Positions 1 through 61,951 of a stretch of 61,951 nt of DNA are shown piece after piece (position 1 is the stretch's first letter; each line of letters begins with the position of its first letter). The stretch spans positions 1 to 61,951 of the forward strand of contig CAYVOL010000004.1 of NCBI GenBank assembly GCA_964453135.1. Direction: 5' to 3'. The position numbers were made by a program, and so were the translations under genes. The notes below the pieces were generated by a model that had not been told where the DNA came from, did not search any database, and worked only from the letters and a program-made list of their open reading frames with translations. This DNA is from an uncultured Candidatus Saccharibacteria bacterium. GTDB lineage: Bacteria > Patescibacteriota > Minisyncoccia > UBA6257 > UBA9933.

Positions 1-2
1 TT

Positions 3-902
3 CGATCCGGCTTTGACCATCACGAAGTTCTGGTGCTTGCCGCTTCGGCCGAACAAAATTCCAATCATCCTATCAGCGCTGCCATTTTGGAAGAAGCAAA
101 AAAGAACGGACTTGAACCGAATGAAAAAGTGGAGAAATTTGAGAGTATTGGCGGCCATGGGGTTAAGGCTGTTGTTAATGGCAAAGCCATCATTGCCGGA
201 ACCGAACGGCTGATGCAGCAAAACAAAATAGACCTTTCGCCGATCAAAAAAGACATCGACCGCCTGCTCCAAACCGGCAATACTATCAGCATTGTTGCGA
301 TTGACGGGCAGATTGCTGGCGCGATCGGCGTGGCCGATACTATCCGAGATTCCGCCAAGAAATCCATCGCCGCACTCAAAGGGCTCGGATTGGAAGTAGC
401 TATGATCACCGGCGACCATGATCAGGTTGCCAAAGCGGTATCAAATGAACTCGGCATAGACCGCTATTTTGCCCAAGTGCTTCCTGAAGACAAGGCAAAG
501 TATGTTAAAAAGCTCCAGGATGAAGGCAAGTTCGTGGCTATGGTCGGTGACGGTATTAATGACGCTCCAGCTTTAGCGCAGTCCGACATCGGCATTGCCA
601 TCGGTGCCGGTACGGATGTGGCAATCGAGACCGGTAATATCGTGCTCATGAAATCCGATCCTTACGACATCGTCGCCGCTATCCGCCTGTCCAAAGCTAC
701 GGTTACCAAGATGAAGCAGAACCTCTTCTGGGCGGCGATTTATAACGTGCTGGCGATTCCGGTGGCAGCCGGCGTGTTTTATACCTCGTTCGGTATTTCC
801 CTGCGCCCGGAATTCTCGGCCCTGCTGATGTCAGCGTCGTCGATAATTGTCGCTACTAATGCGGTGCTGTTGAAAAGGGTGGAAAGTAAATTGAATGTAT
901 GA
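3..902 (+). CDS. copA: Heavy-metal (probably copper) P1B-type ATPase, C-terminal part; 5' end lies outside the window
   Basis: Frame is open from position 3. Motifs: SNHPI (HP), MITGD, MVGDGINDAPAL, GAGTDVA, and TM motifs YNVLAIP and MSASS typical of Cu-type P1B ATPases. Confidence 0.85.
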   Translation, partial: RSGFDHHEVLVLAASAEQNSNHPISAAILEEAKKNGLEPNEKVEKFESIGGHGVKAVVNGKAIIAGTERLMQQNKIDLSPIKKDIDRLLQTGNTISIVAIDGQIAGAIGVADTIRDSAKKSIAALKGLGLEVAMITGDHDQVAKAVSNELGIDRYFAQVLPEDKAKYVKKLQDEGKFVAMVGDGINDAPALAQSDIGIAIGAGTDVAIETGNIVLMKSDPYDIVAAIRLSKATVTKMKQNLFWAAIYNVLAIPVAAGVFYTSFGISLRPEFSALLMSASSIIVATNAVLLKRVESKLNV

Positions 903-1594
903 ATTATCTGATCTTGGCTCGTCACGGCGAATCCAGATGGAATACAGCCAATAAATTTACCGGCTGGGTAGATGTTCCTTTAGCCGAAAAAGGAATCAAG
1001 GAGGCCGCAGCTATGACAAAATGCCTGAAGCATCTGAAGTTGGACGTGGCTTTCACTTCCAATCTGGAAAGAGCGCGCGAAACATTGCTGATCATTTTAG
1101 CCTCCCAACATTGTACGGGAATTTTCTTGCATGAAGACGAACACCATGGATTCAAATATTCGTTCAACAACAAAGAACATGAAATTTTCGTCCATACCGA
1201 TTGGGCGCTTAACGAAAGACATTACGGAGCTCTGCAGGGCATGAACAAGGAGGAGGCCGCCAAGAAGTACGGCCGTGAAAAAGTTTTGGCCTGGCGGCGC
1301 AGTTTCAATGAACGGCCTCCCCGCGGGGAAAGCTTGCGTGACGTGTATGATCGGGTGGTGCCGTATTTCAAGCGAAAGATAATGCCAGAGATCCGTCGGA
1401 AAAAGAATGTTCTAGTGGTAGCGCACGGCAACAGTCTTCGAGCGCTCATAAAATATATTGACGATATTCCCGACGAGAAGATAGCCCATCTGGAACTCCA
1501 ACCGGGGTATGCGTATGTTTATGGGTTTAAAGACGGGACATTAAAAAAGACCTTCTCGGGACATTCATTCAGGCGTCCTGTATCGTGGAGGTAA
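899..1594 (+). CDS. gpmA: 2,3-bisphosphoglycerate-dependent phosphoglycerate mutase
   Basis: LARHGES.WN...FTGW.DV.L, LNERHYGALQG, WRRS...PP.GESL.D, VAHGNSLRAL. Confidence 0.92.
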   Translation: MNYLILARHGESRWNTANKFTGWVDVPLAEKGIKEAAAMTKCLKHLKLDVAFTSNLERARETLLIILASQHCTGIFLHEDEHHGFKYSFNNKEHEIFVHTDWALNERHYGALQGMNKEEAAKKYGREKVLAWRRSFNERPPRGESLRDVYDRVVPYFKRKIMPEIRRKKNVLVVAHGNSLRALIKYIDDIPDEKIAHLELQPGYAYVYGFKDGTLKKTFSGHSFRRPVSWR

Positions 1595-1604
1595 AATACA
1601 AAAT

Positions 1605-2510
1605 ATGAAAGTTAGTTTCGGCTTTGCCAGCTTTATAATGCTGCTTATAGCGATCGTTTACGCGGTCTGTGCTTCTCTGATTAAAATCGGGCTGCAGTTT
1701 GCTCCTCCCTTGTTGTTTGGGACTCTGCGGGCCTTCTTGGCAGCCGTGCTTTTATTGGGGTGGCTTTTATGGACGAAACAGAGATTTTTCCCGACAAAAA
1801 GCGAGTGGATGAAAATCTTGCTTGTCGGCATAGCGGCGACGACAATCGGCTACGGTATGATGTTTATAAGCCCGGGCAGGACAAGTGCGGGCATCGCTTC
1901 GGTGCTGGGCAATTTACAGCCCCTGTTCACCATCGTGCTTGCCGCCTTACTTCTTAAAGAATATCCGCGGAAAAAAGATGTAGTCGCGCTTCTGATTGGC
2001 ATCATCGGGATTTCGCTTATTTCTTTTTTTGACTTTTCAAATAAATCAGTCTTTGGATTCGCCGGTATGGCCGCTGCTCTTTTGGCCTCGGGTGGAACGG
2101 CTGTCGGTAACGTTTTAATGAAGAAATCATCGCTCAACTTCAACATCATGCGCGTCACTGCTTGGCAGCTGCTTATCGGCGCCGTCCCGCTCTGGTTTTG
2201 GAGTCTGTCGGTTGAAAGCCGCCGTGTTGTCTGGAATCCAGAATTTATGGCAATTCTTTTGTTCTTGGTTGTGATCGGCACGGCGATCCCGACGGTGATC
2301 TGGTTTAACCTAATTCAGTCTCATCCGGTCGGCAAGCTTTCGCTGTTCTTTTTTCTTGTTCCGGTTTTCGGGCTGTTGGTAGCCAGTTTGATTTTCCGCG
2401 AGACTTTGAAAATTAACGAGATATCGGGATTGATTCTTATAGTCCTTAGCACCGCGTTAGTCGTCTCAAATAACAAACTGCTTGGTACCGCTCACGCAAA
2501 TTCTGTATAA
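1605..2510 (+). CDS. DMT/EamA family transporter
   Basis: 301 aa with about 10 hydrophobic helices in two EamA-like halves. Confidence 0.8.
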   Translation: MKVSFGFASFIMLLIAIVYAVCASLIKIGLQFAPPLLFGTLRAFLAAVLLLGWLLWTKQRFFPTKSEWMKILLVGIAATTIGYGMMFISPGRTSAGIASVLGNLQPLFTIVLAALLLKEYPRKKDVVALLIGIIGISLISFFDFSNKSVFGFAGMAAALLASGGTAVGNVLMKKSSLNFNIMRVTAWQLLIGAVPLWFWSLSVESRRVVWNPEFMAILLFLVVIGTAIPTVIWFNLIQSHPVGKLSLFFFLVPVFGLLVASLIFRETLKINEISGLILIVLSTALVVSNNKLLGTAHANSV

Positions 2511-2599
2511 TTACAGATGAAAGAAACAATCTGACCTTTGCCGAAGTGGCGGGTCGAAGTGGTCAGCTACAATTTACAAAAATTTAACATTGATAAAAT

Positions 2600-2833
2600 A
2601 TGAAGTTATCTAAAATGATGCACGTTGTCAGTTTCATTTTCGGTTGGGCTGGTTTATTCGCTCTTATCGGGGCTTGGATTGCGGGAGATGGCGGAACTTT
2701 CATCGGGTTTTCCCAAGCGCATTTGTATAATGATGCCATTGTGTTTGAGCTCATGGCCATAGCCGCAAGCGTATGTGTCAATGTGCGGATGAAGTTGGAG
2801 AAAGAACATCCTGGTAAGCTAAATATCATCTAA
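2600..2833 (+). CDS. Small two-TM hypothetical membrane protein
   Basis: 77-aa ORF with two hydrophobic segments, AT-rich upstream region and a downstream hairpin. Confidence 0.65.
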   Translation: MKLSKMMHVVSFIFGWAGLFALIGAWIAGDGGTFIGFSQAHLYNDAIVFELMAIAASVCVNVRMKLEKEHPGKLNII

Positions 2834-2854
2834 TTTTTTTACAATAAGAACATT

Positions 2855-2883
2855 TAAAGGCACCTCTCAAGGGGGTGTCTTTA
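2855..2883. terminator. Hairpin between convergent genes, probable terminator
   Basis: TAAAGGCACC...GGTGTCTTTA stem containing a G-U pair. Confidence 0.55.
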
Positions 2884-2927
2884 GTTTGTAATAAAAAGTG
2901 GCTGTTTATCCAAAGACATATCTCGAT

Positions 2928-3230
2928 TCAGGAGATTATCTTAAATTCTCTCATCTCTTTCTGCGCTGTCTCCATATCATCAAGCACTTTTTGATATAAG
3001 GCTTTTGTTTTTTTCGGATTATCCTCGGCCGCTTTAATATCGCCATCGTCTACGAAGCCGGCTAGCGATATATAAGCACCAGCCAAGAGTCTGATCCGCT
3101 CTTTGATGGCTTGTTTGATCTTGGCTTTAGGTTCCGGAAGCGAGGACAGCGGATTAAATGATCCGCGCTGGTGTGGCAATCGTACATTTTTTGCGTCCCG
3201 GAGGACGGCTTCGATGTCCTCGTTCTCCAT
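2928..3230 (-). CDS. Hypothetical helical protein (likely start MENEDIE at 3230; ORF track starts at 3281)
   Basis: About 100-aa charged, protein-like ORF converging on the 2855-2883 hairpin. Confidence 0.6.
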   Translation of the reverse strand: MENEDIEAVLRDAKNVRLPHQRGSFNPLSSLPEPKAKIKQAIKERIRLLAGAYISLAGFVDDGDIKAAEDNPKKTKALYQKVLDDMETAQKEMREFKIIS

Positions 3231-3729
3231 AGCAAGCAAGAACATACGCTTGCCCTCGGAACAAGTCCAGCGATGAGTCATAATTGCTTAAGTTAAGCAA
3301 ATCGCACCAAGCTCTCAATTTTGGTCAAACCGGTGGGTCGGGTTCGCAAACGGTATCAAACGTCTACCCCGGGGACAAAGCTCGCTCTCGGGGCAAACAA
3401 ACGGCAATTCTTGGGTTACCTGTTGTAGGTTCGGACTGGTTGTCCGTAGATTGGACTCGAAGCGTCGAGCGGTTTCGGATACAGCGGATCCTTGTAACCG
3501 CAGGCGATCAAAAGCTCTCTCATCTGTTTTTGCACCAGCGAAGGGGCGGTATACACGGACGACCACACGATTTTCTCGTAGTCAGTTTTTAGCGCGAGCC
3601 ACAAAATTAGATACGAACTTTTTTTCGCAAAAATTTCGGCGACTTGCCCCCCTTTTTTATTTTGGAGGTTCTTTTTGTAATAATTTCAATAAATTATGCT
3701 TTCGCGATAAAAGCGGCTATGATTGAAAT

Positions 3730-4632
3730 ATGAAGTTAAAACCGCTAACGCCTGAAGAGAAAAAGATAATTGAAGAAAAAGACACGGAAGTTCCTTTTAC
3801 CGGTAAATACGAAAATTTTTACGGAAAAGGGATTTATATTTGCAAAAGATGCGGAACGCCCCTTTATCGTTCTGAAGATAAATTTGACGCGAAATGCGGC
3901 TGGCCAAGTTTTGATGATGAAATTACAGGAGCGGTAAAGAAAATTCTCGACTCTGACGGCATTCGTACGGAAATAATTTGTGCCCGTTGCGGAGCGCACC
4001 TTGGCCATGTCTTTAGCGGCGAAAGACACACTCCGAAAAATATCCGCCACTGCGTCAATTCTGTTTCGCTGGAGTTTGTCGCTCAAAATGAAATTAAGAA
4101 TAAAAAAGAAACTGCTTATTTTGCCGGCGGCTGTTTCTGGTGCACAGAAGCTGTTTTCAAAAATCTAAAAGGCGTTTTGTCGGTAGCGCCGGGGTACTCT
4201 GGCGGAGAGATTGAAAATCCGACTTATGAACAAGTTTCCGGCGGCAAGAGCGGCCATGCGGAAACAATTAAAATAGAATATAACCCCTATGTTATTTCTT
4301 ACGAAGCGCTGTTGAAAATTTTTTTTGACACCCATGACCCGACAGCCGTAAATCGTCAGGGAGACGACATCGGCCCGCAATATCGCTCCGCGATTTTTTA
4401 TGTCAGCGGAGACCAGAAAGAAATCGCGGAAAATTTTATCAAAGCATTGGAAGAAAATAAAATTTATTCCCAGCCGATAGCCACGGAAATAAAGCCGTTG
4501 GAAAAATTTTATGAAGCCGAAGAGTATCATAAAAATTATTACGAAAAACATAGAGACGCCCCGTATTGCCAAATCGTTATTTCTCCGAAGCTGGCGAAAT
4601 TAAAGGAGGAATATAAAAATTTTCTGAAATAA
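3730..4632 (+). CDS. msrAB: Bifunctional methionine sulfoxide reductase, MsrB-MsrA fusion
   Basis: N-terminal MsrB (CxxC, CGWPSF, HLGHVF, RHCVNS) followed by MsrA (FAGGCFWCTE, QYRSAIF, AEEYHKNY). Confidence 0.95.
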   Translation: MKLKPLTPEEKKIIEEKDTEVPFTGKYENFYGKGIYICKRCGTPLYRSEDKFDAKCGWPSFDDEITGAVKKILDSDGIRTEIICARCGAHLGHVFSGERHTPKNIRHCVNSVSLEFVAQNEIKNKKETAYFAGGCFWCTEAVFKNLKGVLSVAPGYSGGEIENPTYEQVSGGKSGHAETIKIEYNPYVISYEALLKIFFDTHDPTAVNRQGDDIGPQYRSAIFYVSGDQKEIAENFIKALEENKIYSQPIATEIKPLEKFYEAEEYHKNYYEKHRDAPYCQIVISPKLAKLKEEYKNFLK

Positions 4633-4721
4633 TTTTTATTTGCGGCGCGAGCAGTGGCGTAATTCTCGCTTGACCTCGCGGCTTATATTGACTTTAAAAA
4701 TTTTATGTTATTATTGAATAT

Positions 4722-5978
4722 ATGTTGCGATATTTAATCAGTGAAATGCTTGCGGGGTTTGTTGGGGCAGTTGCCGCGCTTGTTATTATAGTTCAGTTTT
4801 TGAAACAGCCGGCTGGCCGCGCGTTATTACAATTTATTAAAAAGCCCGTGGTCGCGGTTTCTTTGATTGTCTTGATAATCGCGTTTTTCTGGGGACTGCT
4901 TTCCAATAGGACATATCCGCCGAGTTTCGCGATGCCGCCGTTTATGCATTCTAACGCTCCGGGCGCAATGCCCCCCTCCATTCCTTTTGGAAATTTAATT
5001 GAATTTTTTAAAGATAGAAATAGATTTGAAATGGTAAGCGATATTAGCGAGGACCCGAACGCCGCGCCGAAAGAAGCGCAAAAGCCGGACGCCGACGGCA
5101 TTGTGCGCATTCATCTGACTGCCAAAGAAGTTATTTCCGAAGTCGCGCCGGGAATCTATTTCAATTACTGGACTTATAACGGGAAAGTTCCCGGTCCGAT
5201 GTTGCGCGTGAAAGAGGGAGATACAGTGGAAGTTTCATTAACCAATGATCCGTCAAGTTTGCACGAGCATAACATTGATTTGCACGCCGTGACCGGTCCC
5301 GGCGGCGGCGGGTCTGTTACCAAAGCCGCTCCCGGCGAAACAAAAACATTCCGCTGGAAAGCGCTGGCTCCCGGGCTTTATATTTATCACTGCGCCGTGC
5401 CTAATGTCAGTACGCATAATTCCCACGGCCAGTACGGGCTTATTCTTGTTGAGCCGAAGAGTGGGCTTCCTAAAGTGGATAAAGAATTTTATGTGGTACA
5501 GGGAGAACTTTATACTGCTGGACAACTTGGCAAAAAGGGGCTGGTTTCTTTTGATCCGCAGGCGCTTATTGACGGAAATCCGAATTACGTCGTTTTTAAC
5601 GGCAAAGTGGAAAGCGCGCCGCGCATGCGCGCCAAAGTGGGGGACACAATCAGAATGTATGTGGGCAACGGCGGCGTTAATTTGATTTCTTCTTTTCATA
5701 TCATCGGAGAAATTTTTGACACGGTTTATCCGAACGCGAGCATCGGAGGGGCAATGGAGAAAAACACGCAAGTGGCGCAAGTGCTTCCCGGCGGAGCGAG
5801 CATTGTTGAATTTAAGCTGGACGTGCCCGGAAAATATTTGCTGGTTGACCACGCTTTGGCGCGGATGAACAAAGGCGCTTGGGCGGTTCTTGACGTAAGC
5901 GGAAGCGAAAATAAAGATATTTTTTCTTCTGTTTCGGCAACCTCTTCTCCTTCTTCGGACAAAATGACGAAGATGTAA
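4722..5978 (+). CDS. nirK: Copper-containing nitrite reductase (AniA/NirK type) with N-terminal membrane segments
   Basis: HNIDLH (His183/Asp186/His188), YHC (His223/Cys224), His232, SSFHIIGEIFD and LVDH. The axial Met position is Gln237. Confidence 0.9.
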   Translation: MLRYLISEMLAGFVGAVAALVIIVQFLKQPAGRALLQFIKKPVVAVSLIVLIIAFFWGLLSNRTYPPSFAMPPFMHSNAPGAMPPSIPFGNLIEFFKDRNRFEMVSDISEDPNAAPKEAQKPDADGIVRIHLTAKEVISEVAPGIYFNYWTYNGKVPGPMLRVKEGDTVEVSLTNDPSSLHEHNIDLHAVTGPGGGGSVTKAAPGETKTFRWKALAPGLYIYHCAVPNVSTHNSHGQYGLILVEPKSGLPKVDKEFYVVQGELYTAGQLGKKGLVSFDPQALIDGNPNYVVFNGKVESAPRMRAKVGDTIRMYVGNGGVNLISSFHIIGEIFDTVYPNASIGGAMEKNTQVAQVLPGGASIVEFKLDVPGKYLLVDHALARMNKGAWAVLDVSGSENKDIFSSVSATSSPSSDKMTKM

Positions 5979-6067
5979 TTTCGGGATTATAAAGCCGCAG
6001 CCAAATTTACGGCTTGCGGATAGAAAGGATTCTTATTTAATAAATTTAATAGAATTAAAATAAAACC

Positions 6068-6631
6068 ATGGAAAATTTAATCGGTAAAAAATTACCTTCC
6101 TTTGAACTGGAAGCTTATCACGACGATAAAATCAAAAAAATTAAAATAGCGGAATTAAAAAAGTGGCTGGTTTTGTTTTTTTACCCGGCTGATTTTACTT
6201 TTGTCTGCCCCACTGAATTGGGGGAGTTGGCGGGAAAATATCAAGAATTCAAAAAATCTGGAGCGGAAATTTTAAGCGTCAGCGCGGACACGGTTTTTGT
6301 CCACAAGGCCTGGCACGACAGCTCCCCGACAATTTCCAGCATAAAATTTCCGATGTTGGCCGATCCGACCGCCAAACTCTGCCGCGCTTTGGGAACATAT
6401 ATTGAGGAAGAGGGAGTATCTCTTCGCGCCAGCTTTATCGTTTCTCCCGATGGGATAATTAAAGCTTACGAGATTCACGACAACAGCATCGGAAGAAGCG
6501 CCAATGAACTTTTAAGGAAACTGCAGGCGGCGAAATTTACGGAAACAAATAAGGGATTAGTTTGTCCGGCCAGCTGGACTCCGGGTAAGAAAACTCTAAA
6601 GCCCGGACTGGATTTGGTGGGTAAGATTTAA
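6068..6631 (+). CDS. ahpC: 2-Cys peroxiredoxin AhpC
   Basis: FYPADFTFVCPTE peroxidatic motif and VCPASW resolving motif. Confidence 0.95.
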   Translation: MENLIGKKLPSFELEAYHDDKIKKIKIAELKKWLVLFFYPADFTFVCPTELGELAGKYQEFKKSGAEILSVSADTVFVHKAWHDSSPTISSIKFPMLADPTAKLCRALGTYIEEEGVSLRASFIVSPDGIIKAYEIHDNSIGRSANELLRKLQAAKFTETNKGLVCPASWTPGKKTLKPGLDLVGKI

Positions 6632-6704
6632 TATAAGGCAGATAAGAGGATTAGAGAATTTTATTAGCAGTGTTTTATCGGCTATATGGGGACGCTCAGC
6701 AATG

Positions 6705-6789
6705 GTCATCCTGAGTCCCGCCCCGCCATGGCGGGGGGCGAAGGATCCCGTAGAGATTCTTCACCCCGCTAAGCGGGGCTCAGAATGAC
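6705..6789. repeat. Palindromic REP-like element (head-tail pair)
   Basis: GTCATCCTGAG-hairpin-CGAAGGATC ... GATTCTTC-hairpin-CTCAGAATGAC. Confidence 0.9.
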
Positions 6790-6922
6790 AAAAACAGAGA
6801 ATGATTTTATCGAGATTTCCGAACAGCATCGGTAGTAATTGACAAATGTTTGCATAAAGATATTATAAATAATAAAAATAAAAAGTCGGCATAAAAATAA
6901 TAATCATAAAAAATAATAAATT

Positions 6923-8095
6923 ATGAATAAAATAAATAAATTAGCTGTTTCCGGAGTCGCGATAACGCTTGTTGTCGGAGCGTCTTTGTCTGCCTTTTCT
7001 TTTTCTTTGGCAAAAGGACCAGTTTCATATCCGCGGATAAATCATCAGGCCACTTCTACCGCGACAACCACAAGAACCGAATATCCGGGGGTTCGGAATA
7101 AAGCGGCCACTGCTGGAAAACAAGAAAGGCCGAGTTTTAAAACAGTGCAGGGAACGGTAAAATCTGTTTCAACCGATTCTTTGGTTTTGTCCGTCCGCTC
7201 AACTGACTACACCGTCACCACCGCTTCCGCTACCCGTATCGTCAACCGGGTTTGGCGACATATTAAATTGTCTGACATTAATGCCGGCGATAAAGCGCGG
7301 GTGTTCGGGAAAATAAGCAGCACAACCATTGCCGCTCAAATAATTCGCGATATTTCTCTTCCTAAAGCGGCAAAAACAAACTTAGAAGGAAGAAGGGAAA
7401 CAAGCACTTCCACTGCTACCAGCACCAGCCATGCCCCGCGCATTAAGGAGAAGAACGGCCAAAGCACCAACTGGTCCGGCTATGTCGTGGAAACTAATCT
7501 CACAAACCCGCAAAACAACGCGGTCAGCGATGTGAAGGGAAGCTGGGTGGTTCCGGCGGTTAATTGTGCCGGCGTCAGCGGAAACACTTATTCTTCCGCC
7601 TGGGTTGGCATTGATGGATACAGCGACAATACAGTGGAGCAATTAGGCACAGAGCAAGATTGTATTAATGGCTCTCCTAGTTATTATGCCTGGTACGAAA
7701 TGTATCCTAAGCCGTCTTTTAAGATAAACCTTCCTATTAAAGCCGGTGATATTGTTAATGGAGAGGTGCGATATTTGGGAAATAATCAGTTTCAATTGAC
7801 GCTGATTAACGGTGTGAGTAAAGTTTCTATAACGCAAAAATCCAAAGCCCAGCGCCAGTCTGCTGAATGGATTATGGAGGCTCCGTGGAGCGGCGGCGTG
7901 TTGCCTCTTGCCAATTTCGGCACGATTAACTTCAGCAACGCGCAAGCGACGCTTAATAACACAATCGGCACAATCAGCAGTTGGCCGAATGATCCAATAA
8001 CAATGGTTAACGCCTCTGGTTCTTCAAAAGCAACTCCGTCCGCTCTTTCTCCCGACGGCAGCAGTTTCAGCGTTACCTGGAATAGCAGTAATTAA
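6923..8095 (+). CDS. Secreted protein: signal peptide, DUF5666-like domain, C-terminal family G1 glutamic peptidase
   Basis: STNWSGY, GSWVVP, SAWVGIDG, EQLG, YYAWYEMYP and SAEWIMEAP are G1/eqolisin motifs. The V.GTV..V....D...GDK.RV.G pattern suggests a DUF5666-like domain. Confidence 0.8.
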   Translation: MNKINKLAVSGVAITLVVGASLSAFSFSLAKGPVSYPRINHQATSTATTTRTEYPGVRNKAATAGKQERPSFKTVQGTVKSVSTDSLVLSVRSTDYTVTTASATRIVNRVWRHIKLSDINAGDKARVFGKISSTTIAAQIIRDISLPKAAKTNLEGRRETSTSTATSTSHAPRIKEKNGQSTNWSGYVVETNLTNPQNNAVSDVKGSWVVPAVNCAGVSGNTYSSAWVGIDGYSDNTVEQLGTEQDCINGSPSYYAWYEMYPKPSFKINLPIKAGDIVNGEVRYLGNNQFQLTLINGVSKVSITQKSKAQRQSAEWIMEAPWSGGVLPLANFGTINFSNAQATLNNTIGTISSWPNDPITMVNASGSSKATPSALSPDGSSFSVTWNSSN

Positions 8096-8252
8096 CCTGT
8101 TGGTAGTTGAATATCACGCAAAACGTCCCTTTCTGAAGGGGCTGTTTTGTGTTTGCCCTTCGTCCTTCAGGTTTTATATTTCAAGATTTAAGTTTTGTTG
8201 CTCTCCAATTTTCGTTTTGAATTTTGGTTTTGGGTGTGATAAAATTCATTTT

Positions 8253-9281
8253 ATGTTGAATAAGTTAGGGGAAGTAAAAAACAGATTTGAAAAAGATATT
8301 GTCGGTTTATCGTCATTGGAAGAAGCGGAAAAACTGCGGATAAAATATCTGGGACGCAAAGGCGAGTTGACGGAAATTTTAAGAGTCTTGAAAGAACTGC
8401 CGCTGGAGCAGAGAAAAAAAATCGGCTCGCAAGCCAATGTTTTGCGCCAGGAGATGGAGAGATTTCTATCAAAAATATCCGCTGAGTTGAAAGATAAAAA
8501 TTATTTGGCGAGCGATTTAGACATCACCAAGCCGGGACACAAAATAAAATCCGGCCATCTGCATGTTTTAACCAAAGTAGAAAATGAAATTAAAGAAATT
8601 TTCCAATCGCTAAATTTTTCTGTGGCTGAGGGACCGGAAATCGAGGACGAATATCATAATTTTGACGCTTTAAACATTCCGGCCAATCATCCGGCGCGGG
8701 AAATGTGGGATACTTTCTGGATAAAAAAAGACCCAAACCACAAGCCAAAAGCTGAAAGCCGGAAGCTATTACTTAGAACTCATACCAGTCCGGTGCAGAT
8801 AAGGTATATGGAAAAGAACAATCCGCCGTTTCAGATTATCGCGCCGGGAAAAGTTTTTCGCTATGAAGCCACTGACGCCAGCCACGAAATAAATTTTTCC
8901 CAGCTGGAAGGATTGATGGTGGGAAAAGATATTTGCCTGGCGAATTTCAAATTTGTCGTGGAAGAATTTTTCAAAAAATTTTTTCGCCATCAGGATGTAG
9001 AATTCCGTTTCCGTCCCAGTTATTTTCCCTTTGTGGAACCGGGAGTGGAAGTGGATATCAAATTAACTCAAAACTCAAAACTCAAAACTCAAAATTGGCT
9101 GGAAGTGGCCGGCGCGGGGATGGTGCACAGAAAAGTTTTTGAAGCCGCTGGTTACAATCCTGACGAATGGCAGGGATTTGCTTTCGGTTTCGGCATTAAC
9201 CGCCTGGCGATGATAAAATACAAAATACCCGACATCCGCTTGTTTTATAAAGGCGATTTGAGGTTTATCAGGCAGTTTTGA
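8253..9281 (+). CDS. pheS: Phenylalanine-tRNA ligase alpha subunit (start ATG 8253)
   Basis: HPAREMWDTF, LLRTHTSPVQIR, FSQLEGL, FRPSYFPFVEPG, GFAFGFG..R.AM. Confidence 0.95.
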   Translation: MLNKLGEVKNRFEKDIVGLSSLEEAEKLRIKYLGRKGELTEILRVLKELPLEQRKKIGSQANVLRQEMERFLSKISAELKDKNYLASDLDITKPGHKIKSGHLHVLTKVENEIKEIFQSLNFSVAEGPEIEDEYHNFDALNIPANHPAREMWDTFWIKKDPNHKPKAESRKLLLRTHTSPVQIRYMEKNNPPFQIIAPGKVFRYEATDASHEINFSQLEGLMVGKDICLANFKFVVEEFFKKFFRHQDVEFRFRPSYFPFVEPGVEVDIKLTQNSKLKTQNWLEVAGAGMVHRKVFEAAGYNPDEWQGFAFGFGINRLAMIKYKIPDIRLFYKGDLRFIRQF

Positions 9282-9292
9282 ATTTTTACATT

Positions 9293-11359
9293 ATGAAATT
9301 TAGTTTTACTTTATTAAAACAATTAGTGCCGGCGATGAAAGATAAAAACGAAGTTATTGAAAAACTTACGATGTATTCTTTCGAAGCCGAAGAAGGAGGG
9401 AAAAACGCGCTGGAAGTTAAATTGCCGCCTAACAGATATTCTGATGCCGGGGGTCATTGGGGATTGGCGCGGGAAATCGCCGCTGTTTTTGGCGCCAAGT
9501 TTAAAGGAAAAAATTTTCACTTGAAAAGCAAACAAGGCAAGGCAAATGCTGATTTTCAAATTAAGATAAGCGATAAAAATCTTTGCCCGCGCTACACGGG
9601 TCGGTATTTTGAAAACATAGAAATTCAGCCGTCGCCTAAATGGATGCGGGATATTTTAACTAACTGCGGTCTGCAGCCGATTAACAACGTGGTGGATATT
9701 ATGAATTACGCAATGCTGGAAACCGGTCAGCCGCTCCACGCTTTTGATTATGATAAAATCGGCGCTGTGAAAAACATTATCGTGCGGCGCGCCAAAAAAG
9801 GAGAGCAAATTGAAACTTTGGATAATAAAAAATACACGCTTGACGAAAATGTTTTAGTAATCGCTAACGACAAAAATCCGCTGGCCATCGCCGGAATTAA
9901 AGGAGGAAAAACAGCGGAAGTGGATAAAAACACCAAACGGATAATCGTGGAGGCTGCTAATTTTGACGCCACCAACATTTATCAGTCTTCCCGCAAGTTA
10001 AATTTAATAACCGACGCTTCTCTCCGTTTTTCCCATAATCTCAGCGCGGAGCTGACCATGCTGGCTATGGAGAGAGCCGGCGAACTTTTGAAAGAAATCG
10101 CCCAAGCCAAAAGCGGCGTTTTGCAGGATGTTTATCCCAAAAAACAGCCCAAAAAAATCATCCGTTTTGATATTGACGAGTTTAATAAATTTATCGGCGC
10201 TCCGCTTGACTTAAAAACAGCCAAAAATTATTTAACCTCTCTCGGTTTTGCTATAAAAAAATCAGACAATTATTCTTTGACTTTAGAAATTCCGTCAGAA
10301 AGATTGGACATTGAAAACACGCATGATTTATTTGAAGAAGTCGTTCGTCTTTACGGATACAACAATTTAAAATCGCGGGCGCCTCGCATTCATCTTCATC
10401 CTTCCGGCTCCGAAGATTTGATTGTTTTGAAAGATAAAATCAGAAACATATTAACCGGCTGGGGGATAAGCGAAACTCAAAACTACTCTTTTATTTCTCA
10501 GGCAGACGCTGTCCGTTATTTCAGCCATCTTCGCGGCGAAGCGGAGCATAAAGAAAACAAAAATAAGCCGCAATATCATCCCCATTTGGCGGAATTGGAA
10601 AATCCTTTAAGCGCGGAATTTCAGTATCTTCGTCCCTGCCTTGCCGTTAATTTAATCAAAAATATAATTCTCAACAGCCGCTCGGAAGAAGAAATTTCTC
10701 TTTTTGAAACAGGAGAAGTATTTTTTCAGTTAAAGCAGTTTGACGCGCCGAGCGAAATTTCGTCTTTGGGAATAATTCTGGCTTCCAAAAACATGGAAAC
10801 TTTTTTCCAGCTGAAAGGAGTTGCCGCGGAATTATTGAAAAAGATCGGCGTTGTTGATTATCTTTTGGCGCCGGCCGATGGAGACAACTGGATTAAAGAA
10901 ATAACCGGCGGATATTTAGAGGAGAAAAACTCATTGAAAATTGAAGTGGGCAATCAATCGGTAATCGGCTATTTGGGGAAATTAAAAAATCATTCTGATT
11001 TGAAAAATTGGCATATTAGCGTTTTGGAGATAGACATCAAAAGACTGATGGATTATGTTTTGGGCGAACATGAATATCGCCCCTTGCCTAAATATCCTTC
11101 AGTAATGAGGGATATTTCCGTTGTCGCCGATTATTCCGTGAGAGCGGGGGATATTACGGCTTCCATCCAAGAAGAAAATTTGAGATATATTGAGGATGTT
11201 GATTTGATAGACGAATACCAGAAAAACAGCCAAAGAAGCTTGACCTTCCGCATTGTGTTCCAAGCCGAAGACCGCACCTTGACGGATAAAGAAGTTAATG
11301 GTTATATGGAAAAAATCCAGGCAATGTTAATTAAAAATTTCAAGGTCGGCATAAGATAA
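9293..11359 (+). CDS. pheT: Phenylalanine-tRNA ligase beta subunit, short form lacking the B2 OB domain
   Basis: PNR.D..GHWGLAREIA, B3/4 (CPRY, NNVVDI.NY.MLE.GQPLHAFD), B5 and FDX-ACB (KYP.V.RDIS, SLTFRIVFQ..DRTL). Follows pheS. Confidence 0.93.
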   Translation: MKFSFTLLKQLVPAMKDKNEVIEKLTMYSFEAEEGGKNALEVKLPPNRYSDAGGHWGLAREIAAVFGAKFKGKNFHLKSKQGKANADFQIKISDKNLCPRYTGRYFENIEIQPSPKWMRDILTNCGLQPINNVVDIMNYAMLETGQPLHAFDYDKIGAVKNIIVRRAKKGEQIETLDNKKYTLDENVLVIANDKNPLAIAGIKGGKTAEVDKNTKRIIVEAANFDATNIYQSSRKLNLITDASLRFSHNLSAELTMLAMERAGELLKEIAQAKSGVLQDVYPKKQPKKIIRFDIDEFNKFIGAPLDLKTAKNYLTSLGFAIKKSDNYSLTLEIPSERLDIENTHDLFEEVVRLYGYNNLKSRAPRIHLHPSGSEDLIVLKDKIRNILTGWGISETQNYSFISQADAVRYFSHLRGEAEHKENKNKPQYHPHLAELENPLSAEFQYLRPCLAVNLIKNIILNSRSEEEISLFETGEVFFQLKQFDAPSEISSLGIILASKNMETFFQLKGVAAELLKKIGVVDYLLAPADGDNWIKEITGGYLEEKNSLKIEVGNQSVIGYLGKLKNHSDLKNWHISVLEIDIKRLMDYVLGEHEYRPLPKYPSVMRDISVVADYSVRAGDITASIQEENLRYIEDVDLIDEYQKNSQRSLTFRIVFQAEDRTLTDKEVNGYMEKIQAMLIKNFKVGIR

Positions 11360-11378
11360 AACATAATCTTAATTTTTT

Positions 11379-11744
11379 ATGGACGAAAAAAATATAATAG
11401 AAGTTTCTCCTCCGCAGAATAAAGAAAAATTGGCGGAAAGTTTCGAGGAAATAGGCAAAAGGCTGGCGGAAACAAAAGAAAAACTTTCTCATTTGAAATC
11501 GCTTTTAATGGAAGTTTTGGAAGTCAATATTTTCAGCCGGGCGGAAAAAGAAAAAGACGAAAAAAAATCTTTTGACGACAGCATCATCGTAGAGCTGGAA
11601 AAAGATATTTTTGAAACGGAAAAAGTTATTGCCCGCTTGGAGGATATGCGCGACCTGTTAAACCAGACCCATACTTCTCTCCTGTCTTTGGACGGAAGAA
11701 TGATAGAATTGCTTGACGCTTACAGGGTATTTAAGAAGCAATGA
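11379..11744 (+). CDS. Hypothetical coiled-coil protein
   Basis: 121-aa Glu/Lys-rich ORF translationally coupled to its neighbours. Confidence 0.7.
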   Translation: MDEKNIIEVSPPQNKEKLAESFEEIGKRLAETKEKLSHLKSLLMEVLEVNIFSRAEKEKDEKKSFDDSIIVELEKDIFETEKVIARLEDMRDLLNQTHTSLLSLDGRMIELLDAYRVFKKQ

Positions 11745-12199
11745 TTTTAACCGCGCATATTTTAGCCGGCGCCGCCGCTTCTTCCGCGACTGACAATTAT
11801 TGGTTAGCCGGAGCATTGGGATTTTTAAGCCATTTTGCGCTGGACTTTCTTCCGCACAACGGCGAATACAGCATTGACGGCTTAAAGCAAAGGAAATTCA
11901 ATCGCCGTTTTTTATCCGATGGTTTGAAAGTGGCTTTGGATCTGGTAATAGGATTTAGTCTGGTATTGTATTTTATTTTTTCCTCCCATAGGAAAAATAT
12001 AGTTTTAGTCGGAGCAATTTTTGGAATTCTGCCCGACCTTTTCAGTTTTCTGTATTATCTTTTTCCGCTTTATTATTCGCCGGTTGATTATCTGCACAAA
12101 AAAGTTCATTTTCTGGAGAACAAAAAAATTAACCCTTTTATTAAGATATTTTCCCAAGCAGCGGTTTCCGCGCTGGCTTTATGGATTTTGAAGCAGTAG
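11741..12199 (+). CDS. Membrane protein with His/Asp motifs (metal-dependent hydrolase-like)
   Basis: H.L.G, SHF.LD..PH, LPD and H...H motifs within hydrophobic helices. Confidence 0.6.
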   Translation: MILTAHILAGAAASSATDNYWLAGALGFLSHFALDFLPHNGEYSIDGLKQRKFNRRFLSDGLKVALDLVIGFSLVLYFIFSSHRKNIVLVGAIFGILPDLFSFLYYLFPLYYSPVDYLHKKVHFLENKKINPFIKIFSQAAVSALALWILKQ

Positions 12200-12233
12200 A
12201 TAAAGCGTCTCAAAACTAAAAGCTAATTTTTTG

Positions 12234-12305
12234 TGACGGCAGGTGGGATCGAACCACCGACCTAGGGTTTATGAGTCCCTCGCTCTACCACTGAGCTATG
12301 CCGTC
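12234..12305 (-). tRNA. tRNA with CAT anticodon, elongator Met or Ile2 (not resolved); CCA not encoded
   Basis: Reverse complement folds as GACGGCA/TGCCGTC acceptor, GCTC D-stem, CTCATAA loop and GGTGG-TTCGATC-CCACC T-arm. Confidence 0.92.
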
Positions 12306-12366
12306 CCAATTTAATTTTTGTTTAATTCTTGCGGGTTCTATCGGCGAGAGGAGTGGGTGAATAATG

Positions 12367-12438
12367 TTGCGGGGGTTGGATTTGAACCAACGACCTCGTG
12401 GTTATGAGCCACGCGAGCTACCGCTGCTCTACCCCGCG
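12367..12438 (-). tRNA. Initiator tRNA-fMet (CAT); CCA not encoded
   Basis: CGCGGGG/CCCCGCA acceptor with C1-A72 mismatch, A11-U24 D-stem and CTCATAA loop. Confidence 0.93.
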
Positions 12439-12550
12439 ATGCAATAATAGCATAACAATAAGATATTAACAAATAATTGATAATTTTACAATCGCGCATA
12501 TAGCGACTCTGCGCAAATCTGCCGCAAATTTACTATGCGCAGAGCGCAAT

Positions 12551-12585
12551 AAAAACGGGGCTGCTGTTTTGTTTGGGCAGCCCCG
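12551..12585 (-). terminator. Intrinsic terminator of the 12617-13048 gene
   Basis: 9-bp stem CGGGGCTGC/GCAGCCCCG followed by T5 on the minus strand. Confidence 0.7.
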
Positions 12586-12616
12586 GGGCTCATCACCTCC
12601 TTAGAAAAAGCGATTG

Positions 12617-13048
12617 TTAAAAAATTTGCCGTTTATATCTTCGTATCACAGCCATGGTTTGCTTCACTACGGCGTCCATGCCGGAGGAAGTTACCGCGAC
12701 ATCCAGCGATACTTTAGCGACATCTATGGGTTGCGCTCCTTCTTCCCCCTTAATTGCCAGAATAATAATCTGATGAGGAGAGGGGTTTTCAAAGAGCAGC
12801 ACTGCCCAATTGCCGTCAACAGCGATATACTCGTCATTCGCCCTTTCCAGAAGATTGAAGAAGAACGTATTGCCGAATTCCCGATAGGCCCGACTGGGAG
12901 GCGACCCATCTGGCGTCCCCATCATCGCCACTTCAATGGACCTGTTTTGTCCCTCCTGCTCTTCCGCCGTCGTTTCCGTGGCGAAGAAAACAAGAGCAAT
13001 CATCGCCAGCGCCATTGCCGTTCCCGTTTTCATCCATCCTGTCTTCAT
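12617..13048 (-). CDS. Hypothetical secreted protein
   Basis: AAGGAG lies 8 nt upstream of the ATG; N-terminal hydrophobic signal-like segment; own terminator. Confidence 0.7.
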   Translation of the reverse strand: MKTGWMKTGTAMALAMIALVFFATETTAEEQEGQNRSIEVAMMGTPDGSPPSRAYREFGNTFFFNLLERANDEYIAVDGNWAVLLFENPSPHQIIILAIKGEEGAQPIDVAKVSLDVAVTSSGMDAVVKQTMAVIRRYKRQIF

Positions 13049-13210
13049 TTCCGAATCTCCTTTCTGTTGGAATTGTTTCTTCTAATCGTCCCTTGTCGTT
13101 CTTTGTGTCCCGGCTTATCGCTCTAAGATATTATTGCGGCTTTCTTAACTACTGATATTATTTTACTGAAAATAATAAAAGAGGTCAATACTCAAGAAAA
13201 AATCTATTAC

Positions 13211-13370
13211 GTCATTTTTAATCCCCCGCCACGGCGGGGGCGGAGAAGAATCCACCATGTCATTCTGAATCCGCCAGCAGGCGGATGAAGAATCTTGCGA
13301 GATCCTTCGCTCCGCTCAAGATGACAATGCTGTGTCATTCTGAGCCCCGCCGTGGCGGGGTGAAGAATCT
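13211..13370. repeat. Cluster of four REP-like units
   Basis: GTCATT...GAAGAATC heads at 13211, 13259 and 13334; inverted GATCCTTCG...ATGAC tail at about 13301-13325. Confidence 0.9.
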
Positions 13371-13436
13371 TGCGAGCGTTTTTTTTAAAATAAATAATCC
13401 GTTGTTTTCTTTCAGTCATTTTGCGATAATTTTTAA

Positions 13437-13853
13437 ATGACTTGGGTTATTTTTGCTTTGCTCTCGGCTTTGTCCGCCGCCGGAGTGGCGATTTTCGGAA
13501 AAATCGGCGTGCAGGAAATTGATGCCACGCTCGCGACTGCTATTCGCGCGGTGGTGATGGCGGTATTTTTGATCGCCGTTTCTTTTGGCACGGGGAAATT
13601 TAATTTAATAGCGGCATTGGAAGCGCGCCCGCTTTTGTTCATTGGATTGTCGGGAATCGCCGGCGCGCTTTCCTGGCTTTTTTATTTTCTGGCGCTGAAG
13701 TTCGGTCCGGCTTCGGGAGTAGTTGCTTTGGACCGGTTGAGCGTGGTGTTCGTGGTTATCTTCGCGCTTATTTTTTTGGGAGAAAATTTCAGCTGGAAAG
13801 CCGTTCTCGGCGCCGCGCTTATAACGCTTGGTTCTGTCTTGATAGCGCTGTAG
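13437..13853 (+). CDS. EamA-family small membrane protein
   Basis: W..FALLSA..A....IFGKIG, LSW.FYF.ALK.G.AS.V...DRLSVV, and four to five TM helices. Confidence 0.85.
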   Translation: MTWVIFALLSALSAAGVAIFGKIGVQEIDATLATAIRAVVMAVFLIAVSFGTGKFNLIAALEARPLLFIGLSGIAGALSWLFYFLALKFGPASGVVALDRLSVVFVVIFALIFLGENFSWKAVLGAALITLGSVLIAL

Positions 13854-14036
13854 GACTCAACAGCGTTTTTAAAAAATTTAGAGAGAAGAATGCTCCAATC
13901 TTTATCCACCGCGCGGGCTTGACTTTTTACTCAAAATATCCTTTAATTGAAGAAAAGAAGGCGCAGTAAGGCCAAACGAGGCCTTTTGAAGGCCTTGAAG
14001 GCTTTTGGGATATTAATTCAATGCGCCTCAAAAAAT

Positions 14037-17000
14037 ATGACGGTAAAAAATATAAAGAACAGAATAATAAGTTCTTCATCCGTCGGCCTTACCCTCGCGC
14101 TTTTTCTGATTGTTCTTCTTCCTTTTGCTTTGTATTTTGTCCGGCCGCATTCTGCTTTTGCCAGTCCTCAAACATTATTTTTTGACAATTTTGACTCCGG
14201 CGATTTCACTAAATGGACCTATGTTGATAACCAAAATCACGCCGGTAATTGGGATATAACGAATGCTGACAGAAACGGCACGGGCAGTTCTCATAAAAAG
14301 GCGGTTATTAGCGGCGACACCGGTTTCAGCGATGATGTTTTGCGAGAAGCAACTTCTACTGCCGGATATCAAAACATTGCTTTAAGTTATTGGTATCACA
14401 TTGAAAAAAGTTTGGAAATCGATGACCATGTTTATGTTGAATGGTACGATGGCGCTAATTGGAATCAAATAGCCGATTATACTAGTTCCACTACCGGTAT
14501 TTGGACACAGACGTCCTCAACTCTTCCTTCCTCTGCCGCCAATAACAGCAATTTCCAGATAAGATTCAAGGCGAGTTTTGGCAAAAGTCCGAGCAGCGAT
14601 AAAGACGAATTTCAGCTTGACGACGTGTCGTTAACAGGAGAACGTTTGCCCACCCTTACTCTCGTCAAAACCGTTATTAATGACAACGGAGGAACAGCCA
14701 CCACCACTGATTTTCAAGGCAAGATAGACGGCGCTAACGTTCCTTGGGGAGTAGCACAGACATTAACGGCCGGTTCTCATACTGCTTCAGAGGTCGCTAA
14801 TGTCTCCGGCTATGCCGCTTCTTCTTGGGGTACGGATTGCGCCGCTAGCGGCAATATTACCTTGAATCCGGGCGACAATAAAACCTGCACTATAACCAAT
14901 AACGACCAGCCCGGAATTTTAATAGTTAAAAAAACGGTTATCAATGACAACGGCGGGACTAAAAATGCCGCGGATTTTAGTTTTCAAATAAATAATGGCA
15001 CCACTACGGCGTTTGAAGCAGGCGGACAAAATAATATCGCGGTCAATGCCGGCGCCTATTCTGTTTCCGAGCCAGCCACAGCCGGCTATGGCGCCAGCTA
15101 TGACAACTGTTCCAATGTTGTTATCGGCAATGGCGAAACAAAAACCTGTACTATCACAAATGACGACATTGCCCCTTCTCTGACTCTTCGCAAAACTGTT
15201 GTTAACGGAGACAGCGGAACAGCAACGGCTGATCAATGGACGCTCACCGCTGACGCAGGAAACGCGGGAAAATTAACAGGCGCCGGCCCCGCCGTCGCGA
15301 GCGGTCCAACTTTTAAAGCCGGAACGTATATTCTTTCCGAATCCGGCCCCGCGCATTATAGCCCTAGCGCCTGGACTTGCGAGGGCGGAGTTCAAAATGG
15401 CAGTCAGATTACCATCGGCGCAGGGGAGACCGCGACTTGCTCCATCACCAACACTTTTGTTCCTCCTGGAAAAATAGTTGTTGTCAAAGAAACTGTCGGC
15501 GATGACGGGGGGTTTGATTTTACCGGAGATTTGGGAGATTTCAGCTTAACCACTAACAAAGGCAATGCCAGCAAGGATTTTTCCGATTTAAATCCCGGCA
15601 CATATTCTGTGTCCGAAAAAGAAACGCCGGCCGGCTGGCAAAAAACGAGCGCTGTTTGCGACAACGGAAACGACCCATCGCATATCGCCATTGAATCAAG
15701 CAGCACCGTTGTCTGCACTTTCGTCAACACTAAAGAAGGAAGAATTATTGTCAAGAAAGTTGTCAGCCCTTCGGACGACCAGACATCTTTTAGTTTTGCG
15801 GCGAGTTATAATCAAAGCGGTTTTAATCTGTCCGGCGGCCAGCAAAACGATTCCGGATATTTATCGCCGGGAAGTTATAATGTTTCTGAAAATAGCCAGG
15901 AGGGCTGGATAGCGACTTCCACCTGCGATAACGGCAATAACGTTTCCAACATAAACCTTTCAGCCGGAGCGACTACAACATGCACTTTTGTAAACACTAA
16001 ACTTGGCAAAATCACCGGCTTCAAATTTGAAGATGTCAACGGCAACGGCGTTTTTGACAGCGGAGAGCCCGGATTGGCAAATGTCGCTTTGGCTTTAGGG
16101 AAAGAAACCGGACCGGCCGATGAGCGCGGCGTAATTCCCGTTGAGATTGTCGCTTTAAGCTTGACTGGCGCTGACGGCAATTTTGAAATTAACAATGTCG
16201 AGCCCGGAAATTATAAATTATTTGAAGAAAAGAAAGACGGTTGGAGCGTAATACTTCCAGCGGCAACCAGTTCTTCTTTTACTTTTACTTATTCCAGTAA
16301 TTTGAACGGACAGCAAAAACCGCTTGCAACAGACTCCTTTTTTGATGTTTTTGTTGCGCCCGGCCAGACGGCGTCAAGCGGAAAATCAGGCGGCTGTCAG
16401 GGCGAAACCTGCCCTCTGGTTCCTTTGCAATTCGGCAACTGGCAGGATCCTAAAATAATAGTTGCCAAGTGGAACGATCTCAATGTCAATCATCAGAAAG
16501 ACGAGGGAGAACAGCCGGTTTCCGGATTTGCCGTCGGGCTTGGCAAGGAGACGGAAGAATCCGCCGACGCTATAAAAACAGAAATGGTTCAGTTGCAGCT
16601 GACTGGCGGCGATGGCCTTGCCAATCTTCAAGCGCCCGGACCGGGTCATTATGTAATTTTTGAGGAGTCAAAAGACAATTGGCAAACAACCAGCCCGGCT
16701 CCCGTAAGTAAAACTTTGAGCATCTTTTACCCGACCAGCTGGACAGATATAAAGCCGCATTTCAACGTTGATTCATTTTTTGATGTCTTCGTGGAAATTG
16801 ACGGCGGCTCAATAACGCACAGCGGTTCCAATAAAAACGTCAACCAACCGACAACGACAACGACAACGGGGTTTGCGCCGCTTCAATTCGGAAATGTGCG
16901 CTATGAAAATATTTTGGGCGGGAAATTTGTTCCAATGAGCGGAGACAGCTCTTCCTCCACTATCGTCATGGCGCTGGGGCAGACCACTATCAACCTCGCT

Positions 17001-17894
17001 TCCGGGGGAGGAACAAGTACGATTTCTCTGCCTGACGCTACTCTTATCACCCGCGTTGACGGCGGAGCGATTAACCTGGGAACTCTTTCGGCGGCCAGTG
17101 TTTCCGGCGGCGCTTTATCGGGTTTGGGAAGCGGAAATGTTGTTGACGGCGCTCTGCAATGGGGCATTACCAATTTAGGACTGCAATTTAGTTCGCCTAT
17201 AACTTTGGGAATATTTGTAGGCGACAGTTTTAACGGACAAACATTAAGTGTTATGCGTTCTGTTTCCGGTAGCGGCGATTGGACCAGCGACGGCATTGTG
17301 ACTCCGGCCACCTGTGTGGTATCCGGCGGAGTTTGTTCTTTTTCCGCCACCAAAGCGTCATATTACGCGGCGTATCATTCGGCTCCATCGTCCAGTGGTG
17401 GCGGCGGAGGCGGCGGCAGCCCTGTTGTTTCCGCCGGCTCTGGCGGCGGCGGTGGTGGCGGAGGCGGGGGAATATATTATTTCGGTCCGAGTGTTAACAC
17501 TTCCGCTTCTTCAAGCGCGAATAGCGGACAATCAGTTGCGTCTGTTTCGTCCAATGTTTCGCCGGTTTCGCCGAGCCAAACCATTACTGCCAATGAAATA
17601 ACAGAGACTTCGTCGTCTTTGTCTGCTCAGGGTGAAAACGCGCAAGCCGAAGCGGCTCAAACATCAGCTGGCGGAACTTCTACCAATGCTATAATACCTT
17701 TGGCAGGAACAAGTAATTTTTCAACAACTTCCGCTATTGCCTCAAATATCGCGCCGGAGCCTTTATTGGCAACTATTTTCGCGAACGTGATAACCGCCGG
17801 AACAGGCAACAACATCATCGCTTTTATTCTCATGACTCTTGTCTTGGTCATTGCCGCTTACTTTTTTGAACAACGTTTCAGAAAGAATAAATAA
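14037..17894 (+). CDS. Large membrane-anchored surface protein with tandem beta-sandwich modules and SdrD-B-like domains (start ATG 14037 or TTG 13947)
   Basis: N-terminal TM, five K.V...CT..N modules, GFKFEDVNGNG..D.GEPGL motif, Gly/Ser linker, C-terminal TM plus basic tail. Confidence 0.8.
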   Translation: MTVKNIKNRIISSSSVGLTLALFLIVLLPFALYFVRPHSAFASPQTLFFDNFDSGDFTKWTYVDNQNHAGNWDITNADRNGTGSSHKKAVISGDTGFSDDVLREATSTAGYQNIALSYWYHIEKSLEIDDHVYVEWYDGANWNQIADYTSSTTGIWTQTSSTLPSSAANNSNFQIRFKASFGKSPSSDKDEFQLDDVSLTGERLPTLTLVKTVINDNGGTATTTDFQGKIDGANVPWGVAQTLTAGSHTASEVANVSGYAASSWGTDCAASGNITLNPGDNKTCTITNNDQPGILIVKKTVINDNGGTKNAADFSFQINNGTTTAFEAGGQNNIAVNAGAYSVSEPATAGYGASYDNCSNVVIGNGETKTCTITNDDIAPSLTLRKTVVNGDSGTATADQWTLTADAGNAGKLTGAGPAVASGPTFKAGTYILSESGPAHYSPSAWTCEGGVQNGSQITIGAGETATCSITNTFVPPGKIVVVKETVGDDGGFDFTGDLGDFSLTTNKGNASKDFSDLNPGTYSVSEKETPAGWQKTSAVCDNGNDPSHIAIESSSTVVCTFVNTKEGRIIVKKVVSPSDDQTSFSFAASYNQSGFNLSGGQQNDSGYLSPGSYNVSENSQEGWIATSTCDNGNNVSNINLSAGATTTCTFVNTKLGKITGFKFEDVNGNGVFDSGEPGLANVALALGKETGPADERGVIPVEIVALSLTGADGNFEINNVEPGNYKLFEEKKDGWSVILPAATSSSFTFTYSSNLNGQQKPLATDSFFDVFVAPGQTASSGKSGGCQGETCPLVPLQFGNWQDPKIIVAKWNDLNVNHQKDEGEQPVSGFAVGLGKETEESADAIKTEMVQLQLTGGDGLANLQAPGPGHYVIFEESKDNWQTTSPAPVSKTLSIFYPTSWTDIKPHFNVDSFFDVFVEIDGGSITHSGSNKNVNQPTTTTTTGFAPLQFGNVRYENILGGKFVPMSGDSSSSTIVMALGQTTINLASGGGTSTISLPDATLITRVDGGAINLGTLSAASVSGGALSGLGSGNVVDGALQWGITNLGLQFSSPITLGIFVGDSFNGQTLSVMRSVSGSGDWTSDGIVTPATCVVSGGVCSFSATKASYYAAYHSAPSSSGGGGGGGSPVVSAGSGGGGGGGGGGIYYFGPSVNTSASSSANSGQSVASVSSNVSPVSPSQTITANEITETSSSLSAQGENAQAEAAQTSAGGTSTNAIIPLAGTSNFSTTSAIASNIAPEPLLATIFANVITAGTGNNIIAFILMTLVLVIAAYFFEQRFRKNK

Positions 17895-18027
17895 ATTTTA
17901 GCCAGAAAATTTTTTCTTAAAGAAGGGAGTTTCCAGTTATTTTTTGGACACCCCCTTCTTTTTTGTTATAATAAATTACAAAATTTCATAACGTTGTTTA
18001 CGTTTTTCATCGTTGATGTTTTTTATT

Positions 18028-18157
18028 GTCATCCTGAGTCCGCCAGTTGGCGGACGAAGGATCTCATAGATTCTTCTCCGCCAGTTGGCGGAGCCGGTTG
18101 GCGGATCAAAATGACAGAGCGAGGATATGGTAGATTCTTCGCTTAGCTCAGAATGAC
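18028..18157. repeat. REP-like cluster
   Basis: GTCATCCTGAG-CCGCCAGTTGGCGG-CGAAGGATC head and two ATGAC-ending tails. Confidence 0.9.
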
Positions 18158-18248
18158 AAAGGGGAAGGATATCGGGAACGCGGATGGTCAATATTCCGGA
18201 ATGTAAAAATGTAAACAGCGCTCGGATTTCTTACAATTAAACAGTATT

Positions 18249-19892
18249 ATGAATCGCGAAGATGATTTGAAAAAAATAATACAAGGGGGAGTAAGCGGCG
18301 AGGCGTCTTTGCTTGACGAATACAGCCACGACGCCAGTTTATTTGAAGTGCGTCCGGAAGTCGCGGCATTTCCCAAGGACGCTCAAGACATCAAGGCGCT
18401 GGTTGAATACGCTTCCAATGCCGCCTCCAAAGGGGAGCGTGTTTTTTTGACCCCGCGTTCCGGCGGCACGGATATGTCCGGCGGCGCTTTGGGCGAATCA
18501 GTTATTGTTGATATGGCGCGCTCTTTTAATCATATTCGGGAAATCGGAGAAAATTACGCCATAGTTGAGCCCGGAGTTTTTTATCGGGATTTTGAAAAAG
18601 AAACATTGAAACATAATCTGCTTTTGCCCTGTTATCCCGCTTCCCGCGAGCTTTGCACTCTTGGCGGAATGCTTTCCAACAATTCCGGCGGAGAAAAAAC
18701 GCTCCGTTACGGGAAAATGGAAAATTATGTTGAGGAAATCACTATGACGCTCCGTGACGGAAATTCATACGTGTTTCGCCCTTTAAATCTCGCCGCGCTG
18801 GAAGAAAAAAAGAAACTGAAAAATCTTGAAGGAGAAATTTACCGGCAAATGTTTTCGCTGATTGACGAAAATTACGAGATTATCCAATCTGCGAAGCCGC
18901 GCGTTTCCAAAAATTCTTCGGGATATTTTTTGTGGAACGTTTTTGATAAAAAGTCCGGCATATTTGACCTGACAAAACTTATTGTCGGCTCGCAGGGGAC
19001 ATTGGGCATTATCACCGAAGCGAAGTTGAAATTAATCGTTCCTAAAAAGCACTCGCGCCTGCTCATTATTTTCCTGCGCGATATGCATTCTTTGGCGGGA
19101 ATTGTCAACCATGTTTTGTCTTTCCAGCCGGAAAGTTTTGAATCTTACGACGACCATACTTTCGCGGTGGCGATGAAAGTTCTGCCCGACATCATCCGCC
19201 AGTTAAAGGGAAATTTGATAGTTTCCGCGTTCAGATTTTTGCCGGAGCTGTGGATGGCGATAAGCGGGGGAATGCCCAAAATGGTGCTTTTGGCGGAGTT
19301 TACCGGCGACAGCGCCGAAGAAGCGGAAAACGCCGCCCGCCGCGCCCAAGAAAGTTTGAAAGAATTTCATCTCGCGACCAAAGTGACCAAAACCGAGGGC
19401 GAAGCGAAAAAATACTGGACTATCCGGCGCGAAAGTTTTAATCTTTTGCGCCATCGCGTCAAGAAAATGCATACCGCGCCGTTTATTGACGACATCGTGG
19501 TGCGCCCCGAACAGCTTCCGGAATTTTTGCCCAAACTTTACGCTATCTTAAATCAATACGACATCATCTACACCATTGCCGGCCATGCCGGAGATGCTAA
19601 TTTCCACATCATTCCTTTGATGGATTTTTCCCGTCCCGATGCGAGGAAAATTATTTCCGAGATTGCCGAAAAAGTTTATGAACTGGTGTTTGTTTTCGGC
19701 GGTTCAATGTCCGGCGAACACAACGACGGCCTTATCAGAAGCCCTTATCTTAAAATGATGTACGGCGAAGAAGTTTACCGCTTATTTGAAAAAACAAAAC
19801 AGATTTTTGATCCCGAGGGGGTTTTTAATCCCGGCAAAAAAGTCGGCGCCAGTCTGGATTACGCTTTCTCGCGCATCCGCCATTGGCAGTAA
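18249..19892 (+). CDS. FAD-binding oxidoreductase (FAD-linked oxidase, GlcD/D-lactate dehydrogenase-like)
   Basis: PRSGGT..SG, TLGG...NNSGG, GSQGTLGIITE, GHAGD.NFH, GGS.SGEHNDG, FDP.G.FNPGK. Confidence 0.88.
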   Translation: MNREDDLKKIIQGGVSGEASLLDEYSHDASLFEVRPEVAAFPKDAQDIKALVEYASNAASKGERVFLTPRSGGTDMSGGALGESVIVDMARSFNHIREIGENYAIVEPGVFYRDFEKETLKHNLLLPCYPASRELCTLGGMLSNNSGGEKTLRYGKMENYVEEITMTLRDGNSYVFRPLNLAALEEKKKLKNLEGEIYRQMFSLIDENYEIIQSAKPRVSKNSSGYFLWNVFDKKSGIFDLTKLIVGSQGTLGIITEAKLKLIVPKKHSRLLIIFLRDMHSLAGIVNHVLSFQPESFESYDDHTFAVAMKVLPDIIRQLKGNLIVSAFRFLPELWMAISGGMPKMVLLAEFTGDSAEEAENAARRAQESLKEFHLATKVTKTEGEAKKYWTIRRESFNLLRHRVKKMHTAPFIDDIVVRPEQLPEFLPKLYAILNQYDIIYTIAGHAGDANFHIIPLMDFSRPDARKIISEIAEKVYELVFVFGGSMSGEHNDGLIRSPYLKMMYGEEVYRLFEKTKQIFDPEGVFNPGKKVGASLDYAFSRIRHWQ

Positions 19893-20016
19893 AAGGGCGC
19901 GATTCGTTTTTCCCGTATGTTTCTGCCGCGGATTTTTTGAACAAACCCCGACAGATTGTGATTTTTTTTGCTATAATTATTTGTAAGAAACCCGAGCGTT
20001 GTTTACATTGCGGAAC

Positions 20017-20174
20017 GAGATCCTTCGCCCCGCCATGGCGGGGACTCAGGATGACAAGGATGACAAAAATACTCAGGATGACACGGATGACAAAATACTT
20101 AGGATGACACATTTTGTTGTCATTCTGAACGTAGTGAAGAATCCGTCATGTCATTCTGAGTGAGGCGAAGAATC
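20017..20174. repeat. REP-like array upstream of the GIY-YIG gene
   Basis: One tail unit, stuttered GGATGAC copies, then two head units ending 10 nt before the ATG. Confidence 0.9.
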
Positions 20175-20500
20175 CCTAAAAACTATGTCAAAATTATACT
20201 ATGTTTATATAGCAACTAACCCCAACAATAATGTATTATATGCTGGCATCACCAATAATTTAACGAGAAGAATGCAGGAACACAAAAATAAAATAATTGA
20301 AGGATTTACCAAAAAATATAATGTAAATAAATTAGTTTTCTACGAGATTTTTAATAGTGTAAATGAAGCAATTACTGCCGAGAAAAAGATAAAAGGATGG
20401 TTAAGAAAAAAGAAAATAGCGTTAGTTAAAAGTAAAAATCCGCAATTCAAAGATTTAAGCGAAGAATTATGATGAGATCCTTCGTTTTACTCAGGATGAC
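20150..20500. mobile_element. Candidate autonomous element: GIY-YIG gene enclosed by 25-nt imperfect inverted repeats of the REP family
   Basis: Left GTCATTCTGAGTGAGGCGAAGAATC (20150-20174) and right GATCCTTCGTTTTACTCAGGATGAC (20476-20500) match at 20/25 positions as inverted repeats. Mobility is inferred. Confidence 0.55.
20185..20472 (+). CDS. Small stand-alone GIY-YIG endonuclease
   Basis: YYVYI...LYAGITNNL.RR..EH, FTKKYNV.KLV.YE, EA...EK.IKGW.R.KK. The gene is markedly AT-rich. Confidence 0.9.
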   Translation: MSKLYYVYIATNPNNNVLYAGITNNLTRRMQEHKNKIIEGFTKKYNVNKLVFYEIFNSVNEAITAEKKIKGWLRKKKIALVKSKNPQFKDLSEEL

Positions 20501-20700
20501 CAGTGGTATAAAGAGATTTTTTCCGCATAGCAATTTTGATCATTTTGTCATTCTGAATCCCCGCTAAGCGGGGCGGAGAAGAATCTTGTGAGATCCTTCG
20601 CCCCCCGCCGTGGCGGGGAGGGGCTCAGGATGACAAGGATGACAAAAATACTCAGGATGACACGTTTTTATTGTCATTCTGAGCCGGAGGCGAAGAATCT
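20474..20700. repeat. REP-like array downstream of the GIY-YIG gene
   Basis: Tail, head-tail pair, stuttered GGATGAC copies and a final head unit. Confidence 0.9.
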
Positions 20701-20709
20701 TATAAACAT

Positions 20710-23700
20710 ATGTTTAGAAATTATAAATTGAAAATTTTTACAAAATTCCTCAAAAACCTCGTCGTTTTTCTTTTGGCCTTCCTTTTTTTATTCTCCGATT
20801 TCATTTCTTTTCTGCCGCAAGATTGGCAAAATAGCCAGCTCGTGGAAAATTTCCAAGTTCCCGAGGCGCGCGCGGCAGTTACTTGCGGGTTTGGCTCCGA
20901 TAACGGCGCGGGCAGATGTATCGGATTTATTACTCAAACCGCTTCCACTACCTGGGTTGTGCCAAACGATTGGAATAACGCCTCCAATACCATTGAGCTC
21001 ATTGCCGGCGGCGGCGCGGGCGGCATTGGTTCAGGCACAGGCAATTCCGGAAACGGCGGCGGCGGCGGAGCTTACGCGGCAATAATAAATTTTTCCACCA
21101 CTACCGGCGCGAGCGTCAAAATTCAGGTTGGTGGTGGCGGCCAATCCACCAGTGCGAGCGGCACTCCCAGTTTTTTTAATTGGAATAACACTGGTTCAAC
21201 TTCCACTTGCAGCGCTTCTACAATGTCGGTTTGCGCTATGCCGGGTTTGGGAGGATTAAACGGCACAAACGGCCAAGGCGCCTTGGGCGGCTCTTCTTCA
21301 ACTTCAGTGGGAACGACAAAATACAGCGGCGGCAAAGGCGGAAACCAAAACAACACATCTTCTTCGGGCGGCGGAGGAGGAGGAGCGGGCGGAAAAAATG
21401 ATAACGGAAAATATACCGCAGTAACTACAAGCACTACCGGCGGCCAGGGAGACGGCACTTTTGGCGGCGCGGGCGGAGGGCCCGGCAATCCGGGCATTAC
21501 CGGCGCCACTGGCACGGAATGGGCCGCGACTGTTGGATCGGGCGGCGGAGGCGGCGGCGCTAACGCTTCGGGCGGCACCGGCGGATTAGGCGGCCAATAC
21601 GGCGGCGGTGGCGGCGGCGGTGGAAGAAGCAGCGGCGTGGCCGGCAAAGGCAGACAAGGCGTTATTGTCATCACTTATACGCCCAACGCTGTTTTGTCCG
21701 TTTCCACTTACGGCACGCAAACCGCCACTCTTGATTCCGGCGCCGGCGGCCAATACATCGGCGCGGCATTCACTTTGGCTTTAACCTCCAATAATAACCA
21801 AAATTCCACCACCACCTCTATCAAAGTTTCCGAAACAGGCACAGTAAACGCGGATACGGGATTGACTAACGTTAAATTTTATTATAATACCACAAGCACC
21901 AAAGGCGCAGGAGGCGAAACGCAATTTGGCAGCGGCGGCGCGTCGTTTGCAAACTCCAGCACCACCATTACCGGCACGATGACGCTTGCCACCACGACCA
22001 AATACTTGTTTATTGTTTTTGATATTACTTCCTCAACTCCCGGCGGGCAAAGCATAGATTTGCAGATCACCAATCCGTCAACGGATTTAATTTTGCAAAA
22101 CGCCACCACTTCTCAATCAAGCGCCGTGGCTTTGTCGGGTATCACCACCACCACGCCCAATTTAGTAAGTTTTTCCAATAACACCGAGCCGGCCTTGACC
22201 GACGGCGGAAGGAACAGCCAGGTTATTACTCTCAACGGCGCCGGCTTCGGCACTACCACCAGTTCCGTTACCCTGAAAATCGGTTCGGATTTGCTGACCG
22301 TGAGCTCCACCAACAACACCGTTGCCACTGCCACTATCCCTTCCAATTTTCCCGATACCAACAACGGCGGCGCAAACAAGCTCTTGATTATCGTGGGCGG
22401 ACAAGCCGACAACACTGGCTCCACTTTTTATGTTTACCCGCAGATTACTTCCGTAACCGTGCCGGGAGGCTTTCCCGCCAACACCGCCCGCGAATATGAT
22501 GCCGGCGATTCCGACGGCGTTATTACGATCAACGGGCATAACTTCGGTTCAGCCAGCACCACTAATCCTTTAACGATTTTGGGCTATAACACTTCGGGCT
22601 ATAGTTCGTGGGCTGCTGCTGCCATTGCCAACGCGCAAGTTCCCGCGACAATTCCTAATAATTCTTACACCGGCAATATTGTTTTAACGCGCAGTGATAA
22701 TCGTTCATATTCCACTGCGGCCAACAGTTTCCGCATTCTGCCGAGAATAACTTCCAATACCCCGAATAGCGGAGTTCACGGAGATGTTATCCAAATTTCC
22801 GGCAACCATTTTTGCCAAGGAACGTCATGTCCGTCCGCAGGCACTTCTACAGTCACGGATAATGTTAAATTTGATATCGCCACTGCCACTCTAAGCGATT
22901 TTGTTGATAATACCTCCGCCAATTGCAGCGGCTCCGGTTCAACCCGCGCTTGGACTGACTCGCAGATCTGCGTCAAGGTGCCTACTTCCACTATCGTGGG
23001 CGTGGCATCTTCGTCTGTTTTATCCAGCAGTTATCTTTCTAATTATAAATATTTTTATTCCAGTTCTTCCGCACCTAACGCGCCGACCGATTTAAGCCAA
23101 TATTTTTCCGATAATGTGACGCAAATATCCTCTGGCGGCTACAGCAGTTCCACCACTATTTACTTCCATGCCACTACTACTGCGTCAAACGCCATCAATA
23201 TGGCTTTGCAGGTTGAGGTTAGAGCAAGTAGCACGGCTTTTACGGGAACCCCCAACGTCCCGAACGGTCCCACTTGCGCCAGCTGCACTTCCACATCCAC
23301 GCAAACTTCCAGCAGTACTTTGACGGCTAATGGCATCGTGAGCGGCCAGGGCTATCATTGGCAGGCGAGAACGATTAATACTTATACTGGCGAGACTTCC
23401 TCTTGGGTTTTGTTTGGCTCCGCGGGCTCCACTGATTTTATTGTTGACACTATCGCGCCGACTATCACCAACGCCACTTCTTCCTCCATTACCAGCAACT
23501 CCGCTCTTATCACTTGGAATACCAACGAGCCCGCGGACAGCCAAGTGGAATACAGCACTTCCGCCGGAATTACCGGAAACTGCGCCACCACCTGCACTAC
23601 CTTGGATACTGCCACCACTACTTCCCATAGCGCCAGCTTAAACGGCCTGACTTCGGCCACCACTTATTATTTTGTCGCCATTTCCAAAGATTTAGCCGTT

Positions 23701-24174
23701 AATTCAGCCACCAGTTCTCCGGTAAAATCTTTTGCCACATTGGCTCCCAGCGGTTTTCAAGCCACTGGCACAATGGTTTCTCCCACTTTTGACACCGGCA
23801 CCGCCAACGGCGCGGGATTTAATTTTATTCTCGCCTCCGGCACTACTCCGGGAAGTTCCAAATTCCGGGTTCAGTTCGCGGCGTCCAATTGTTCCAACGG
23901 CGCCACCAACGCTCCCACTTGCAGCAGCGGTTCCTGGGGCTCTACCGGCTCCGATTATTTAGGGCCAGACTGCACTAACGGCTCTTACTATTTTGATTCC
24001 GGCTTCGGCGCTCTTGGCGGATCTCCCGCCATAACCGAAATAAAATGCCAGTCAACCTACAACAACAAAAGATATTTCCGGTATAAAGCGCTTTTATGTT
24101 CGTCAAGCGATTGCTCCACCCAAACATCAAATACTCCGGAGATAGACAAAATTACGATAAACTGGAGCCCGTAA
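20710..24174 (+). CDS. Large secreted Gly/Thr/Ser-rich surface protein with probable IPT/TIG-like and FN3-like domains
   Basis: N-terminal hydrophobic segment, poly-Gly region, G..FG beta modules, FN3-like W.T.EPADSQVEY...L.GLT..TTYYF, and Cys-containing C-terminal domain ending INWSP. Confidence 0.75.
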   Translation: MFRNYKLKIFTKFLKNLVVFLLAFLFLFSDFISFLPQDWQNSQLVENFQVPEARAAVTCGFGSDNGAGRCIGFITQTASTTWVVPNDWNNASNTIELIAGGGAGGIGSGTGNSGNGGGGGAYAAIINFSTTTGASVKIQVGGGGQSTSASGTPSFFNWNNTGSTSTCSASTMSVCAMPGLGGLNGTNGQGALGGSSSTSVGTTKYSGGKGGNQNNTSSSGGGGGGAGGKNDNGKYTAVTTSTTGGQGDGTFGGAGGGPGNPGITGATGTEWAATVGSGGGGGGANASGGTGGLGGQYGGGGGGGGRSSGVAGKGRQGVIVITYTPNAVLSVSTYGTQTATLDSGAGGQYIGAAFTLALTSNNNQNSTTTSIKVSETGTVNADTGLTNVKFYYNTTSTKGAGGETQFGSGGASFANSSTTITGTMTLATTTKYLFIVFDITSSTPGGQSIDLQITNPSTDLILQNATTSQSSAVALSGITTTTPNLVSFSNNTEPALTDGGRNSQVITLNGAGFGTTTSSVTLKIGSDLLTVSSTNNTVATATIPSNFPDTNNGGANKLLIIVGGQADNTGSTFYVYPQITSVTVPGGFPANTAREYDAGDSDGVITINGHNFGSASTTNPLTILGYNTSGYSSWAAAAIANAQVPATIPNNSYTGNIVLTRSDNRSYSTAANSFRILPRITSNTPNSGVHGDVIQISGNHFCQGTSCPSAGTSTVTDNVKFDIATATLSDFVDNTSANCSGSGSTRAWTDSQICVKVPTSTIVGVASSSVLSSSYLSNYKYFYSSSSAPNAPTDLSQYFSDNVTQISSGGYSSSTTIYFHATTTASNAINMALQVEVRASSTAFTGTPNVPNGPTCASCTSTSTQTSSSTLTANGIVSGQGYHWQARTINTYTGETSSWVLFGSAGSTDFIVDTIAPTITNATSSSITSNSALITWNTNEPADSQVEYSTSAGITGNCATTCTTLDTATTTSHSASLNGLTSATTYYFVAISKDLAVNSATSSPVKSFATLAPSGFQATGTMVSPTFDTGTANGAGFNFILASGTTPGSSKFRVQFAASNCSNGATNAPTCSSGSWGSTGSDYLGPDCTNGSYYFDSGFGALGGSPAITEIKCQSTYNNKRYFRYKALLCSSSDCSTQTSNTPEIDKITINWSP

Positions 24175-24225
24175 CGATAAATTTTAAATCCCAAATCCCC
24201 CATGTCTTTTGATTCCCAATCCTCT

Positions 24226-24491
24226 GTCATTCTGAATCCCGCCCCTTTTGTCATTCTGAATCCGCCAGCAGGCGGAGAAGAATCTATTGTGTCATTTTGA
24301 ACCGCCAGCCGGCGGAGAAGAATCCCGTATTTATGTGGGTTTGATCATGTGAGATCCTTCGTCCGCCAACTGGCGGACTCAGGATGACACGTTTCGCTGT
24401 CATCAAGATGACACGTTTCGCTGTCATTCTGAGCCGAAGGCGAAGAATCTTACGAGATCCCTCGTCCGTCAACTGACGGACTCAGGATGAC
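24226..24491. repeat. Large REP-like cluster followed by decayed AGGATGAC tails to about 24552
   Basis: Multiple GTCATT heads and GATCC...ATGAC tails, with CCGCC-hairpin inserts. Confidence 0.9.
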
Positions 24492-24576
24492 ATATTTTAT
24501 TAGACCAGGATGACCAAAAAGGATTAGGATGACTATTTTCACTCGGGATGATAATTAGGATTTTACATATCAACTT

Positions 24577-25146
24577 ATGAAACGTTTCGACCAACAACTT
24601 GTCGCGGATTATTTTGAAGGAGACGAAAAGTCTTTGGAAATTCTTTTCGGCCGGCATCTTAAAGCGATCTATGGTTTTGTCTATCGTCGGTATGCCGGCA
24701 ATTCGCAGGATGCGGAAGACATCACTCAGGAATCTTTTGTGAAAGCCTGGCGTAATCTTAAAAAATTTGATCAAAGTAAAAGTTTCAAGGCCTGGATTTT
24801 TGCCATTGCCAAAAACACGGCCCTTGATTTTTTGAAAAAGAAAAAAGCAGTTTTGTTTTCCGAATTTGAAAATCAGGAAGGAAAGAATGTTCTTATGGAA
24901 ACTCTTGCCGCGCCATTTTCGTCGCTTCAGGAAATTTTAGAAAAATCCGCAACGGTTGAGATGTCCAATTCGGCGATGGATTTACTTTCGCCCAGTCATC
25001 GCCTGGTTTTGTCTCTTTATTACGGCCAACAATTTAATTTTCGCGAGATAGCCGAGCGGTTAGGCGAGCCGCTTAATACTGTGAAGTCGCGCCATCGCCG
25101 CGCGCTCGCGTCTCTTAAAAAATCCTTCTCCGAACCGCCGCTGTAA
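24577..25146 (+). CDS. ECF-type RNA polymerase sigma factor
   Basis: Region 2 (AEDITQE.F.KAW.NL..F, F..W.F.IA.N...D) and region 4 (L...HR.VL.LYY......EIA..LG.P.NTVKSR..RA). Confidence 0.92.
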   Translation: MKRFDQQLVADYFEGDEKSLEILFGRHLKAIYGFVYRRYAGNSQDAEDITQESFVKAWRNLKKFDQSKSFKAWIFAIAKNTALDFLKKKKAVLFSEFENQEGKNVLMETLAAPFSSLQEILEKSATVEMSNSAMDLLSPSHRLVLSLYYGQQFNFREIAERLGEPLNTVKSRHRRALASLKKSFSEPPL

Positions 25147-25171
25147 ATTTTTTCGGAATTGCGAAAGAAGC

Positions 25172-25199
25172 GCACCAAAATCCGTCTTTTTGCCGTAAT
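25172..25199 (+). promoter_or_regulatory. Putative ECF-sigma promoter, copy 1
   Basis: GCACCAAAA-N13-CGTA, repeated with identical spacing at 27013-27040. Confidence 0.55.
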
Positions 25200-25223
25200 A
25201 ATAAGAAACTGGTTAATAATACA

Positions 25224-26519
25224 ATGTCGGCTATCAAGAACAAAACCGGGTTGTTTTTTATTGTCTTTCTGTCGGCGTTGCCGCTGATTTTTTGGGCTTC
25301 TTTGAAGCCAATCAGCGAGAGATTTTCCAGTTTTCCGATTGCCTTGACAAGTTTGGGGCAAATTGCCGGATTAACGGGAATGGCGCTGTTCGCTCTGGCT
25401 TTGATTTTAAGCAGCCGGCTGAAATTTTTTGAAGACTATTTCGGCGGGCTGGATAAGTTATATTTTACTCATAAGACCGCGGGCATCGCGGCTTTTGTGT
25501 TCCTTCTTTTTCATCCGCTTTTTCTTGCCGGAAGTTATTTTTTTGTTTCCGCCCGGGAAGCCGCCTTGTTTTTATTGCCGTCAGACAACTGGACGCTGAA
25601 TTTCGGCATTTTTTCCTTGCTTTTGATGATACTGCTTGTTATTTTGATTTTTTTCGTTAAACTGCCGTATCAGGTATGGAAATTTTCCCATAAATTTATG
25701 GGACTGTCTTTTTTTCTTGCCGGCCTGCATGCTTTTCTCGTGCCCAGCGATATTTCGCGAGCTATGCCCTTGAAAATTTATATGTTTAGTTTGTCATTTA
25801 CCGGACTGGTCTTCTATTTTTACCGCGCTGTTCTCGGAAAATTTCTAGTGAAAAAAACGGAGTATGAAGTTAAGAGCGTTCGGCTGCTGGGCGGGCAAAT
25901 TATGGAAATAGAAATGTTGCCTAAAAATCAGCCGATAGAATTTTTATCCGGACAATTTGTCTTTGTTCAATTTTTTCAAAAAGGAATAAGCCGCGAAGTT
26001 CATCCGTTCTCCATTGGTTCTTCTCCGAAAAACCAAACTTTGAAAATAGCCGTAAAAATTTTGGGAGATTATACCGCTCAGTTAAAAAATTTGAAAAGCG
26101 GAGCGTTGGCGAAAGTGGAAGGACCTTTCGGGAAATTTTTCTCCCGCGGCTTGTCCGACAAAAAGCAGATTTGGATTGCCGGAGGCATCGGCATCACTCC
26201 GTTTTTAAGCAAAGCAAGAGCCGGCGATTTTGACCGCGAAATTGATTTATATTATTGTGTTAACGATGAAAAAGAAGCGGTATTTCTCGGGGAACTTTTG
26301 GAAATTTCCAAAAACAGCAATTATTTTAAGGCCGCGCCGTTTTTTTCTTCCGACCGCGGATTTTTAACCGCTTCTCTGGTGGAAAAATCAAGCGGCTTAA
26401 AAGGGAAGGATATTTTTCTTTGCGGTCCGCCTCTAATGATGAGAAATTTGAAAAAACAATTTAAGGAATTGGGAGTTCCCGGAGAAAATATCCATTCCGA
26501 AGAATTTCAGCTGGCATAA
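25224..26519 (+). CDS. Ferric-reductase/NOX-like transmembrane flavocytochrome (TM heme domain plus FAD- and NAD(P)H-binding domains)
   Basis: His pairs THK...FHP and SHK...LHA in TM helices; HPFSI, AGGIGITPF, LCGPP.M and C-terminal HSEEF. Confidence 0.88.
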   Translation: MSAIKNKTGLFFIVFLSALPLIFWASLKPISERFSSFPIALTSLGQIAGLTGMALFALALILSSRLKFFEDYFGGLDKLYFTHKTAGIAAFVFLLFHPLFLAGSYFFVSAREAALFLLPSDNWTLNFGIFSLLLMILLVILIFFVKLPYQVWKFSHKFMGLSFFLAGLHAFLVPSDISRAMPLKIYMFSLSFTGLVFYFYRAVLGKFLVKKTEYEVKSVRLLGGQIMEIEMLPKNQPIEFLSGQFVFVQFFQKGISREVHPFSIGSSPKNQTLKIAVKILGDYTAQLKNLKSGALAKVEGPFGKFFSRGLSDKKQIWIAGGIGITPFLSKARAGDFDREIDLYYCVNDEKEAVFLGELLEISKNSNYFKAAPFFSSDRGFLTASLVEKSSGLKGKDIFLCGPPLMMRNLKKQFKELGVPGENIHSEEFQLA

Positions 26520-26529
26520 AATTAAATTT

Positions 26530-26991
26530 ATGATGAAAAGAATAGTTTTTGTTTCGTTGTTTATTTTCGCGATAGCGGTCGCGATAATTTTGACCGCAGG
26601 CCTGGCCTTTTATAAGAAGGAGAACGGAAAAGATGTTTTCTTTCCGTCGCCGCCGGCGGAGTCAAGCGCGGCTTTCCAATCAAGCGGTTCCGGTAAAATT
26701 GAAAACAGCAAAACAGGCCAGGCCGGCGTTTTGTCTTCCAAAGAAGTAGCGAAGCATAATTCCTCAGGCGATTGCTGGCTGATTATTGACGGCAAAGTTT
26801 ACGATGTTTCTTCTTATATAGATTATCACCCCGGAGGACCGGAGGCTATTATTCCTTATTGCGGCAAAGATGCTACTCGGGCTTTCCAAACAAAAGATAG
26901 AGAAGAATCCCGAAACCATTCGTCTCGGGCGTACAATTTGCTGAAAAATTATTATGTCGGCGATTTGAACCGGCAAACGGCCAATAACTGA
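26530..26991 (+). CDS. Membrane-anchored cytochrome b5-like heme-binding protein
   Basis: N-terminal TM; HN...DCW.IIDGKVYDV....HPGG...GKDAT..F....HS..A...L..YYVG. Confidence 0.9.
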   Translation: MMKRIVFVSLFIFAIAVAIILTAGLAFYKKENGKDVFFPSPPAESSAAFQSSGSGKIENSKTGQAGVLSSKEVAKHNSSGDCWLIIDGKVYDVSSYIDYHPGGPEAIIPYCGKDATRAFQTKDREESRNHSSRAYNLLKNYYVGDLNRQTANN

Positions 26992-27012
26992 TTTGGCCAG
27001 CCGGCAATGGAC

Positions 27013-27040
27013 GCACCAAAATAAGCCCCTTGTTCGTATT
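27013..27040 (+). promoter_or_regulatory. Putative ECF-sigma promoter, copy 2
   Basis: GCACCAAAA-N13-CGTA, as at 25172. Confidence 0.55.
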
Positions 27041-27047
27041 AGTCAGT

Positions 27048-27449
27048 ATGGCAGGGAACCGCGGTAAAAAAATATTTTCTCGCGTTCCGCTTGGGTCGCC
27101 AGCGGAGCTTTTGAACAAAATAATGGCCCGTGTCCGCGAGGAGGAAAAATTTTTTGCCAAAAGACAGATTTTTATTTTTTCCGCTGTTGTCGCCTCGGCT
27201 GCCGCGATTTTTCTTCCCGCTCTCGGCATTTTCCGTCAGGAATTTTTTCAAACAGGGTTTTTCCAATTTTTACCGCTTTTGTTTTCCGATTTCGGAGCCA
27301 TAGCGGGTAATTGGCAGGACTTCGGTTTGCTTCTGCTGGAATCGTTTCCAGCGGCGAGCATAGCTGTTTTTCTGACAGGGGCTTTTATTTTGCTTTGGTC
27401 GTCAAAAAATTTTTTCCGAGCAATAAAAACTTTTTCTTATGGATACTGA
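27048..27449 (+). CDS. Hypothetical membrane protein, possible anti-sigma factor (start ATG 27048)
   Basis: Short N-terminal P.EL..KIM.RV segment followed by TM helices; downstream of the ECF sigma. Function is inferred. Confidence 0.55.
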   Translation: MAGNRGKKIFSRVPLGSPAELLNKIMARVREEEKFFAKRQIFIFSAVVASAAAIFLPALGIFRQEFFQTGFFQFLPLLFSDFGAIAGNWQDFGLLLLESFPAASIAVFLTGAFILLWSSKNFFRAIKTFSYGY

Positions 27450-27978
27450 CAAAACGTCAAAAGGTAAAAACGAATTTTCGTCGCTTTCCGTTGCTAATAA
27501 TTTTTGTCAATCAAAAAAATTCAGGATTGTTTTGGCGGCGGTCGGCTGCCTGATTGTTTTGATTATTGTGTTTAAAACCGGAGAATTTGTGGGGTACAGA
27601 AAGGCGCGTTTTTTTGAGCGGTGGGGGGAAAATTATCATCGCAATTTCGGCGGTCCGCGCGATGGATTTTTTCCTAGTTTCCGGTATGATTTTGATGATA
27701 GCACGCCGTTTGGCGCTTCTTTCAGCGCCCCTTCCAGTATTCACGGCGTTTTCGGAACAATCATCAAGATTGACAACACGGCCAGCTCAACGTTTTTGAC
27801 TGTTAAAGGAGAAGACAATATGGAAAAAATTGTTTCTCTTTCCGATAATACGACTATTGTCAGCCGCCGCGACATTATCAAAGCATCGGAACTTAAAATT
27901 GACGACCGCGTGGCAGTCATCGGCGCTCCCAATGAGCAGGGACAAATTGAAGCCAAATTTATCCGGGTATTTCGGTAA
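27439..27978 (+). CDS. Membrane-anchored protein with DUF5666-like C-terminal domain
   Basis: One TM, then GTIIKID...T.I......LKI.D.V.VIG.PN..G.IEAK.IR. Confidence 0.65.
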   Translation: MDTDKTSKGKNEFSSLSVANNFCQSKKFRIVLAAVGCLIVLIIVFKTGEFVGYRKARFFERWGENYHRNFGGPRDGFFPSFRYDFDDSTPFGASFSAPSSIHGVFGTIIKIDNTASSTFLTVKGEDNMEKIVSLSDNTTIVSRRDIIKASELKIDDRVAVIGAPNEQGQIEAKFIRVFR

Positions 27979-27994
27979 TTTCGCCGTATAATTT

Positions 27995-29722
27995 ATGACA
28001 CCCCAATTCATTAAAAAAATTTTATCCAACAAGATATGGCTCACCGGCGCCGTTGTTTTGGTTTTGGCGTTGGGCTATGGCGGGTATAAATACTTTTTCA
28101 GCGGCAATCCGGCCCCTCAATATGTTTCTTCCCAGATACAAAAAGGGACAATTGTTGCTTCTGTTTCCGGCACCGGACAAGTTTCCAATTCCAGCCAAAT
28201 AGACATTAAATCCAAAGTTTCCGGAGACGTTGTTTATATCGGCGCGCGAAACGGCCAAGAGGCGGGGTCTGGTCAGCTTCTGCTTCAATTAGACGACGTT
28301 GACGCGCAGAAAGCATTGCGCGACGCCCGGACCAATCTTGATTCCGCCAAGCTGGCTCTGGAAAAACTAAAAGAGCCGCCGGACGCTTATTCTCTTTTGC
28401 AGGCGGAAAACGCTGTGGCGCAAGCCAAAGATTCTCGGAAAAGCGCGCAGGACAATCTGCAAAGCGCTTACGAAGATAGGTTCAATTCCGTTGCCAACAC
28501 TTTTGTTGATTTGCCTCCGATGATGAGCGGATTGCAGGACATTCTTTTTTCCACGGCGCTTTCCGGCGGCCTTCAGCAGAATGTTGATTATTATTCTTCG
28601 GCCGTGCAAAGTTATGACTCGGCCGTTTTAACGCTTCGCGACGATGTTAGGGACAAATATAATTTAAGCCGCCAGGCCTATGATAAAAATTTCAGCGATT
28701 ACAAACTGATTTCCCGGTTTTCTGACCAGACGACAATTGCCGGCATCACCAATGAAACTTACCAGACATCCAAACTTATCGCCGACGCCCTCAAGGGCGC
28801 CGCTAATCTTATCCAGTTTTATCAGGACAAATTAACCGAGCATAATCTCAAAATTAATCCCGCTTCCAATACCCAGCTGGCCAGCTTAAACGCTTTTGTC
28901 GGCCAGATTAATTCGCACCTTTCCAGCCTTTTGTCAATTCAAAACAGCATTCAATCTTACAGCGACGCCGTTACCGCTGCCGAACGTTCCATTTCCGAAA
29001 AACAAGCGGCTTTGGATAAACTGAAAGCCGGTCCCGACGTTTTGGATATTCAATCAGCCGAGTTGACTGTTAAGCAGCGGGAAAACGCGCTCTTGGACGC
29101 CAAAAAAAATCTTGACGATTACTATATCCGAGCGCCGTTTGAAGGCATTGTCGCCAAAATAAATTTTGACAAAGCGGAAACAGTTGCCGCGGGAGCGAGC
29201 GCGGCGACTTTCATCGTCAAGCGGCAAATTGCGGAAATTTCCCTTAACGAAGTTGACGCGGCAAAAATTAAAATCGGGCAAAAAACGACTTTGACTTTTG
29301 ACGCGGTTCCGGATTTGACCCTTACCGGAAAAGTAACGGAAGTAGACACCATCGGCACGGTTTCGCAGGGTGTAGTTTCTTACAATGTTAAAATCGCGCT
29401 GGACGCTCAAAACGACAAAATCAAGCCGGCGATGAGCGTTTCCGCCAGTATTATCACCGAGGTTAAGCAGGATATTCTTTTAGCGCCCAATGCGGCTGTT
29501 AAATTTGACAGCGCGGGCAATTATGTTGAGGTGCTGGTGAACGGCGCGCCGCAGAAAAAAAATGTTAAAACCGGAATTTCCAATGACAAAGAAACGGAAA
29601 TTATTAGCGGAGTAAACGAAGGAGACGCTGTTATTACCCAGACAATAGCATCTAATAGTCAGTCAGCCCAATCCTCCCAGCAGTCGAGCATTTTCCGGTT
29701 GCCCGGAACAGGCGGGAGATAG
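27995..29722 (+). CDS. Efflux periplasmic adaptor / membrane fusion protein (MacA/HlyD-like) with long coiled-coil hairpin
   Basis: VSGTGQV, KVSG.V, IRAPF.G.V, EVDAAKIKIGQ, V.Y.V...KP.MS, V.TG.SN...TEI.SG. Confidence 0.88.
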   Translation: MTPQFIKKILSNKIWLTGAVVLVLALGYGGYKYFFSGNPAPQYVSSQIQKGTIVASVSGTGQVSNSSQIDIKSKVSGDVVYIGARNGQEAGSGQLLLQLDDVDAQKALRDARTNLDSAKLALEKLKEPPDAYSLLQAENAVAQAKDSRKSAQDNLQSAYEDRFNSVANTFVDLPPMMSGLQDILFSTALSGGLQQNVDYYSSAVQSYDSAVLTLRDDVRDKYNLSRQAYDKNFSDYKLISRFSDQTTIAGITNETYQTSKLIADALKGAANLIQFYQDKLTEHNLKINPASNTQLASLNAFVGQINSHLSSLLSIQNSIQSYSDAVTAAERSISEKQAALDKLKAGPDVLDIQSAELTVKQRENALLDAKKNLDDYYIRAPFEGIVAKINFDKAETVAAGASAATFIVKRQIAEISLNEVDAAKIKIGQKTTLTFDAVPDLTLTGKVTEVDTIGTVSQGVVSYNVKIALDAQNDKIKPAMSVSASIITEVKQDILLAPNAAVKFDSAGNYVEVLVNGAPQKKNVKTGISNDKETEIISGVNEGDAVITQTIASNSQSAQSSQQSSIFRLPGTGGR

Positions 29723-29779
29723 AGTACGATGATTTGCAAGGATTTGTAAGAAATCCGAGCGTTGTTTATATTTCGGAAC

Positions 29780-29963
29780 GAGATCCTTCGTCCGCCAACT
29801 GGCGGACTCAGGATGACGGAAACGGTTAGAATGACGCCTTGTTGTCATTCTGAGCCCCGACCACTTGTCATTCTGAGCGAAGCGAAGAATCTACCATGTC
29901 TTCGTTATGTCATTCTGAATCCGCCAACTGGCGGACTCAGGAGGACAATTAAAACGGGATGAC
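29780..29963. repeat. REP-like cluster inside the exporter operon
   Basis: GATCCTTCG-CCGCCAACTGGCGG-ACTCAGGATGAC tail and three GTCATTCTGA heads. Confidence 0.9.
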
Positions 29964-30013
29964 AATAAAACAACAACGATGAAAAGTGTAAATAATACTA
30001 TGAAATCTCACCG

Positions 30014-30727
30014 ATGATTGAATGCCAAAATATCGTCAAAATTTACAAAAACGGAGATTTGGAAACCTTAGTATTGAAGGATGTTTCTTTCAGAATAGAA
30101 GCGGGAGAGTTTGTGGCGATTATGGGTCCGTCTGGCTCGGGCAAATCAACACTAATGCATCTTTTGGGCTGTCTTGACGCTTTAACTTCGGGAAAATATT
30201 TTTTGGACGGCCATGATGCCTCCCGGCTTTCCGAAGACGAGCTGGCGAAAATCCGCAATCAAAAAATCGGTTTTGTTTTTCAGTCTTTTAATTTGCTCCC
30301 GCGCGCCGATGTCGTGCGCAACGTCAGTTTGCCTTTGATTTACAGCGGAGTAGAGAAAAAGAAGCGCGATGAAGCGGCGAAGGCGTCTTTAACGGCCGCG
30401 GCTTTTCCGGAAAATTTTTGGTTTCATCTGCCTAATCAATTATCCGGCGGAATGATGCAAAGAGTGGCTATTGCCCGCGCTCTGGTTAATAATCCGGCGC
30501 TCGTTTTGGCGGACGAGCCGACCGGAAATTTAGATACTAAAACCGGCGAAATGGTGCTGGATACTTTTCAGCGCCTTAATGCGGAACAAGGTCGCACTGT
30601 TGTTTTAATCACGCACGAGCTTTACGTGGCGGAACACGCCCGGCGGATAATTCATATCCGCGACGGAAAAATTATCAGCGACGAGAACGTAAAACATAGA
30701 AAAATAGCCAATCATCACACGTTTTAA
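30014..30727 (+). CDS. ABC transporter ATP-binding protein (MacB/LolD-like)
   Basis: [44 protein letters not shown]. Confidence 0.93.
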
Positions 30728-30864
30728 AAATTCAAAATCCAAAATGAAAATCTCAAAATGACAATTAGAAATCCAAAATCATTTTTACCTTCCGCTATTC
30801 AATTTCATTTTTAATTTTACATTGTCATTTTGCATTTTGAGATTTAAGTTTTTCACTTATTAAG

Positions 30865-32076
30865 ATGACTTTTCGCGATTTATTTTTTGAAACAATTATT
30901 TCTTTAAGCGCCAATAAAGTTCGTTCTAGTTTGACTATTTTAGGCATTGTTATCGGCATTGCTTCGGTGGTGGCCATGCTTTCTATCGGCCAGGGCGCGA
31001 AAAACTCCATTCAATCAAGCATTGAAGGGCTTGGTTCTAATCTGCTGACGATTTTGCCGGGCATTGTTCAGCCGGGCCGGGGGATTATTTCCGCGGGCAG
31101 AGGCACGGCGCAAACTTTAAAGAACGCCGACCTTGACGCGTTGAAACAAGTCAATACTATTTCCGCGATTTCGCCCGAAGTCCAGCGCCGTTTTCAGGTA
31201 GCGGCTTCTACCGGCAATAACACTAACACCACCGTGTCCGGCGTCGAGCCGGCTTATGTTTTCGTCCGCAATGTTTCTTTGGCAAAGGGAAGTTTTATTT
31301 CTGAAAGTAACTTGCGCAGTTTGGGGAAAGTAGCGGTTTTGGGGGCAAACGCGGCGAAAGATCTTTTCGGCGATACTGACCCGATTGATAAAACCGTGCG
31401 CATCAATAAAATTATTTTCCGCGTAGTCGGAGTTCTTAATCCTAAAGGCGGAATAGGATTTTCCGGCCCTGATGACCTGGTGATTATTCCTTTGACCACG
31501 ATGCAGAAAGTTATTGCCGGCGTTGATTATTTAAGTATAATTTCTATCAGCGTTGCCGATAAAGAACAAATGAACGCAACCCGCGATTTAATCAGCAATG
31601 CTTTATTGAGACAGCACCGGGTTATGGAAGCGGATTTTTCCATCATTTCGCAGGAAGATATTTTAGGCGCTTTGTCGCAGGTGGTAAATACTTTTACAAT
31701 TTTCCTTACTTCCATCGCGGGAATTTCGCTGGTTGTTGGCGGCATCGGCATTATGAATATGATGCTTACCACGGTTACCGAGCGTACCCGCGAAATCGGC
31801 TTAAGAAAAGCCATTGGCGCCCGGCGCCGCGACATCAGCCGCCAATTTTTAATGGAAGCAGTGGCGCTTACTTTTTTCGGCGGTTTAGTCGGGATAATTT
31901 TGGGCTGGATTGCTTCTTTGGCGGTATCGCAATTCGCCGGCATTTCCACCAGCGTTTCTTTCATGGCGATTGCTCTGGCATTTGGCGTGGCGGCGGTTAT
32001 CGGAATTGTTTTCGGTTATTATCCCGCGCGCAAAGCCGCTCGCATGAATCCCATTGAGGCGTTAAGATATGAGTAG
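30865..32076 (+). CDS. ABC transporter permease (MacB/FtsX-like)
   Basis: RS.LTILGIVIGIASV, VGGIGIMN.M...VTERTREIG.RKAIGA, YPARKAAR.NPIEALRYE. Confidence 0.93.
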   Translation: MTFRDLFFETIISLSANKVRSSLTILGIVIGIASVVAMLSIGQGAKNSIQSSIEGLGSNLLTILPGIVQPGRGIISAGRGTAQTLKNADLDALKQVNTISAISPEVQRRFQVAASTGNNTNTTVSGVEPAYVFVRNVSLAKGSFISESNLRSLGKVAVLGANAAKDLFGDTDPIDKTVRINKIIFRVVGVLNPKGGIGFSGPDDLVIIPLTTMQKVIAGVDYLSIISISVADKEQMNATRDLISNALLRQHRVMEADFSIISQEDILGALSQVVNTFTIFLTSIAGISLVVGGIGIMNMMLTTVTERTREIGLRKAIGARRRDISRQFLMEAVALTFFGGLVGIILGWIASLAVSQFAGISTSVSFMAIALAFGVAAVIGIVFGYYPARKAARMNPIEALRYE

Positions 32077-32135
32077 TAAAATAGCTACGAATTAATACGA
32101 ATATACGAATAGCAGATAATTAAGCCATACCCTCT

Positions 32136-32729
32136 ATGCGACGCGCCGCAACACGATTTATAATTTATGCCGCGCTGATTTGTTTGTCGGCGCTTTTAAT
32201 CTGGTTATTAATCGCCAACGGCTTTTGGCCAGTGGCAGTGGTAAATTATCAGCCGATTTTTTATCGCGATTGGTCTTTGGGTTACGGAGCCGCTTACAGG
32301 TTTTATGAAAATGAATTAATCCGGAGCAAATCAGACGTAAAAATTCTGGTAGACGAAAAGTATAAGCAGGAATTAAAAAGAGCGTCTTTAGAGTCGCTCA
32401 TTAATGAAAAAATAATTCATCAGGAATTGGTCAGTATGTTTGGCCGGCGTGAACTGGCGCGATTAGTCGGCGGCAAGGTAGACAAAATAGATTTGAACAA
32501 AGAGGAGATGAAAAAGGGGACAGAGCTTTTATACGGCTTGCCTGCCGAAAATTTCAGAAGAATAATTTTAATTCCCAAAGCAGAAGAAGAAATTTTGGGC
32601 GAGAAATTACTGGCTGGCGGAAACAGTTTGATCAACTGGCTGGAATCAGCCAGAGGCGGAATAAAAATCGTATTTTTTGTGAAAGGATATTACTGGGACA
32701 AGAATGGCCTGCAGGTGATTTCTTCCTGA
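32136..32729 (+). CDS. Membrane-anchored protein, SurA N-terminal-domain-like
   Basis: N-terminal TM, P.A.VN...I, L..LI..K.I..E helical pattern. Confidence 0.5.
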   Translation: MRRAATRFIIYAALICLSALLIWLLIANGFWPVAVVNYQPIFYRDWSLGYGAAYRFYENELIRSKSDVKILVDEKYKQELKRASLESLINEKIIHQELVSMFGRRELARLVGGKVDKIDLNKEEMKKGTELLYGLPAENFRRIILIPKAEEEILGEKLLAGGNSLINWLESARGGIKIVFFVKGYYWDKNGLQVISS

Positions 32730-32754
32730 AATTTTTACCAGTTTATTTTTGTCC

Positions 32755-32783
32755 TTGCCAGGGAAACATTTATTGATTAAAAT
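32755..32783 (+). promoter_or_regulatory. Sigma70-type promoter
   Basis: TTGCCA-N17-TAAAAT upstream of the gene at 32883. Confidence 0.6.
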
Positions 32784-32882
32784 AAATCAAAGGTCGATTT
32801 AAATATATTTTATTTTTTGCCTGATTGTTTCAGATATCTTTTTTGACGCGTCTTGTAATAATCGGGCGAGGTGTAAAAAAAT

Positions 32883-33335
32883 ATGAAAGCAAAATTGATT
32901 TCCGTTTTAGGAGTGGCCGCGATTTTGGCGACAACTTTGCCGGTTTTGGCGCAGACGACCTCAACAGGAAGCGGTCATGGCGATGCCACTAGCACTCCTC
33001 CGCGTTTTGACGCGGTTTGTATGCAAACAGCGGTGGATAAGCGGGACAGCGCTATTATCAGCGCCTGGGACGTTTATTCCGCGGCGGTGAAATCCGCTTT
33101 GTCTGCCCGCAAGGATGCTTTGAAGTCTGCATGGGGCATAACTGACGCGAAGGAAAGAAGAGCGGCCATAAAGAAAGCTTGGGCTGATTTTTCTTCTGCT
33201 GTAAGACAAGCCCGCAAAGATTTCAATTCAGCCAGAAAAAGCGCTTGGAAGACTTTCATGGCTGACAGGCGCGCTTGCGGAACAGGAGCGGTCAGAGAAG
33301 ACAATTCCAGTGAAAGAAATGACGCCGCGCTTTAA
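32883..33335 (+). CDS. Hypothetical secreted Ala/Lys/Arg-rich helical protein
   Basis: Signal peptide ending VLA-Q, repeated A.K.AW segments and one Cys pair. Confidence 0.75.
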   Translation: MKAKLISVLGVAAILATTLPVLAQTTSTGSGHGDATSTPPRFDAVCMQTAVDKRDSAIISAWDVYSAAVKSALSARKDALKSAWGITDAKERRAAIKKAWADFSSAVRQARKDFNSARKSAWKTFMADRRACGTGAVREDNSSERNDAAL

Positions 33336-33365
33336 TAAGCAAGGCGCATGCATAATATTCACAAT

Positions 33366-33408
33366 GCACAAAAGAAAAACCCCGATAATCGGGGTTTTTC
33401 TTTTGTGC
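33366..33408. terminator. Bidirectional intrinsic terminator
   Basis: Perfect 20-bp inverted repeat GCACAAAAGAAAAACCCCGA-taa-TCGGGGTTTTTCTTTTGTGC between convergent genes. Confidence 0.85.
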
Positions 33409-33418
33409 TCGCAACGTT

Positions 33419-34141
33419 TTAGGCTGTCGCTATTTGTTTTTTGACTTCTTTCTTTTCGGCTTTTGGTTTGCTGTACCAAATAACCGCGGCCGCCGCGATA
33501 AGAATAACAATCACAACGGGAATAATAACTTTTCGTTTTGCTATTCGGGAAAGCAGGGAAGCGGAAGCCTGATTAGAATTGGAAACCGTAATTTGATTTG
33601 CCTCCGAAGGATTTTCCAAGGGATTGTTTGCCGATAATGATTGGACGTCAACGGAATTATCGGCTGATTGGTTTGCCGGAGCATTCCCCGCTGTTTCTCC
33701 GCCATTTTTTGCGCTTGCCGGCGACTCGGCTAAAGCGTTGGCATTAGTATTAGATTGAGATACTATCTCATTAAGAGTCGCCAAACTGCTTTTTAGCGTC
33801 GCCAATTGAGAGGAAACAGCCGCCTTGTCTGATAATTTATTATTCTGTAATTGTCCTTTGATAATAGCCAGTGTTTTTCCTAATTCAGTCAAGCTTTTTT
33901 CTAAAGCGTTCAGATTGTCGGCGGTCAATACAGAAGAATTTTTTTCCGCTTCCTGGATCTTAGCCAGTTCTTGAAGTTCCGCCAGCCTTGCTTTCATAGT
34001 GCCGAGTTTTTGCTGTAAGCCGGAAATATCACGAGAGTCGGCGGTTGGATTGGCGGTTTGAGCCAATGCGAGAGAAGATCCGAAAAACAAAACCGAACTC
34101 ATTGACAGCGATGTCAGGGCAATAATAGTCAGTTTCTTCAT
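33419..34141 (-). CDS. Hypothetical secreted coiled-coil protein with C-terminal membrane anchor
   Basis: Signal peptide (ALA-Q), heptad-rich middle, low-complexity linker, C-terminal TM plus Lys tail. Confidence 0.75.
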   Translation of the reverse strand: MKKLTIIALTSLSMSSVLFFGSSLALAQTANPTADSRDISGLQQKLGTMKARLAELQELAKIQEAEKNSSVLTADNLNALEKSLTELGKTLAIIKGQLQNNKLSDKAAVSSQLATLKSSLATLNEIVSQSNTNANALAESPASAKNGGETAGNAPANQSADNSVDVQSLSANNPLENPSEANQITVSNSNQASASLLSRIAKRKVIIPVVIVILIAAAAVIWYSKPKAEKKEVKKQIATA

Positions 34142-34340
34142 AAAAATTTATGCGCGTCGTTTATTCTGTCTCGACTTTTATTGATTAAGGATATTTGTCA
34201 AAGAGCAAGCAGAAATAAGGATTTAATTCAGCTGCTTTTTACAAGCAGCGGAAATCCCGCGAATAAGAAAAACTCGAAATTGCTGAATGTATTATAGCAG
34301 ATTATTGAAAATTAAGGCAAACAAAAAAGGAGCTGTTGAG

Positions 34341-35108
34341 TTATCTTTTCAAACGAGCGAAAAGAGATAAAACGAAAATTGCCGAAGCGGTTAAAATGAA
34401 AAGCGGTCCCGGGGCGAATCCCATTTTATAAGATAGACCCATTCCGATAATCGCGGCGGCAACTCCGAATACAACGCTGTTAATCATAAAAGCGCGCAAA
34501 CTGCGGGAAACGTTTTTCGCCGCGGCCGCGGGAATAATCGTTAGGGCGCCCATCAAAAGAGCGCCTGCGAATTTAATGCCTATCGCCACAGCCAGGGAAA
34601 ACAACAAGAGAAAAAAGAAATCCAACGTTTTGTTGTTAATGCCGGCGGAATGAGCCAGTTCCTCGGATAAAACATTGATAGCCAATTTTTTATACATTGC
34701 TATAACTGCTGAAATGAGAACAAGAGAAAGCATTATGGAAATTAAAGCGTCCGCCGCGGTTAATTGGGTGATATTGCCGAAGAGCGCTTCCAATAAATCT
34801 TCTTTGGGGATAATTAAAACACTGACAGCCAAACTGGAGGTAAACAAAATGCCCGTCAAGGTGTCGGCGGAAAGAGAAGTTTTGTATTTAAGGAACAGAA
34901 TGACGAGAGAAGAGAAAATCAAAAAAGCGAAACCGCCTAAATAGGGATTAAAATTAAATAAAAAGCCCAAAGCCATTCCCGGCAAAGCCACGTGGCTTAA
35001 AGCGTCGCCCATCAAGGCCATTCTTCTTAAAATGACAAAACTGCCCAATAAACTGGCGGCGGCGGCGATAAAGATAACGGCAATGAAAGGTAAGGGATGG
35101 TAAAGCAT
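34341..35108 (-). CDS. znuB: Zn/Mn ABC transporter permease
   Basis: LGSF..LRRMALMGDALSH..LPG, L.GALTIIPAAAA; adjacent to the ATPase gene. Confidence 0.85.
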   Translation of the reverse strand: MLYHPLPFIAVIFIAAAASLLGSFVILRRMALMGDALSHVALPGMALGFLFNFNPYLGGFAFLIFSSLVILFLKYKTSLSADTLTGILFTSSLAVSVLIIPKEDLLEALFGNITQLTAADALISIMLSLVLISAVIAMYKKLAINVLSEELAHSAGINNKTLDFFFLLLFSLAVAIGIKFAGALLMGALTIIPAAAAKNVSRSLRAFMINSVVFGVAAAIIGMGLSYKMGFAPGPLFILTASAIFVLSLFARLKR

Positions 35109-35111
35109 GGA

Positions 35112-35798
35112 TTAATGTCGGTGCTGGTAGATTCCTTTCTCTGATCCGAATACTTTTTTGATAGTTTCTGGCGTAAGAATTTTTTCCGGCTCGCCAAAGC
35201 AGATGTTTTTATGGTTTAAGCACATCACTTTGTCGGCGTATTGGTAGACAATATGCAAATCGTGGGAAATTAAAATAGCGGATAATTTGAATTCTTTTTG
35301 TAATGACTCCAGCGTCTGGTAAATAGACTCTTGTCCGTAGATGTCAACGTCCGCCGTGGGCTCGTCAAATAAAATTATATCGGGATTCTCCAGCAAAGCC
35401 CAGCCGATAAAAAGACGCTGGCGCTGTCCCGCGGATATTTCTCCCAAGCCGGCTTTTAATATCTTTTCCTCCAGCCGGATGTTCGCTAAAATTTCTCTTA
35501 TCCGCTCAGAAGATATTTTCTCGCTCCTTAATTTCAAAAATTCTTCCACGGTCAAGGGAATGGTTTTTTCCACTTCAATTCTTTGGGGCACGTATCCTAT
35601 TTTTATGTTCGGCGCCCATTTTATTTCTCCTTGATGCGGCAGGAATCCTAAAAGAGCCTTGAAGAGCGTGGTTTTTCCGGCGCCATTGGGGCCGATAATC
35701 GCCAAAGATTCGCCTTGCTCCACTTCAAAATTTATATCTTCCAAGACGACATCTTTGTCAATGGCGACCTTCAAATTTTTTACTTCCAGAATTTGCAT
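35112..35798 (-). CDS. znuC: Zn/Mn ABC transporter ATP-binding protein
   Basis: GPNGAGKTT, IGYVPQR, ISAGQRQR, DEPT..D, SHDL, CLN...CFGEP and His-rich C-terminus. Confidence 0.85.
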   Translation of the reverse strand: MQILEVKNLKVAIDKDVVLEDINFEVEQGESLAIIGPNGAGKTTLFKALLGFLPHQGEIKWAPNIKIGYVPQRIEVEKTIPLTVEEFLKLRSEKISSERIREILANIRLEEKILKAGLGEISAGQRQRLFIGWALLENPDIILFDEPTADVDIYGQESIYQTLESLQKEFKLSAILISHDLHIVYQYADKVMCLNHKNICFGEPEKILTPETIKKVFGSEKGIYQHRH

Positions 35799-35894
35799 AA
35801 TAAAATATTATAGCATAAAATTTTATAACGTATAATTTGTATCTTGCGGCGCATCTTATGTTGTAAGATGCGCGTTACATGCTACACGATTAGA

Positions 35895-36935
35895 ATGGAA
35901 ATTATTTTTTTTATCATCATACTTGTTGTGCTGATGGCGGGATTGTGGTGGCTAAAAAAAAGTCTTTCCCGTCCAGCCAAAGACGACTCCGCCTCTTTGC
36001 TTTTGCTTCAAAACCAAATTAACGAAATCACCAAAACTTTGGATTCTAAATTAAGCGAATCCACCCGCATTATCCAGCATCAGTTCGGCGAAAGCAGCCG
36101 CCTCATCAGGGAAATAACCCAGGAACTTACGCGCGTGGGAGAAGGGCAAAAACAGGTGGTGGATGTGGCGAAGCAATTGGAAGATTTACAGGATATTCTT
36201 AAAAATCCTAAACAGCGCGGCGTTTTAGGCGAGTATTTTTTGAAAACCGTTCTGGAAAATGTTCTTCCGCCGGGAAGTTTCCAGATGCAGTATGAATTTA
36301 AAGACGGCAATATTGTTGACGCCGCTATTTTCGTCAAAGACAAAATCATCGCCGTTGATTCAAAATTTTCTCTGGAAAATTACAATCGTCTTTTGGAGGT
36401 CAGAGACGAAACAGAGAAGCAGAAATTGGAATCCGCTTTTCGCGAAGACCTTAAAGCGCGCATTGATGAGACCTCTAAATACATCAAGCCCGCGGAAAAT
36501 ACGATGGAATTCGCTTTCATGTTCATTCCTTCGGAAGCGGTTTACTACGATTTGCTTATCAATAAAGTCGGTTCGGTGAAATCCAGCACCCGAGATTTGA
36601 TTGAATACGCCGCCGGAGAGAAAAAAGTGATGATAGTTTCACCCAGCACTTTTTTGGCTTATCTTCAAACCGTTTTACAGGGGTTGAAAGCTTTGCAGAT
36701 AGAAGAATCAGCCAAAGAAATAAGGCGAAGAGTAATTGAACTGGGAAGACACCTGTCTAATTACGAAGATTATATGAAAAAAATAGGAGTTCATTTGGGA
36801 ACAACAGTGAATATGTACAATAGCGCTTATAAAGAATTGGGCAAAATAGACAAAGACGTTTTACGCATTACGGGCGAAGCGGCCGGCCTGGAGCCTTCTC
36901 TCGTAAACAAGCCGTCGCAGGAGGACGAGGATTAA
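35895..36935 (+). CDS. rmuC: DNA recombination protein RmuC (start ATG 35895)
   Basis: N-terminal TM, coiled coil, K.RG.LGE..L..VLE, VDSKF, TMEFAFMFIPSE, SP.T. Confidence 0.9.
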   Translation: MEIIFFIIILVVLMAGLWWLKKSLSRPAKDDSASLLLLQNQINEITKTLDSKLSESTRIIQHQFGESSRLIREITQELTRVGEGQKQVVDVAKQLEDLQDILKNPKQRGVLGEYFLKTVLENVLPPGSFQMQYEFKDGNIVDAAIFVKDKIIAVDSKFSLENYNRLLEVRDETEKQKLESAFREDLKARIDETSKYIKPAENTMEFAFMFIPSEAVYYDLLINKVGSVKSSTRDLIEYAAGEKKVMIVSPSTFLAYLQTVLQGLKALQIEESAKEIRRRVIELGRHLSNYEDYMKKIGVHLGTTVNMYNSAYKELGKIDKDVLRITGEAAGLEPSLVNKPSQEDED

Positions 36936-37057
36936 CTTCGCGACAATTCTCCGGTACACTCGTTCTAAGGGATTCAGTAAACTTGATATCTACTTCAAAT
37001 CTTATATTCTGATGTTATTATCGCGTCGCAACTTACGAGGCGCGCGTTTTACGCTTT

Positions 37058-39625
37058 ATGGAAGAAAAAATAATCATTAAAGGAGCGAGGGTCCATAATT
37101 TGAAAAACATCAGTTTGGAAATCCCGAAAAATAAAATGGTTATTTTTACCGGCGTTTCGGGCAGCGGAAAATCGTCTCTGGCCTTTGACACGATTTTCGC
37201 CGAAGGCCAAAGAAGATACATTGAATCTTTATCGCCTTACGCGCGCCAATTTTTGGGACAGATGGACCGGCCGGACGTTGACGAAATTACCGGCCTTTCT
37301 CCGGCCATTGCCATAGACCAGCGGGCGCTTTCGCATAATCCGCGCTCTATTGTGGGAACGCTTACGGAAATTTACGATTATTTAAGAGTGCTTTACGCCC
37401 GTTTGGGGGAAATCCATTGTCCTCAGTGCGGAGCGAAAATTGAAAAACTTTCCTTGGATGAAATGGTTGACATTATAAAAGACAAAGCTAAAGAATTAGA
37501 GCAAAATACGGCAACAATTTTATCGCCCGTTGTGATGGGCAGGAAAGGGGAATACTATCAGTTGCTTTACAATTTTTTATCATTGGGATTTAGCGAGGCG
37601 CGCGTGGACGGAAAATTTGTTTCTCTCCATGACAGGATAGAATTGTCTCGCTACAAAATGCACAACATCGAAATTGTGATTGACAAAACGCTTGTCAGCG
37701 ACGAAAGCCGCTTGTTTGAGGCGCTGGAGACAGCGCTGGACCACAGCAAGGGACTGGCTCTAATTCTTTTAGATGAGTCACGGGGCAATTCAGCGTCAGT
37801 TTCGCGCGGTTTAGGGACGCAGGAGTTCATTCTTTCCAGTAAATGGACTTGTCCAAATGATAATTTTTCTTTTCCCGAAGTGGAACCGCGCTTATTTTCT
37901 TTTAACAGCCCTTACGGCGCTTGCGAAAATTGCCATGGCTTGGGGAAAACAGATTTATTTTTGAAAACAATCTGTCCGGCTTGCCAAGGGAAGCGGTTAA
38001 AACCGGAAACTTTGGGCGTAAGAATCAAAGGCAAAAACATTTGGGAAATAACTTCCTTGACCATTGACAAGTGCCACGATTTTTTTGTCCATTACCGGAA
38101 AAATCTCAATGAACGGGAGAAAAAAATCGCGGAAAATGTTTTGAAAGAAATAATCGGCCGGCTCCAGTTTCTTTTGGAAGTCGGGCTGGATTATATTTCG
38201 CTGGACAGGGAAGCGGAAACTTTAAGCGGCGGCGAGGCGCAGAGGATAAGACTGGCGTCGCAAATCGGCTCCCAGCTCTCCGGCGCGCTTTATGTCTTGG
38301 ACGAGCCGACCATCGGCCTTCACGAGCGCGATACCGAGAGATTGATTAAAACATTGAAAGTTTTGAAAGAGCAAAATAATACGCTCATCGTGGTGGAACA
38401 CGACGAAAAAACAATTCATGCCGCGGATTATTTGGTTGACTTGGGTCCTTTAGCCGGAAGGCAGGGAGGAGAAGTGGTGGCGCAGGGAGAAATAAAAACT
38501 TTTTTTAAATCAGCGAAGAAAGAGGAAAAGTTTCCCCGTTCTTTGACCTTGAAATATTTGAAAGGGGAGGAGAATATCGCGCTTCCGGAAAATCGCCGAG
38601 CCAAACAAGCGGAGAAAATTAAAATTATAGGCGCCCGGGCGAATAATTTGAACAACATTGACGTGGAAATTCCTTTGAGGAAGCTGGTGTGTTTTACCGG
38701 CGTTTCCGGCAGCGGTAAATCTTCTTTGGTGCACGATGTTTTATACGAAAATCTGGCGAATATCAAAAGTCATTTCAGCGAAGCAACGAGAGGATTGAAG
38801 AATGTCAGCAAAATTTTGGGCAGTGAATACATTGATAAAATAGTGATGGTTGACCAGTCGCCCATCGGTCGCACGCCGCGTTCCAATCCCGCCACTTATA
38901 CCGGCATCTGGACTCCCATCAGGGATTTTTACGCTTCTTTGGAGGAAGCGCGCGCCAGAGGGTATTCGGCTTCCCGCTTTTCTTTCAATGTTTCTTCCCA
39001 AGCTGGCGGCGGACGCTGCGAGGCTTGCGACGGCGCCGGATTTAATCTGGTGGAAATGCATTTTCTGCCGGCGGTGAAAGTCGCCTGCGATGTCTGCCGC
39101 GGAAAAAGATTTAACCGCGAAACTTTGCAGGTGAAGCATAACAAAAAAAATGTTCACGATGTTTTGGAAATGACCATTGACGAAGCGGTTGATTTTTTTG
39201 ACGGCATTTATCTTATAACCGACAAACTGAAAGTTCTGCGGGAGGTGGGCTTGGGGTATCTGCAGTTGGGCCAATCCGCCACCACCTTGTCTGGCGGCGA
39301 AGCGCAAAGAATAAAATTGGCTCGCGAGCTTACGCATCCTTTGGGAAAGAGAGCGTTATATCTTTTGGATGAGCCGACAGTGGGACTTCATTATTACGAT
39401 ATAGACGCGCTTCTGAAAGTTTTCAATAAATTGATTGATAAGGGCAACACCGTGGTTGTGATTGAACATAACATGCAGGTGATAAAGATGGCGGATTACG
39501 TGATTGACTTGGGGCCCGAAGGAGGAGAAAATGGCGGAAAGGTAGTGGCTTGCGGCGCGCCGGAAGAAATCGCTAAAAACAAAAACTCCTGGACCGGCGC
39601 GTATTTGAAAGAGTATTTATCATGA
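37058..39625 (+). CDS. uvrA: Excinuclease ABC subunit A lacking the insertion domain
   Basis: Two GVSGSGKSS Walker A motifs, [12 protein letters not shown] twice, DEPT, zinc-binding CxxC motifs. Confidence 0.96.
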
Positions 39626-40794
39626 AGTCTATAAAAGACAAAGCGAAAAAATTTCCGCTCTCATCGGGAGTTTATTTATTTTTGGATAAAAATAAAAATG
39701 TTCTTTATGTCGGCCGGGCAATTTCTTTAAGAAGGCGAGTTTTAAATTATTTTAGTAGCAACATTGACTCGCGCATTCGGGAGATGGTCGCGCTGGCAAA
39801 GAGTATCAAATACCTTAAAACAGATTCTCTGCTGGAAGCGGTTATTCTGGAAGCTAACTTAATTAAAAAATATTGGCCGAAATATAACGTCAAAGAAAAA
39901 GACGACCGTTCGTTCATTTATATTGCCATAGACGAATCCCAAGATTTTCCCGAGCCGATTATTTTACGCGGGAAAGAAATTGATAGAAAAATAACAGCCA
40001 AAAATTTCCGCTTATTCGGACCCTACCAAAGTTTGTCTTTGGTTAATAACGCTTTGAAAATCATCAGGCGGATTTTCCCTTACAGCACATGCAAAGCGGG
40101 GCATCCTTGTTTTTATTATCAAATCGGCTTGTGTCCGGGCAGGTGCATCGGGGCGGTTTCCAAGAATGATTATCGGAAAAACATTAAAAATATAATCTTG
40201 CTTTTGGAAGGCAAGCGTAAAAAATTGCTGGAAAAATTAAAGAAAGAAAATCCGGAAAAAGCCAAAGCGCTGGAGCATATTCAGGATGTGGCTCTTTTGG
40301 AAAAAAACGGAGAAAAAAATTTGAATGTAGAATTGGGAATTTTAAGCGGGCGCATAGAGGGCTATGACATTTCCCACTTATCCGGCAAAGAAACTGCCGG
40401 AGCGATGGTTGTTTTTATAAACGCTGAACCAGAAAAAAACCAATACCGCAAATTTTTAATTCATTCAGCCGCTAACAACGATTTGCTGGCTTTGGAAGAA
40501 ACAATCTTGCGCCGCTTGCGCCATAAAGAATGGCCGCTTCCCAATTTTATTTTAATTGACGGCGGAAGGCCGCAGGTCAGCCATATTTCTAAAGTTTTAG
40601 TAAGGGAAAAGATAGAGATTCCTTTCGCGGGCATTTCCAAGCTTGCCGGTGACAAATTGGTTTTTCCGAAAGGAATAGATAAGTCTGTTAAAAAATTGTT
40701 GGAATCACGAAAAGAAATCTTATTAAAATTGCGCGACGAAGCCCACAGATTTGCCATTTCTTTCAGCCGGCAGAAAAGAAAAATCAAACAATGA
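39622..40794 (+). CDS. uvrC: Excinuclease ABC subunit C, compact form
   Basis: N-terminal GIY-YIG (GVYLF...YVGRA..L..RV.NYF), RNase H-like domain (IEGYDISH, LIDGG..Q), ending RDEAHRFA with no HhH domain. Confidence 0.9.
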   Translation: MKSIKDKAKKFPLSSGVYLFLDKNKNVLYVGRAISLRRRVLNYFSSNIDSRIREMVALAKSIKYLKTDSLLEAVILEANLIKKYWPKYNVKEKDDRSFIYIAIDESQDFPEPIILRGKEIDRKITAKNFRLFGPYQSLSLVNNALKIIRRIFPYSTCKAGHPCFYYQIGLCPGRCIGAVSKNDYRKNIKNIILLLEGKRKKLLEKLKKENPEKAKALEHIQDVALLEKNGEKNLNVELGILSGRIEGYDISHLSGKETAGAMVVFINAEPEKNQYRKFLIHSAANNDLLALEETILRRLRHKEWPLPNFILIDGGRPQVSHISKVLVREKIEIPFAGISKLAGDKLVFPKGIDKSVKKLLESRKEILLKLRDEAHRFAISFSRQKRKIKQ

Positions 40795-40974
40795 TTTTAT
40801 TATCTTGCCTGCGCCATAGTCGCGCGTCTGCCACTTGCTTTTCATTGCCATATATGCTATATTAAAAACGAAAGTAGGTTCTCATCGCGTTTCTCTTAAT
40901 CCGCTCTATAAACTTGAGCGAGGGGCGAGACAAATTGGATGAGGCGGTCGCCCTACAAAAATTAACACATCAAG

Positions 40975-41292
40975 ATGGCTAAAAGATTATATATTGGCGG
41001 TCTTCCGTATTCCACTACCGATGAAGAATTGAAGAATTCTTTTTCCGAAGCCGGAGTCGTAACTTCAGCCAATGTCATTATTGACAAAATGACGGGCCGC
41101 TCGCGCGGTTTCGGATTTGTGGAAATGGAGAACGACGATGAAGCGGATAAAGCGATTGAAATGTTCAACGGAAAAGAAATGGGAGGAAGAAAAATCATCG
41201 TTAACGAAGCCCGCCCCATGAACGCCGAAAGAGGCGAGAGGTCATTCGGCGGAGGACGCCGGGACTTCCGGGGAGGAGGACGAAGATACTAA
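40975..41292 (+). CDS. RRM-domain RNA-binding protein with Gly/Arg-rich tail
   Basis: RNP2 LYIGGL, RNP1 RGFGFVEM, VNEARP and RGG-like tail. Confidence 0.93.
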   Translation: MAKRLYIGGLPYSTTDEELKNSFSEAGVVTSANVIIDKMTGRSRGFGFVEMENDDEADKAIEMFNGKEMGGRKIIVNEARPMNAERGERSFGGGRRDFRGGGRRY

Positions 41293-41323
41293 ACCTTTTC
41301 AGGACGTCAATGTGAAAACAAGG

Positions 41324-41358
41324 GCCGTCCCGCTATGGCGGGGCGGTTTTTGTTTTTT
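41324..41358 (+). terminator. Intrinsic terminator
   Basis: GCCGTCCCGC-tatg-GCGGGGCGGT followed by a T-tract. Confidence 0.8.
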
Positions 41359-41473
41359 GTGCCGCCTCTCGTCGGTCTTCTGGCGTGCTCTTGCCAAAAA
41401 TAATTAACTTTTTATAATTAAAGAAAAGTCGCGTTAATTATCAGGTTGCTTTGTGGTTGCTTTGTTAATTTTT

Positions 41474-42274
41474 ATGGATACCACAATAAAAAACATTATT
41501 GGCTGGGCCGCGATAATCGGCATTTTGGCCGGTATTTATTTCGTCGTTGTTTACGCCAATTCTTATTCTCAATCTGTTGAGTTTTCGTCTTCGCGCAGTT
41601 TTTCAGTAAGCGGAGAAGGGAAAGTAGCCGCTATTCCTGACATCGCCTCATTTACTTTCAGCGTTATTAGCGAAGGGAAAGATATTGCTGGTATCCAAAA
41701 AGACAATACCGAAAAAACCAATAGCATTATCGCGTTTATAAAATCAAAAGGTGTGGAAGACAAAGACATTAAGACGCAAAATTACAATCTTGAGCCTCGC
41801 TATCAGTATTATTCCTGTCCGACTCCGCTGGCAAAAGGAACTTCTCCGGAATCGTTTCCCATTAGGCCGTGCCCTCCGGCGGAAATTGTCGGTTATACCA
41901 TTACTCAAACCGTTTCCGTTAAAATAAGAAATTTCAGTAAGATAGGGGATATCCTTTCCGGCGTTGTTCAAAAAGGAGCTAATCAAACATCGCAATTAGA
42001 ATTTACGATTGACGACGCGGCGGCTCTGCAGAATAAAGCCAAGCAGGAAGCCATTGAAAAGGCAAGGAGACAGGCAGAGGCAATCGCTCAAGCCGGCGGA
42101 TTCAAAATAGGGCGGCTTATTTCCGTTGATGAGAGTGCCGTTTTTCCTTATCCGATGGCGATGTCTAGAGGAGCAGCCGTTTACGCTGAAAAATCCACGG
42201 TGGCGCCGCCTGTTATTGAACCGGGCTCCCAGGAAATCATTGCCACGGTCACTTTACGATACGAAATTAGATAA
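41474..42274 (+). CDS. SIMPL (DUF541) domain protein (start ATG 41474 or GTG 41453)
   Basis: N-terminal TM, SV.GEGKV...PD.A, G...KDI.T..Y...P.Y, EA...A..QAE..A..G..IG, PG.QE....V...YE. Confidence 0.88.
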   Translation: MDTTIKNIIGWAAIIGILAGIYFVVVYANSYSQSVEFSSSRSFSVSGEGKVAAIPDIASFTFSVISEGKDIAGIQKDNTEKTNSIIAFIKSKGVEDKDIKTQNYNLEPRYQYYSCPTPLAKGTSPESFPIRPCPPAEIVGYTITQTVSVKIRNFSKIGDILSGVVQKGANQTSQLEFTIDDAAALQNKAKQEAIEKARRQAEAIAQAGGFKIGRLISVDESAVFPYPMAMSRGAAVYAEKSTVAPPVIEPGSQEIIATVTLRYEIR

Positions 42275-42451
42275 GTATCAAGTATCAGGTGTCAAGTATC
42301 AAGCGTTGGGTTAGGGGCAGGCGTCGGGTGTTAAGCGTTAGTTTTATATTTAACGGTAATCGCTGATTTATCAAACCGCGATATTTGCCAAGTTTACTGA
42401 AATCAATACCTCGCAACTTTATAAATTTTACGAACTTTATAAACTATCTAA

Positions 42452-44212
42452 ATGACGCCCGTTGAGCAAATCAAAGAAAAATTGGATATTGCGGAATTTA
42501 TCCGTCAATACGCGGAGTTAAAGCCGGCGGGGAAAAATTTCAAAGCCAACTGTCCGTTTCACAAGGAAAAAACTCCTTCTTTTATCGTGTCGCCGGAAAG
42601 GCAGACTTGGCATTGTTTCGGTTCCTGCTCTGAAGGCGGCGATATTTTCAAGTTTTTGATGAAATATGAAAATATTGAGTTTTATGAAGCGCTGAAAATT
42701 TTGGCGGAAAAAGCCGGAGTGGAATTGAAAAGAACCAGCCCGCAGGACCAGAAGCAATTTGGCGTTTTGTATGACATCAACGAAAGCGCCAAAGATTTTT
42801 TTAAGAAACGGCTGGGGCAAAATTCTCGCGGCCAAAAGTATTTTCAGGAACGAGGGTTAAAACCGGAAACCATAGAAGAATTTGAACTGGGAATGTCGCC
42901 CGAGGGTTTTGACGAGCTTACTATTCATCTCATTAATCTCGGCTATGACGTTAAAGATATTGAACGGGCCGGCTTGAATTTCAAAAGCGAGCGGGGAACG
43001 TATATTGACCGCTTCCGCAACCGCCTGATGTTCCCCGTTTACAACCATTTCAATAAAGTGGCGGCGTTTTCCGGAAGAATTCTGCCCGAGTTGGACAACG
43101 GCGAAACAGGAAAATATGTAAATAGTCCGGAAACTTTCATTTACAGCAAATCAAAAATCCTTTACGGATTTTCCAAATCAAAAAATTTCATTCATCAGGA
43201 GCGGGAAGCTGTTTTGGTTGAGGGACAAATGGATTTTTTGATGCTTTGGCAGAGCGGCATTAAAAATATCGCCGCCACTTCTGGCACCGCCTTGACTCAG
43301 GAGCACTTAAAATCGTTAAAACGCCAGACGGAGAATCTTGTTTTTTGCTTTGACAGCGACGAAGCCGGTTTGAAAGCCGCGGAACGCAGCATAGATTTGG
43401 CCAATGGCCTTGATTTCAATGTCAAAATTTTAACCCTTAAAGATTATAAAGATCCGGCGGAAGCTGCTCTTAGCGCGGCCGATAAATTACCGCAATTGAT
43501 AAGAAGCGGCAAATCGGCTATGGATTTTTATTTTGAGCGGTATCTCTCCGGCGGTTCATTGGGAGGGGAAACCAGTGGCGATTCGCGCGGAGATTTCGGC
43601 AAGTTGAAAAATAGCATCAGAATTATTTTGGGAAAAATAAAAAATTTAGGCAGCGCCTTGGAGCGCAGCCGCTGGCTGAAAGAATTGTCTTCCCGGGTTA
43701 ATATTTCCGAGAGCGCCCTTTTGGAAGAAATGGAAAGGATAAACAGCAATTTTTCGGCAAGCGCCTCTGTTTCTATCACGGCCAATCCGTCTGCTTTTCA
43801 GCCTTTTAACGGCAGCCGCTGGGATTTGGTGGCGGAAAGACTGATAATTTTATCCCACCTTAATTCCGGTTTTAATGACAAGGCGTCTGAATGCCTCGGA
43901 TATTTTCCGGAGAAATACAAAACTATTTTTTTCAAGGAAGATCTTTTGCCTCAATTGCCGGAAGAAGCGCAAAAAATAAAAGAACGGCTGGAATCTCTTT
44001 CCGCTCTGGAATCTGAAAAAGACGTTCAATTATTGTCCAAAGAGTTTGACGAACTAATAGAACAGCTGAAAAACGAATCTGCCAAAGAAAAAAAGAAAAC
44101 TTTGCTGGAGATTATCAGGAAGGCGGAAAGAAACAAAGACGAAGAAAAATTAAGCAAAGCGCTTTGTGAGTTTGACGGACTGGTAAAATCGGGCTATACT
44201 GAAAATTCTTAA
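42452..44212 (+). CDS. dnaG: DNA primase
   Basis: CPFH.EKTPSF...WHCFG.C zinc finger, DRFRNR.MFP, KY.NSPET, TOPRIM VEGQMD...FDSD.AG..AA, KDP. Confidence 0.96.
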   Translation: MTPVEQIKEKLDIAEFIRQYAELKPAGKNFKANCPFHKEKTPSFIVSPERQTWHCFGSCSEGGDIFKFLMKYENIEFYEALKILAEKAGVELKRTSPQDQKQFGVLYDINESAKDFFKKRLGQNSRGQKYFQERGLKPETIEEFELGMSPEGFDELTIHLINLGYDVKDIERAGLNFKSERGTYIDRFRNRLMFPVYNHFNKVAAFSGRILPELDNGETGKYVNSPETFIYSKSKILYGFSKSKNFIHQEREAVLVEGQMDFLMLWQSGIKNIAATSGTALTQEHLKSLKRQTENLVFCFDSDEAGLKAAERSIDLANGLDFNVKILTLKDYKDPAEAALSAADKLPQLIRSGKSAMDFYFERYLSGGSLGGETSGDSRGDFGKLKNSIRIILGKIKNLGSALERSRWLKELSSRVNISESALLEEMERINSNFSASASVSITANPSAFQPFNGSRWDLVAERLIILSHLNSGFNDKASECLGYFPEKYKTIFFKEDLLPQLPEEAQKIKERLESLSALESEKDVQLLSKEFDELIEQLKNESAKEKKKTLLEIIRKAERNKDEEKLSKALCEFDGLVKSGYTENS

Positions 44213-44291
44213 TTGGCAAGTTCAGCCTCAATTATTTTATAAACGGCCGTTGCCTTTTTATTTTCCTCCGTAATTGGCCGTGAGTTTGTTT

Positions 44292-45521
44292 ATGAAAAAA
44301 ACAAAAAAGAAAAAAATAATTCCCAAAATAAAAAAACAGGGAGTTAAAAAAAATTTGTCAAAGAAACCCGTCCGACAAAGAGCTTCTTCTGTCAAAACTG
44401 TTAAAGCCGTCAAATCAAAATCCGCTAAACCGGCTAAAAAGGAAATTTTTAATACAGAGGCGGCTCAGGAACTGGTGGCGCGCGGTAAAAGTCGCGGTTT
44501 CGTCACGGACACGGAAATTCTCCAGCATTTTCCCAAGGTAGAGGAGGATTTGTCTTTTTTGGAAGAACTTTACGACTTTCTATCCAAAAATAATATTAAA
44601 GTCATTGAGACTGCCGCCCTCATTGAGCTCCCTTCGGAGGAGGTTTCCAAGAAAGAATTGGAAAAAGCCGTTATTGACACTGAAGAGTTGCCTGATTCAG
44701 TCCAGCTTTATTTGAAAGAAATCGGCCGCTATGCCCTGCTTACTTCTGATGAAGAAAAGGAATTGGCCAAGCGTTTGGAAAAGGGAGATGAATCAGCCCG
44801 CCAGCGGCTTATTCAGGCGAATTTGAGATTGGTAGTCTCCATTGCCAAAAGATACGCTCATCGCACCATTCAGTTGGGGATTTTGGATTTGATTCAAGAA
44901 GGGAACATCGGCTTGTCTAAGGCGGTGGATAAATTTGATTACCGCAAAGGATTTAAATTTTCCACTTATGCCACTTGGTGGATAAGGCAGGCCATCACTC
45001 GCGCCTTGGCGGATCAGTCCCGCACCGTGCGCATTCCCGTGCATATGATTGAAAATATCTCTAAATACACCCAAACCAGGCGCCGCCTGATGCAGGAATT
45101 GGGGCGCGACCCTTTAGCCGAAGAAATCGCCATTGAAATGGGCACTACGCCGGACAAAATTTATAATCTTCAAAAAATATCGCAGGAGGTTGTTTCTCTG
45201 GAAGCGCCCTTGATGGAAGACAGCGAAGAAACAACTTTGTCTGATTTGATTAAAGACGAAAAGAACATCACTCCGGTTCAGTATGCCGAGCTGACAATGT
45301 TGAAGGAGCGACTGAGAAAAATTCTTATAGATTTGACTGCGCGCGAGCAGGAAATTCTAAAATTGCGTTTCGGATTGGAAGACGGAGTTACTCACACTCT
45401 GGAAGAAGTGGGAAAAACTTTCGGCGTTACCCGCGAGCGAATCCGCCAGATTGAAGCCAAGGCGTTGGGGAAAATAAAGATTCACGAGCAGGCAAAGGAA
45501 TTGAAGGGACATTTGCTTTAG
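44292..45521 (+). CDS. rpoD: Primary sigma factor RpoD/SigA (start approximate; ORF track gives 44274)
   Basis: [70 protein letters not shown]. Follows dnaG. Confidence 0.95.
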
Positions 45522-45557
45522 CGGTGATTATTAAGCTTTGACTTTTGAATTTATCTT

Positions 45558-47351
45558 ATGACTCATCGGGAAATTCGCCAAAAATTCTTTCATTTTTTCA
45601 AGTCCAAAGGACACGCCATTGTAAAATCATCTTCTCTTCTGCCCGACGACCCCTCGGTGCTTATTACTACTGCCGGCATGCAGCAATTCAAGCGTTATTA
45701 CACGGGCGAGCTGGACGCGCTGAAAGATTTCGGCAGCCAGCGAACTGTTTCTATTCAGAAATGTTTCCGCACCAGCGACATTGAAGAAATTGGCGACGAA
45801 AGCCATTTAAGTTTTTTTGAAATGCTGGGCAATTTTTCTTTCGGTCCGGTGGAAGACGACGAACCACAAAATTTTTCTTCCGCCGGCTATTTCAAGCGCT
45901 CCGCCATTCATTGGGCCTTTGAATTTATCGTTAATGTTCTGGAAATTGATTTGAGCCGTATTTATGTCACCGTTTTCGCAGGCGACGAAGAAATTCCTTT
46001 TGACGAAGAATCTTACCGCGTTTGGCAGGAGGAAATCGGCCTTTCCGCTGATAAAATTGTGAAAGGAAGCCGTGCCGATAATTTTTGGGGGCCGACCGGA
46101 AACGAAGGGCCCTGCGGTCCTTGCTCGGAGATTTATATTGACGGCGTGGAAATATGGAATCTGGTTTTTAACGAATACTATAAAACCAAAGACGGCATTT
46201 ATCGGCGGGCGGAAAAGCCCGGCGTAGACACGGGAATGGGGCTGGAACGTTTGGCCGCCGTGTTGCAGGGCGAGGAAAATATTTTCTCCACCGATATTTT
46301 TAGACCTTTGATGAATATGATAGGAGAATTGGCCCCGAAGGCCGATTCGCGCGCCAAGAGAATTTTCGCCGACCACTTACGGGCAATATTTTTTTTGACC
46401 GCCGATGGCATTCGTCCCTCCAATAAAGAAGCGGGTTATATCCTGCGCCGTCTTATTCGCCGCGTTTTGGCTTATTCTATAAAGAACGACATTCATGCCG
46501 ATTTGTTTGCCGATAGCGCGCAAATAATCAAAGAGATTTTCGGGGAAACTTATCCGGAATTAAATAATGCGCAAGAAATTTTAGGAGTTTTGGAAGAGGA
46601 AAAACAAAAATTTGAAATAGCGATTAGCCAGGGAATTAAAGAAATAGAAACTCTGAAAGAAAAAATTACCGGCGAGAAAGCCTTTTATCTTTACGAAACG
46701 TTCGGGTTGTCGTTTGAGTTGATAAAAGAATTGGCGCCGACGTCTTTGACAAAAAATCTCCGCAGAGAAGATTTTGATAAAGAATTTAAGAAGCATCAGG
46801 AAATTTCCCGCGCCGGCGCGGAGAAAAAATTCGGCGGCCACGGCTTGATTTTAGACACCGGCGAATTAAAAGCCTCCAATGAAGAAGAAGCAAAAAAAGT
46901 TATCGCGCTTCATACTGCCACCCATCTTTTGCAGTGGGCTTTGCGTCAAGTGTTGGGCGACGGCGTGGAGCAAAGAGGCTCGGATATCAACGTCGAGCGG
47001 CTCCGTTTCGATTTTTCTTTCGGGAGAAAAATGACCGCGGAAGAAATTGAAAAAACGGAAAATTTGGTGAACGAAAAGATAAAAGAAAATTTGCCGGTTT
47101 ATTTTAAGGAGATGCCCAAAGAAGAAGCGGAAAGCATTGGCGCGCTTTATTTTTTTAAATCCAAATATCCTTCTGTGGTAAAAGTTTTTTTCATCGGGTC
47201 AGAGCAAAGTGGGGGAGCTATTAGCAAAGAATTTTGCGGCGGGCCGCATGTGAATTATACTTCAGAGATAGGCAGTTTTAAGATTGCCAAAGAAGAAGCC
47301 GTTTCCAGCGGCGTAAGAAGGATTAGGGCGACAACAAAGCAAAATGAATAA
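45558..47351 (+). CDS. alaS: Alanine-tRNA ligase, short form without the C-Ala domain
   Basis: AGMQQFK, QKC.R, FEMLGNFSFG, DTGMGLER, editing motifs HTATHLL and FCGGPH, ending GVRRI.A. Confidence 0.94.
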   Translation: MTHREIRQKFFHFFKSKGHAIVKSSSLLPDDPSVLITTAGMQQFKRYYTGELDALKDFGSQRTVSIQKCFRTSDIEEIGDESHLSFFEMLGNFSFGPVEDDEPQNFSSAGYFKRSAIHWAFEFIVNVLEIDLSRIYVTVFAGDEEIPFDEESYRVWQEEIGLSADKIVKGSRADNFWGPTGNEGPCGPCSEIYIDGVEIWNLVFNEYYKTKDGIYRRAEKPGVDTGMGLERLAAVLQGEENIFSTDIFRPLMNMIGELAPKADSRAKRIFADHLRAIFFLTADGIRPSNKEAGYILRRLIRRVLAYSIKNDIHADLFADSAQIIKEIFGETYPELNNAQEILGVLEEEKQKFEIAISQGIKEIETLKEKITGEKAFYLYETFGLSFELIKELAPTSLTKNLRREDFDKEFKKHQEISRAGAEKKFGGHGLILDTGELKASNEEEAKKVIALHTATHLLQWALRQVLGDGVEQRGSDINVERLRFDFSFGRKMTAEEIEKTENLVNEKIKENLPVYFKEMPKEEAESIGALYFFKSKYPSVVKVFFIGSEQSGGAISKEFCGGPHVNYTSEIGSFKIAKEEAVSSGVRRIRATTKQNE

Positions 47352-47730
47352 AATAATTAAATTTTTTGACCGGCTGGAAGATAAAATAAGAAAAAGGCTG
47401 AGCCGCCGGCCGATTTTTTACGCGTTTTTGGGAAGCGTGGGCATAATTTTATTGTGGAGAGGCGTCTGGAAAATCGCCGATAATTTTGATTTATCCGGGC
47501 TTGCCTCCGTTATTCTGGGGCTTTTGATATTGTTAGCCACCGGACTTTTCGTGTCTTTTTTCATCGGAGAGCAAATCATCATTTCCGGAATCAAGGAAGA
47601 AAAAAGAATTGACGAGAAAACAGAAGAAGAAATAAAAGAAGAAGAGATTACTTTGCGGGAAATCCATCAGGACATTTCGGAAATAAAAGAGGAAGTTAAC
47701 AATTTGTCTCATCGCAAAAAAGAAAATTAG
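47344..47730 (+). CDS. Hypothetical two-TM membrane protein with acidic coiled tail
   Basis: 128-aa ORF between alaS and ileS. Confidence 0.7.
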   Translation: MNKIIKFFDRLEDKIRKRLSRRPIFYAFLGSVGIILLWRGVWKIADNFDLSGLASVILGLLILLATGLFVSFFIGEQIIISGIKEEKRIDEKTEEEIKEEEITLREIHQDISEIKEEVNNLSHRKKEN

Positions 47731-47736
47731 CACTCT

Positions 47737-50700
47737 ATGCCATCCGAAGAAAAAAAAGTTCCTGATATATTTCATAAGGCAAAGGCGGCCGATGCGGAGA
47801 AAAAAATTTTAAAGTTTTGGAAGGAAAACAGAATTTTTGAGAAAAGTTTGGAAAAACCGGCGCCAGCCGGAGAATTTGTATTTTACGACGGACCTCCTTT
47901 TGCCACCGGCACTCCTCATTACGGACATATTTTAGCCAGCGTTATTAAAGACGTCATACCGCGCTACCAGACAATGAAAGGAAAGCGGGTGCCGCGTCAA
48001 TGGGGCTGGGATTGCCATGGCCTTCCCATAGAAAACATTGCCGAAAAAGAACTGGGCATCAAGCGGAAAAAAGAAATTGAAGAGCTGGGCATCGGGAAAT
48101 TCAACGAATTCTGCCGTTCCAAAGTATTAAGCTATACCGAAGAATGGAAAAAGGTGATAGACCGCTTGGGTCGCTGGGCGGATATGGAAAGCGCCTACAA
48201 AACAATGGATCTCCATTATATGGAGACAGTTTGGGGGGTGTTTAAGCAGTTATGGGACAAAGGGCTTATTTACGAGGGCTATCGTTCTATGCACATCTGC
48301 CCGCGCTGTGAGACCACGCTTTCCCAGCAAGAAGTGGCAGAGGGATACAAAGACATAAAAGATATTTCCGCGACTGTTAAATTTGAATTAGAAGACGATG
48401 ATATTCCGCGCAATTCTGCGTCAATTCAGAGTAATTCCGCGAGGACGTATGTCTTAGCGTGGACGACCACACCCTGGACTTTAATCGGTAATGTGGCATT
48501 GGCGGTGAACGAAGATATTGATTATGTAAAAGTGAAATCTCTTCGTCATTCTGAATCCGCCAACTGGCGGATGAAGAATCTTACGGGATCCTTCGCCCCC
48601 GCCACGGCGGGGGCTCAGGATGACACGGGCGGATGCTATATCGTCGCGAAAAATCGCCTCAACGAAGTATTCAAAAACGAACATTATGAAATTGTCGCGG
48701 AATTTAAGGGCAAAGATTTGATCGGCAAAAAATATAAACCGCTTTTTGATTACTACTATGATGACAAAAATTTGGAAAATAAAGAGAACGGCTGGAAAAT
48801 TTACGGCGCGGATTTCGTGACAACCGACGAAGGAACCGGTATTGTGCACATCGCTCCGGCTTTCGGCGAAGATGATTTGAATTTAGGGAAAAAACACAAT
48901 CTGCCTTTTATCCAGCATGTCGGAATGGACGGAATAATAAAAAAAGAAGCGAAAGATTTTGCCGGTTATTCCGTTAAGCCTTTCGGCGACCATCAGAAAA
49001 CTGACATAGAAATTATTAAACATCTTTCCGCTCGCGGCTTGCTTTTCGCCAAAGAAAAATACGAGCATTCGTATCCGCATTGTTGGCGGTGTGAAACTCC
49101 GCTGATCAATTACGCCACCTCCTCCTGGTTTGTCAATGTCATTAAACTGAAAACAAAGGCGCTGGAATTGGCGAAAGAAATAAATTGGGTTCCCGAACAC
49201 ATTAAAGAAGGGCGTTTCGGTAACTGGCTGGAAGGCGCGCGTGACTGGTCTATTTCCCGGCAAAGATTTTGGGCGTCAGCTATGCCGATTTGGAAATGTA
49301 AAAATTGCGCGGAGATAAAAGTAATCGGCTCGGTTGACGAATTAAAAAAATATACACAAAAATCCAGCAACAAATATTTTATAATGCGGCACGGCGAGGC
49401 GGAAAGCAACGTTCAAGGCATTGCCAGCGCGTATTTAGACAAGTATCCTCTTACCCCAAAAGGCAGGATGCAGGTTGCGAAGGCGCTGGAGCAAATAAAA
49501 AAACAAAAAATAAATTTAATTTTTTCCTCCACTATTTTACGGGCCAAAGAAACCGCGGAAATAATCTCTGTTGCTTTGGGAAAAAATATAATTTTTGACA
49601 ATCGTTTGAACGAAGCGAACTTCGGATTTTTTAACGGAAAGCCGGTTCAGGAGTATCGCTCCCATTTTTCGTCTTTTAGAGAAAGATTCACTAAAACTCC
49701 CGAAGGCGGAGAAAATTTCTCGCAAGTTAAAAACAGAGCCGCTGATTTTTTGTATGAAATTGAGGCATCTTACGGCAATAAAAATATTTTAATAGTGAGC
49801 CACGAGGCGCCGATTTGGCTGATGTTCGCCGGCGCAGCCGGCTTTGATTTGGATCAGACATTGATTATTCAAGGCAAAGAAGAGGTGTTTGTGCAAAACG
49901 GCGAGGTGAAAGAATTAAATTTTGTTCCCTTGCCGCATAACGATAATTTTGTTCTTGACCTTCATCGGCCATACATAGACGAGATAAAATTAAAATGTTC
50001 TTGCGGTGGCGAGATGAAACGGATATCTGATGTCTTGGACACCTGGTTTGATTCCGGCTCTATGCCGTACACCAGGAAAGAATTCCCGGCGGAATTTATC
50101 GGCGAGGGTGTTGACCAGACGCGCGCGTGGTTTTATTATCTCCACATTATTGCAGCAGCTTTAAGAAATTCAGCGGCGTTTAAAAATGTGATTGTCAATG
50201 GAATTGTTTTAGCGGAAGACGGGAAGAAAATGAGCAAGCGCCTCAAGAATTATCCGGACCCGATGGAGATTATTGAAAAATATGGAGCGGATGCTTTGCG
50301 GATTTATCTTTTGTCTTCGCCGGTAGTGCGCGCGGAAAATCTTAATTTTTCCGAAAAAGGAGTTGACGAAGCGCATAAGAAAGTAGTTTTGCGGCTGAAA
50401 AACGTGCTGGCTTTTTACAATCTATACGCCGATAAAAATTTTCAAGATACAAGTTTCAAGATTCAAGGTTTGAACATTTTAGACGAGTGGATTTTGGCGC
50501 GGCTGAATGAACTGATAAAAGAAATTTCCGAAGCGCTGGATAAATACGAATTAGACAAAGCAACTCGTCCCATCGCTGATTTTGTTGATGACTTATCCAC
50601 TTGGTATGTTAGAAGATCAAGAGAAAGGTTTAAAAATGACGATAAAGACAAAGAAAAAGCGATTGCTGTATTGCGTTTTGTTTTAACGGAGATTTCCAAA

Positions 50701-51327
50701 ACCATCGCGCCGTTTATGCCGTTTACAGCGGAAGAAATTTATCAAGTTGTCGGGTATCAAGTTTCAGGCGTCAGGAATCTAGAATCGGTTCATTTAGAAA
50801 GTTGGCCCAAAGCTGATGAGAAAAATATTAACAAGAGATTGTTGGAAGATATGGCGATGACGAGAAAAATTTGTTCGCTTGGACTGGAAGCGCGGCAGAA
50901 AGCGGGAATAAAAGTGCGCCAGCCGCTCGCGTCGCTTAAAGTTAAAGTTGGGGAGCAAGTTAAAGTTATTGACAAAACGTTTTTAGATTTGATGGAAGAC
51001 GAATTAAATATAAAAGAAATTATTTTTGACGATAGAATTTCCGATGAAATTGAATTAGATACGAATATCACGCCCGAGTTAAAAGTCGAAGGCCGATTGC
51101 GGGAATTGACGCGCGCCATTCAGGATTTACGCAAGAAATCCGGCCTGACGCACCAGGATAAGATAAAACTTGTTATTGAAAGCGACAGCGCAGGCGAAAA
51201 ACTGATAGAAATGTTCAGAGATGAAATCAAAGAAAGCGTGAACGCGGACGCAATAAAATTATCCCAAAATAACGGAGAAGCGGTAGATATTGATGAATTA
51301 AAATTCAAAATAGAAATTGAAAAATGA
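47737..51327 (+). CDS. ileS: Isoleucine-tRNA ligase (type 2) with an inserted histidine-phosphatase domain and repeat-derived peptides
   Basis: DGPPFATG.PHYGH, GWDCHGLP, WTTTPWTL, DWSISRQR.W, GVDQTRAWF, KMSKR, EG..REL.R.IQ..RK. Confidence 0.96.
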   Translation: MPSEEKKVPDIFHKAKAADAEKKILKFWKENRIFEKSLEKPAPAGEFVFYDGPPFATGTPHYGHILASVIKDVIPRYQTMKGKRVPRQWGWDCHGLPIENIAEKELGIKRKKEIEELGIGKFNEFCRSKVLSYTEEWKKVIDRLGRWADMESAYKTMDLHYMETVWGVFKQLWDKGLIYEGYRSMHICPRCETTLSQQEVAEGYKDIKDISATVKFELEDDDIPRNSASIQSNSARTYVLAWTTTPWTLIGNVALAVNEDIDYVKVKSLRHSESANWRMKNLTGSFAPATAGAQDDTGGCYIVAKNRLNEVFKNEHYEIVAEFKGKDLIGKKYKPLFDYYYDDKNLENKENGWKIYGADFVTTDEGTGIVHIAPAFGEDDLNLGKKHNLPFIQHVGMDGIIKKEAKDFAGYSVKPFGDHQKTDIEIIKHLSARGLLFAKEKYEHSYPHCWRCETPLINYATSSWFVNVIKLKTKALELAKEINWVPEHIKEGRFGNWLEGARDWSISRQRFWASAMPIWKCKNCAEIKVIGSVDELKKYTQKSSNKYFIMRHGEAESNVQGIASAYLDKYPLTPKGRMQVAKALEQIKKQKINLIFSSTILRAKETAEIISVALGKNIIFDNRLNEANFGFFNGKPVQEYRSHFSSFRERFTKTPEGGENFSQVKNRAADFLYEIEASYGNKNILIVSHEAPIWLMFAGAAGFDLDQTLIIQGKEEVFVQNGEVKELNFVPLPHNDNFVLDLHRPYIDEIKLKCSCGGEMKRISDVLDTWFDSGSMPYTRKEFPAEFIGEGVDQTRAWFYYLHIIAAALRNSAAFKNVIVNGIVLAEDGKKMSKRLKNYPDPMEIIEKYGADALRIYLLSSPVVRAENLNFSEKGVDEAHKKVVLRLKNVLAFYNLYADKNFQDTSFKIQGLNILDEWILARLNELIKEISEALDKYELDKATRPIADFVDDLSTWYVRRSRERFKNDDKDKEKAIAVLRFVLTEISKTIAPFMPFTAEEIYQVVGYQVSGVRNLESVHLESWPKADEKNINKRLLEDMAMTRKICSLGLEARQKAGIKVRQPLASLKVKVGEQVKVIDKTFLDLMEDELNIKEIIFDDRISDEIELDTNITPELKVEGRLRELTRAIQDLRKKSGLTHQDKIKLVIESDSAGEKLIEMFRDEIKESVNADAIKLSQNNGEAVDIDELKFKIEIEK
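48545..48624. repeat. REP-like head-tail pair inserted in-frame in ileS
   Basis: GTCATTCTGAATCCGCCAACTGGCGGATGAAGAATC-ttacgg-GATCCTTCGCCCCCGCCACGGCGGGGGCTCAGGATGAC. Confidence 0.92.
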
Positions 51328-51386
51328 TTTATGCAACTGGGTATTAATTACGTCCGCATAAAGTATTTTGAAAAATATAAACAGCG

Positions 51387-51641
51387 ATGAAGCTAACTTT
51401 CCGGCAAAAAGTTCTGCGTGTTGTCGCGAAAATTCCCAGAGGAAAAACTTTAACTTACAAGGAAGTAGCGTCGCGGGCGGGAAACCCAAGGGCATATCGC
51501 GCCGTGGGAAATATTTTAAGTAAAAATTATGATCAGGAAATTCCTTGCCACAGGGTAATTCGTTCGGATGGAAAATTAGGTGGATACAATAGGGGTGCTA
51601 GCAAAAAGAAAAAACTTTTAGAACAGGAAAAAAGAAAATGA
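51387..51641 (+). CDS. MGMT/Ogt-family alkyl-DNA repair protein, stand-alone C-terminal domain
   Basis: IPRG.T.TY..VA, RAVG, IPCHRV (active-site Cys), GGY. Confidence 0.9.
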   Translation: MKLTFRQKVLRVVAKIPRGKTLTYKEVASRAGNPRAYRAVGNILSKNYDQEIPCHRVIRSDGKLGGYNRGASKKKKLLEQEKRK

Positions 51642-52459
51642 AAAGTAGGAAAAAATTCATCGGCGTTTTTGATTCCGGGTTTGGCGGTTTGGATATTTTG
51701 CGCGGTATTGTAAAAGAACTACCCCAATACAATTATATTTATTTAGGCGACACGGCGCGCGCTCCTTATGGTACCCGTTCGCAGGAAATTATCTACGAAT
51801 TCACCAAAGAGGCGGTTAATTTCCTTTTTGAAAACAATTGCGAATTGATAATATTAGCTTGCAATACGGCTTCCAGCGAAGCGCTTCGTAAAATTCAGCA
51901 GGAATATCTTCCGAGACATTATAAAAACAAGAAAGTTCTCGGCGTGGTTATTCCGTCCGCCGAAGAAGCGGTAAAAACAACCAAAAATAAAAAAATAGGG
52001 GTAATTGCCACGGAAAGCACTGTTCGTTCTCGCGCTTTTGTCCGGGAAATTTCTAAATTGAATAAACAAATTAAAGTATTCCAAAAAGCGGCGCCGCTGC
52101 TGGTTCCGCTGGTGGAAAACGGAGAGCAAAATTCCAAAGTCGCTGATTTGATTCTTGATGATTATTTGCGTCCGTTGATAAACAAAAAAATAGATACCTT
52201 GATTCTCGGTTGCACTCATTACGGCATTTTGGAAAACAAAATTCGCAAGATAACTGGTCCGAGTGTAAGAATTATTTCCGGATCAAAAATTATTTCTCGG
52301 AAACTGGCTGATTATTTGCGAAGGAATAAGGAAATGGAAAATAAACTGGGTAAAAACAAAATCATTCGTTTTTATTCCACTGATTTGACGGATAAGTTTT
52401 CCGTTTTTGGGGGCGAGTTTTTCGGCCGTAAATTTAAAGCGGAAAAAATCACTTTATGA
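51638..52459 (+). CDS. murI: Glutamate racemase
   Basis: FDSG.GG, D.AR.PYG, IACNTAS-type motif (LACNTAS), LGCTHY. Confidence 0.95.
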   Translation: MKSRKKFIGVFDSGFGGLDILRGIVKELPQYNYIYLGDTARAPYGTRSQEIIYEFTKEAVNFLFENNCELIILACNTASSEALRKIQQEYLPRHYKNKKVLGVVIPSAEEAVKTTKNKKIGVIATESTVRSRAFVREISKLNKQIKVFQKAAPLLVPLVENGEQNSKVADLILDDYLRPLINKKIDTLILGCTHYGILENKIRKITGPSVRIISGSKIISRKLADYLRRNKEMENKLGKNKIIRFYSTDLTDKFSVFGGEFFGRKFKAEKITL

Positions 52460-53853
52460 TAATTGCCAATTTCAAGAATTTAAGCCGCAATGCGTTGCGC
52501 AAGAAAGCTCTTTTAATAGCCGAAGCGGGATATGAAGCCATTGATATTGAGAAAGCGGTGAAGGATAGATGCCGGTTGCTGAATATCAAAGGAAACAATT
52601 TTTTGTCTGTGAAAATCAGCGGCAAAGAGAAAAAAATTAATCTCTTCGGCTTTCGTCGGATTTTTATCGTGGGAGTGGGCAAGGGGTCGGCTTTGGCAAG
52701 CGTTTCTTTAGCAAAAATTTTGGGCGAAAAATTGACTAGCGGAATTGCTTTGGATGTTCAAAAACCGAAATTAAAAATTAGAAATTTAAAATTAGAAATT
52801 TTCACCGGTACTCATCCCCAGCCGTCAATCCGAAATATTAAAACTACTCGGCAAATAATCCAACTGGCCAAAAGTCTGAGAAAGGACGATTTATTGTTGA
52901 TGTTCGTTTGCGGAGGAGGCTCTTCTTTGCTTTGCGGTTCAGAAGAAGAAATGCGACATTCGCGGGTTATTTTTCAGGGATTAACTCAATCAGGAGCGGG
53001 TATTGTGGAATTAAACACAGTCCGCAAGCATCTTTCTCTAGTAAAGGGCGGGGGATTGGCTGAATTGGTTTATCCGGCATCTGTCGTCTCTCTGATTGTT
53101 TCAGATGTTTTGGGCAATGATTTATCAATGATAGCATCGGGCCCGAATGTCTATGACAAAACTTCCAAAAGAGACGCGGAAAAAATTATAAAAAAATATC
53201 TTCCAGATTCATCCCAAAGGACAGAACTCATCCGTTCCCTGACGGAAACTCCCAAAGACAAAAAGTATTTCCGGAAAGTGAAAAATTTTTTGTTTTTTGA
53301 CAATAAAGACGTTTTAACTGCGATGTCGAATAAAGCCGCTCAGTTGGGATTTAAAACAAAAATTTACTCGTTTAATTTGCAGGGCGAAGCCAAAGACGTT
53401 TTGAAAGTTATAACTGATAAAATAAAATCAGGAGAAGCAATTTTGGCCGGCGGAGAAACAACGGTTACACTAAAAACGGTTATCGCGAAAGGAAATGAGG
53501 GGCATCATCGCGAAACACGAAGTGTCGGCAGAGGAGGCAGAAATCAGGAATCCGTGCTCGGCGCTCTGGCGCGGCTAACCACTGACAGCCGGCGAAAGAA
53601 AAAAAATCTGCTTTTTATGTCCTTCGCCTCCGACGGACGGGACAATACTAACGCCGCCGGAGCCATAGGCGACGCTCTGACATTAAAAAAATCTGAAAAA
53701 CTTAATTTAGATCCTCAAATTTATCTGCGCGACCACAACTCTTTTAATTTTTTTAGGAAAACAGAAGATTTAATTTATGCCCGCCCGCGCTGTTTTAATG
53801 TGGCGGATTTAATGATTGTCTTATCCGCGCCTCCCAAGAGGCATCGCGCCTGA
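52456..53853 (+). CDS. Glycerate kinase type 2 (DUF4147/MOFRL)
   Basis: VGKG, HP.P, GGGSSL, ELN.VRKHLS..KGG.L, SDV.G....IASGP, GGETTV, GGRNQE, DG.D. Confidence 0.9.
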   Translation: MIIANFKNLSRNALRKKALLIAEAGYEAIDIEKAVKDRCRLLNIKGNNFLSVKISGKEKKINLFGFRRIFIVGVGKGSALASVSLAKILGEKLTSGIALDVQKPKLKIRNLKLEIFTGTHPQPSIRNIKTTRQIIQLAKSLRKDDLLLMFVCGGGSSLLCGSEEEMRHSRVIFQGLTQSGAGIVELNTVRKHLSLVKGGGLAELVYPASVVSLIVSDVLGNDLSMIASGPNVYDKTSKRDAEKIIKKYLPDSSQRTELIRSLTETPKDKKYFRKVKNFLFFDNKDVLTAMSNKAAQLGFKTKIYSFNLQGEAKDVLKVITDKIKSGEAILAGGETTVTLKTVIAKGNEGHHRETRSVGRGGRNQESVLGALARLTTDSRRKKKNLLFMSFASDGRDNTNAAGAIGDALTLKKSEKLNLDPQIYLRDHNSFNFFRKTEDLIYARPRCFNVADLMIVLSAPPKRHRA

Positions 53854-53856
53854 AAT

Positions 53857-53885
53857 TTGACAAAAAAATATTATTATGGTAGCAT
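53857..53885 (+). promoter_or_regulatory. Sigma70-type promoter directly before the start codon
   Basis: TTGACA-N17-TAGCAT with extended TG; ATG lies 6 nt after the -10 hexamer. Confidence 0.7.
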
Positions 53886-53891
53886 ATCCGC

Positions 53892-56321
53892 ATGAAGAAA
53901 CACCTTTCAACTGCGAGAATTTTATTTGGGACGGCTTTGGCAATCGCTTTGTTTTATCCGTCTCTTAATGCTTTGGCGGCTGCGTCGTTTAATAACGATT
54001 CTCAGGATCGCCCCACTCTTCAGGTTTCCAACTATTCTCTTAACCCCGGGTGCACCACCTGCTGGTCAACTTCTGTTTCCGCCAATGCCGGAGATATTGT
54101 TAGTTTTTTGATATATTACCACAATACTTCTCAAGAAACCGCTTTGCAAACTCGCTTGAACGCCATTTTGCCTAGCGCCGCTTTTACTTCTGTTGTTGTC
54201 ACCGGTCAAGTTTGGGCGCAAAACGCTTCTCCCGCGATGGGCAACGCGAGTATTCATCTTTCTTCCAGTCAAACTTTAACATTTATTCCGGGATCGGTTT
54301 CTTGGTATCCTAACCGTTCTTCTTCTGCGCAGTCGCTCCTTAACGGGCAAAGCGGAAGCGAGGTGGTGTCTTCCGGTGGATTGAACGTGGGCGACGTTGC
54401 GCCAGGATGGGGGACGCAAGGATATTTGGTTTTCAGGGCGCAAGTGAGCAACAACACCTCCGGCTCCGCTCCTTCTGTCATCACCAATTCCGCCACCAAC
54501 ATTTCCCAAAATTCCGCCACTTTGAACGGCTCGGTCAATCCCAATAACAGTAATACCAACGTGTGGTTTGAATACGGCACCACTTTTTCTTTGGGAAATC
54601 AGACAAACACCCAATCCGCTGGTAACGGTAGCAATTCTATTTCTCTTAATTTCTCCTTATCCAATTTACAGCCCAACACCACTTATTACTTCCGCGCCGT
54701 GGCGCAGAATTCTTTTGGCACTTCTCAGGGCAGTATTTTGAGTTTCACCACTAACAGCGGAGGAGGAGGCGGCTCGGGCTCCGCGCCCACTGTTTACACT
54801 AATTCCGCCACTGGCGTGGGGCAAAATTTCGCCACATTTAACGCCACCGTTAATCCCAATGAGTCTAATACCAATATGTGGTTTGAATATGGGACTAATT
54901 TTTCTTTGGGATATACCACCGGTTATCAATCCGTTGGCAATTTGAATTATCAAACAAATATCATGGCGTATGCGGGAAATCTCAACCCCAACGCCACTTA
55001 TTACTTCCGCGCCGTGGCGCAGAATTCTTTTGGCACTTCTTACGGCAGTATTTTGAGTTTCAATACCAGCGGCTATGGATACGGCGGATATTATGGCAAT
55101 TACAATAATAATATTACTCCGACTGTTTACACTAATTCCGCCAGCAACATTTACGGCAACAGCGTCACTCTTAACGGCTCGGTCAATCCCAACGGCTCAT
55201 ACGCCAACGCTTGGTTTGAATACGGCACCACATATTCCTTGGGCTACACAACTGGCTATCAATCTGTCGGCACCAGCAACTATCAGATGAATATCGCTGC
55301 TTCTTTGTCCAATCTTTCTCCTAATGCCACTATCTACTTCCGCGCCGTGGCGCAGAACACTTATGGCACTTCCTATGGAAGTATTTTGAGCTTTACCACT
55401 GGAGCAGGAGGATATACCGGCTACGGCGGGTATTCAGCCGGAAACGCGCCGAGTGTTTATACTTCTCCCGCTACCTTTATTTTCCGCAATTCCGCCATGC
55501 TCAACGGCTCTGTTAATCCCAACAGCAGTTTAGCTACCGCGTGGTTTGAGTGGGGAACTAATTCTCAACTGGGCAATAGAACTTCCGATATTGGCGCGGG
55601 ACAAGGGAATTATTCTTCGCCGGTTTCTTTCGCGCTCACTGGTTTAAGCGATTCCACTGATTATTATTTCCGCTTGGTGGCGCAAAATTCTTACGGAACA
55701 AATTACGGAACCGTTTATACTTTCAAAACGCAAAACGGCGCCTATACTGCTCCTCGCGTTTATCAGCAGCCCACGGTTTATTACGCTCCCGCCGCGCCCG
55801 CGGCCAAAGAAGCGCCAATAGTTTTAAGTCCTTCTGTTGACAATCCCAATCCTCAAGCCGGAGATGAGATTTCTCTTATAATCACATACCGCAATAACGG
55901 AAAAAATCCTGTTTCTAACGCTGTTTTGAGAGTCGTTTTGCCCAAAGAAGTCAGCTATATTTCCTCCAATGTTCAGCCGTCTTCTGTTGACGGAAACAAT
56001 TTAAGATATGAATTGGGAACTTTTTACGGCAACAGCCAGGGAGTGATAACCGTCAAAGTGAAAATTGACAGCTCGGTAGACGCGGGAAGCGCTCTGGTTT
56101 TCGGCAGTATCCTTGATTATAATGACGAGAGAGGGAAATTTCAGAGCGTCAACGCTTATCTTACCGTGGCGATAAAAGGCGCGAAACTCACCGCTTCCAT
56201 TCTGGATTTTCTTTATGGATTTTTGAACAACTGGTTTGTTGATTTGCTGTTGGGATTGGCGCTGGGTTTCGGCATCTATCACTTTTTCATCAAAGGAAAA
56301 GATGCTGATGCGGCGGCGTAG
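53892..56321 (+). CDS. Surface protein with four FN3-like repeats, a DUF11-like domain and a C-terminal TM
   Basis: Signal peptide; 4x AP.V.T..A......AT.NG.VNPN.....WFEYGT...L...TTYYFR.VAQN..GT..G....FTT; then P.AGDEI...I.Y.N.G module. Confidence 0.82.
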   Translation: MKKHLSTARILFGTALAIALFYPSLNALAAASFNNDSQDRPTLQVSNYSLNPGCTTCWSTSVSANAGDIVSFLIYYHNTSQETALQTRLNAILPSAAFTSVVVTGQVWAQNASPAMGNASIHLSSSQTLTFIPGSVSWYPNRSSSAQSLLNGQSGSEVVSSGGLNVGDVAPGWGTQGYLVFRAQVSNNTSGSAPSVITNSATNISQNSATLNGSVNPNNSNTNVWFEYGTTFSLGNQTNTQSAGNGSNSISLNFSLSNLQPNTTYYFRAVAQNSFGTSQGSILSFTTNSGGGGGSGSAPTVYTNSATGVGQNFATFNATVNPNESNTNMWFEYGTNFSLGYTTGYQSVGNLNYQTNIMAYAGNLNPNATYYFRAVAQNSFGTSYGSILSFNTSGYGYGGYYGNYNNNITPTVYTNSASNIYGNSVTLNGSVNPNGSYANAWFEYGTTYSLGYTTGYQSVGTSNYQMNIAASLSNLSPNATIYFRAVAQNTYGTSYGSILSFTTGAGGYTGYGGYSAGNAPSVYTSPATFIFRNSAMLNGSVNPNSSLATAWFEWGTNSQLGNRTSDIGAGQGNYSSPVSFALTGLSDSTDYYFRLVAQNSYGTNYGTVYTFKTQNGAYTAPRVYQQPTVYYAPAAPAAKEAPIVLSPSVDNPNPQAGDEISLIITYRNNGKNPVSNAVLRVVLPKEVSYISSNVQPSSVDGNNLRYELGTFYGNSQGVITVKVKIDSSVDAGSALVFGSILDYNDERGKFQSVNAYLTVAIKGAKLTASILDFLYGFLNNWFVDLLLGLALGFGIYHFFIKGKDADAAA

Positions 56322-56407
56322 ATTTTTGAATTGCCGCTTGTTAGTCGTAGCTCTTTTTTTATTGCCCTAAATAGAACGTTAACTTTTCACTAAGGAAGGA
56401 GGAGAAG

Positions 56408-56590
56408 ATGTTCAGGATGAAGAAAGAAAAGAAGGAGTTGGAGTCCGAGATCGCCAAAGGGCTGGCAAAGGGGCTGGCTACTTTGCCCCAAGAAGAAATC
56501 GGGAAGGTGATAGCGCGTCTTCCCGAAAAGGTCAACGGAGGATTTCTCTTTAGGAAGGAGGTGATTTGGCATCTGAAGATGCTGAATTAG
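56408..56590 (+). CDS. Small hypothetical protein
   Basis: 60 aa with strong AGGAGG SD and its own terminator. Confidence 0.6.
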   Translation: MFRMKKEKKELESEIAKGLAKGLATLPQEEIGKVIARLPEKVNGGFLFRKEVIWHLKMLN

Positions 56591-56604
56591 TTGTTTATAA
56601 GTCC

Positions 56605-56641
56605 AAGGGGCTGTCCGCGAAATTACCGCGGCCAGCCCCTT
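56605..56641 (+). terminator. Intrinsic terminator-like hairpin
   Basis: AAGGGGCTG...CAGCCCCTT followed by a T-rich tract. Confidence 0.65.
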
Positions 56642-56691
56642 TATAATTTACGGCATATTGTTTTTTTTATTTTCTATCCTAAAATTATTAA

Positions 56692-57675
56692 ATGGATACC
56701 CAATTAGAAACCAATTCCAATTTTCCCCGCGATGCCTTTCTTCATGTCTCGGCCCTCATAACCCTGGCGGCTTCTTCTGTGGCTTTCGGCGCCTTGATTT
56801 TTCAGATAATCAATTATTATTTTCCCGATGTTTTAAGCTACGAACCGTTAGCCGGCATTTTAGACAGCATGCGATACGCCCTTGCTTCTTTGATAATCGT
56901 TTTTCCGATTTATGTATGGCTGATGAGATTTTTGAATAAAGACATCACCCTAAATCCAGGGAAAAAAGACTTGAAAATCCGCAAATGGCTTTTGTATCTG
57001 GCTTTGTTCGCCGCGGCTTTGACCATTGCCGGAGATTTGATTAGTTTAATTTACAATTTTCTGCAGGGCGAACTTACTTTAAGATTTGCTTTGAAGATAT
57101 TTACTATTCTGGCAATCGCGGGAGTGATTTTTATTTACTACAAAAAGATACTAAATCCGGAAAATATTGCTTCGCGGACGTTTGTTATTTTTGTCCTTCC
57201 CAAAATTATTATCGGTTTAACAGCGGCGGCGATAGTGGCGGGAATTTTCATCGCCGGTCTGCCGCAAAACCAAAGATTAGTCAGATTTGACGAGCAAAGG
57301 ATAAGCGATGTGCTGTCCGTCAACTCTTCTGTTGAAAATTATTGGAGCAAGAACAAAAAATTGCCGGAAAATTTGAATCAGTTAGAAACAGCGCTGGACA
57401 TCAAATTGCCGGTTGACCCGGAAACAAATTCGCCTTATGAATACACCAGAAAAGGAGATTTGGATTTTGAACTCTGCGCTGTTTTTCAAACAGCTTCGCG
57501 GGAAAACGCCAATGTTCGCGTTTTGCCCTACGGAGGAAGCAAATTGGAAGTTGATTTGCGCGGGCATTCTTCGGGAAAAAATTGTTTCAGCCGCAAAATA
57601 AATCCCGCCAATTATCCTTTGATCAATACTTCGCAAGAACCCTCATATATTCCTGCTCCTAAGGCAGGCCGGTAA
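56692..57675 (+). CDS. Membrane protein, DUF5671-like, with C-terminal soluble domain
   Basis: F.......L......G.L.F..I...FPD, A.LII.FP.Y, RKW..YL.LF, then D..R..D...I, DP.T..PYEY, FELCA.F. Confidence 0.7.
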   Translation: MDTQLETNSNFPRDAFLHVSALITLAASSVAFGALIFQIINYYFPDVLSYEPLAGILDSMRYALASLIIVFPIYVWLMRFLNKDITLNPGKKDLKIRKWLLYLALFAAALTIAGDLISLIYNFLQGELTLRFALKIFTILAIAGVIFIYYKKILNPENIASRTFVIFVLPKIIIGLTAAAIVAGIFIAGLPQNQRLVRFDEQRISDVLSVNSSVENYWSKNKKLPENLNQLETALDIKLPVDPETNSPYEYTRKGDLDFELCAVFQTASRENANVRVLPYGGSKLEVDLRGHSSGKNCFSRKINPANYPLINTSQEPSYIPAPKAGR

Positions 57676-57742
57676 CCGCTTGCCGTCATGGCGCGCCATA
57701 GCGGAAGCGTCTTTTTCTAAACGGCCCGAAGGCGGCAGTTGC

Positions 57743-58879
57743 CATATGGAATTTAAAATTCTTAAAAAATCAAAGAAAAGCCGGGCGCGCATAGGCGTTA
57801 TAAAAACATCTCATGGCGCTATAGAAACGCCGTCTTTTGTCCCGGTCGCCACTCAGGCGGCTGTTAAAACTCTGGCAAGCGAAGGAGCGGAAAACGCGGG
57901 CTGCCGCATTTTAATTTGTAATACTTATCACTTGCATTTGAGGCCCGGTGAAAAGATTATAAAAGCGGCCGGGGGACTCCATAAATTTATGAACTGGAAA
58001 AAGCCCTTGATGACTGATTCCGGCGGCTTTCAGGTTTTCAGTTTGGGTTTTGGCAGGGATTTTGGAGTGGGGAAAATTCTGAAAAGTCCCAACGGGGTGA
58101 AAATCCGGCAGGGCGAACAGCCGCAAAATATTAAAATTACGGACAAGGGCGTTTGGTTCCGGTCTCCATTCGACGGCAAGAAGATTTTTATCGGACCGAG
58201 AGAATCAATGAAAATCCAAGCCGCGTTAGGTGCCGATATTATTTTTGCTTTTGACGAATGCACTCCGCCATTAGCCGACCATGATTATACTAAAAAATCT
58301 TTGGAGAAAACCCATCAATGGGCGATTGAATCTTTGAAATTCAAAAATAAAAATCAGGCGTTATTCGGAATTGTTCAGGGCGGAAAATTTAAAGATTTGC
58401 GGATTGAGAGCGCGAAATTTATCGGCGCTTTGCCGTTTGACGGTTTTGGCATCGGCGGCGAATTCGGAGACAAAAAAAGCGAGATGGTAAAAATGATCGG
58501 CTGGGTGAATAACGAGCTTCCGGAAAACAAACCGCGGCATTTGCTGGGCATCGGACATCCGGAAGATATTGTAAAAATTATTAAAGCCGGCGTTGACACT
58601 TTTGACTGTGTCGCGCCGACACATTACGCGAGGAGAGGGTTCGCTTTTACGAGCGCGGGTAAATTAAATCTGGCGAAAAAAGATTTTTTGCGCCAGAGAA
58701 ATCCATTAGATAAAAGATGCCATTGCTGGGTTTGCCAGAATTACACCTGTTCCTATATTTGCCATCTGCTTCGCGCCAGAGAAATCACCGCATTGCGCCT
58801 CCTTACTTTCCATAATCTTTATTTTTTCAACGCTTTGGTGGAAAATATAAGAAAAGAAATTAAACAGGGAAAATTATAA
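57743..58879 (+). CDS. tgt: tRNA-guanine transglycosylase (start ATG about 57743)
   Basis: ETP.F.PVAT, NTYHL.LRPG, TDSGGFQVFSL, G.DII.AFDEC, GIVQGG, PRHLLG.G, FDCV.PT, zinc site C.C..C...H. Confidence 0.95.
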   Translation, partial: HMEFKILKKSKKSRARIGVIKTSHGAIETPSFVPVATQAAVKTLASEGAENAGCRILICNTYHLHLRPGEKIIKAAGGLHKFMNWKKPLMTDSGGFQVFSLGFGRDFGVGKILKSPNGVKIRQGEQPQNIKITDKGVWFRSPFDGKKIFIGPRESMKIQAALGADIIFAFDECTPPLADHDYTKKSLEKTHQWAIESLKFKNKNQALFGIVQGGKFKDLRIESAKFIGALPFDGFGIGGEFGDKKSEMVKMIGWVNNELPENKPRHLLGIGHPEDIVKIIKAGVDTFDCVAPTHYARRGFAFTSAGKLNLAKKDFLRQRNPLDKRCHCWVCQNYTCSYICHLLRAREITALRLLTFHNLYFFNALVENIRKEIKQGKL

Positions 58880-59023
58880 ATTTTACGGCTTGATAGACAA
58901 AATTGAACAAAATCATGATAGCAAAAAATAGCGATTGACACGCGGGATAAATTCAAAGATTATTATAAGGAACATTTCGAATTTTAATTTTGAGCGTTGA
59001 CATTTGCCATTTGAGTTTTTGCT

Positions 59024-59863
59024 ATGTTTATTTCCAACCGCCGCTGGCGCAAAAGAATCTCGCAGATTATAGTAATAATAATTGCCCTGATAACTATTGC
59101 GGGGCTATCTGATTTATTTTTTCTTTCTTCTTCGCGGCAGAATTCCATCACGAGCGAACGCGACAACACGGCGAAAAATTCTTCCCCCATCGATATGGGA
59201 AAAATCAATCTAACCACAGCTGACGGGATAAAAATAGCGGCTAATTATTTCCCCGCGAAAACCGATTCTCCAAAGGGCTGGATAATTTTCAGTCATATGA
59301 TGCCGGCAACCAAAGAATCCTGGAATGATTTAGCAGATTTTTTTGCGCGGCAAGGATATGAAGGTATTGCCGTTGATTTGCGCGGGCACGGGGAGTCCGT
59401 TGGCGGGCCAAACGGATTTTCTCAATTTTCCGACGCGCAGCATCAAAAAAGCATTTTAGATTTAGCGGCTGCGGCTGAATTTTTAAAGAGCAAAGGAGCG
59501 GCTCCTGAGAAAATAATTTTCATTGGGGCGTCTATTGGCGCTAATTTGTCTCTCCAATACATTGCTGAACATCCAGAGTTTAAGACCGCAATCCTTTTTT
59601 CTCCGGGCTTGGATTATCGCGGCATTAAAACCGAACCGCTGGTAAAAAAATTAGCTCGCGGGCAAAAAGTGCTTTTCATTAGCGCTAAAGACGATGAGCG
59701 TTCCAGCGGAAATAACGCCGAAATGAACAAAGAACTTTACGATTTAACCCATGCGGATGTTATAAAGAAAATTCAAATTTATGATATTGGCGGCCACGGC
59801 ACGGATATATTGTCAGCCCAGCCGGAATTAAAAAATCTTCTGGTTAATTTTATAGAATTATGA
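59024..59863 (+). CDS. Membrane-anchored alpha/beta hydrolase
   Basis: T.DG..I, HM, D.RGHGES, nucleophile elbow GASIG, SPG..Y, C-terminal GHGT. Confidence 0.85.
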   Translation: MFISNRRWRKRISQIIVIIIALITIAGLSDLFFLSSSRQNSITSERDNTAKNSSPIDMGKINLTTADGIKIAANYFPAKTDSPKGWIIFSHMMPATKESWNDLADFFARQGYEGIAVDLRGHGESVGGPNGFSQFSDAQHQKSILDLAAAAEFLKSKGAAPEKIIFIGASIGANLSLQYIAEHPEFKTAILFSPGLDYRGIKTEPLVKKLARGQKVLFISAKDDERSSGNNAEMNKELYDLTHADVIKKIQIYDIGGHGTDILSAQPELKNLLVNFIEL

Positions 59864-60501
59864 GCAAGAAAGATTACCAATTAGGGATTATCACCGGATT
59901 ACTGATAGGCCTTTTGGCCTTGCCTGTTTTAAGGGCTGTTCAGCCAATGCTTTTTGTAAAAATCGCGTTTTTTGTCCCGCTTTTCTTTTTAGTCGCCGTG
60001 CCTTTGGGGTTATTATTTTTCAGTATTATCGGCAAAAAAATTCCCGTGTTTTTACAGATCGGGAAATTCGGAGTAGTGGGAGTTTTGAACACGCTTATTG
60101 ATTGGGGGGTCCTGGCATTTTTGAGCTTTGCCTTGGAAAAATATTCCGGCGTAAAAGCGGAGGATATTTTTATCATCGGGATTAGTTTTTATGTTTTGTA
60201 TAAATCAGTTTCTTTTATCTGTGCTAATCTCAATAGTTATCTTTGGAATAAATTTTGGACATTTTCGGTTGATACTGCTAAAGACGCCAAAGTGGAGATG
60301 CTGCAATTTTTAGCCGTAAGCGTCATTGGCTTTATCTTGAACGTGGCGATTTCCTCTTATGTCTTCAATCACTTCGTCTTTTTCGGTTTAAGCTCTCATC
60401 AGCGGGAAATACTCGGCGCCGCAGTCGGCACAGTCGTCATATTAGCATGGAATTTTCTGGGATTTAAATATATCGTCTTTAAGCCAAAATTGTCTTCATA
60501 G
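59860..60501 (+). CDS. GtrA family membrane protein
   Basis: KFG.VG.LNT.ID.G, NSY.WNK.WTF, WNF.G.KY.VF. Confidence 0.85.
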   Translation: MSKKDYQLGIITGLLIGLLALPVLRAVQPMLFVKIAFFVPLFFLVAVPLGLLFFSIIGKKIPVFLQIGKFGVVGVLNTLIDWGVLAFLSFALEKYSGVKAEDIFIIGISFYVLYKSVSFICANLNSYLWNKFWTFSVDTAKDAKVEMLQFLAVSVIGFILNVAISSYVFNHFVFFGLSSHQREILGAAVGTVVILAWNFLGFKYIVFKPKLSS

Positions 60502-60518
60502 CAATGCTGGTTATTGTT

Positions 60519-60545
60519 GTCATTCCCGCAAAGGCGGGAATCCAG
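60519..60545. repeat. Single palindromic REP unit of a related GTCATTCCCGC-type family
   Basis: GTCATTCCCGCAAAGGCGGGAATCCAG. Confidence 0.75.
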
Positions 60546-60662
60546 CATTTTCAGTTCTTTGGCCCCGTGTCAATCTCAATGCTGAAAATTTCAAAATGTT
60601 TACGATGTGGATAATCTCTCTTGCGGGGGGGGCGTTCGTGGTAAGATAAAAAATAACCATCT

Positions 60663-61748
60663 TTGATGACCAATTTACATAAATCTCAACAAGGATTTGC
60701 GCCAATCGTGCTGATTATCGGAATCGTGGCTGTTTTGGCAATAGCAGGCGGATTTTATTTTGCGACTAAAATAACCAATAAACCCACGCCCTCCATAACC
60801 AACAACCAAAACCAAATTCAGCAAGTTGCGAATAACAATAAATTTACTAATGAACAACAAACTGCGGTGATTGCCACCAGTACGCAAAATCAAACCTCTG
60901 ACTGGGAAACTTATAGGAATGAGGAATTGGGTTTTGAAGTGGGGTATCCAAATGAATCTGGCTGGATCGTTAAAGTAGAATCCGCCGGCGCCCTTGTTGA
61001 AATTTACAATTTTGACAAAGGCGGTTTTAACGTAAGTTACACCACGCATTACGATCCATTGTTGCAAAGAAATCGGACTGCTCAAGAAATGGTTGAGGCA
61101 ACAATCAAGGATAGAAATCTTCATCAAGAAGGGCAACAAATAATTTTGGATGGAATAAATGCGACAAAACTTCAATATTATATAGGATTACAAACACGTA
61201 TCACGGAAATCATTGCTCAAAAGGAAGGTGATTCTAAAGTCTATATAATTGATATTGAAAATAAACCTAACGATTATCAAAATTGGAAATTGTTTGATCA
61301 GATTTTTTCCACCTTTAAATTTATAGGCAAAAATCAATCAGGAAATTTGAGGCCCACTATATCAATTATTTCTCCTGCCGGAGGAGAAGTGTGGCGCATT
61401 GGAGAAACACATACAATTAAATGGAAAGAAAATAATTTTCATGGTAAGAGTGGTTTAGTTTATATTGAGCTTTTAAAACAAAATGATGCAAAAAAGGATT
61501 ATTTTCTAGAGCACGATGACAGAAATATAATTAGAGAAAGCAATGGCATTAGCAGTTATGCATTAACTATTCCCCGTTCCGCTAGAACTTATGGGGAAGG
61601 TTGTGGTCCTGCTCCCTGTCCGCCAAACGAGGTTATTACGCCGGGCATATACAAACTTCTCTTAACCACCACGGGTGATGTTGCTGAAACAGAAGGTGGT
61701 GTATCATCATTGGGTTCCAGCGATTTGTTCTCCATCGCGGCCTATTAG
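60663..61748 (+). CDS. Hypothetical surface protein with pilin-like N-terminus
   Basis: QQG|FAPIVLII hydrophobic N-terminus, Asn/Gln linker, W.TY.N...GF...YP domain and PTI..ISP.GGE.W..G....I.W domain. Confidence 0.7.
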   Translation: MMTNLHKSQQGFAPIVLIIGIVAVLAIAGGFYFATKITNKPTPSITNNQNQIQQVANNNKFTNEQQTAVIATSTQNQTSDWETYRNEELGFEVGYPNESGWIVKVESAGALVEIYNFDKGGFNVSYTTHYDPLLQRNRTAQEMVEATIKDRNLHQEGQQIILDGINATKLQYYIGLQTRITEIIAQKEGDSKVYIIDIENKPNDYQNWKLFDQIFSTFKFIGKNQSGNLRPTISIISPAGGEVWRIGETHTIKWKENNFHGKSGLVYIELLKQNDAKKDYFLEHDDRNIIRESNGISSYALTIPRSARTYGEGCGPAPCPPNEVITPGIYKLLLTTTGDVAETEGGVSSLGSSDLFSIAAY

Positions 61749-61877
61749 AATTAAATAATCATAAAGAATGACGAACTTAATTCGTCATTTTTTGTGATTG
61801 TCCTAAAACAGCTTAAATTATCGCGCAAGTTGCATCTTTACCGCTTATATCTTAAAGTATAAATTACGGTTATTCGG

Positions 61878-61948
61878 CGGGCTGTAGTATACCGGCAGTA
61901 CGTGCGCTTCGGGTGCGTAAAGACTGGGTTCGATTCCCAGCAGCCCGA
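61878..61948 (+). tRNA. tRNA-Pro (CGG); CCA not encoded
   Basis: CGGGCTG/CAGCCCG acceptor, TGCGC-TTCGGGT-GCGTA anticodon arm, CTGGG-TTCGATT-CCCAG T-arm. Confidence 0.92.
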
Positions 61949-61951
61949 CAA

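Follow-up and report, generated by a model that had tools for sequence, protein, structure and literature searches.

The Ssn family of single-strand DNA nucleases and their recognition motifs (SRM) were described by Chenal et al. (Nat Commun 2025, PMC11893778). Membership of the family is judged by a single GIY-YIG domain in a protein of <150 aa, by a match to SsnA of Neisseria meningitidis with a BLAST E-value of <1e-10 and ≥75% coverage, and by cd10448 (GIY-YIG_unchar_3) as the best CDD hit; the characterised homologues, which are those of Neisseria and Wolbachia, cut single-stranded DNA just upstream of a hairpin. In the Neisseria motif (NTS), the 3 nt preceding the palindrome and the C following it are critical, and SsnA does not bind RNA. 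NTS clusters surround membrane-protein genes in Neisseria, and in vivo, the family has been shown only to alter transformation with NTS-bearing DNA, by a factor of 5. The Discussion of the same paper states that NTS-ssnA-NTS resembles an insertion sequence and makes the comparison with RAYT/REP (PMC11893778).

CGTC-tagged REPs, including the Rickettsia palindromic elements, were described by Di Nocera, De Gregorio and Rocco in 2013 and were concluded to lack a dedicated enzyme (PMC3733652). The repeats in the DNA stretch analysed here (61,951 nt in its full length; hereafter, the window) are similar to these REPs in that both are short palindromes bearing an unpaired (C/T)GTC tag on one side, frequently form inverted dimers, and are mostly intergenic with some copies residing in frame in housekeeping genes, although the tag is TGTC in the window and CGTC in the CGTC REPs. 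Unlike the 2013 view, however, the window and the work on Ssn (PMC11893778) both point to a dedicated partner, which is a GIY-YIG nuclease.

REPtrons (RAYT, IS200/IS605) also comprise a small nuclease gene bracketed by inverted hairpins that are recognised (in the window, by prediction) as single-stranded DNA, with many gene-less copies (REPs or BIMEs) elsewhere in the genome. In contrast, the RAYT protein has an HUH/Y1 fold and chemistry unrelated to the GIY-YIG domain (PF01541) encoded in the window, and the REPtron tag is GTAG rather than GTC. A hydrolytic GIY-YIG nuclease does not pass through a covalent tyrosine intermediate and therefore lacks an inherent step for rejoining. As the hairpins in the window lie on opposite strands, both cuts cannot fall on one strand, unlike the situation in REPtrons.

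The window locus is a correct re-discovery of the known Ssn/SRM system. An earlier interpretation made from the DNA letters alone (the sequence-only reading) had paired a GIY-YIG nuclease with a REP-like family of hairpins, the nuclease being dedicated to them as RAYT is to REPs, and this proposal agrees with our results. It had also presented the pair as a candidate new system, a claim that was pre-empted by the publication of Ssn/SRM in 2025, including the analogies to IS elements and RAYT/REP (PMC11893778). The window locus carries a GA-loop variant of the hairpin that is missed by the published SRM string.

The ssn gene and its product

The ssn gene (20185-20472 on the + strand, with the stop codon at 20470-20472) encodes a 95-aa single-domain GIY-YIG nuclease of the Ssn family, as judged from the PF01541 match, homology to SsnA, and the predicted fold. 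The product matches the Pfam GIY-YIG family (PF01541) over residues 5-77 with an E-value of 5.4e-19 and 68.7 bits. No Y1 transposase match was obtained for the enclosed gene in Pfam, and NCBIfam contains no specific model for this protein. The AlphaFold model (pLDDT 94.3) consists of one compact GIY-YIG domain, and its closest solved folds are 1ZG2, Slx1, and UvrC-N. Slx1 and the UPF0213/YhbQ proteins (PDB 1ZG2, 4XLG, and 7CQ4) have the nearest solved folds (Foldseek probability 1.0, TM 0.59-0.64) but are only 20-28% identical to window Ssn. Slx1 is a structure-specific nuclease acting on branched and flapped DNA, requires Slx4, and carries a RING/PHD domain, whereas UPF0213 proteins form a separate CDD family for which we know of no repeat partner.

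Residues Y8, Y19, and E66, together with R29, H33, and N85, are invariant among 16 homologues, and the C-terminal SEEL/SEEW motif of Ssn is kept whatever the hairpin class. The GC content of ssn is 26.4%, compared with 44.3% for the whole window, and is lower than that of every 288-nt segment sampled at 50-nt intervals over the 62 kb, in line with the AT-richness noted in the sequence-only reading. No second copy of ssn was detected in the 62-kb window by tblastn. A promoter-like site (CCGACA, 18 nt, TG-TATAAT; 19948..19977, + strand) is located upstream of the repeat array and ssn; it agrees with the consensus at 10/12 positions and has an extended -10 TG, being a consensus match only.

Relation to SsnA of Neisseria

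A tblastn search of a 7.3-Gb database with window Ssn identified a 94-aa ORF of N. gonorrhoeae (L111:616-900; E = 2e-12, 95% coverage), which contains Y6, Y17, and E64 as published for SsnA and is flanked by canonical NTS units. This SsnA orthologue, derived from a mis-filed PLSDB record, was used as the reference, standing in for SsnA of N. meningitidis. In a pairwise alignment, the two proteins share 41% identity over 85 residues with no gaps (E = 3e-26), and Y8, Y19, and E66 of window Ssn align with Y6, Y17, and E64 of SsnA, respectively. With homology judged on the N. gonorrhoeae orthologue, window Ssn falls within the size and homology limits of the Ssn family.

The window unit GTCATTCTGAG..CGAAGAATC and the NTS CGTCATTCCCGCG..GCGGGAATC have the GTCATTC head and the GAATC end in common, and these ends include the positions found to be critical in PMC11893778; the features common to both repeats are the GTC tag, the palindrome, and the trailing C. 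In both systems, the protein has 94-95 aa, a lone GIY-YIG domain, and catalytic Tyr, Tyr, and Glu residues that align; in both, a GTC-tagged hairpin is present on either side of the gene and is also dispersed, mostly in intergenic positions, and hairpin clusters are often located next to surface-protein genes. They differ in the host, which is a Patescibacteria-type genome from a mine-drainage metagenome in the present case, and in the hairpin. The window hairpin combines an outer stem of 5 bp with a conserved GA..GA internal loop, and about half of its copies contain a further, GC-rich hairpin inside. In addition, the window contains two stem classes (ATTCT and ATCCT) that pair as heterodimers, with ssn sitting in the spacer of such a dimer.

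Repeat units and the cassette at the ssn locus

The repeats upstream of ssn include a long hairpin unit of the ATCCT class (GTCATCCTGAGTCCCCGCCATGGCGGGGCGAAGGATC; 20019..20055, - strand; DNA fold -9.6 kcal/mol, z = -2.3), followed by a half-head array of GTCATCC stutters (20056..20111, - strand). The latter belongs to a direct repeat of 45 nt, with one copy at 20041-20085 and another at 20620-20664, and the two direct-repeat families, D1 and D2, are 98% identical. A short unit of the ATTCT class, found by pattern match (GTCATTCTGAACGTAGTGAAGAATC; 20119..20143, + strand), precedes the head unit, also of the ATTCT class (GTCATTCTGAGTGAGGCGAAGAATC; 20150..20174, + strand), which ends 10 nt before the ATG of ssn. 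The tail unit belongs to the ATCCT class (GTCATCCTGAGTAAAACGAAGGATC; 20476..20500, - strand) and begins 3 nt past the stop codon. Head and tail agree at 20/25 positions, and this arrangement is as described in the sequence-only reading. Oriented GTC-tag hairpins are present within 500 bp on both sides of ssn, i.e. the short unit and the head (both +) and the tail (-). Under the DNA energy model, the 25-nt units adjoining ssn are weak hairpins (-1.2 kcal/mol for the head and -1.9 kcal/mol for the tail), no better than shuffled sequences; recognition would have to depend mainly on the sequence or on non-canonical G-A pairing.

Downstream of the tail, a gene-less head-tail doublet (20547..20634) is composed of a long ATTCT unit (20547-20585, + strand), the spacer TTGTGA, and a long ATCCT unit (20592-20634, - strand), and the segment holding this doublet (20544-20640) folds into a single 97-nt DNA hairpin (-28.3 kcal/mol, z = -4.6). 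It is followed by a second copy of the half-head stutter (20635..20664, - strand), which forms the end of the 45-nt direct repeat of family D2, and by an ATTCT unit (20673..20699, + strand) located 10 nt before the start of a large surface-protein gene (20710).

Repeats across the window

The full-unit pattern GTCATYCTGA-N4-20-GAAGRATC was found 17 times in the 62-kb window and never in 100 dinucleotide-preserving shuffles, and the 10-mer head, allowing ≤1 mismatch, was found 40 times where 4.3 occurrences would be expected. All 17 full units carry the tag (T)GTC. Gene-less doublets consisting of the same head-tail pair recur elsewhere, as had been claimed from the letters alone, with spacers of 5-7 nt (rather than the 5-10 nt given then): TTGCGA at 13294/13301, TTGTGA at 20585/20592, TTACGA at 24449/24456, and TTACGG at 48580/48587. 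Doublets of the inverse orientation have their junctions at 6747/6755 (gene-less doublet 6705..6789) and at 18063/18069 (within the cluster 18028..18171). Other clusters of repeat units are located at 13245..13369, which includes a doublet, and at 29782..29946, and one doublet (48545..48624) lies in frame within the gene for isoleucyl-tRNA synthetase (IleRS). A large cluster of units and half-heads (24226..24533) is found directly downstream of the surface-protein gene. The densest arrays bracket this gene (20710-24174), which encodes a 1154-aa surface-type protein with IPT/TIG and FN3-like domains and an N-terminal hydrophobic segment.

The published degenerate SRM string, HGTCWYN(0-2)YYVSBRHN(0-5)WNVSBRGN(0-2)RNCYNB (PMC11893778), matches one repeat unit in the window, a canonical NTS-type unit (TGTCATTCCCGCAAAGGCGGGAATCCAG; 60518..60545, + strand; DNA fold -9.1 kcal/mol, z = -4.9), as well as one probable chance site. 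The GA-loop units flanking ssn fall outside the string, which reflects the limited reach of the string rather than a departure from the biology of the family. Because the published pattern misses GA-loop hairpins, surveys using this pattern undercount the family.

An Rfam scan of 17800-24700 yielded no family at threshold; the best match was sucA on a doublet (27.5 bits, compared with a gathering score of 40), and an assignment of the doublet to this RNA family was dropped because of the sub-threshold score. No terminator-like T-tracts were found. A hammerhead-like reading of GUC...CUGA...GAA was also set aside, since CUGANGA + GAAA spacing is absent from the core and, according to the published data, the protein partner recognises DNA, not RNA.

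Conservation of the gene-hairpin association

A set of 80 homologous loci from about 20 phyla was surveyed for GTC-hairpin-C units at ≤150 nt from the gene. Such a unit was present upstream in 62/79 loci, downstream in 74/79, and on both sides in 57/78, and the hairpin density was 8.96 per kb near the gene compared with 0.60 per kb at >500 nt away, a 15-fold difference. The enrichment of the repeats in the flanks of homologues, which had been suggested as a check on the sequence-only reading, was thus observed. The strict GA-loop unit occurred 324 times in the 80 loci, compared with 0-2 times in simulated sequence. The stem covaries between loci (ATTCT, ATCCT, ATTGC, ATGCT, ACCCT, ACTCT, ATTTC, and ATTCC), and the stem class clusters on the protein tree, with 27 changes compared with a mean of 33.5 after shuffling (0/300 shuffles were as low). 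In all loci compared (78/78), the GC content of ssn is lower than that of its flanks.

The commonest flank pair, an ATTCT unit and an inverted ATCCT unit enclosing ssn, was found in eight loci from at least five assigned phyla. The protein tree mixes phyla, with 34 label changes compared with a minimum of 20, on a tree of 95 columns with four well-supported branches and metagenome bins that can be mis-binned. Bins with near-identical Ssn proteins carry the labels Saccharibacteria, Anaerolineae, and Zixibacteria, assignments that are likewise subject to mis-binning. Among Nostoc species, orthologous ssn positions are conserved, and three of the loci (L063, L072, and L075) share upstream sequence. 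No relative of window Ssn was found in phage records.

An apparent gain or loss of the cassette was seen for Sungbacteria. A protein 76% identical to window Ssn (P0006) is encoded, together with three hairpin units, in the atpA-atpG spacer of one Sungbacteria lineage (L096-L105), whereas relatives whose atpA is 88, 82, and 77% identical (L106-L110) have neither the gene nor such a hairpin between atpA and atpG; the lineages compared are too far apart to define junctions. On the other hand, five exact Ssn protein variants each reside in one single gene neighbourhood (8 to 24 contigs per variant, with 6 to 10 places in different samples), and there is thus no sign of recent transposition. Neither target-site duplications nor defined ends were recognised beside the units. 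On the mobility proposed in the sequence-only reading, the evidence points both ways: the cassette appears to have been gained or lost between related lineages, but all five exact variants (5/5) stay in one context each, which speaks against recent transposition.

Proposed explanation and alternatives

We consider it highly probable (roughly 0.88), on the basis of sequence comparison, that 20185-20472 encodes an Ssn-family nuclease of the cd10448 type, i.e. one of the bare GIY-YIG domains of about 95 aa, and that the surrounding and window-wide repeats are its cognate Ssn-related motifs. This explanation rests on what was found here: window Ssn is homologous to SsnA, retains its catalytic residues, and is modelled with the GIY-YIG fold, and gene and motif are in general physically linked across phyla. 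The cognate motif would comprise the GTC tag, a covarying 5-bp stem, an internal loop with conserved GA..GA that may or may not enclose a GC-rich hairpin, and the trailing C. By analogy with the homologues of Neisseria and Wolbachia, window Ssn would bind this motif only in single-stranded DNA and would cleave the motif strand a few nucleotides 5' of the GTC tag, leaving double-stranded DNA, RNA, and the opposite strand untouched. In the head-ssn-tail arrangement, both motifs face outward on opposite strands, and the predicted cuts would thus fall just outside each end of the cassette, one per strand. The cellular role could be the restriction of incoming single-stranded DNA, as in Neisseria transformation, the propagation of the repeats, or both; the nuclease as a driver of repeat spread or homing, as envisaged in the sequence-only reading, is unproven.

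Two other accounts would make the association of gene and repeats incidental. If the repeats were mainly RNA elements (terminators, mRNA stabilisers, or sRNAs), ssn would be adjacent to them only because they fill most intergenic spacers. The location of the units between genes mostly running in the same direction, their strong hairpins when paired, the strand bias of the ATTCT and ATCCT classes in the window, and the argument made for transcription of many CGTC-tagged REPs (Di Nocera et al. 2013, PMC3733652) are consistent with such a role. However, hairpins are 15-fold enriched beside ssn relative to the remainder of each locus in about 20 phyla, which a mere abundance between genes could not produce. 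In addition, the stem class tracks the protein clade, SsnA shows no RNA binding (PMC11893778), and neither an Rfam family at threshold nor terminator-like T-tracts were detected; we therefore regard this account as very improbable. Still more improbable is a classical homing endonuclease of the I-TevI type, which would cut double-stranded DNA at an empty allele and to which the repeats would be incidental. The AT-rich, selfish-looking gene and weak matches to T5orf172 (E = 9e-5) and to TIGR01453, a group I intron endonuclease model (18.6 bits), fit this account, but the latter score is far below the 56-bit cut-off, the protein is a bare 95-aa catalytic domain lacking the linker and DNA-binding domains that would be needed, ssn lies outside any intron or intein, phage records contain no relative, and the nearest characterised relative is SsnA.

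The remaining two accounts concern what the Ssn nuclease and its motifs do. One is that the system is kept (domesticated) by the host for the control of single-stranded DNA restriction and recombination as in Neisseria, with hairpins marking chromosomal regions and the nuclease cutting incoming or exposed single-stranded DNA beside them, thereby shaping integration, while gene and repeats are now immobile. The 5-fold transformation effect as the only in vivo function demonstrated for the family, the stable single loci of the ssn variants and the conserved positions in Nostoc, and the arrays bracketing the surface-protein gene, which echo the NTS clusters at membrane-protein genes of Neisseria, make this a plausible possibility, although we hold it at somewhat less than even odds. 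It leaves the origin of hundreds of near-identical hairpins and the exact placement of the gene inside a doublet unexplained, natural transformation would be a presumption for the host organism, and the in-frame copies in essential genes (IleRS) look like insertions of a spreading element rather than placed signals. The other, which appears rather doubtful to us, is that head-ssn-tail moves autonomously as a mobile element, from which the gene-less doublets derive as MITE-like, non-autonomous forms, with the nuclease nicking outside the hairpins in single-stranded DNA and host replication or repair copying the unit or the hairpins to new sites. It is compatible with the Ssn/SRM explanation, to which it adds a claim on function, and the same hypothesis was raised in the Discussion of PMC11893778. 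The occupation by ssn of the place of the doublets' 5-7-nt spacer, the recurrence of the ATTCT-ssn-inverted ATCCT cassette in at least five assigned phyla, its presence in the atpA-atpG spacer of one Sungbacteria lineage and absence in relatives, the lower GC content of ssn in 78/78 loci, and the mixing of phyla on the protein tree all point in this direction. Against it stand the single neighbourhood of each of the five exact variants, the presence of only one ssn copy in the window, the lack of recognised target-site duplications or defined ends, and the nature of the enzyme, a hydrolytic GIY-YIG nuclease without known strand-transfer or rejoining activity, whose cuts on opposite strands cannot excise a single-stranded circle as TnpA of IS200/IS605 does; moreover, the cross-phylum signal comes partly from mis-binnable metagenome bins and from a 95-column tree with four well-supported branches.

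Slightly less likely again, in our view, is the stronger proposal that the cassette belongs, or belonged until recently, to a mechanistically new class of autonomous mobile elements. Its sole protein would be a 95-aa hydrolytic GIY-YIG single-strand nickase cutting outside outward-facing hairpins on opposite strands, with host replication or repair copying the cassette and the gene-less doublets. If true, such a cassette would explain the origin of the CGTC/TGTC-tagged REP superfamily, and the GA-loop hairpin class would be a widely travelling lineage missed by current search strings. The pairing of a bare GIY-YIG domain with REP-like hairpins is a recent discovery (2025), and the window presents this system in an ultra-small Patescibacteria-type genome. 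With a gene in a doublet spacer, a cassette found across phyla, and an in-frame copy in an essential gene, it offers a clean test object for the mobilisation of CGTC-tagged repeats by Ssn.

Candidate empty alleles and derivatives

Empty alleles were sought in reads using Logan contigs from three runs of the source sample. A contig of run X2 that joins 20044 to 20624 skips the gene, but the joint crosses a 41-nt perfect direct repeat; the depth of ssn matches that of its flanks (4.5 compared with 5.0), and the contig was treated as an assembly path through the repeat rather than as an empty allele. The 41-45-nt direct repeat around ssn is part of the composite repeat itself. A second joint (20143-20590, with TTAGC between) was rejected as well, having only 26 nt on one side and most likely representing another doublet. 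A metagenome scan for relatives of the neighbouring FAD-linked oxidase yielded five (49-78% identity), of which 0/5 are syntenic and 0/5 have hairpins. A derivation of the doublets from the cassette by deletion was also considered. The 3' end of the ORF, AGCGAAGAATTATGATGA|GATCC, resembles the 3' half of a unit followed by a doublet spacer, a likeness that is suggestive of it. However, SEEL/SEEW is kept regardless of the hairpin class and the doublet spacers vary in other genomes, and the idea was dropped.

The ssn gene and its flanking hairpin units

The ORF at 20185–20472 (+) encodes a protein of 95 residues carrying a GIY-YIG catalytic domain (Pfam PF01541, E = 5.4e-19). It is preceded by a hairpin unit, the head (GTCATTCTGAGTGAGGCGAAGAATC; 20150–20174, + strand), which ends 10 nt ahead of the ATG of this gene (ssn), and followed by an inverted relative of this unit, the tail (GTCATCCTGAGTAAAACGAAGGATC; 20476–20500, − strand), which starts 3 nt past the stop codon; the two units are identical at 20 of 25 positions. 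The sequence-only reading had described a GIY-YIG gene tightly enclosed between a head and an inverted tail, and every particular of this layout (coordinates, gaps, and match) was confirmed. The full-unit pattern has 17 matches in the window and none in 100 dinucleotide-preserving shuffles, and the 10-nt head, with one mismatch allowed, occurs 40 times versus 4.3 expected. The repeat copies in the window form eight clusters, located at approximately 6.7, 13.3, 18.1, 20.0–20.7, 24.3, 29.8, and 48.6 kb, with a different-looking unit at 60.5 kb. Six head-tail pairs lacking the gene (doublets) were identified, with spacers of 5–7 nt, in line with the earlier statement that such pairs enclose few nucleotides elsewhere. 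Because the doublets consist of the same head-tail pair, ssn takes the position of the doublet spacer; judging from the sequences, the doublets could have arisen from the head-ssn-tail cassette by deletion. The GC content of ssn (26.4%, versus 44.3% for the window) is below that of every 288-nt window sampled in 50-nt steps across the 62 kb, and the AT-richness relative to its surroundings noted in the same reading therefore holds.

A 45-nt direct repeat (20041–20085 and 20620–20664; 98% identical) encloses ssn and the inner units. Half-heads (GTCATCC or a variant of it) recur every 9–27 nt in arrays at 20056–20111, 20635–20664, and 24389–24540 that lie 5' to minus-strand units; they stand where a cut by the Ssn enzyme would be expected and may be traces of slippage or repair. 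At its 3' end (20452–20475; AGC GAA GAA TTA TGA TGA), ssn resembles a unit's 3' half joined to a doublet spacer; the sequences compared were GAAGAATCTTGTGA followed by GATCC and the reverse complement of 18056–18076, GAAGAATCTATGA followed by GATCC.

Membership in the Ssn family

The Ssn family comprises bare GIY-YIG proteins of approximately 94 aa (CDD cd10448; Chenal et al., Nat Commun 2025, PMC11893778). Hairpin repeats, generally named Ssn-related motifs (SRMs) and represented in Neisseria by the NTS (CGTCATTCCCGCGMAVGCGGGAATCYRG), flank ssn genes and are also scattered genome-wide; four Ssn homologues bind the motif solely as single-stranded DNA, the cut lies a few nucleotides upstream of the motif and on the motif strand only, dsDNA and RNA are uncut, and the critical positions are the three nucleotides ahead of the palindrome and the C behind it (PMC11893778). 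The window unit has the same composition, with GTC as its tag, then a palindrome, and a C behind it, and it shares both of its ends, GTCATTC and GAATC, with the NTS.

A tblastn search of a plasmid collection with the window protein yielded a match (E = 2e-12, 95% cover) in a 2.17-Mb Neisseria gonorrhoeae chromosome (NZ_CP119140.1), which is entered in PLSDB as a non-mobilizable plasmid. The ORF under this match, used for the SsnA comparison in place of the N. meningitidis protein, encodes 94 aa, has canonical NTS units on its flanks, and contains Y6, Y17, and E64, the residues mutated in SsnA (PMC11893778). The two proteins share 41% identity over 85 residues without gaps (E = 3e-26). Y8, Y19, and E66 of the window protein align with these residues and, together with R29, H33, and N85, are invariant across 16 homologues. 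The AlphaFold model (pLDDT 94.3) consists of one GIY-YIG domain, and its closest solved structures are UPF0213 protein BH0048, Slx1, and the UvrC N-terminal domain; a search of the PDB for an Ssn structure found none.

The published degenerate SRM string matched a single repeat unit in the window, the canonical one at 60518–60545, and missed the units around ssn because their 5-bp outer stem leads into an internal loop with a conserved GA..GA; an inner GC-rich hairpin is also present in approximately half of these GA-loop units. On its sequence features, the locus belongs to the Ssn/SRM kind, and what had been proposed as a candidate new system is one whose enzyme and motifs were already published in 2025 (PMC11893778). 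The unit at 60518–60545 (TGTCATTCCCGCAAAGGCGGGAATCCAG) repeats the Neisseria NTS almost to the letter and is of another class than the 17 GA-loop units. Two classes of motif may coexist in the genome, perhaps along with two paralogues of ssn.

Linkage between gene and motif

Homologues were collected from 80 loci (54–71% identity, about 20 phyla). These loci (437 kb) contain 324 strict GA-loop units, versus 0–2 in simulated sequence. With units defined generally as GTC, a 5-nt arm, the complement of that arm, and C, ssn has one within 150 nt on its upstream side in 62 of 79 loci, on its downstream side in 74 of 79, and on both in 57 of 78; unit density is 8.96 per kb adjoining ssn versus 0.60 per kb at distances above 500 nt. 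The flank enrichment that the sequence-only reading had suggested looking for is thus present, at frequencies in agreement with, and somewhat above, the published 71% and 42% (PMC11893778). The nearest upstream unit is forward in 44 of 62 loci and the nearest downstream unit reversed in 42 of 75, and a reversed unit begins within 6 nt past the ssn stop in 14 loci. Stem sequences vary from locus to locus with pairing retained, and neighbours on the protein tree tend to share a stem class (27 changes versus a shuffled mean of 33.5; 0 of 300 shuffles as low), a pattern that fits co-evolving enzyme-motif pairs.

Mobility of the cassette

The cassette could be a mobile, IS-like element, as already considered for the hairpin-ssn-hairpin arrangement in the Discussion of the 2025 study (PMC11893778). 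An ATTCT unit, ssn, and an inverted ATCCT unit form the commonest arrangement among the homologous loci, found in bins of Gammaproteobacteria, Patescibacteria, Clostridia, Cyanobacteriota, and Bacteroidota. The protein tree, which rests on 95 columns and on bin assignments that can be wrong, requires 34 phylum changes against a minimum of 20, and near-identical proteins occur in bins of different phyla. The lower GC content of ssn compared with its flanks (78 of 78 loci with enough flank; mean 34% versus 45.6%) was also counted for mobility; ssn GC follows host composition (r = 0.84, 78 loci). In one Sungbacteria lineage, atpA and atpG are separated by the gene for a homologue with 76% identity to the window protein and by three hairpin units (10 of 10 places shown), whereas relatives with atpA 88, 82, and 77% identical lack ssn and such hairpins throughout 6.5 kb, one of them having a plain atpA-atpG spacer of approximately 110 nt. 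The cassette therefore appears to come or go as a whole between these lineages, which favours the mobile element envisaged in the sequence-only reading.

Against such an element, however, each of five exact protein variants was found in a single gene neighbourhood (8–24 contigs read, 6–10 places from different samples, per variant), the window contains one ssn copy, and no target-site duplication is visible at the locus. Empty sites were among the checks suggested in the same reading; contigs of the source sample gave no trustworthy empty allele. One Logan contig (run X2) joins 20044 to 20624 through the 45-nt direct repeat; this junction is probably an assembly path, and deletion by recombination between the repeats would give the same product. 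In addition, hydrolytic GIY-YIG enzymes are not known to have a rejoining chemistry.

The Sungbacteria locus (1–6288) contains three extra small genes within the ATP synthase operon: atpH and atpA are separated by a PDDEXK_3 gene, atpA and atpG by ssn, and atpG and atpD by a 106-aa ORF. A 32-residue insertion in its atpA has no counterpart in relatives at 88% identity, and other, unrelated small ORFs occupy the atpA-atpG spacer in relatives.

Possible mechanism and comparison with known systems

A promoter-like site at 19948–19977 could start transcripts that run through the upstream array into ssn. Ssn would most likely recognize the GTC-tagged units in single-stranded DNA, during replication, repair, or DNA uptake, and nick 5' of the tag. 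The cassette hairpins face outward on opposite strands, and the predicted cuts fall outside each end, one per strand, where they could seed repair or copy synthesis. With one cut per strand, strand excision in the manner of IS200/IS605, which excises a strand, would not be possible. In a DNA energy model, the short units adjoining ssn are weak hairpins (−1.2 and −1.9 kcal/mol), compared with −9.6 and −10.6 kcal/mol for the long units and −28.3 kcal/mol for a doublet; recognition of the short units must therefore use sequence and perhaps G-A pairs, which agrees with the report that hairpin structure alone is insufficient for Ssn recognition (PMC11893778).

The layout is like that of a REPtron, but the enzyme is a GIY-YIG protein and the tag is GTC, and hence it is not a REPtron. 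The repeats belong to the CGTC-tagged REP superfamily, which was said in 2013 to be without a dedicated enzyme (PMC3733652). The densest unit arrays flank a gene for a 1154-aa surface-type protein, recalling the Neisseria NTS clusters near membrane-protein genes (PMC11893778). Particular to this case are the host lineage, the GA-loop hairpin variant outside the published string, the heterodimer architecture with ssn in the spacer, and a doublet in frame within the IleRS gene.

Other motifs in the window

A non-palindromic motif of approximately 29 nt (GTAAGAAAYCCGAGCGTTGTTTAYATT) occurs three times, at 18208–18236 (−), 19981–20009 (+), and 29744–29772 (+). Both plus-strand copies are followed within approximately 10 nt by an inverted ATCCT unit, and the copy at 19981 stands after the good promoter-like site at 19948–19977. 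The Rfam sucA RNA motif hit the doublet at 18027–18111 (−) with 27.5 bits, below the gathering score of 40 (E = 0.063), most likely a chance resemblance of hairpins. In the IleRS gene (47737–51327), the in-frame doublet lies at 48545–48624 (...VKSLRHSESANWRMKNLTGSFAPATAGAQDDTGGCY...), and a histidine-phosphatase domain (PF00300, His_Phos_1; approximately 49378–49861, residues 548–708) is inserted between the two halves of the catalytic domain.

Follow-up and report, generated by a model that had tools for sequence, protein, structure and literature searches.

Co-localization of a ferric-reductase-like gene with a cytochrome b5 gene has been described in CPR bacteria. A 2021 preprint reported that in 185 of 7645 CPR genomes a PF01794 ferric-reductase-like gene lies no more than 10 kb from one for a PF00173 b5, proposed that the two products (pFre and cytb5) form a membrane complex whose function was left open, speculated on heme handling, and stated that the co-localization was unseen outside CPR (10.1101/2021.11.17.468889). 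The window studied here, by which we mean the whole 61,951-nucleotide stretch of DNA that was analyzed, contains such a pair, with a PF01794 gene less than 10 kb from a PF00173 gene. Since pFre/cyt-b5 co-localization was published in 2021, the pair belongs to a known kind with a putative function, and the window is one more case of a pairing that is already reported. The locus nevertheless differs from the pFre "ancestral operon" of that preprint, in which a Tyr-ligated MAPR-like b5 (cytb5MY) is found with two-component regulators: the b5 of the window is of the bis-His b558 type, nearest to clade-2 1CXY and not to cytb5MY, and the regulator at the window is an ECF sigma factor rather than a two-component system. 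Furthermore, in contrast to the CPR-only statement, we found the pair in DPANN archaea and in Chloroflexi/Dehalococcoidia, taxa being assigned by record titles.

A described counterpart of the reductase is SpNOX, the NADPH oxidase of Streptococcus pneumoniae. Its outer heme is highly exposed and it has no canonical O2 site; it turns over O2 in vitro, directly reduces cytochrome c under anaerobic conditions, and is reportedly no true ferric reductase (10.1101/2023.10.17.562464; PMC5676040). O2 has been questioned as the physiological acceptor even for SpNOX (10.1101/2023.10.17.562464), and its authors propose a protein acceptor, leaving its identity in vivo open and citing MsrPQ as a precedent (10.1101/2023.10.17.562464; PMC5676040). 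In the E. coli MsrPQ system, the ferric-reductase-domain heme protein MsrQ (YedZ) serves a protein partner outside the cytoplasmic membrane, periplasmic MsrP, as we propose for the window; unlike the window's protein, MsrQ is not fused to a dehydrogenase domain, and it serves a molybdoenzyme instead of a b5. A further comparison is flavin-based EET in Listeria (Ndh2, EetA/B, PplA), a fermentative monoderm in which NADH electrons reach a surface-tethered redox protein and then external acceptors. The carriers of Listeria EET are quinone and flavin, and none of its proteins is known to be homologous to the module described here, which would be quinone-free and based on b hemes.

The window comes from a mine drainage metagenome and belongs to an uncultured Candidatus Saccharibacteria bacterium (GCA_964453135.1 CAYVOL010000004.1:1-61951), a tiny-genome member of the Patescibacteria/CPR with a genome of 613 kb that sequence search groups with Patescibacteria-type relatives. 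The sequence was found in four DNA runs from one sample; these were the only matches, and no RNA runs carrying it were found. Mine drainage is an iron-rich kind of setting. Between positions 24577 and 27449, the + strand encodes an ECF sigma factor, an SpNOX-type flavocytochrome, an anchored cytochrome b5, and a small membrane protein, with the genes of a MacAB-like exporter lying downstream. All genes described in the original prediction were found on this strand, and Pfam supports every domain call among the genes of note. The prediction had also assumed a lack of heme synthesis; indeed, the host genome does not contain ALAD (HemB), and heme must therefore be scavenged.

The flavocytochrome gene (25224..26519, + strand) encodes a 431-amino-acid protein in which a ferric-reductase bis-heme transmembrane (TM) domain is joined to an FAD domain and an NAD(P)H domain (Pfam Ferric_reduct, 3.6e-13; FAD_binding_8, 5e-13; NAD_binding_1, 8e-9; PF01794, PF08022, and PF00175). 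We found two bis-His heme sites, H83/H97 (H-x13-H) and H156/H169 (H-x12-H), on TM3 and TM5, and both sites are invariant in 32 homologues, as are the HPFS and CGP motifs. The protein contains both HPFSI and GIGITP; H260 and P261, together with G321, G323, and P326 within GGIGITP, are invariant in the same 32 homologues. An AF2 model (pLDDT 90.9) predicts six TM helices (residues 2-27, 37-62, 76-106, 123-144, 149-172, and 181-203). SpNOX (8QQ7) is the top PDB sequence match (E 9e-39), and a Foldseek comparison of the model with 8QT6, 8QTA, and 8QQ7 gave E values of approximately 1e-27, TMq of 0.81-0.83, and TMt of 0.87-0.89 over 430 columns. Architecture, motifs, and fold are common to the window's protein and SpNOX (TMq 0.82, TMt 0.88), while their identity is only approximately 25% and, unlike SpNOX, the CPR protein is adjoined by a b5 partner gene. 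We found no NOX-b5 fusion proteins among the homologues; the longer proteins P0078 (574 aa) and P0050 (490 aa) are merely extended at the N-terminus. By its motifs and predicted fold, the protein is a complete NOX/SpNOX-type enzyme, and the six TM helices, two bis-His sites, and FAD and NAD(P)H motifs agree with the complete TM-heme/FAD/NAD(P)H protein that had been predicted.

The b5 gene (26530..26991, + strand) begins 10 nt downstream and encodes 153 amino acids with a clear Cyt-b5 domain (PF00173, 4.9e-26; 91 bits against a cut-off of 23.7). All 19 homologues compared keep its axial ligands, H99 (HPGG) and H129 (HS), and two Cys residues, C81 and C110. The top PDB profile match is 1CXY, the b558 of Ectothiorhodospira vacuolata (E 3.4e-26, 40% identity), with which the window's b5 shares both aligned Cys residues and a 4-residue insertion before the second His ligand. 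The AF2 model consists of a helix (residues 2-32), a disordered linker (30-61), and a b5 fold with a TMt of 0.94 to 1CXY, which is thus the top match in both sequence and structure. The two Cys of 1CXY reportedly form a disulfide, as Kostanjevecki et al. are said to have described in 1999, and we take the E. vacuolata b558 to be a soluble periplasmic protein of a proteobacterium. Unlike b558, the window's b5 is held by a long linker and an N-terminal helix that is not cleaved, and it is encoded beside a NOX-like gene. By sequence and predicted structure, it is a membrane-tethered, bis-His b558-type cytochrome, and its N-terminal TM anchor and polar linker bear out the membrane-tethered b5 of the original prediction.

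We next consider on which side of the membrane the b5 domain lies. An MKK start, a TM helix of approximately 23 residues, and a polar linker of approximately 45 residues are present in 78 of 85 b5 homologues. Across these 78 proteins, positive charge is higher on the N-flank than on the C-flank of the helix in 52, equal in 14, and lower in 12; the C-flank of the window's own helix also contains Lys residues. In some relatives, two to four tandem b5 domains are fused to fn3 and InlB B-repeat domains, and SH3- and PepSY-like segments were seen by eye in b5 relatives; all four partners are extracellular domain types. Four independent lines of evidence, namely the charge bias, the tether, the extracellular domains fused to b5 in relatives, and the homology to b558, thus agree on an outward orientation, suggesting that the b5 is extracytoplasmic. 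Since the b5 appears to be both membrane-tethered and extracytoplasmic, a path from cytoplasmic NAD(P)H to the exterior, as originally predicted, is the best reading. Where b5 relatives lack a NOX-like neighbor, other membrane redox modules flank them or are fused to them, for example in a DoxX-b5-b5 fusion.

We found that the pairing of the two genes is widely conserved. Using a profile scan of genome contigs with a 10-sequence alignment, we identified b5 loci in species genomes of CPR bacteria, DPANN archaea, and Chloroflexi, and a NOX-like gene directly adjoins b5 in approximately 55 of 80 independent loci. The spacing is typically 0-20 nt, the genes often overlap, and the surrounding neighborhoods are otherwise unrelated; adjacency is far above chance. 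A full-length NOX-like gene is present in just 55 of 401 sampled Patescibacteria genomes, of which 29 also contain b5 (odds ratio 4.6, p 6e-7) and 26 do not, and coordinates place b5 adjacent in 17 of the 55. On the b5 side, the link is not absolute: of the 96 b5-positive genomes in this sample, 67 are without a full-length NOX-like gene, and where b5 has no NOX-like neighbor, just one genome in 26 encodes a NOX-like protein at another site. Patescibacteria are unusually rich in Cyt-b5 domains, which occur in 96 of 401 genomes compared to 1 of 14 control genomes. Clustering of flanking ORFs at 83 b5 loci yielded no third conserved partner gene besides NOX-like and no heme importer conserved beside the pair, while MacAB and orf179 (described below) recur in 5-7 loci only. 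It is the NOX-like/b5 gene pair that is conserved as a unit, with no other broadly kept neighbor.

On the evidence of sequence, structure prediction, and genomic neighborhood, the NOX-like protein and b5 probably constitute a two-gene transmembrane electron-export module. Cytoplasmic NAD(P)H would reduce FAD in the C-terminal dehydrogenase domain, from which electrons would cross the membrane via the two bis-His b hemes of the six-helix domain and pass from the exposed outer heme to the b5 domain, which might dock there directly. The b5 would be held outside the cell by its N-terminal signal-anchor helix and flexible linker of approximately 40 residues and, once reduced, could pass electrons to an outer acceptor, for example Fe(III), O2, or a further protein of the surface. 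In a heme-auxotrophic, respiration-less cell, the simplest role of such a module would be to drain electrons from NAD(P)H or to provide the envelope with reducing power. More tentatively, and with rather more doubt than conviction, we hypothesize a quinone-free, all-b-heme extracellular conduit that disposes of reducing equivalents in respiration-less, heme-auxotrophic CPR and DPANN cells and in some Chloroflexi, in which a NOX-like protein feeds one or several b5 "beads" on flexible tethers and these in turn pass electrons across the envelope to external acceptors or a host; b5 might then be the natural protein acceptor of NOX, switched in this bacterium by an ECF envelope-stress sigma. For bacterial NOX-like enzymes, a tethered, probably outward-facing b5 whose gene adjoins that of the enzyme in many lineages offers a concrete candidate acceptor that is easily tested. 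If this is correct, CPR and DPANN organisms, usually described as without electron-transport chains, would gain a simple form of heme-b electron export, with consequences for how they balance redox, for their iron chemistry, and for their reliance on hosts, heme included.

Electron export through b5 has to be weighed against other roles for the two proteins. The NOX-like protein may work alone as an NAD(P)H oxidase or ferric reductase, acting on O2 or Fe(III) at its outer heme, with b5 as a dispensable accessory or in a separate role; the 26 of 55 NOX-like Patescibacteria genomes that do without b5, the in vitro turnover of O2 by SpNOX (10.1101/2023.10.17.562464; PMC5676040), and the iron-rich kind of setting of the mine drainage source are all consistent with this. 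We consider it unlikely because linkage of the two genes is tight, often with overlap, and recurs across CPR, DPANN, and Chloroflexi, and SpNOX itself is reportedly no true ferric reductase and has no canonical O2 site (10.1101/2023.10.17.562464; PMC5676040). A role in heme acquisition, in which surface b5 domains capture and relay host or environmental heme like the tandem NEAT domains of Isd and the NOX-like protein is a heme consumer or heme/iron reductase, would account for the absence of ALAD, for the strings of two to four surface b5 domains on flexible linkers in relatives, and for the high frequency of Cyt-b5 in Patescibacteria (96/401 versus 1/14 in controls), and heme handling was speculated on in the 2021 preprint (10.1101/2021.11.17.468889). 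However, both axial His residues are invariant and the fold groups with the b558/b5 electron-transfer proteins and not with the Tyr-ligated MAPR-like class, NOX-less relatives stand beside or are fused to other membrane redox modules (DoxX-b5-b5), and no heme importer is kept next to the pair, leaving heme capture perhaps a one-in-ten prospect. We regard as very improbable a cytoplasmic b5 (N-out, C-in) that receives its electrons straight from the FNR-like dehydrogenase domain, as eukaryotic b5 does from b5 reductase. The dehydrogenase domain is indeed homologous to b5 reductases (2EIX, 7ROM), and Lys residues are also found on the C-flank of the window's b5, but the charge bias across the 78 homologues is the opposite of that expected for this orientation, the conserved Cys pair is common to periplasmic b558, the tethers are long and of low complexity, and relatives contain extracellular fn3 and InlB-repeat fusions.

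The original prediction had further placed the pair, as a speculation, in a minimal nitrite-reducing chain in which electrons from NAD(P)H pass via the NOX-like protein and b5 to a Gln-ligated NirK. A NirK homologue is encoded at 4722-5978, approximately 20 kb upstream of the pair, and its alignment to AniA (1KBV; E 1.5e-96) confirms Gln at the position of the axial Met. It has N-terminal TM segments and is probably extracytoplasmic. All three proteins are thus encoded in one genome, and the redox potentials of b5 proteins would permit the reduction of a type-1 copper center. Co-occurrence tells against this chain, as does the 20-kb separation of the genes: 1 of 50 b5-bearing genomes contains a NirK-like match, which is weak (29% identity), and NOX-like and b5 are both absent from all five other NirK genomes of the 401-genome sample, namely two further Gln-type NirK genomes (G379 and G242) and three with NirK-like domains. 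The co-occurrence test named in the prediction therefore failed; at the family level the route is largely refuted, and we rejected the pair as a dedicated NirK donor. For this genome, too, we give the chain very little credence.

We then asked whether the conserved pair is embedded in a regulatory and export operon, as had been predicted. The sigma gene (24577..25146, + strand; 189 aa) encodes Sigma70_r2 (5.2e-21) and Sigma70_r4 (3.5e-14) without region 3 in Pfam, and its leading NCBIfam model is TIGR02937 sigma70-ECF (2.2e-31), followed by SigW-like models. We found that the motif GCACCAAAA-N13-CGTA has exactly two copies in the window (0.01 expected) and two in the whole 613-kb genome. Copy 1 (25172..25197, + strand) ends 26 nt before the ATG of the NOX-like gene and copy 2 (27013..27038, + strand) ends 9 nt before ATG 27048 of orf139; the motif is absent before the sigma gene itself. 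In L044 and seven further class relatives, the motif likewise immediately precedes the orf139 homologue, and in front of these eight homologues CACCAAAA and CGTA are invariant, in contrast to their unconserved flanks. The core of copy 1 is identical to the motif kept before orf139 homologues. These data lend some support to the motif duplicated before NOX-b5 as a candidate ECF-type promoter, which the window's sigma may recognize. Scanning the operon for sigma-70 promoters and terminators yielded no decisive result.

The gene orf139 was called at 27030-27449 (139 aa), but its true start is probably ATG 27048, giving a small polytopic membrane protein of 133 aa (27048..27449, + strand). Homologues are present in 12 of 120 class relatives, and in L044 the homologue directly follows the sigma gene, a position that makes orf139 a candidate, unproven anti-sigma partner. 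The pair had been predicted to sit between an ECF sigma and its probable anti-sigma partner; the sigma gene and the position of orf139 after the pair agree with this, whereas orf139 itself has no recognizable anti-sigma domain, with no Pfam family at E <= 10 and no NCBIfam match. Since the pair lies behind a duplicated ECF-type promoter-like motif, it is probably co-regulated with the neighboring membrane-protein and MacAB-like envelope-stress operon. The duplicated motif lends partial support to the predicted ECF connection at this locus; the sigma/exporter setting, however, is found at only approximately 6 of 57 loci, where the genes are arranged in three different ways, and the ECF/MacAB context is lineage-specific and no general feature of the module.

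The MacAB-like exporter predicted downstream was found as a tripartite set on the + strand. It comprises a MacA/HlyD-type membrane-fusion (adaptor) protein at 27995..29722 (Pfam HlyD_3 and HlyD_D23; NCBIfam TIGR01730, 2.3e-38, and MacA, 6e-22), an ABC ATPase at 30014-30727 (ABC_tran, 2.7e-32), and an FtsX/MacB_PCD permease at 30865-32076 (MacB_PCD, 7.6e-47; FtsX, 5.8e-24). HrtAB and the MacAB-protoporphyrin connection are precedents for a heme-related exporter role. We found no specific evidence for such a role of this MacB-type exporter, the top NCBIfam model for both ATPase and permease being the generic MacB (NF007826). Between orf139 and the adaptor lies orf179 (27439..27978, + strand), a single-TM protein of 179 aa with a weak DUF5666-like C-terminal domain (Pfam E 0.041, below the cut-off), homologues of which are found with orf139 and/or MacAB in three relatives (L044, L016, and L096).

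On the forward strand of contig C4, an ECF sigma gene (24577-25146) is followed by genes for a 431-aa ferric-reductase/FAD/NAD protein (NOX-like; 25224-26519), a 153-aa Cyt-b5 protein (26530-26991), a 139-aa ORF without family (orf139; 27030-27449), a 179-aa ORF (orf179; 27439-27978), a MacA-like adaptor (27995-29722) and a MacB ATPase with permease (30014-32076). ORFs and domain matches on this strand bear out every element of the gene content in the original prediction. The genome carrying the locus is 613 kb and 95% complete and falls among Patescibacteria-type relatives, and the locus occurs in four public DNA runs, all from one mine drainage metagenome sample. Dense hairpin/REP-like intergenic repeats containing GGATGAC stutters and palindromic units flank the sigma-to-MacA block (24200-24560 and 29740-29970).

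Our data indicate that the flavocytochrome is SpNOX-type. It contains two His pairs, H-x13-H (H83/H97) and H-x12-H (H156/H169), together with HPFS, GGIGITP and CGP motifs, the same features on which the filters defining bacterial NOX were built (PMC5676040). The four His, HP, CGP and G321, G323 and P326 of GGIGITP are invariant across 32 aligned homologues. Its closest solved structures are three S. pneumoniae NOX entries (E 9e-39), on which the AlphaFold model (pLDDT 90.9, six TM helices) superposes with TMq 0.82 and TMt 0.88. More than 900 homologues were found in the protein collection, mostly in CPR and some in DPANN.

The b5 protein is a bis-His, b558-type cytochrome. H99 (HPGG), H129 (HS), C81 and C110 are invariant in 19 homologues, and the family profile best matches periplasmic b558 of Ectothiorhodospira vacuolata (1CXY; 3.4e-26), in which the two Cys and an insertion of four residues ahead of the second His are likewise found. 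Kostanjevecki et al. are said to have found, in 1999, a disulfide between the two Cys of b558. In the predicted model, residues 2-32 form an N-terminal helix and residues 30-61 a disordered linker, and the b5 fold matches 1CXY with TMt 0.94. We found that 78 of 85 homologues begin with a short basic stretch (typically MKK), continue with a hydrophobic helix of about 23 residues and then have a polar linker about 45 residues long; among these 78 the N-terminal flank carries more positive charge than the C-terminal flank in 52, the same in 14 and less in 12. Furthermore, relatives combine two to four tandem b5 domains with modules of extracellular type, namely fn3 and InlB B-repeat (Flg_new_2) domains. 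Charge bias, linker, likeness to b558, fusion partners and predicted model all point to a b5 domain that very probably lies beyond the cytoplasm, tethered outside the cell, as had been proposed. The rival placement of b5 in the cytoplasm is disfavored by this topology evidence, and since b5 very probably lies outside, the first of the objections to the proposed route that the original prediction had itself named, a cytoplasmic b5, does not arise.

The conserved unit is the NOX-like/b5 gene pair, not the sigma/exporter operon. All three b5 homologues checked on their own contigs have a NOX-like gene immediately upstream within unrelated neighborhoods. When one genome per species was scanned, 185 b5 relatives were found and 80 loci kept; a NOX-like gene directly adjoins b5 in approximately 55 of these 80, usually with a gap of 0-20 nt and in some with an overlap. 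Judged by record titles, these loci span many CPR lineages as well as Micrarchaeota, Woesearchaeota and 2.3-Mb Chloroflexi/Dehalococcoidia genomes, and clustering of all flanking ORFs gave no second widely shared neighbor. In a phylum sample of 401 genomes, a full-length NOX-like gene occurs in 55 and a Cyt-b5 domain in 96; the 29 genomes with both correspond to an odds ratio of 4.6 (p 6e-7, without correction for phylogeny), and in 17 of these 29 the two genes are adjacent by coordinates read by hand. The two are not obligately linked; of 26 b5 genomes in which no NOX-like gene adjoins b5, only 1 carries such a gene at another site. The proposed ECF-sigma/exporter setting is present here, and MacAB linkage, in three different gene orders, is seen at approximately 6 of 57 loci, a suggestive pattern that is confined to a subclade; it is not part of the module's conserved unit.

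We consider it fairly probable that electrons pass outward via the NOX-like protein and the tethered b5, which is the best-supported mechanism. Electrons from NAD(P)H would enter the FAD of the NOX-like protein, pass to its inner and then its outer haem, and from there reach the tethered b5 and some outer acceptor. SpNOX has an unusually exposed outer haem, lacks the canonical O2 site and reduces cytochrome c directly under anaerobic conditions; its authors suggested a protein acceptor and cited MsrQ-MsrP as precedent (10.1101/2023.10.17.562464; PMC5676040), findings that the outward-transfer reading fits. Two less likely rival readings are that the NOX-like protein is a self-sufficient oxidase or ferric reductase, and that the b5 domains serve in haem capture and relay.

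A further alternative, that electrons end at NirK, is the part of the predicted NAD(P)H-to-exterior path that did not stand. The window does encode a 418-aa class-II NirK (4722-5978; match to AniA 1KBV, 1.5e-96), and alignment to 1KBV places Gln at AniA's axial Met position in the type-1 copper site, as predicted. However, the three genes fail to co-occur: a NirK-like match at E <= 1e-10 was found in only 1 of 50 b5-bearing genomes (29% identity), and neither NOX-like nor b5 is present in the other two Gln-type NirK genomes of the phylum sample (G379 and G242) or in three with a NirK-like domain inside ORFs of approximately 1,300 aa. As a system, the NAD(P)H-NOX-b5-NirK route therefore finds no support; opportunistic b5-to-NirK transfer in this one organism is possible. 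The NirK homologue has two N-terminal TM segments and lies beside MsrAB (3730-4632) and a peroxiredoxin (6068-6631).

NOX-like/b5 pairing was already known in CPR: a 2021 preprint found a PF01794 gene no more than 10 kb from a PF00173 gene in 185 of 7645 CPR genomes, proposed a membrane complex of unassigned function and stated that the pairing had not been observed outside CPR (10.1101/2021.11.17.468889). To this the window adds a bis-His, b558-type, single-b5 member apparently under an ECF-type motif, and our data add evidence for the pair's occurrence in DPANN and Chloroflexi, the negative outcome for NirK coupling and an explicit tie to the SpNOX acceptor question.

In line with the expected lack of haem synthesis, no ALAD (HemB, PF00490) homologue was found in the genome, versus 11 of 14 control genomes that have one; subject to the genome being 95% complete, the module's three haems must therefore be scavenged. 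A Cyt-b5 Pfam domain above cut-off occurs in 96 of 401 Patescibacteria genomes (24%) versus 1 of 14 well-known control genomes, a striking frequency in organisms thought to lack haem synthesis.

Across the 613-kb genome there are exactly two copies of the motif GCACCAAAA-N13-CGTA, both on the forward strand: at 25172-25197, ending 26 nt before the NOX-like ATG, and at 27013-27038. Since the second copy ends 9 nt before an ATG at 27048, this is likely the true start of orf139. The motif is absent before the sigma gene itself in this genome, and orf139, which had been taken for the probable anti-sigma partner, contains no anti-sigma domain recognizable by Pfam. In a Staskawiczbacteria relative (L044; gene order NOX-b5-sigma-orf139-orf179-MacAB) this motif sits in the gap that separates the sigma gene from the orf139 homologue. 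Homologues of orf139 were found in 12 of 120 class relatives, and in 8 (L094, L096, L097, L098, L100, L103, L104 and L105) CACCAAAA-N13-CGTA(TTA) is invariant directly upstream while its flanks vary, which makes it a well-footprinted candidate ECF-type promoter. The layout of a hexamer, about 16 nt and CGTA is reminiscent of ECF promoters, for example SigW promoters. At L096 (genome G472), the 1.5 kb upstream is free of same-orientation ORFs of at least 90 aa and hence of a sigma gene in that orientation. By these comparisons, NOX-b5 here has gained a copy of the neighboring operon's conserved regulatory site, and this supports co-regulation with the envelope module.

The module also appears in variant forms. 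In one family (f27), an ORF of approximately 226 aa that covers the ferric-reductase TM domain alone and lacks a dehydrogenase domain adjoins b5 genes (G101:C1:206023-207769, G266:C1:162529-163929, G281:C9:49236-50659 and G214:C3:44029-45004); this is a putative split or MsrQ-like form. Some b5 proteins in genomes lacking an adjoining NOX-like gene are fused to or beside DoxX-type or other membrane modules, including a Woesearchaeota DoxX-b5-b5 fusion (L033:5164-6828) and DoxX-like ORFs (L035:7730-8206 and L065:4112-4609), which suggests DoxX as an alternative membrane partner of outward b5 domains. Several other NOX-less b5 proteins (L038, L042, L053, L070 and L073) have an N-terminal multi-TM region with conserved His, e.g., H-x14-H in ...YYIHTVTVSILFVPLFYLHS..., a possible further case of a fused membrane cytochrome of b type. 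The tandem-b5 relatives (L035:5284-7575, L065:2025-4010, L076:5989-7854, L080:5677-7191 and L011:6001-7002) are large surface proteins with linkers rich in Ser/Thr/Pro/Asn, SH3- and PepSY-like segments and, in many, an acidic tail at the end.

Follow-up and report, generated by a model that had tools for sequence, protein, structure and literature searches.

In-frame palindromic repeats are already known from essential genes of Rickettsia and of some REP-rich bacteria. The Rickettsia palindromic elements (RPEs; Ogata et al. 2000, discussed in PMC3733652) are short repeats of this kind that lie in frame in essential genes, where they are translated and tolerated. The GTAG- or CGTC-tagged REPs described by Di Nocera, De Gregorio and Rocco (2013; PMC3733652) are stem-loops of 20-40 nt, mostly intergenic and often arranged as inverted dimers; the intragenic dimers encode 20-30 residues, and different REPs have been found at approximately the same recB site in two Xanthomonas species. 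The CGTC REPs have been reported without a dedicated enzyme gene (PMC3733652). In the REPtrons, genes for RAYT tyrosine transposases are flanked by inverted REPs (PMC3733652), and MITEs have been found in frame in bacterial genes, for example in Coxiella burnetii (PMC5896051; see the review by Delihas 2011, PMC3184786). Our literature search found no report of in-frame palindromic repeats of the REP or RPE type in Patescibacteria (CPR).

The repeat studied here lies in a Patescibacteria metagenome-assembled genome (MAG) from a mine-drainage community, in a 62-kb window (the whole stretch of DNA that was analysed, 61,951 nt). Its host gene is ileS (47737-51327, + strand), an ORF whose translation is a type-2 isoleucyl-tRNA synthetase (IleRS) of 1196 aa. 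Within it, two copies of the window's repeat unit, GTCATYCTGA-hairpin-GAAGRATC, form an intact inverted pair at 48545-48624 (80 nt). The left unit, of the AATC type (48545-48580, + strand; found by regular expression, repeat family D2), is made up of GTCATTCTGA, the GC hairpin ATCCGCCAACTGGCGGAT and GAAGAATC, and aligns over 55 nt with the intergenic copy at 13259-13313 (91% identity). It is followed by a 6-nt spacer, TTACGG (48581-48586, + strand), delimited by comparing the flanks of all the copies, and then by the inverted right unit, of the GGATC type (48587-48624, - strand; a 91% match to family D6), which on the + strand reads GATCCTTC-GCCCCCGCCACGGCGGGGGC (the GC hairpin)-TCAGGATGAC. 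The composite has terminal inverted repeats, GTCATTCTGA pairing with TCAGGATGAC over 10 nt with one T-G position. From the codon layout, the inserted block is 81 nt or 27 codons long (48544-48624, + strand, R270-D296), its borders being ambiguous by one base (C+80 or 80+A), and its GC content is 60.5%, versus 42% in the remainder of ileS. The element encodes the peptide RHSESANWRMKNLTGSFAPATAGAQDD (residues 270-296), after which the frame stays open for 900 further codons. The preliminary description had placed a complete pair of the repeat family here, in frame and with some 900 open codons beyond it, and both the sequence and its translation agree. It had also given about 27 residues as the gap between YVKVK and YIVAK; this is correct for the element itself, but the motifs are separated by 33 residues in all (SL + 27 + TGGC).

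The repeat family is well represented in the window, with 25 units (25-54 nt) that include at least five inverted dimers. The 23 units other than the ileS pair are all found in six intergenic clusters, although coding sequence makes up approximately 91% of the window; by chance, no more than one of seven clusters would fall in coding sequence with a probability of 4e-6. These clusters are a composite at 6705-6789, which over the full length is the closest to the ileS copy (82%), four units at 13211-13369 (including the composite 13259-13325), three at 18028-18157, seven at 20019-20699 (with the composite 20547-20634, 81% identical to the ileS copy, and a GIY-YIG gene bracketed by units), five at 24250-24491 (including the composite 24423-24491) and a further cluster at 29782-29891. 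Every unit starts with GTC, preceded in most cases by T; the ileS copy and the unit at 13211 have C instead, and the one at 6705 has G. Among the window's units the tag is YGTC, mostly TGTC. At the position homologous to the ileS spacer the intergenic composites have TTGCGA, TTGTGA or TTACGA, and at 20175-20475 this position is filled by the whole GIY-YIG ORF. The ileS composite measures 80 nt (2 mod 3, or 81 with the tag base), versus 85, 67, 88, 88 and 69 nt for five intergenic ones. A second variable loop of the protein, just upstream of the insert (S1, approximately 48400-48441), exceeds the bare loop by 13 residues and had the look of a repeat. Its motif AATTCYGCG shows no enrichment, however, with 7 matches in the window where 3.6 would be expected, a count reached in 8 of 100 shuffles, and the loop was assigned to no family.

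With respect to the protein, the insert begins (at R270) 21 residues past the editing motif W242-T248 and lies within the CP1 editing domain, as had been proposed. In a phmmer alignment the insert faces three residues (248-250) of the solved IleRS2 structure 8c8v, between the strands YVRAE and SVYIVAE. The AlphaFold model has a pLDDT below 50 at residues 272-297, flanked by strands at 262-269 and 300-304, and as a whole it matches the P. megaterium IleRS2 8c8v with a TM score of 0.82. On the model, then, the insert is a predicted disordered loop at the turn of a CP1 beta-hairpin, and the catalytic and editing motifs are intact: the HIGH region, KMSK, W242-T248, N252, H371 and D380 all fall in invariant or nearly invariant columns among 60 orthologues. 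This accords with the earlier claim that the essential enzyme tolerates the element. The Pfam domains recognised in this IleRS are tRNA-synt_1, His_Phos_1, Anticodon_1 and DUF5915, the His_Phos_1 domain being nested at residues 548-708.

How does this locus compare with the described systems? It shares with the RPEs the presence of palindromic repeats across a reduced genome, in-frame copies in an essential gene and a tolerated extra surface segment, lying as it does in frame in a conserved protein, in a predicted surface loop at a beta-hairpin turn, with the motifs intact. The host and the sequence are different, however, and the element consists of two unlike units of approximately 36 nt joined in an 80-nt heterodimer. 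Moreover, one and the same protein turn has received insertions repeatedly within a radiation of phylum rank, the full-length relatives contain a gene for a GIY-YIG nuclease and, whereas some RPEs have been shown to be translated, translation of the ileS insert is predicted from its DNA. The parallel with the Rickettsia elements that the preliminary description drew is sound as a functional analogy, but it does not imply membership of the RPE family, the host being a Patescibacteria MAG. The stem-loop units, their mostly intergenic placement, the inverted dimers and an intragenic dimer that encodes 20-30 residues all recall the CGTC REPs, and the ileS copy starts with CGTC; on the other hand, most of the window's units are TGTC-tagged and there is a GIY-YIG gene bracketed by units. 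That gene, between two inward-facing units and accompanied by many scattered copies devoid of an ORF, is reminiscent of a REPtron, but it encodes a 95-aa GIY-YIG nuclease and not an HUH/Y1 transposase, and the resemblance is one of gene layout only. Like MITEs, the composite is non-autonomous, has inverted ends and can add peptide segments to proteins; it differs from them in having no target-site duplication and in its ends, which are 10-nt arms of hairpin repeats instead of long terminal inverted repeats. While a longer form with the same ends encodes the GIY-YIG nuclease, no transposase-bearing parent IS was found.

A pair-type repeat insert is present at the same CP1 turn in 13 of 120 Patescibacteria orthologues, and the DNA of six insert-bearing orthologues reads TGTCAT...CAGGATGAC in the same frame. 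This turn holds 13 of the approximately 17 in-gene copies found in IleRS. The IleRS gene tree requires at least nine changes of state, a directionless count in which gain and loss are not told apart. The insert is missing from the four proteins most closely related to the window's own. A single clade of insert carriers was rejected by the AU test (delta lnL 1604, p = 3e-55). Judged from these alignments, the CP1 turn is a recurrent hot spot across Patescibacteria, which goes beyond what the preliminary description had claimed; its proposal that the family inserts at new sites is borne out by the same orthologue comparison, in which new coding sites have been reached. In distant orthologues, peptides resembling CHSE...AQDD accompany repeat DNA and appear to come from separate events, so that the outcome named there as damaging, the same peptide without the repeat sequence, was not what we observed.

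The origin of the window's copy appears to be local. It is 71-82% identical to the genome's own intergenic composites versus 53-64% to the in-gene copies of orthologues (the nearest IleRS proteins being 73-75% identical). A case of recent gain comes from a relative, locus L002, where the ileS copy is identical at 80 of 80 positions to an in-frame copy in argS and where a third in-frame copy is also present in ileS; none of the three occurs in the sister locus L008, with which L002 shares 86% nucleotide identity. Such identical or nearly identical copies, absent from the sister, fit a recent burst. In the three filled-versus-empty comparisons of L002 and L008 each insert takes the place of 3-4 residues of the loop and is not a simple addition to them. 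Neither in these comparisons nor at the window's copy was a target-site duplication found, and a search for a target motif for insertion revealed none. Replacement without target duplication does not look like textbook cut-and-paste transposition. The 'empty' loops of L008 faintly resemble the ends of the element, which may be due to chance in AT-rich sequence.

Taken together, we consider it probable (about 0.8) that the ileS insert is a lineage-specific, tolerated insertion of the Rickettsia RPE type at a recurrently hit permissive loop. Several other explanations have to be weighed against this one. The source is a metagenome and the repeat is multi-copy, so that a copy could conceivably have been threaded wrongly into ileS, or two strains joined at the repeat; word depth is indeed approximately five-fold higher over the element, to which the other copies contribute as well. 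However, the sample has two Logan assemblies at run level (contigs of 2191 and 4939 nt), both of which span 48300-48900 with 0-1 differences, identical junctions and no joint, the two flanks continue one collinear IleRS with the frame kept, and the same type of element is found at the same turn in six other public assemblies from unrelated samples. This check was made at the level of DNA contigs, in which minor empty alleles are invisible, for one sample plus one distant sample. Mis-assembly, the other outcome that the preliminary description had named as fatal, is thus hardly credible. A little less implausible, but still very improbable, is the absence of the element from the mature protein, whether by its removal from the mRNA, by ribosome bypass (as in T4 gene 60 or the 'byp' GC elements of yeast mitochondria) or by protein splicing. 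The RNA structure within the ORF is certainly very stable: the 80-nt pair with its immediate flanks (48535-48640, 106 nt) adopts a predicted three-way fold of -53.9 kcal/mol (z = -6.0), matched by 0 of 200 shuffles. Nevertheless, a search of 48300-48900 against Rfam at E <= 1 gave zero matches, which led us to reject an intron or known RNA element at the insert, and the codon layout has neither a stop nor matched take-off and landing codons flanking the element, as known bypass sites do. Intein blocks are at least about 130 aa long, and the 27 residues here are far too few. In addition, all nine in-gene copies (from seven genomes) have lengths divisible by three and contain no stop in the frame that is read, unlike the intergenic copies, and in all nine the G of GTCAT is at codon position 2; this is a constraint that would be expected only if the copies were translated, and from it we infer that the ileS insert is translated as well.

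A more serious rival, although an unlikely one, is that a single insertion took place in an early Patescibacteria IleRS, was passed on by descent, was precisely lost many times through its hairpins and was repeatedly overwritten through gene conversion by the resident copies of each genome. In the orthologue loci L001-L004 the inserts do share a frame and start at almost the same codon, and the spacer sequence that L001 and L003 have in common suggests inheritance within those two. Since the changes on the tree carry no direction, many precise losses would also scatter the trait, and the faint likeness of the L008 loops to element ends could be counted on the same side. Against this, the scatter of the trait is close to that of shuffled labels (9 changes versus a mean of 10.7), the turn is bare and of canonical length in 46 of the 120 orthologues, the L002 copies are absent from the sister, the window's insert lies two codons farther from the strand than those of L001-L004, and in other lineages the same turn holds unrelated classes of repeats. 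Could the loop have been co-opted instead, the repeat-encoded peptide having a function in IleRS such as partner binding or the tuning of editing? This would explain why the turn, which is within the editing domain, is filled by something in 74 of the 120 orthologues, including a domain of approximately 180 residues in P0034. However, these fillings are unrelated in sequence and length and change between sister taxa, the peptide is predicted to be disordered, the bare turn evidently suffices wherever it occurs, and the same element is also present in argS and at other sites in IleRS. We regard co-option as quite improbable.

In the reading that we prefer, a palindromic composite of the genome's own (two inverted TGTC/CGTC-tagged hairpin units, of the AATC and GGATC types) would have entered ileS in this lineage, landing on a permissive surface loop, the CP1 beta-hairpin turn. 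It would have survived there because the 81-nt block is divisible by three, because it offers an open, hydrophilic frame (two of the six combinations of orientation and frame are stop-free, and the one in use is hydrophilic) and because the turn is permissive. The ribosome would read through the element to give a disordered 27-residue loop on an otherwise intact type-2 IleRS, a loop that is probably a tolerated passenger and shows no sign of being a functional module. In other Patescibacteria the same turn would have been hit repeatedly and independently, by members of this repeat superfamily as well as by short repeats of other origin.

As for the means of movement, the best candidate is perhaps the small GIY-YIG nuclease encoded in the spacer of full-length composites. 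In the window this arrangement occupies 20150-20500 (+ strand): a left unit (20150-20174), the GIY-YIG ORF (20185-20472; 95 aa, Pfam GIY-YIG E = 5e-19) and an inverted right unit (20476-20500), a putative full-length relative of the composite. The same inward-facing brackets were found at 61-67 of 80 homologous GIY-YIG loci, from several phyla, versus 0 of 291 shifted and 11 of 80 outward-facing controls. To our knowledge the GIY-YIG nucleases are not a transposase family; NCBIfam gave no name for the 95-aa protein, and a literature search for GIY-YIG together with REPs returned nothing relevant. A further GIY-YIG gene, directly upstream of ileS in locus L005, has no flanking units and was taken as a coincidence. 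From this co-location we tentatively propose the nuclease as the mobilising partner of the composite, with the odds against it, and the gene may just as well be a homing endonuclease gene that has settled within the palindrome. Somewhat more speculatively, the 80-nt composite may represent, without the ORF, a hitherto undescribed mobile element of Patescibacteria and several other phyla, GIY-YIG between inward-facing TGTC-tagged hairpin units. Its nuclease, or the repair products of that nuclease, would write the composite repeatedly into particular DNA sites through events of the replacement, break-repair or template-switch type and not by transposition with a target duplication, the CP1 turn having been hit at least nine times independently. 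If this were true, the nuclease-bearing element would name the long-missing mobilising enzyme of the CGTC/TGTC-type REPs; the bracketing across phyla at any rate provides a concrete candidate for their mover.

The process seems to be active in Patescibacteria, with two aminoacyl-tRNA synthetase genes of one relative containing identical copies that its sister does not have. Since a single turn of the IleRS editing domain has been filled repeatedly by what is apparently selfish DNA, selfish repeats may be a steady source of the loop insertions in the 'insert-rich' housekeeping proteins of the CPR. Such inserts inflate the lengths of CPR proteins, create spurious 'hypothetical' motifs (CHSE...AQDD) and can mislead alignments and phylogenies. 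The tryptic peptides to be expected from a translated ileS element are HSESANWR and NLTGSFAPATAGAQDDTGGCYIVAK.

The ileS gene of the window (47737-51327, + strand; an ORF of 1196 residues) carries at 48545-48624 one repeat unit followed by an inverted one: the left "AATC" unit GTCATTCTGA-ATCCGCCAACTGGCGGAT-GAAGAATC, a 6-nt spacer (TTACGG) and the right, inverted "GGATC" unit GATCCTTC-GCCCCCGCCACGGCGGGGGC-TCAGGATGAC. In the ileS frame this pair reads RHSESANWRMKNLTGSFAPATAGAQDD (R270-D296), and 900 codons remain downstream. The coordinates, peptide, frame and roughly 900 further open codons reported in the preliminary description are all correct; its figure of about 27 added residues holds for the pair itself, but the gap from YVKVK to YIVAK is 33 residues (SL + 27 + TGGC). 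The RNA of the 106-nt segment that holds the pair (48535-48640) is predicted to adopt a three-way fold of -53.9 kcal/mol (z = -6.0), with none of 200 shuffles as stable. The in-frame repeat insertion in the editing domain (CP1) is confirmed as an observation and its interpretation supported: with a probability of about 0.8, we regard it as a lineage-specific, tolerated insertion of a resident palindromic composite at a permissive, repeatedly hit CP1 hairpin turn.

Scanning both strands of the window with the unit pattern GTCATYCTGA ... GAAGRATC gave 25 units, and all but the two in ileS fall into six clusters, each located between long ORFs (6705-6789, 13211-13369, 18028-18157, 20019-20699, 24250-24491 and 29782-29891). 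Coding sequence makes up about 91% of the window, so the chance that at most one of the seven unit clusters would fall in coding DNA is 4e-6. The ileS-type arrangement ("AATC" left, 6-nt spacer, inverted "GGATC"), with nearly the same junction, recurs at 13259-13325, 20547-20634 and 24423-24491, while composites of opposite orientation lie at 6705-6789 and 18028-18115. Over its full length the ileS composite is 71-82% identical to these five intergenic ones, which bears out the earlier claim of a complete pair from a resident palindromic repeat family. It measures 80 nt (2 mod 3; 81 nt including the tag base), the intergenic composites 85, 67, 88, 88 and 69 nt; it is stop-free in two of the six orientation/frame combinations, one of them the frame in use; and its GC content is 60.5% versus 42% for the rest of ileS. 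These differences in length, open frame and GC would fit a filter imposed by translation. Elsewhere in the window, 54469-55522 holds four tandem copies of ~315-330 nt each (repeat families D1 and D3) within an 809-aa ORF (53892-56321) that looks like a repeat-domain surface protein.

Pfam recognises in this IleRS the domains tRNA-synt_1, a nested His_Phos_1 (548-708), Anticodon_1 and DUF5915. Alignment of the region with the solved type-2 IleRS of P. megaterium (8c8v, E = 2e-59) pairs the query through ...DYVKVK with chain residues up to 247 and resumes with GCYIVAK at residue 251, setting ~31 residues of the window protein opposite 3 residues of the 8c8v chain, where a turn connects two strands. 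AlphaFold2 modelling from 60 orthologues (mean pLDDT 82; TM 0.82 against 8c8v, normalised to the target) gives strands at 262-269 and 300-304, with pLDDT below 50 across 272-297. The insert starts, at R270, 21 residues past the threonine-rich editing motif W242-T248. This motif, N252, H371, D380, the HIGH region and KMSK, known as editing and catalytic residues, form invariant or near-invariant columns among the 60 orthologues, and every one is kept in the window protein. On the strength of the alignment, the model strands and the conserved motif columns, the predicted position of the insert is the CP1 hairpin tip, in agreement with the editing-region location originally claimed, and the enzyme apart from the insert looks intact. 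The nested His_Phos_1 (window 49378-49860; E = 6e-36) is complete within the catalytic body and is common to a subset of the IleRS orthologues (P0003, P0010, P0027, P0035 and others). A second variable loop, modelled at low confidence, lies at 48400-48441 (~residues 222-235), just before the WTTTPW editing motif, and has 13 residues over the bare loop (IPRNSASIQSNSA); this stretch belongs to none of the window-wide repeats, and orthologues have other repeat-like peptides there (TNYESDTNVRITN, GQKIGDF, PSPYKGEG and one VILNEAERSEES...AAAQDD).

The window comes from a Parcubacteria-like MAG of the Patescibacteria, and the closest relatives of its IleRS are 73-75% identical to it overall. Among 120 orthologues, ranked by how closely they resemble a query region containing the insert (which may slightly enrich for similar inserts), the segment holding the CP1 turn has the bare length in 46 and a greater one in 74; 13 have at this turn a pair-type insert with the repeat's peptide signature [CR]H[SP]...[QH]DD. 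Further pair-type inserts in these proteins occur near residue 1010 (two cases) and, as single cases, in the upstream loop and at the C-terminus. DNA was obtained for six of the 13 carriers (loci L001-L006), and all six read TGTCAT(Y)C...CAGGATGAC, with CGGCATGAC instead in L006; the G of GTCAT is at codon position 2, directly after the strand ...YVK(V/I)(K/R). In other lineages this turn is filled by single units (CHSREGGNP), heptamer arrays (IMNNELGIKNE; AATGAAT repeats in locus L010), TTDSH... motifs, KNQKSK... motifs or, in the orthologue P0034, a domain of ~180 residues with alpha/beta-hydrolase-like sequence. Low-complexity inserts of 70-80 residues are found there in P0004 and P0009.

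On a tree of 115 full-length IleRS proteins, with the insert columns left out, the pair-type state requires at least nine changes among 12 carriers, and the strongly supported branches alone force nine. The number of changes is the same in an IQ-TREE analysis of 44 sequences, and the AU test rejects a tree that unites all the carriers (delta lnL 1604, p = 3e-55). The clade of the window IleRS (P0118, P0046, P0035 and P0071; support 100) contains no other pair-type carrier. Because such counts are undirected and do not tell gain from loss, direct signs of gain were sought. The window copy is 71-82% identical to the composites of its own genome and 53-64% to any in-gene copy of an orthologue; its distance from the strand is also greater by two codons than that of the L001-L004 inserts (K-SL-R... 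versus K-C...), which suggests a separate event. L002, a related Patescibacteria contig, has an ileS copy (10791-10870) identical at 80/80 positions to an in-frame copy in argS (6878-6957), and a third, shorter in-frame copy is present at ileS 12495-12553; all three are absent from L008, its syntenic sister locus (IleRS identity 86% for nucleotides and 87% for amino acids). Judging from these comparisons, the L002 copies are a recent burst in one lineage. The rival account of an ancient insert that was overwritten by gene conversion and lost many times seems improbable; within the pairs L001/L003, P0019/P0024 and P0027/P0031, the insert has probably been inherited.

Two other explanations, that the insert is a co-opted functional loop or, with slightly less credit still, that the element is removed at the RNA or protein level, appear very unlikely to us. 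Mis-assembly, the danger named beforehand, is the least credible alternative. Words of the stretch occur in four public runs, three of them from one mine-drainage sample; a search for RNA runs gave none. The separate Logan assemblies of two of these three, likely the source sample of the window, include 48300-48900 in contigs 2191 and 4939 nt long, which have 0 and 1 differences from the window, and in neither does a joint skip the element. These contigs exclude a one-off mis-join and leave room for a minor empty allele.

Neither the window copy nor the three filled-versus-empty comparisons of L002 with L008 show a target duplication; each of the three filled sites has the element in exchange for 3-4 residues of the sister's loop rather than as a plain addition. 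Such a replacement appears unlike the outcome of a cut-and-paste transposon and would be compatible with break repair, with template switching or with a loop trimmed afterwards. The ileS of L002 has further short repeat-like inserts (PSGLKATSPYKRE and IKNQKSNIKN).

A 95-aa GIY-YIG nuclease ORF (20185-20472; Pfam E = 5e-19) lies between a left unit (20150-20174) that ends 10 nt before its ATG and an inverted right unit (20476-20500) that starts 3 nt after its stop. This locus has the "AATC-left / GGATC-right" ends of the ileS composite, and the ORF occupies the position of the 6-nt spacer. Eighty homologues of the nuclease retrieved from species-representative genomes are mostly from Patescibacteria, the other labels being Elusimicrobia, Chloroflexota, Pirellulales, Thermoguttaceae, Tepidisphaerales, Nitrospiraceae, Ignavibacteriales and others. 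The head motif is found within 120 nt upstream in 72/80 of these loci, its inverse downstream in 74/80 and both in 67/80; under a stricter motif, inward-facing pairs occur in 61/80 versus 11/80 for the outward-facing control, the left-TC / right-CC arrangement of ileS being the commonest combination (28/61). Whole units are present upstream in 57/80 and downstream in 34/80, as against 1 and 4 of 291 shifted controls, of which none (0/291) had them on both sides. The downstream figure is an underestimate, since many of the ORFs extend into the inverted unit, where the TGA of CAGGATGAC serves as their stop codon. The repeat units are associated with the GIY-YIG gene, and we infer either that the nuclease mobilises ORF-less composites or that a homing gene lives inside the palindrome. 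RAYTs are thought to mobilise REPs, and the nuclease is a candidate for a like role on the composites. As in a REPtron, in which a RAYT transposase gene is flanked by inverted REPs, an enzyme gene lies between inward-facing units, but here it encodes a nuclease; our literature search found no paper linking GIY-YIG with REPs.

This kind of event is already known, since GTAG- and CGTC-tagged REPs, mostly intergenic and often inverted dimers, also lie inside genes in several species, where dimers encode 20-30 residues; Rickettsia palindromic elements RPE-4/6 are of the CGTC class, and in recB of two Xanthomonas species different REPs occupy roughly the same position (Di Nocera et al. 2013, PMC3733652). 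Functionally, the ileS insert is comparable to an intragenic REP dimer or an RPE; the mostly TGTC tag and the nuclease gene bracketed by the units are our reasons for not assigning it to the RPE or CGTC families. No paper linking CPR/Patescibacteria with REPs or RPEs was found in the literature search. Directly 5' of ileS lies a 128-aa gene (47344-47730) with no Pfam match; its syntenic counterparts in L001 (9587-9973) and in another relative's locus, L011, match 23S_rRNA_IVP (PF05635).
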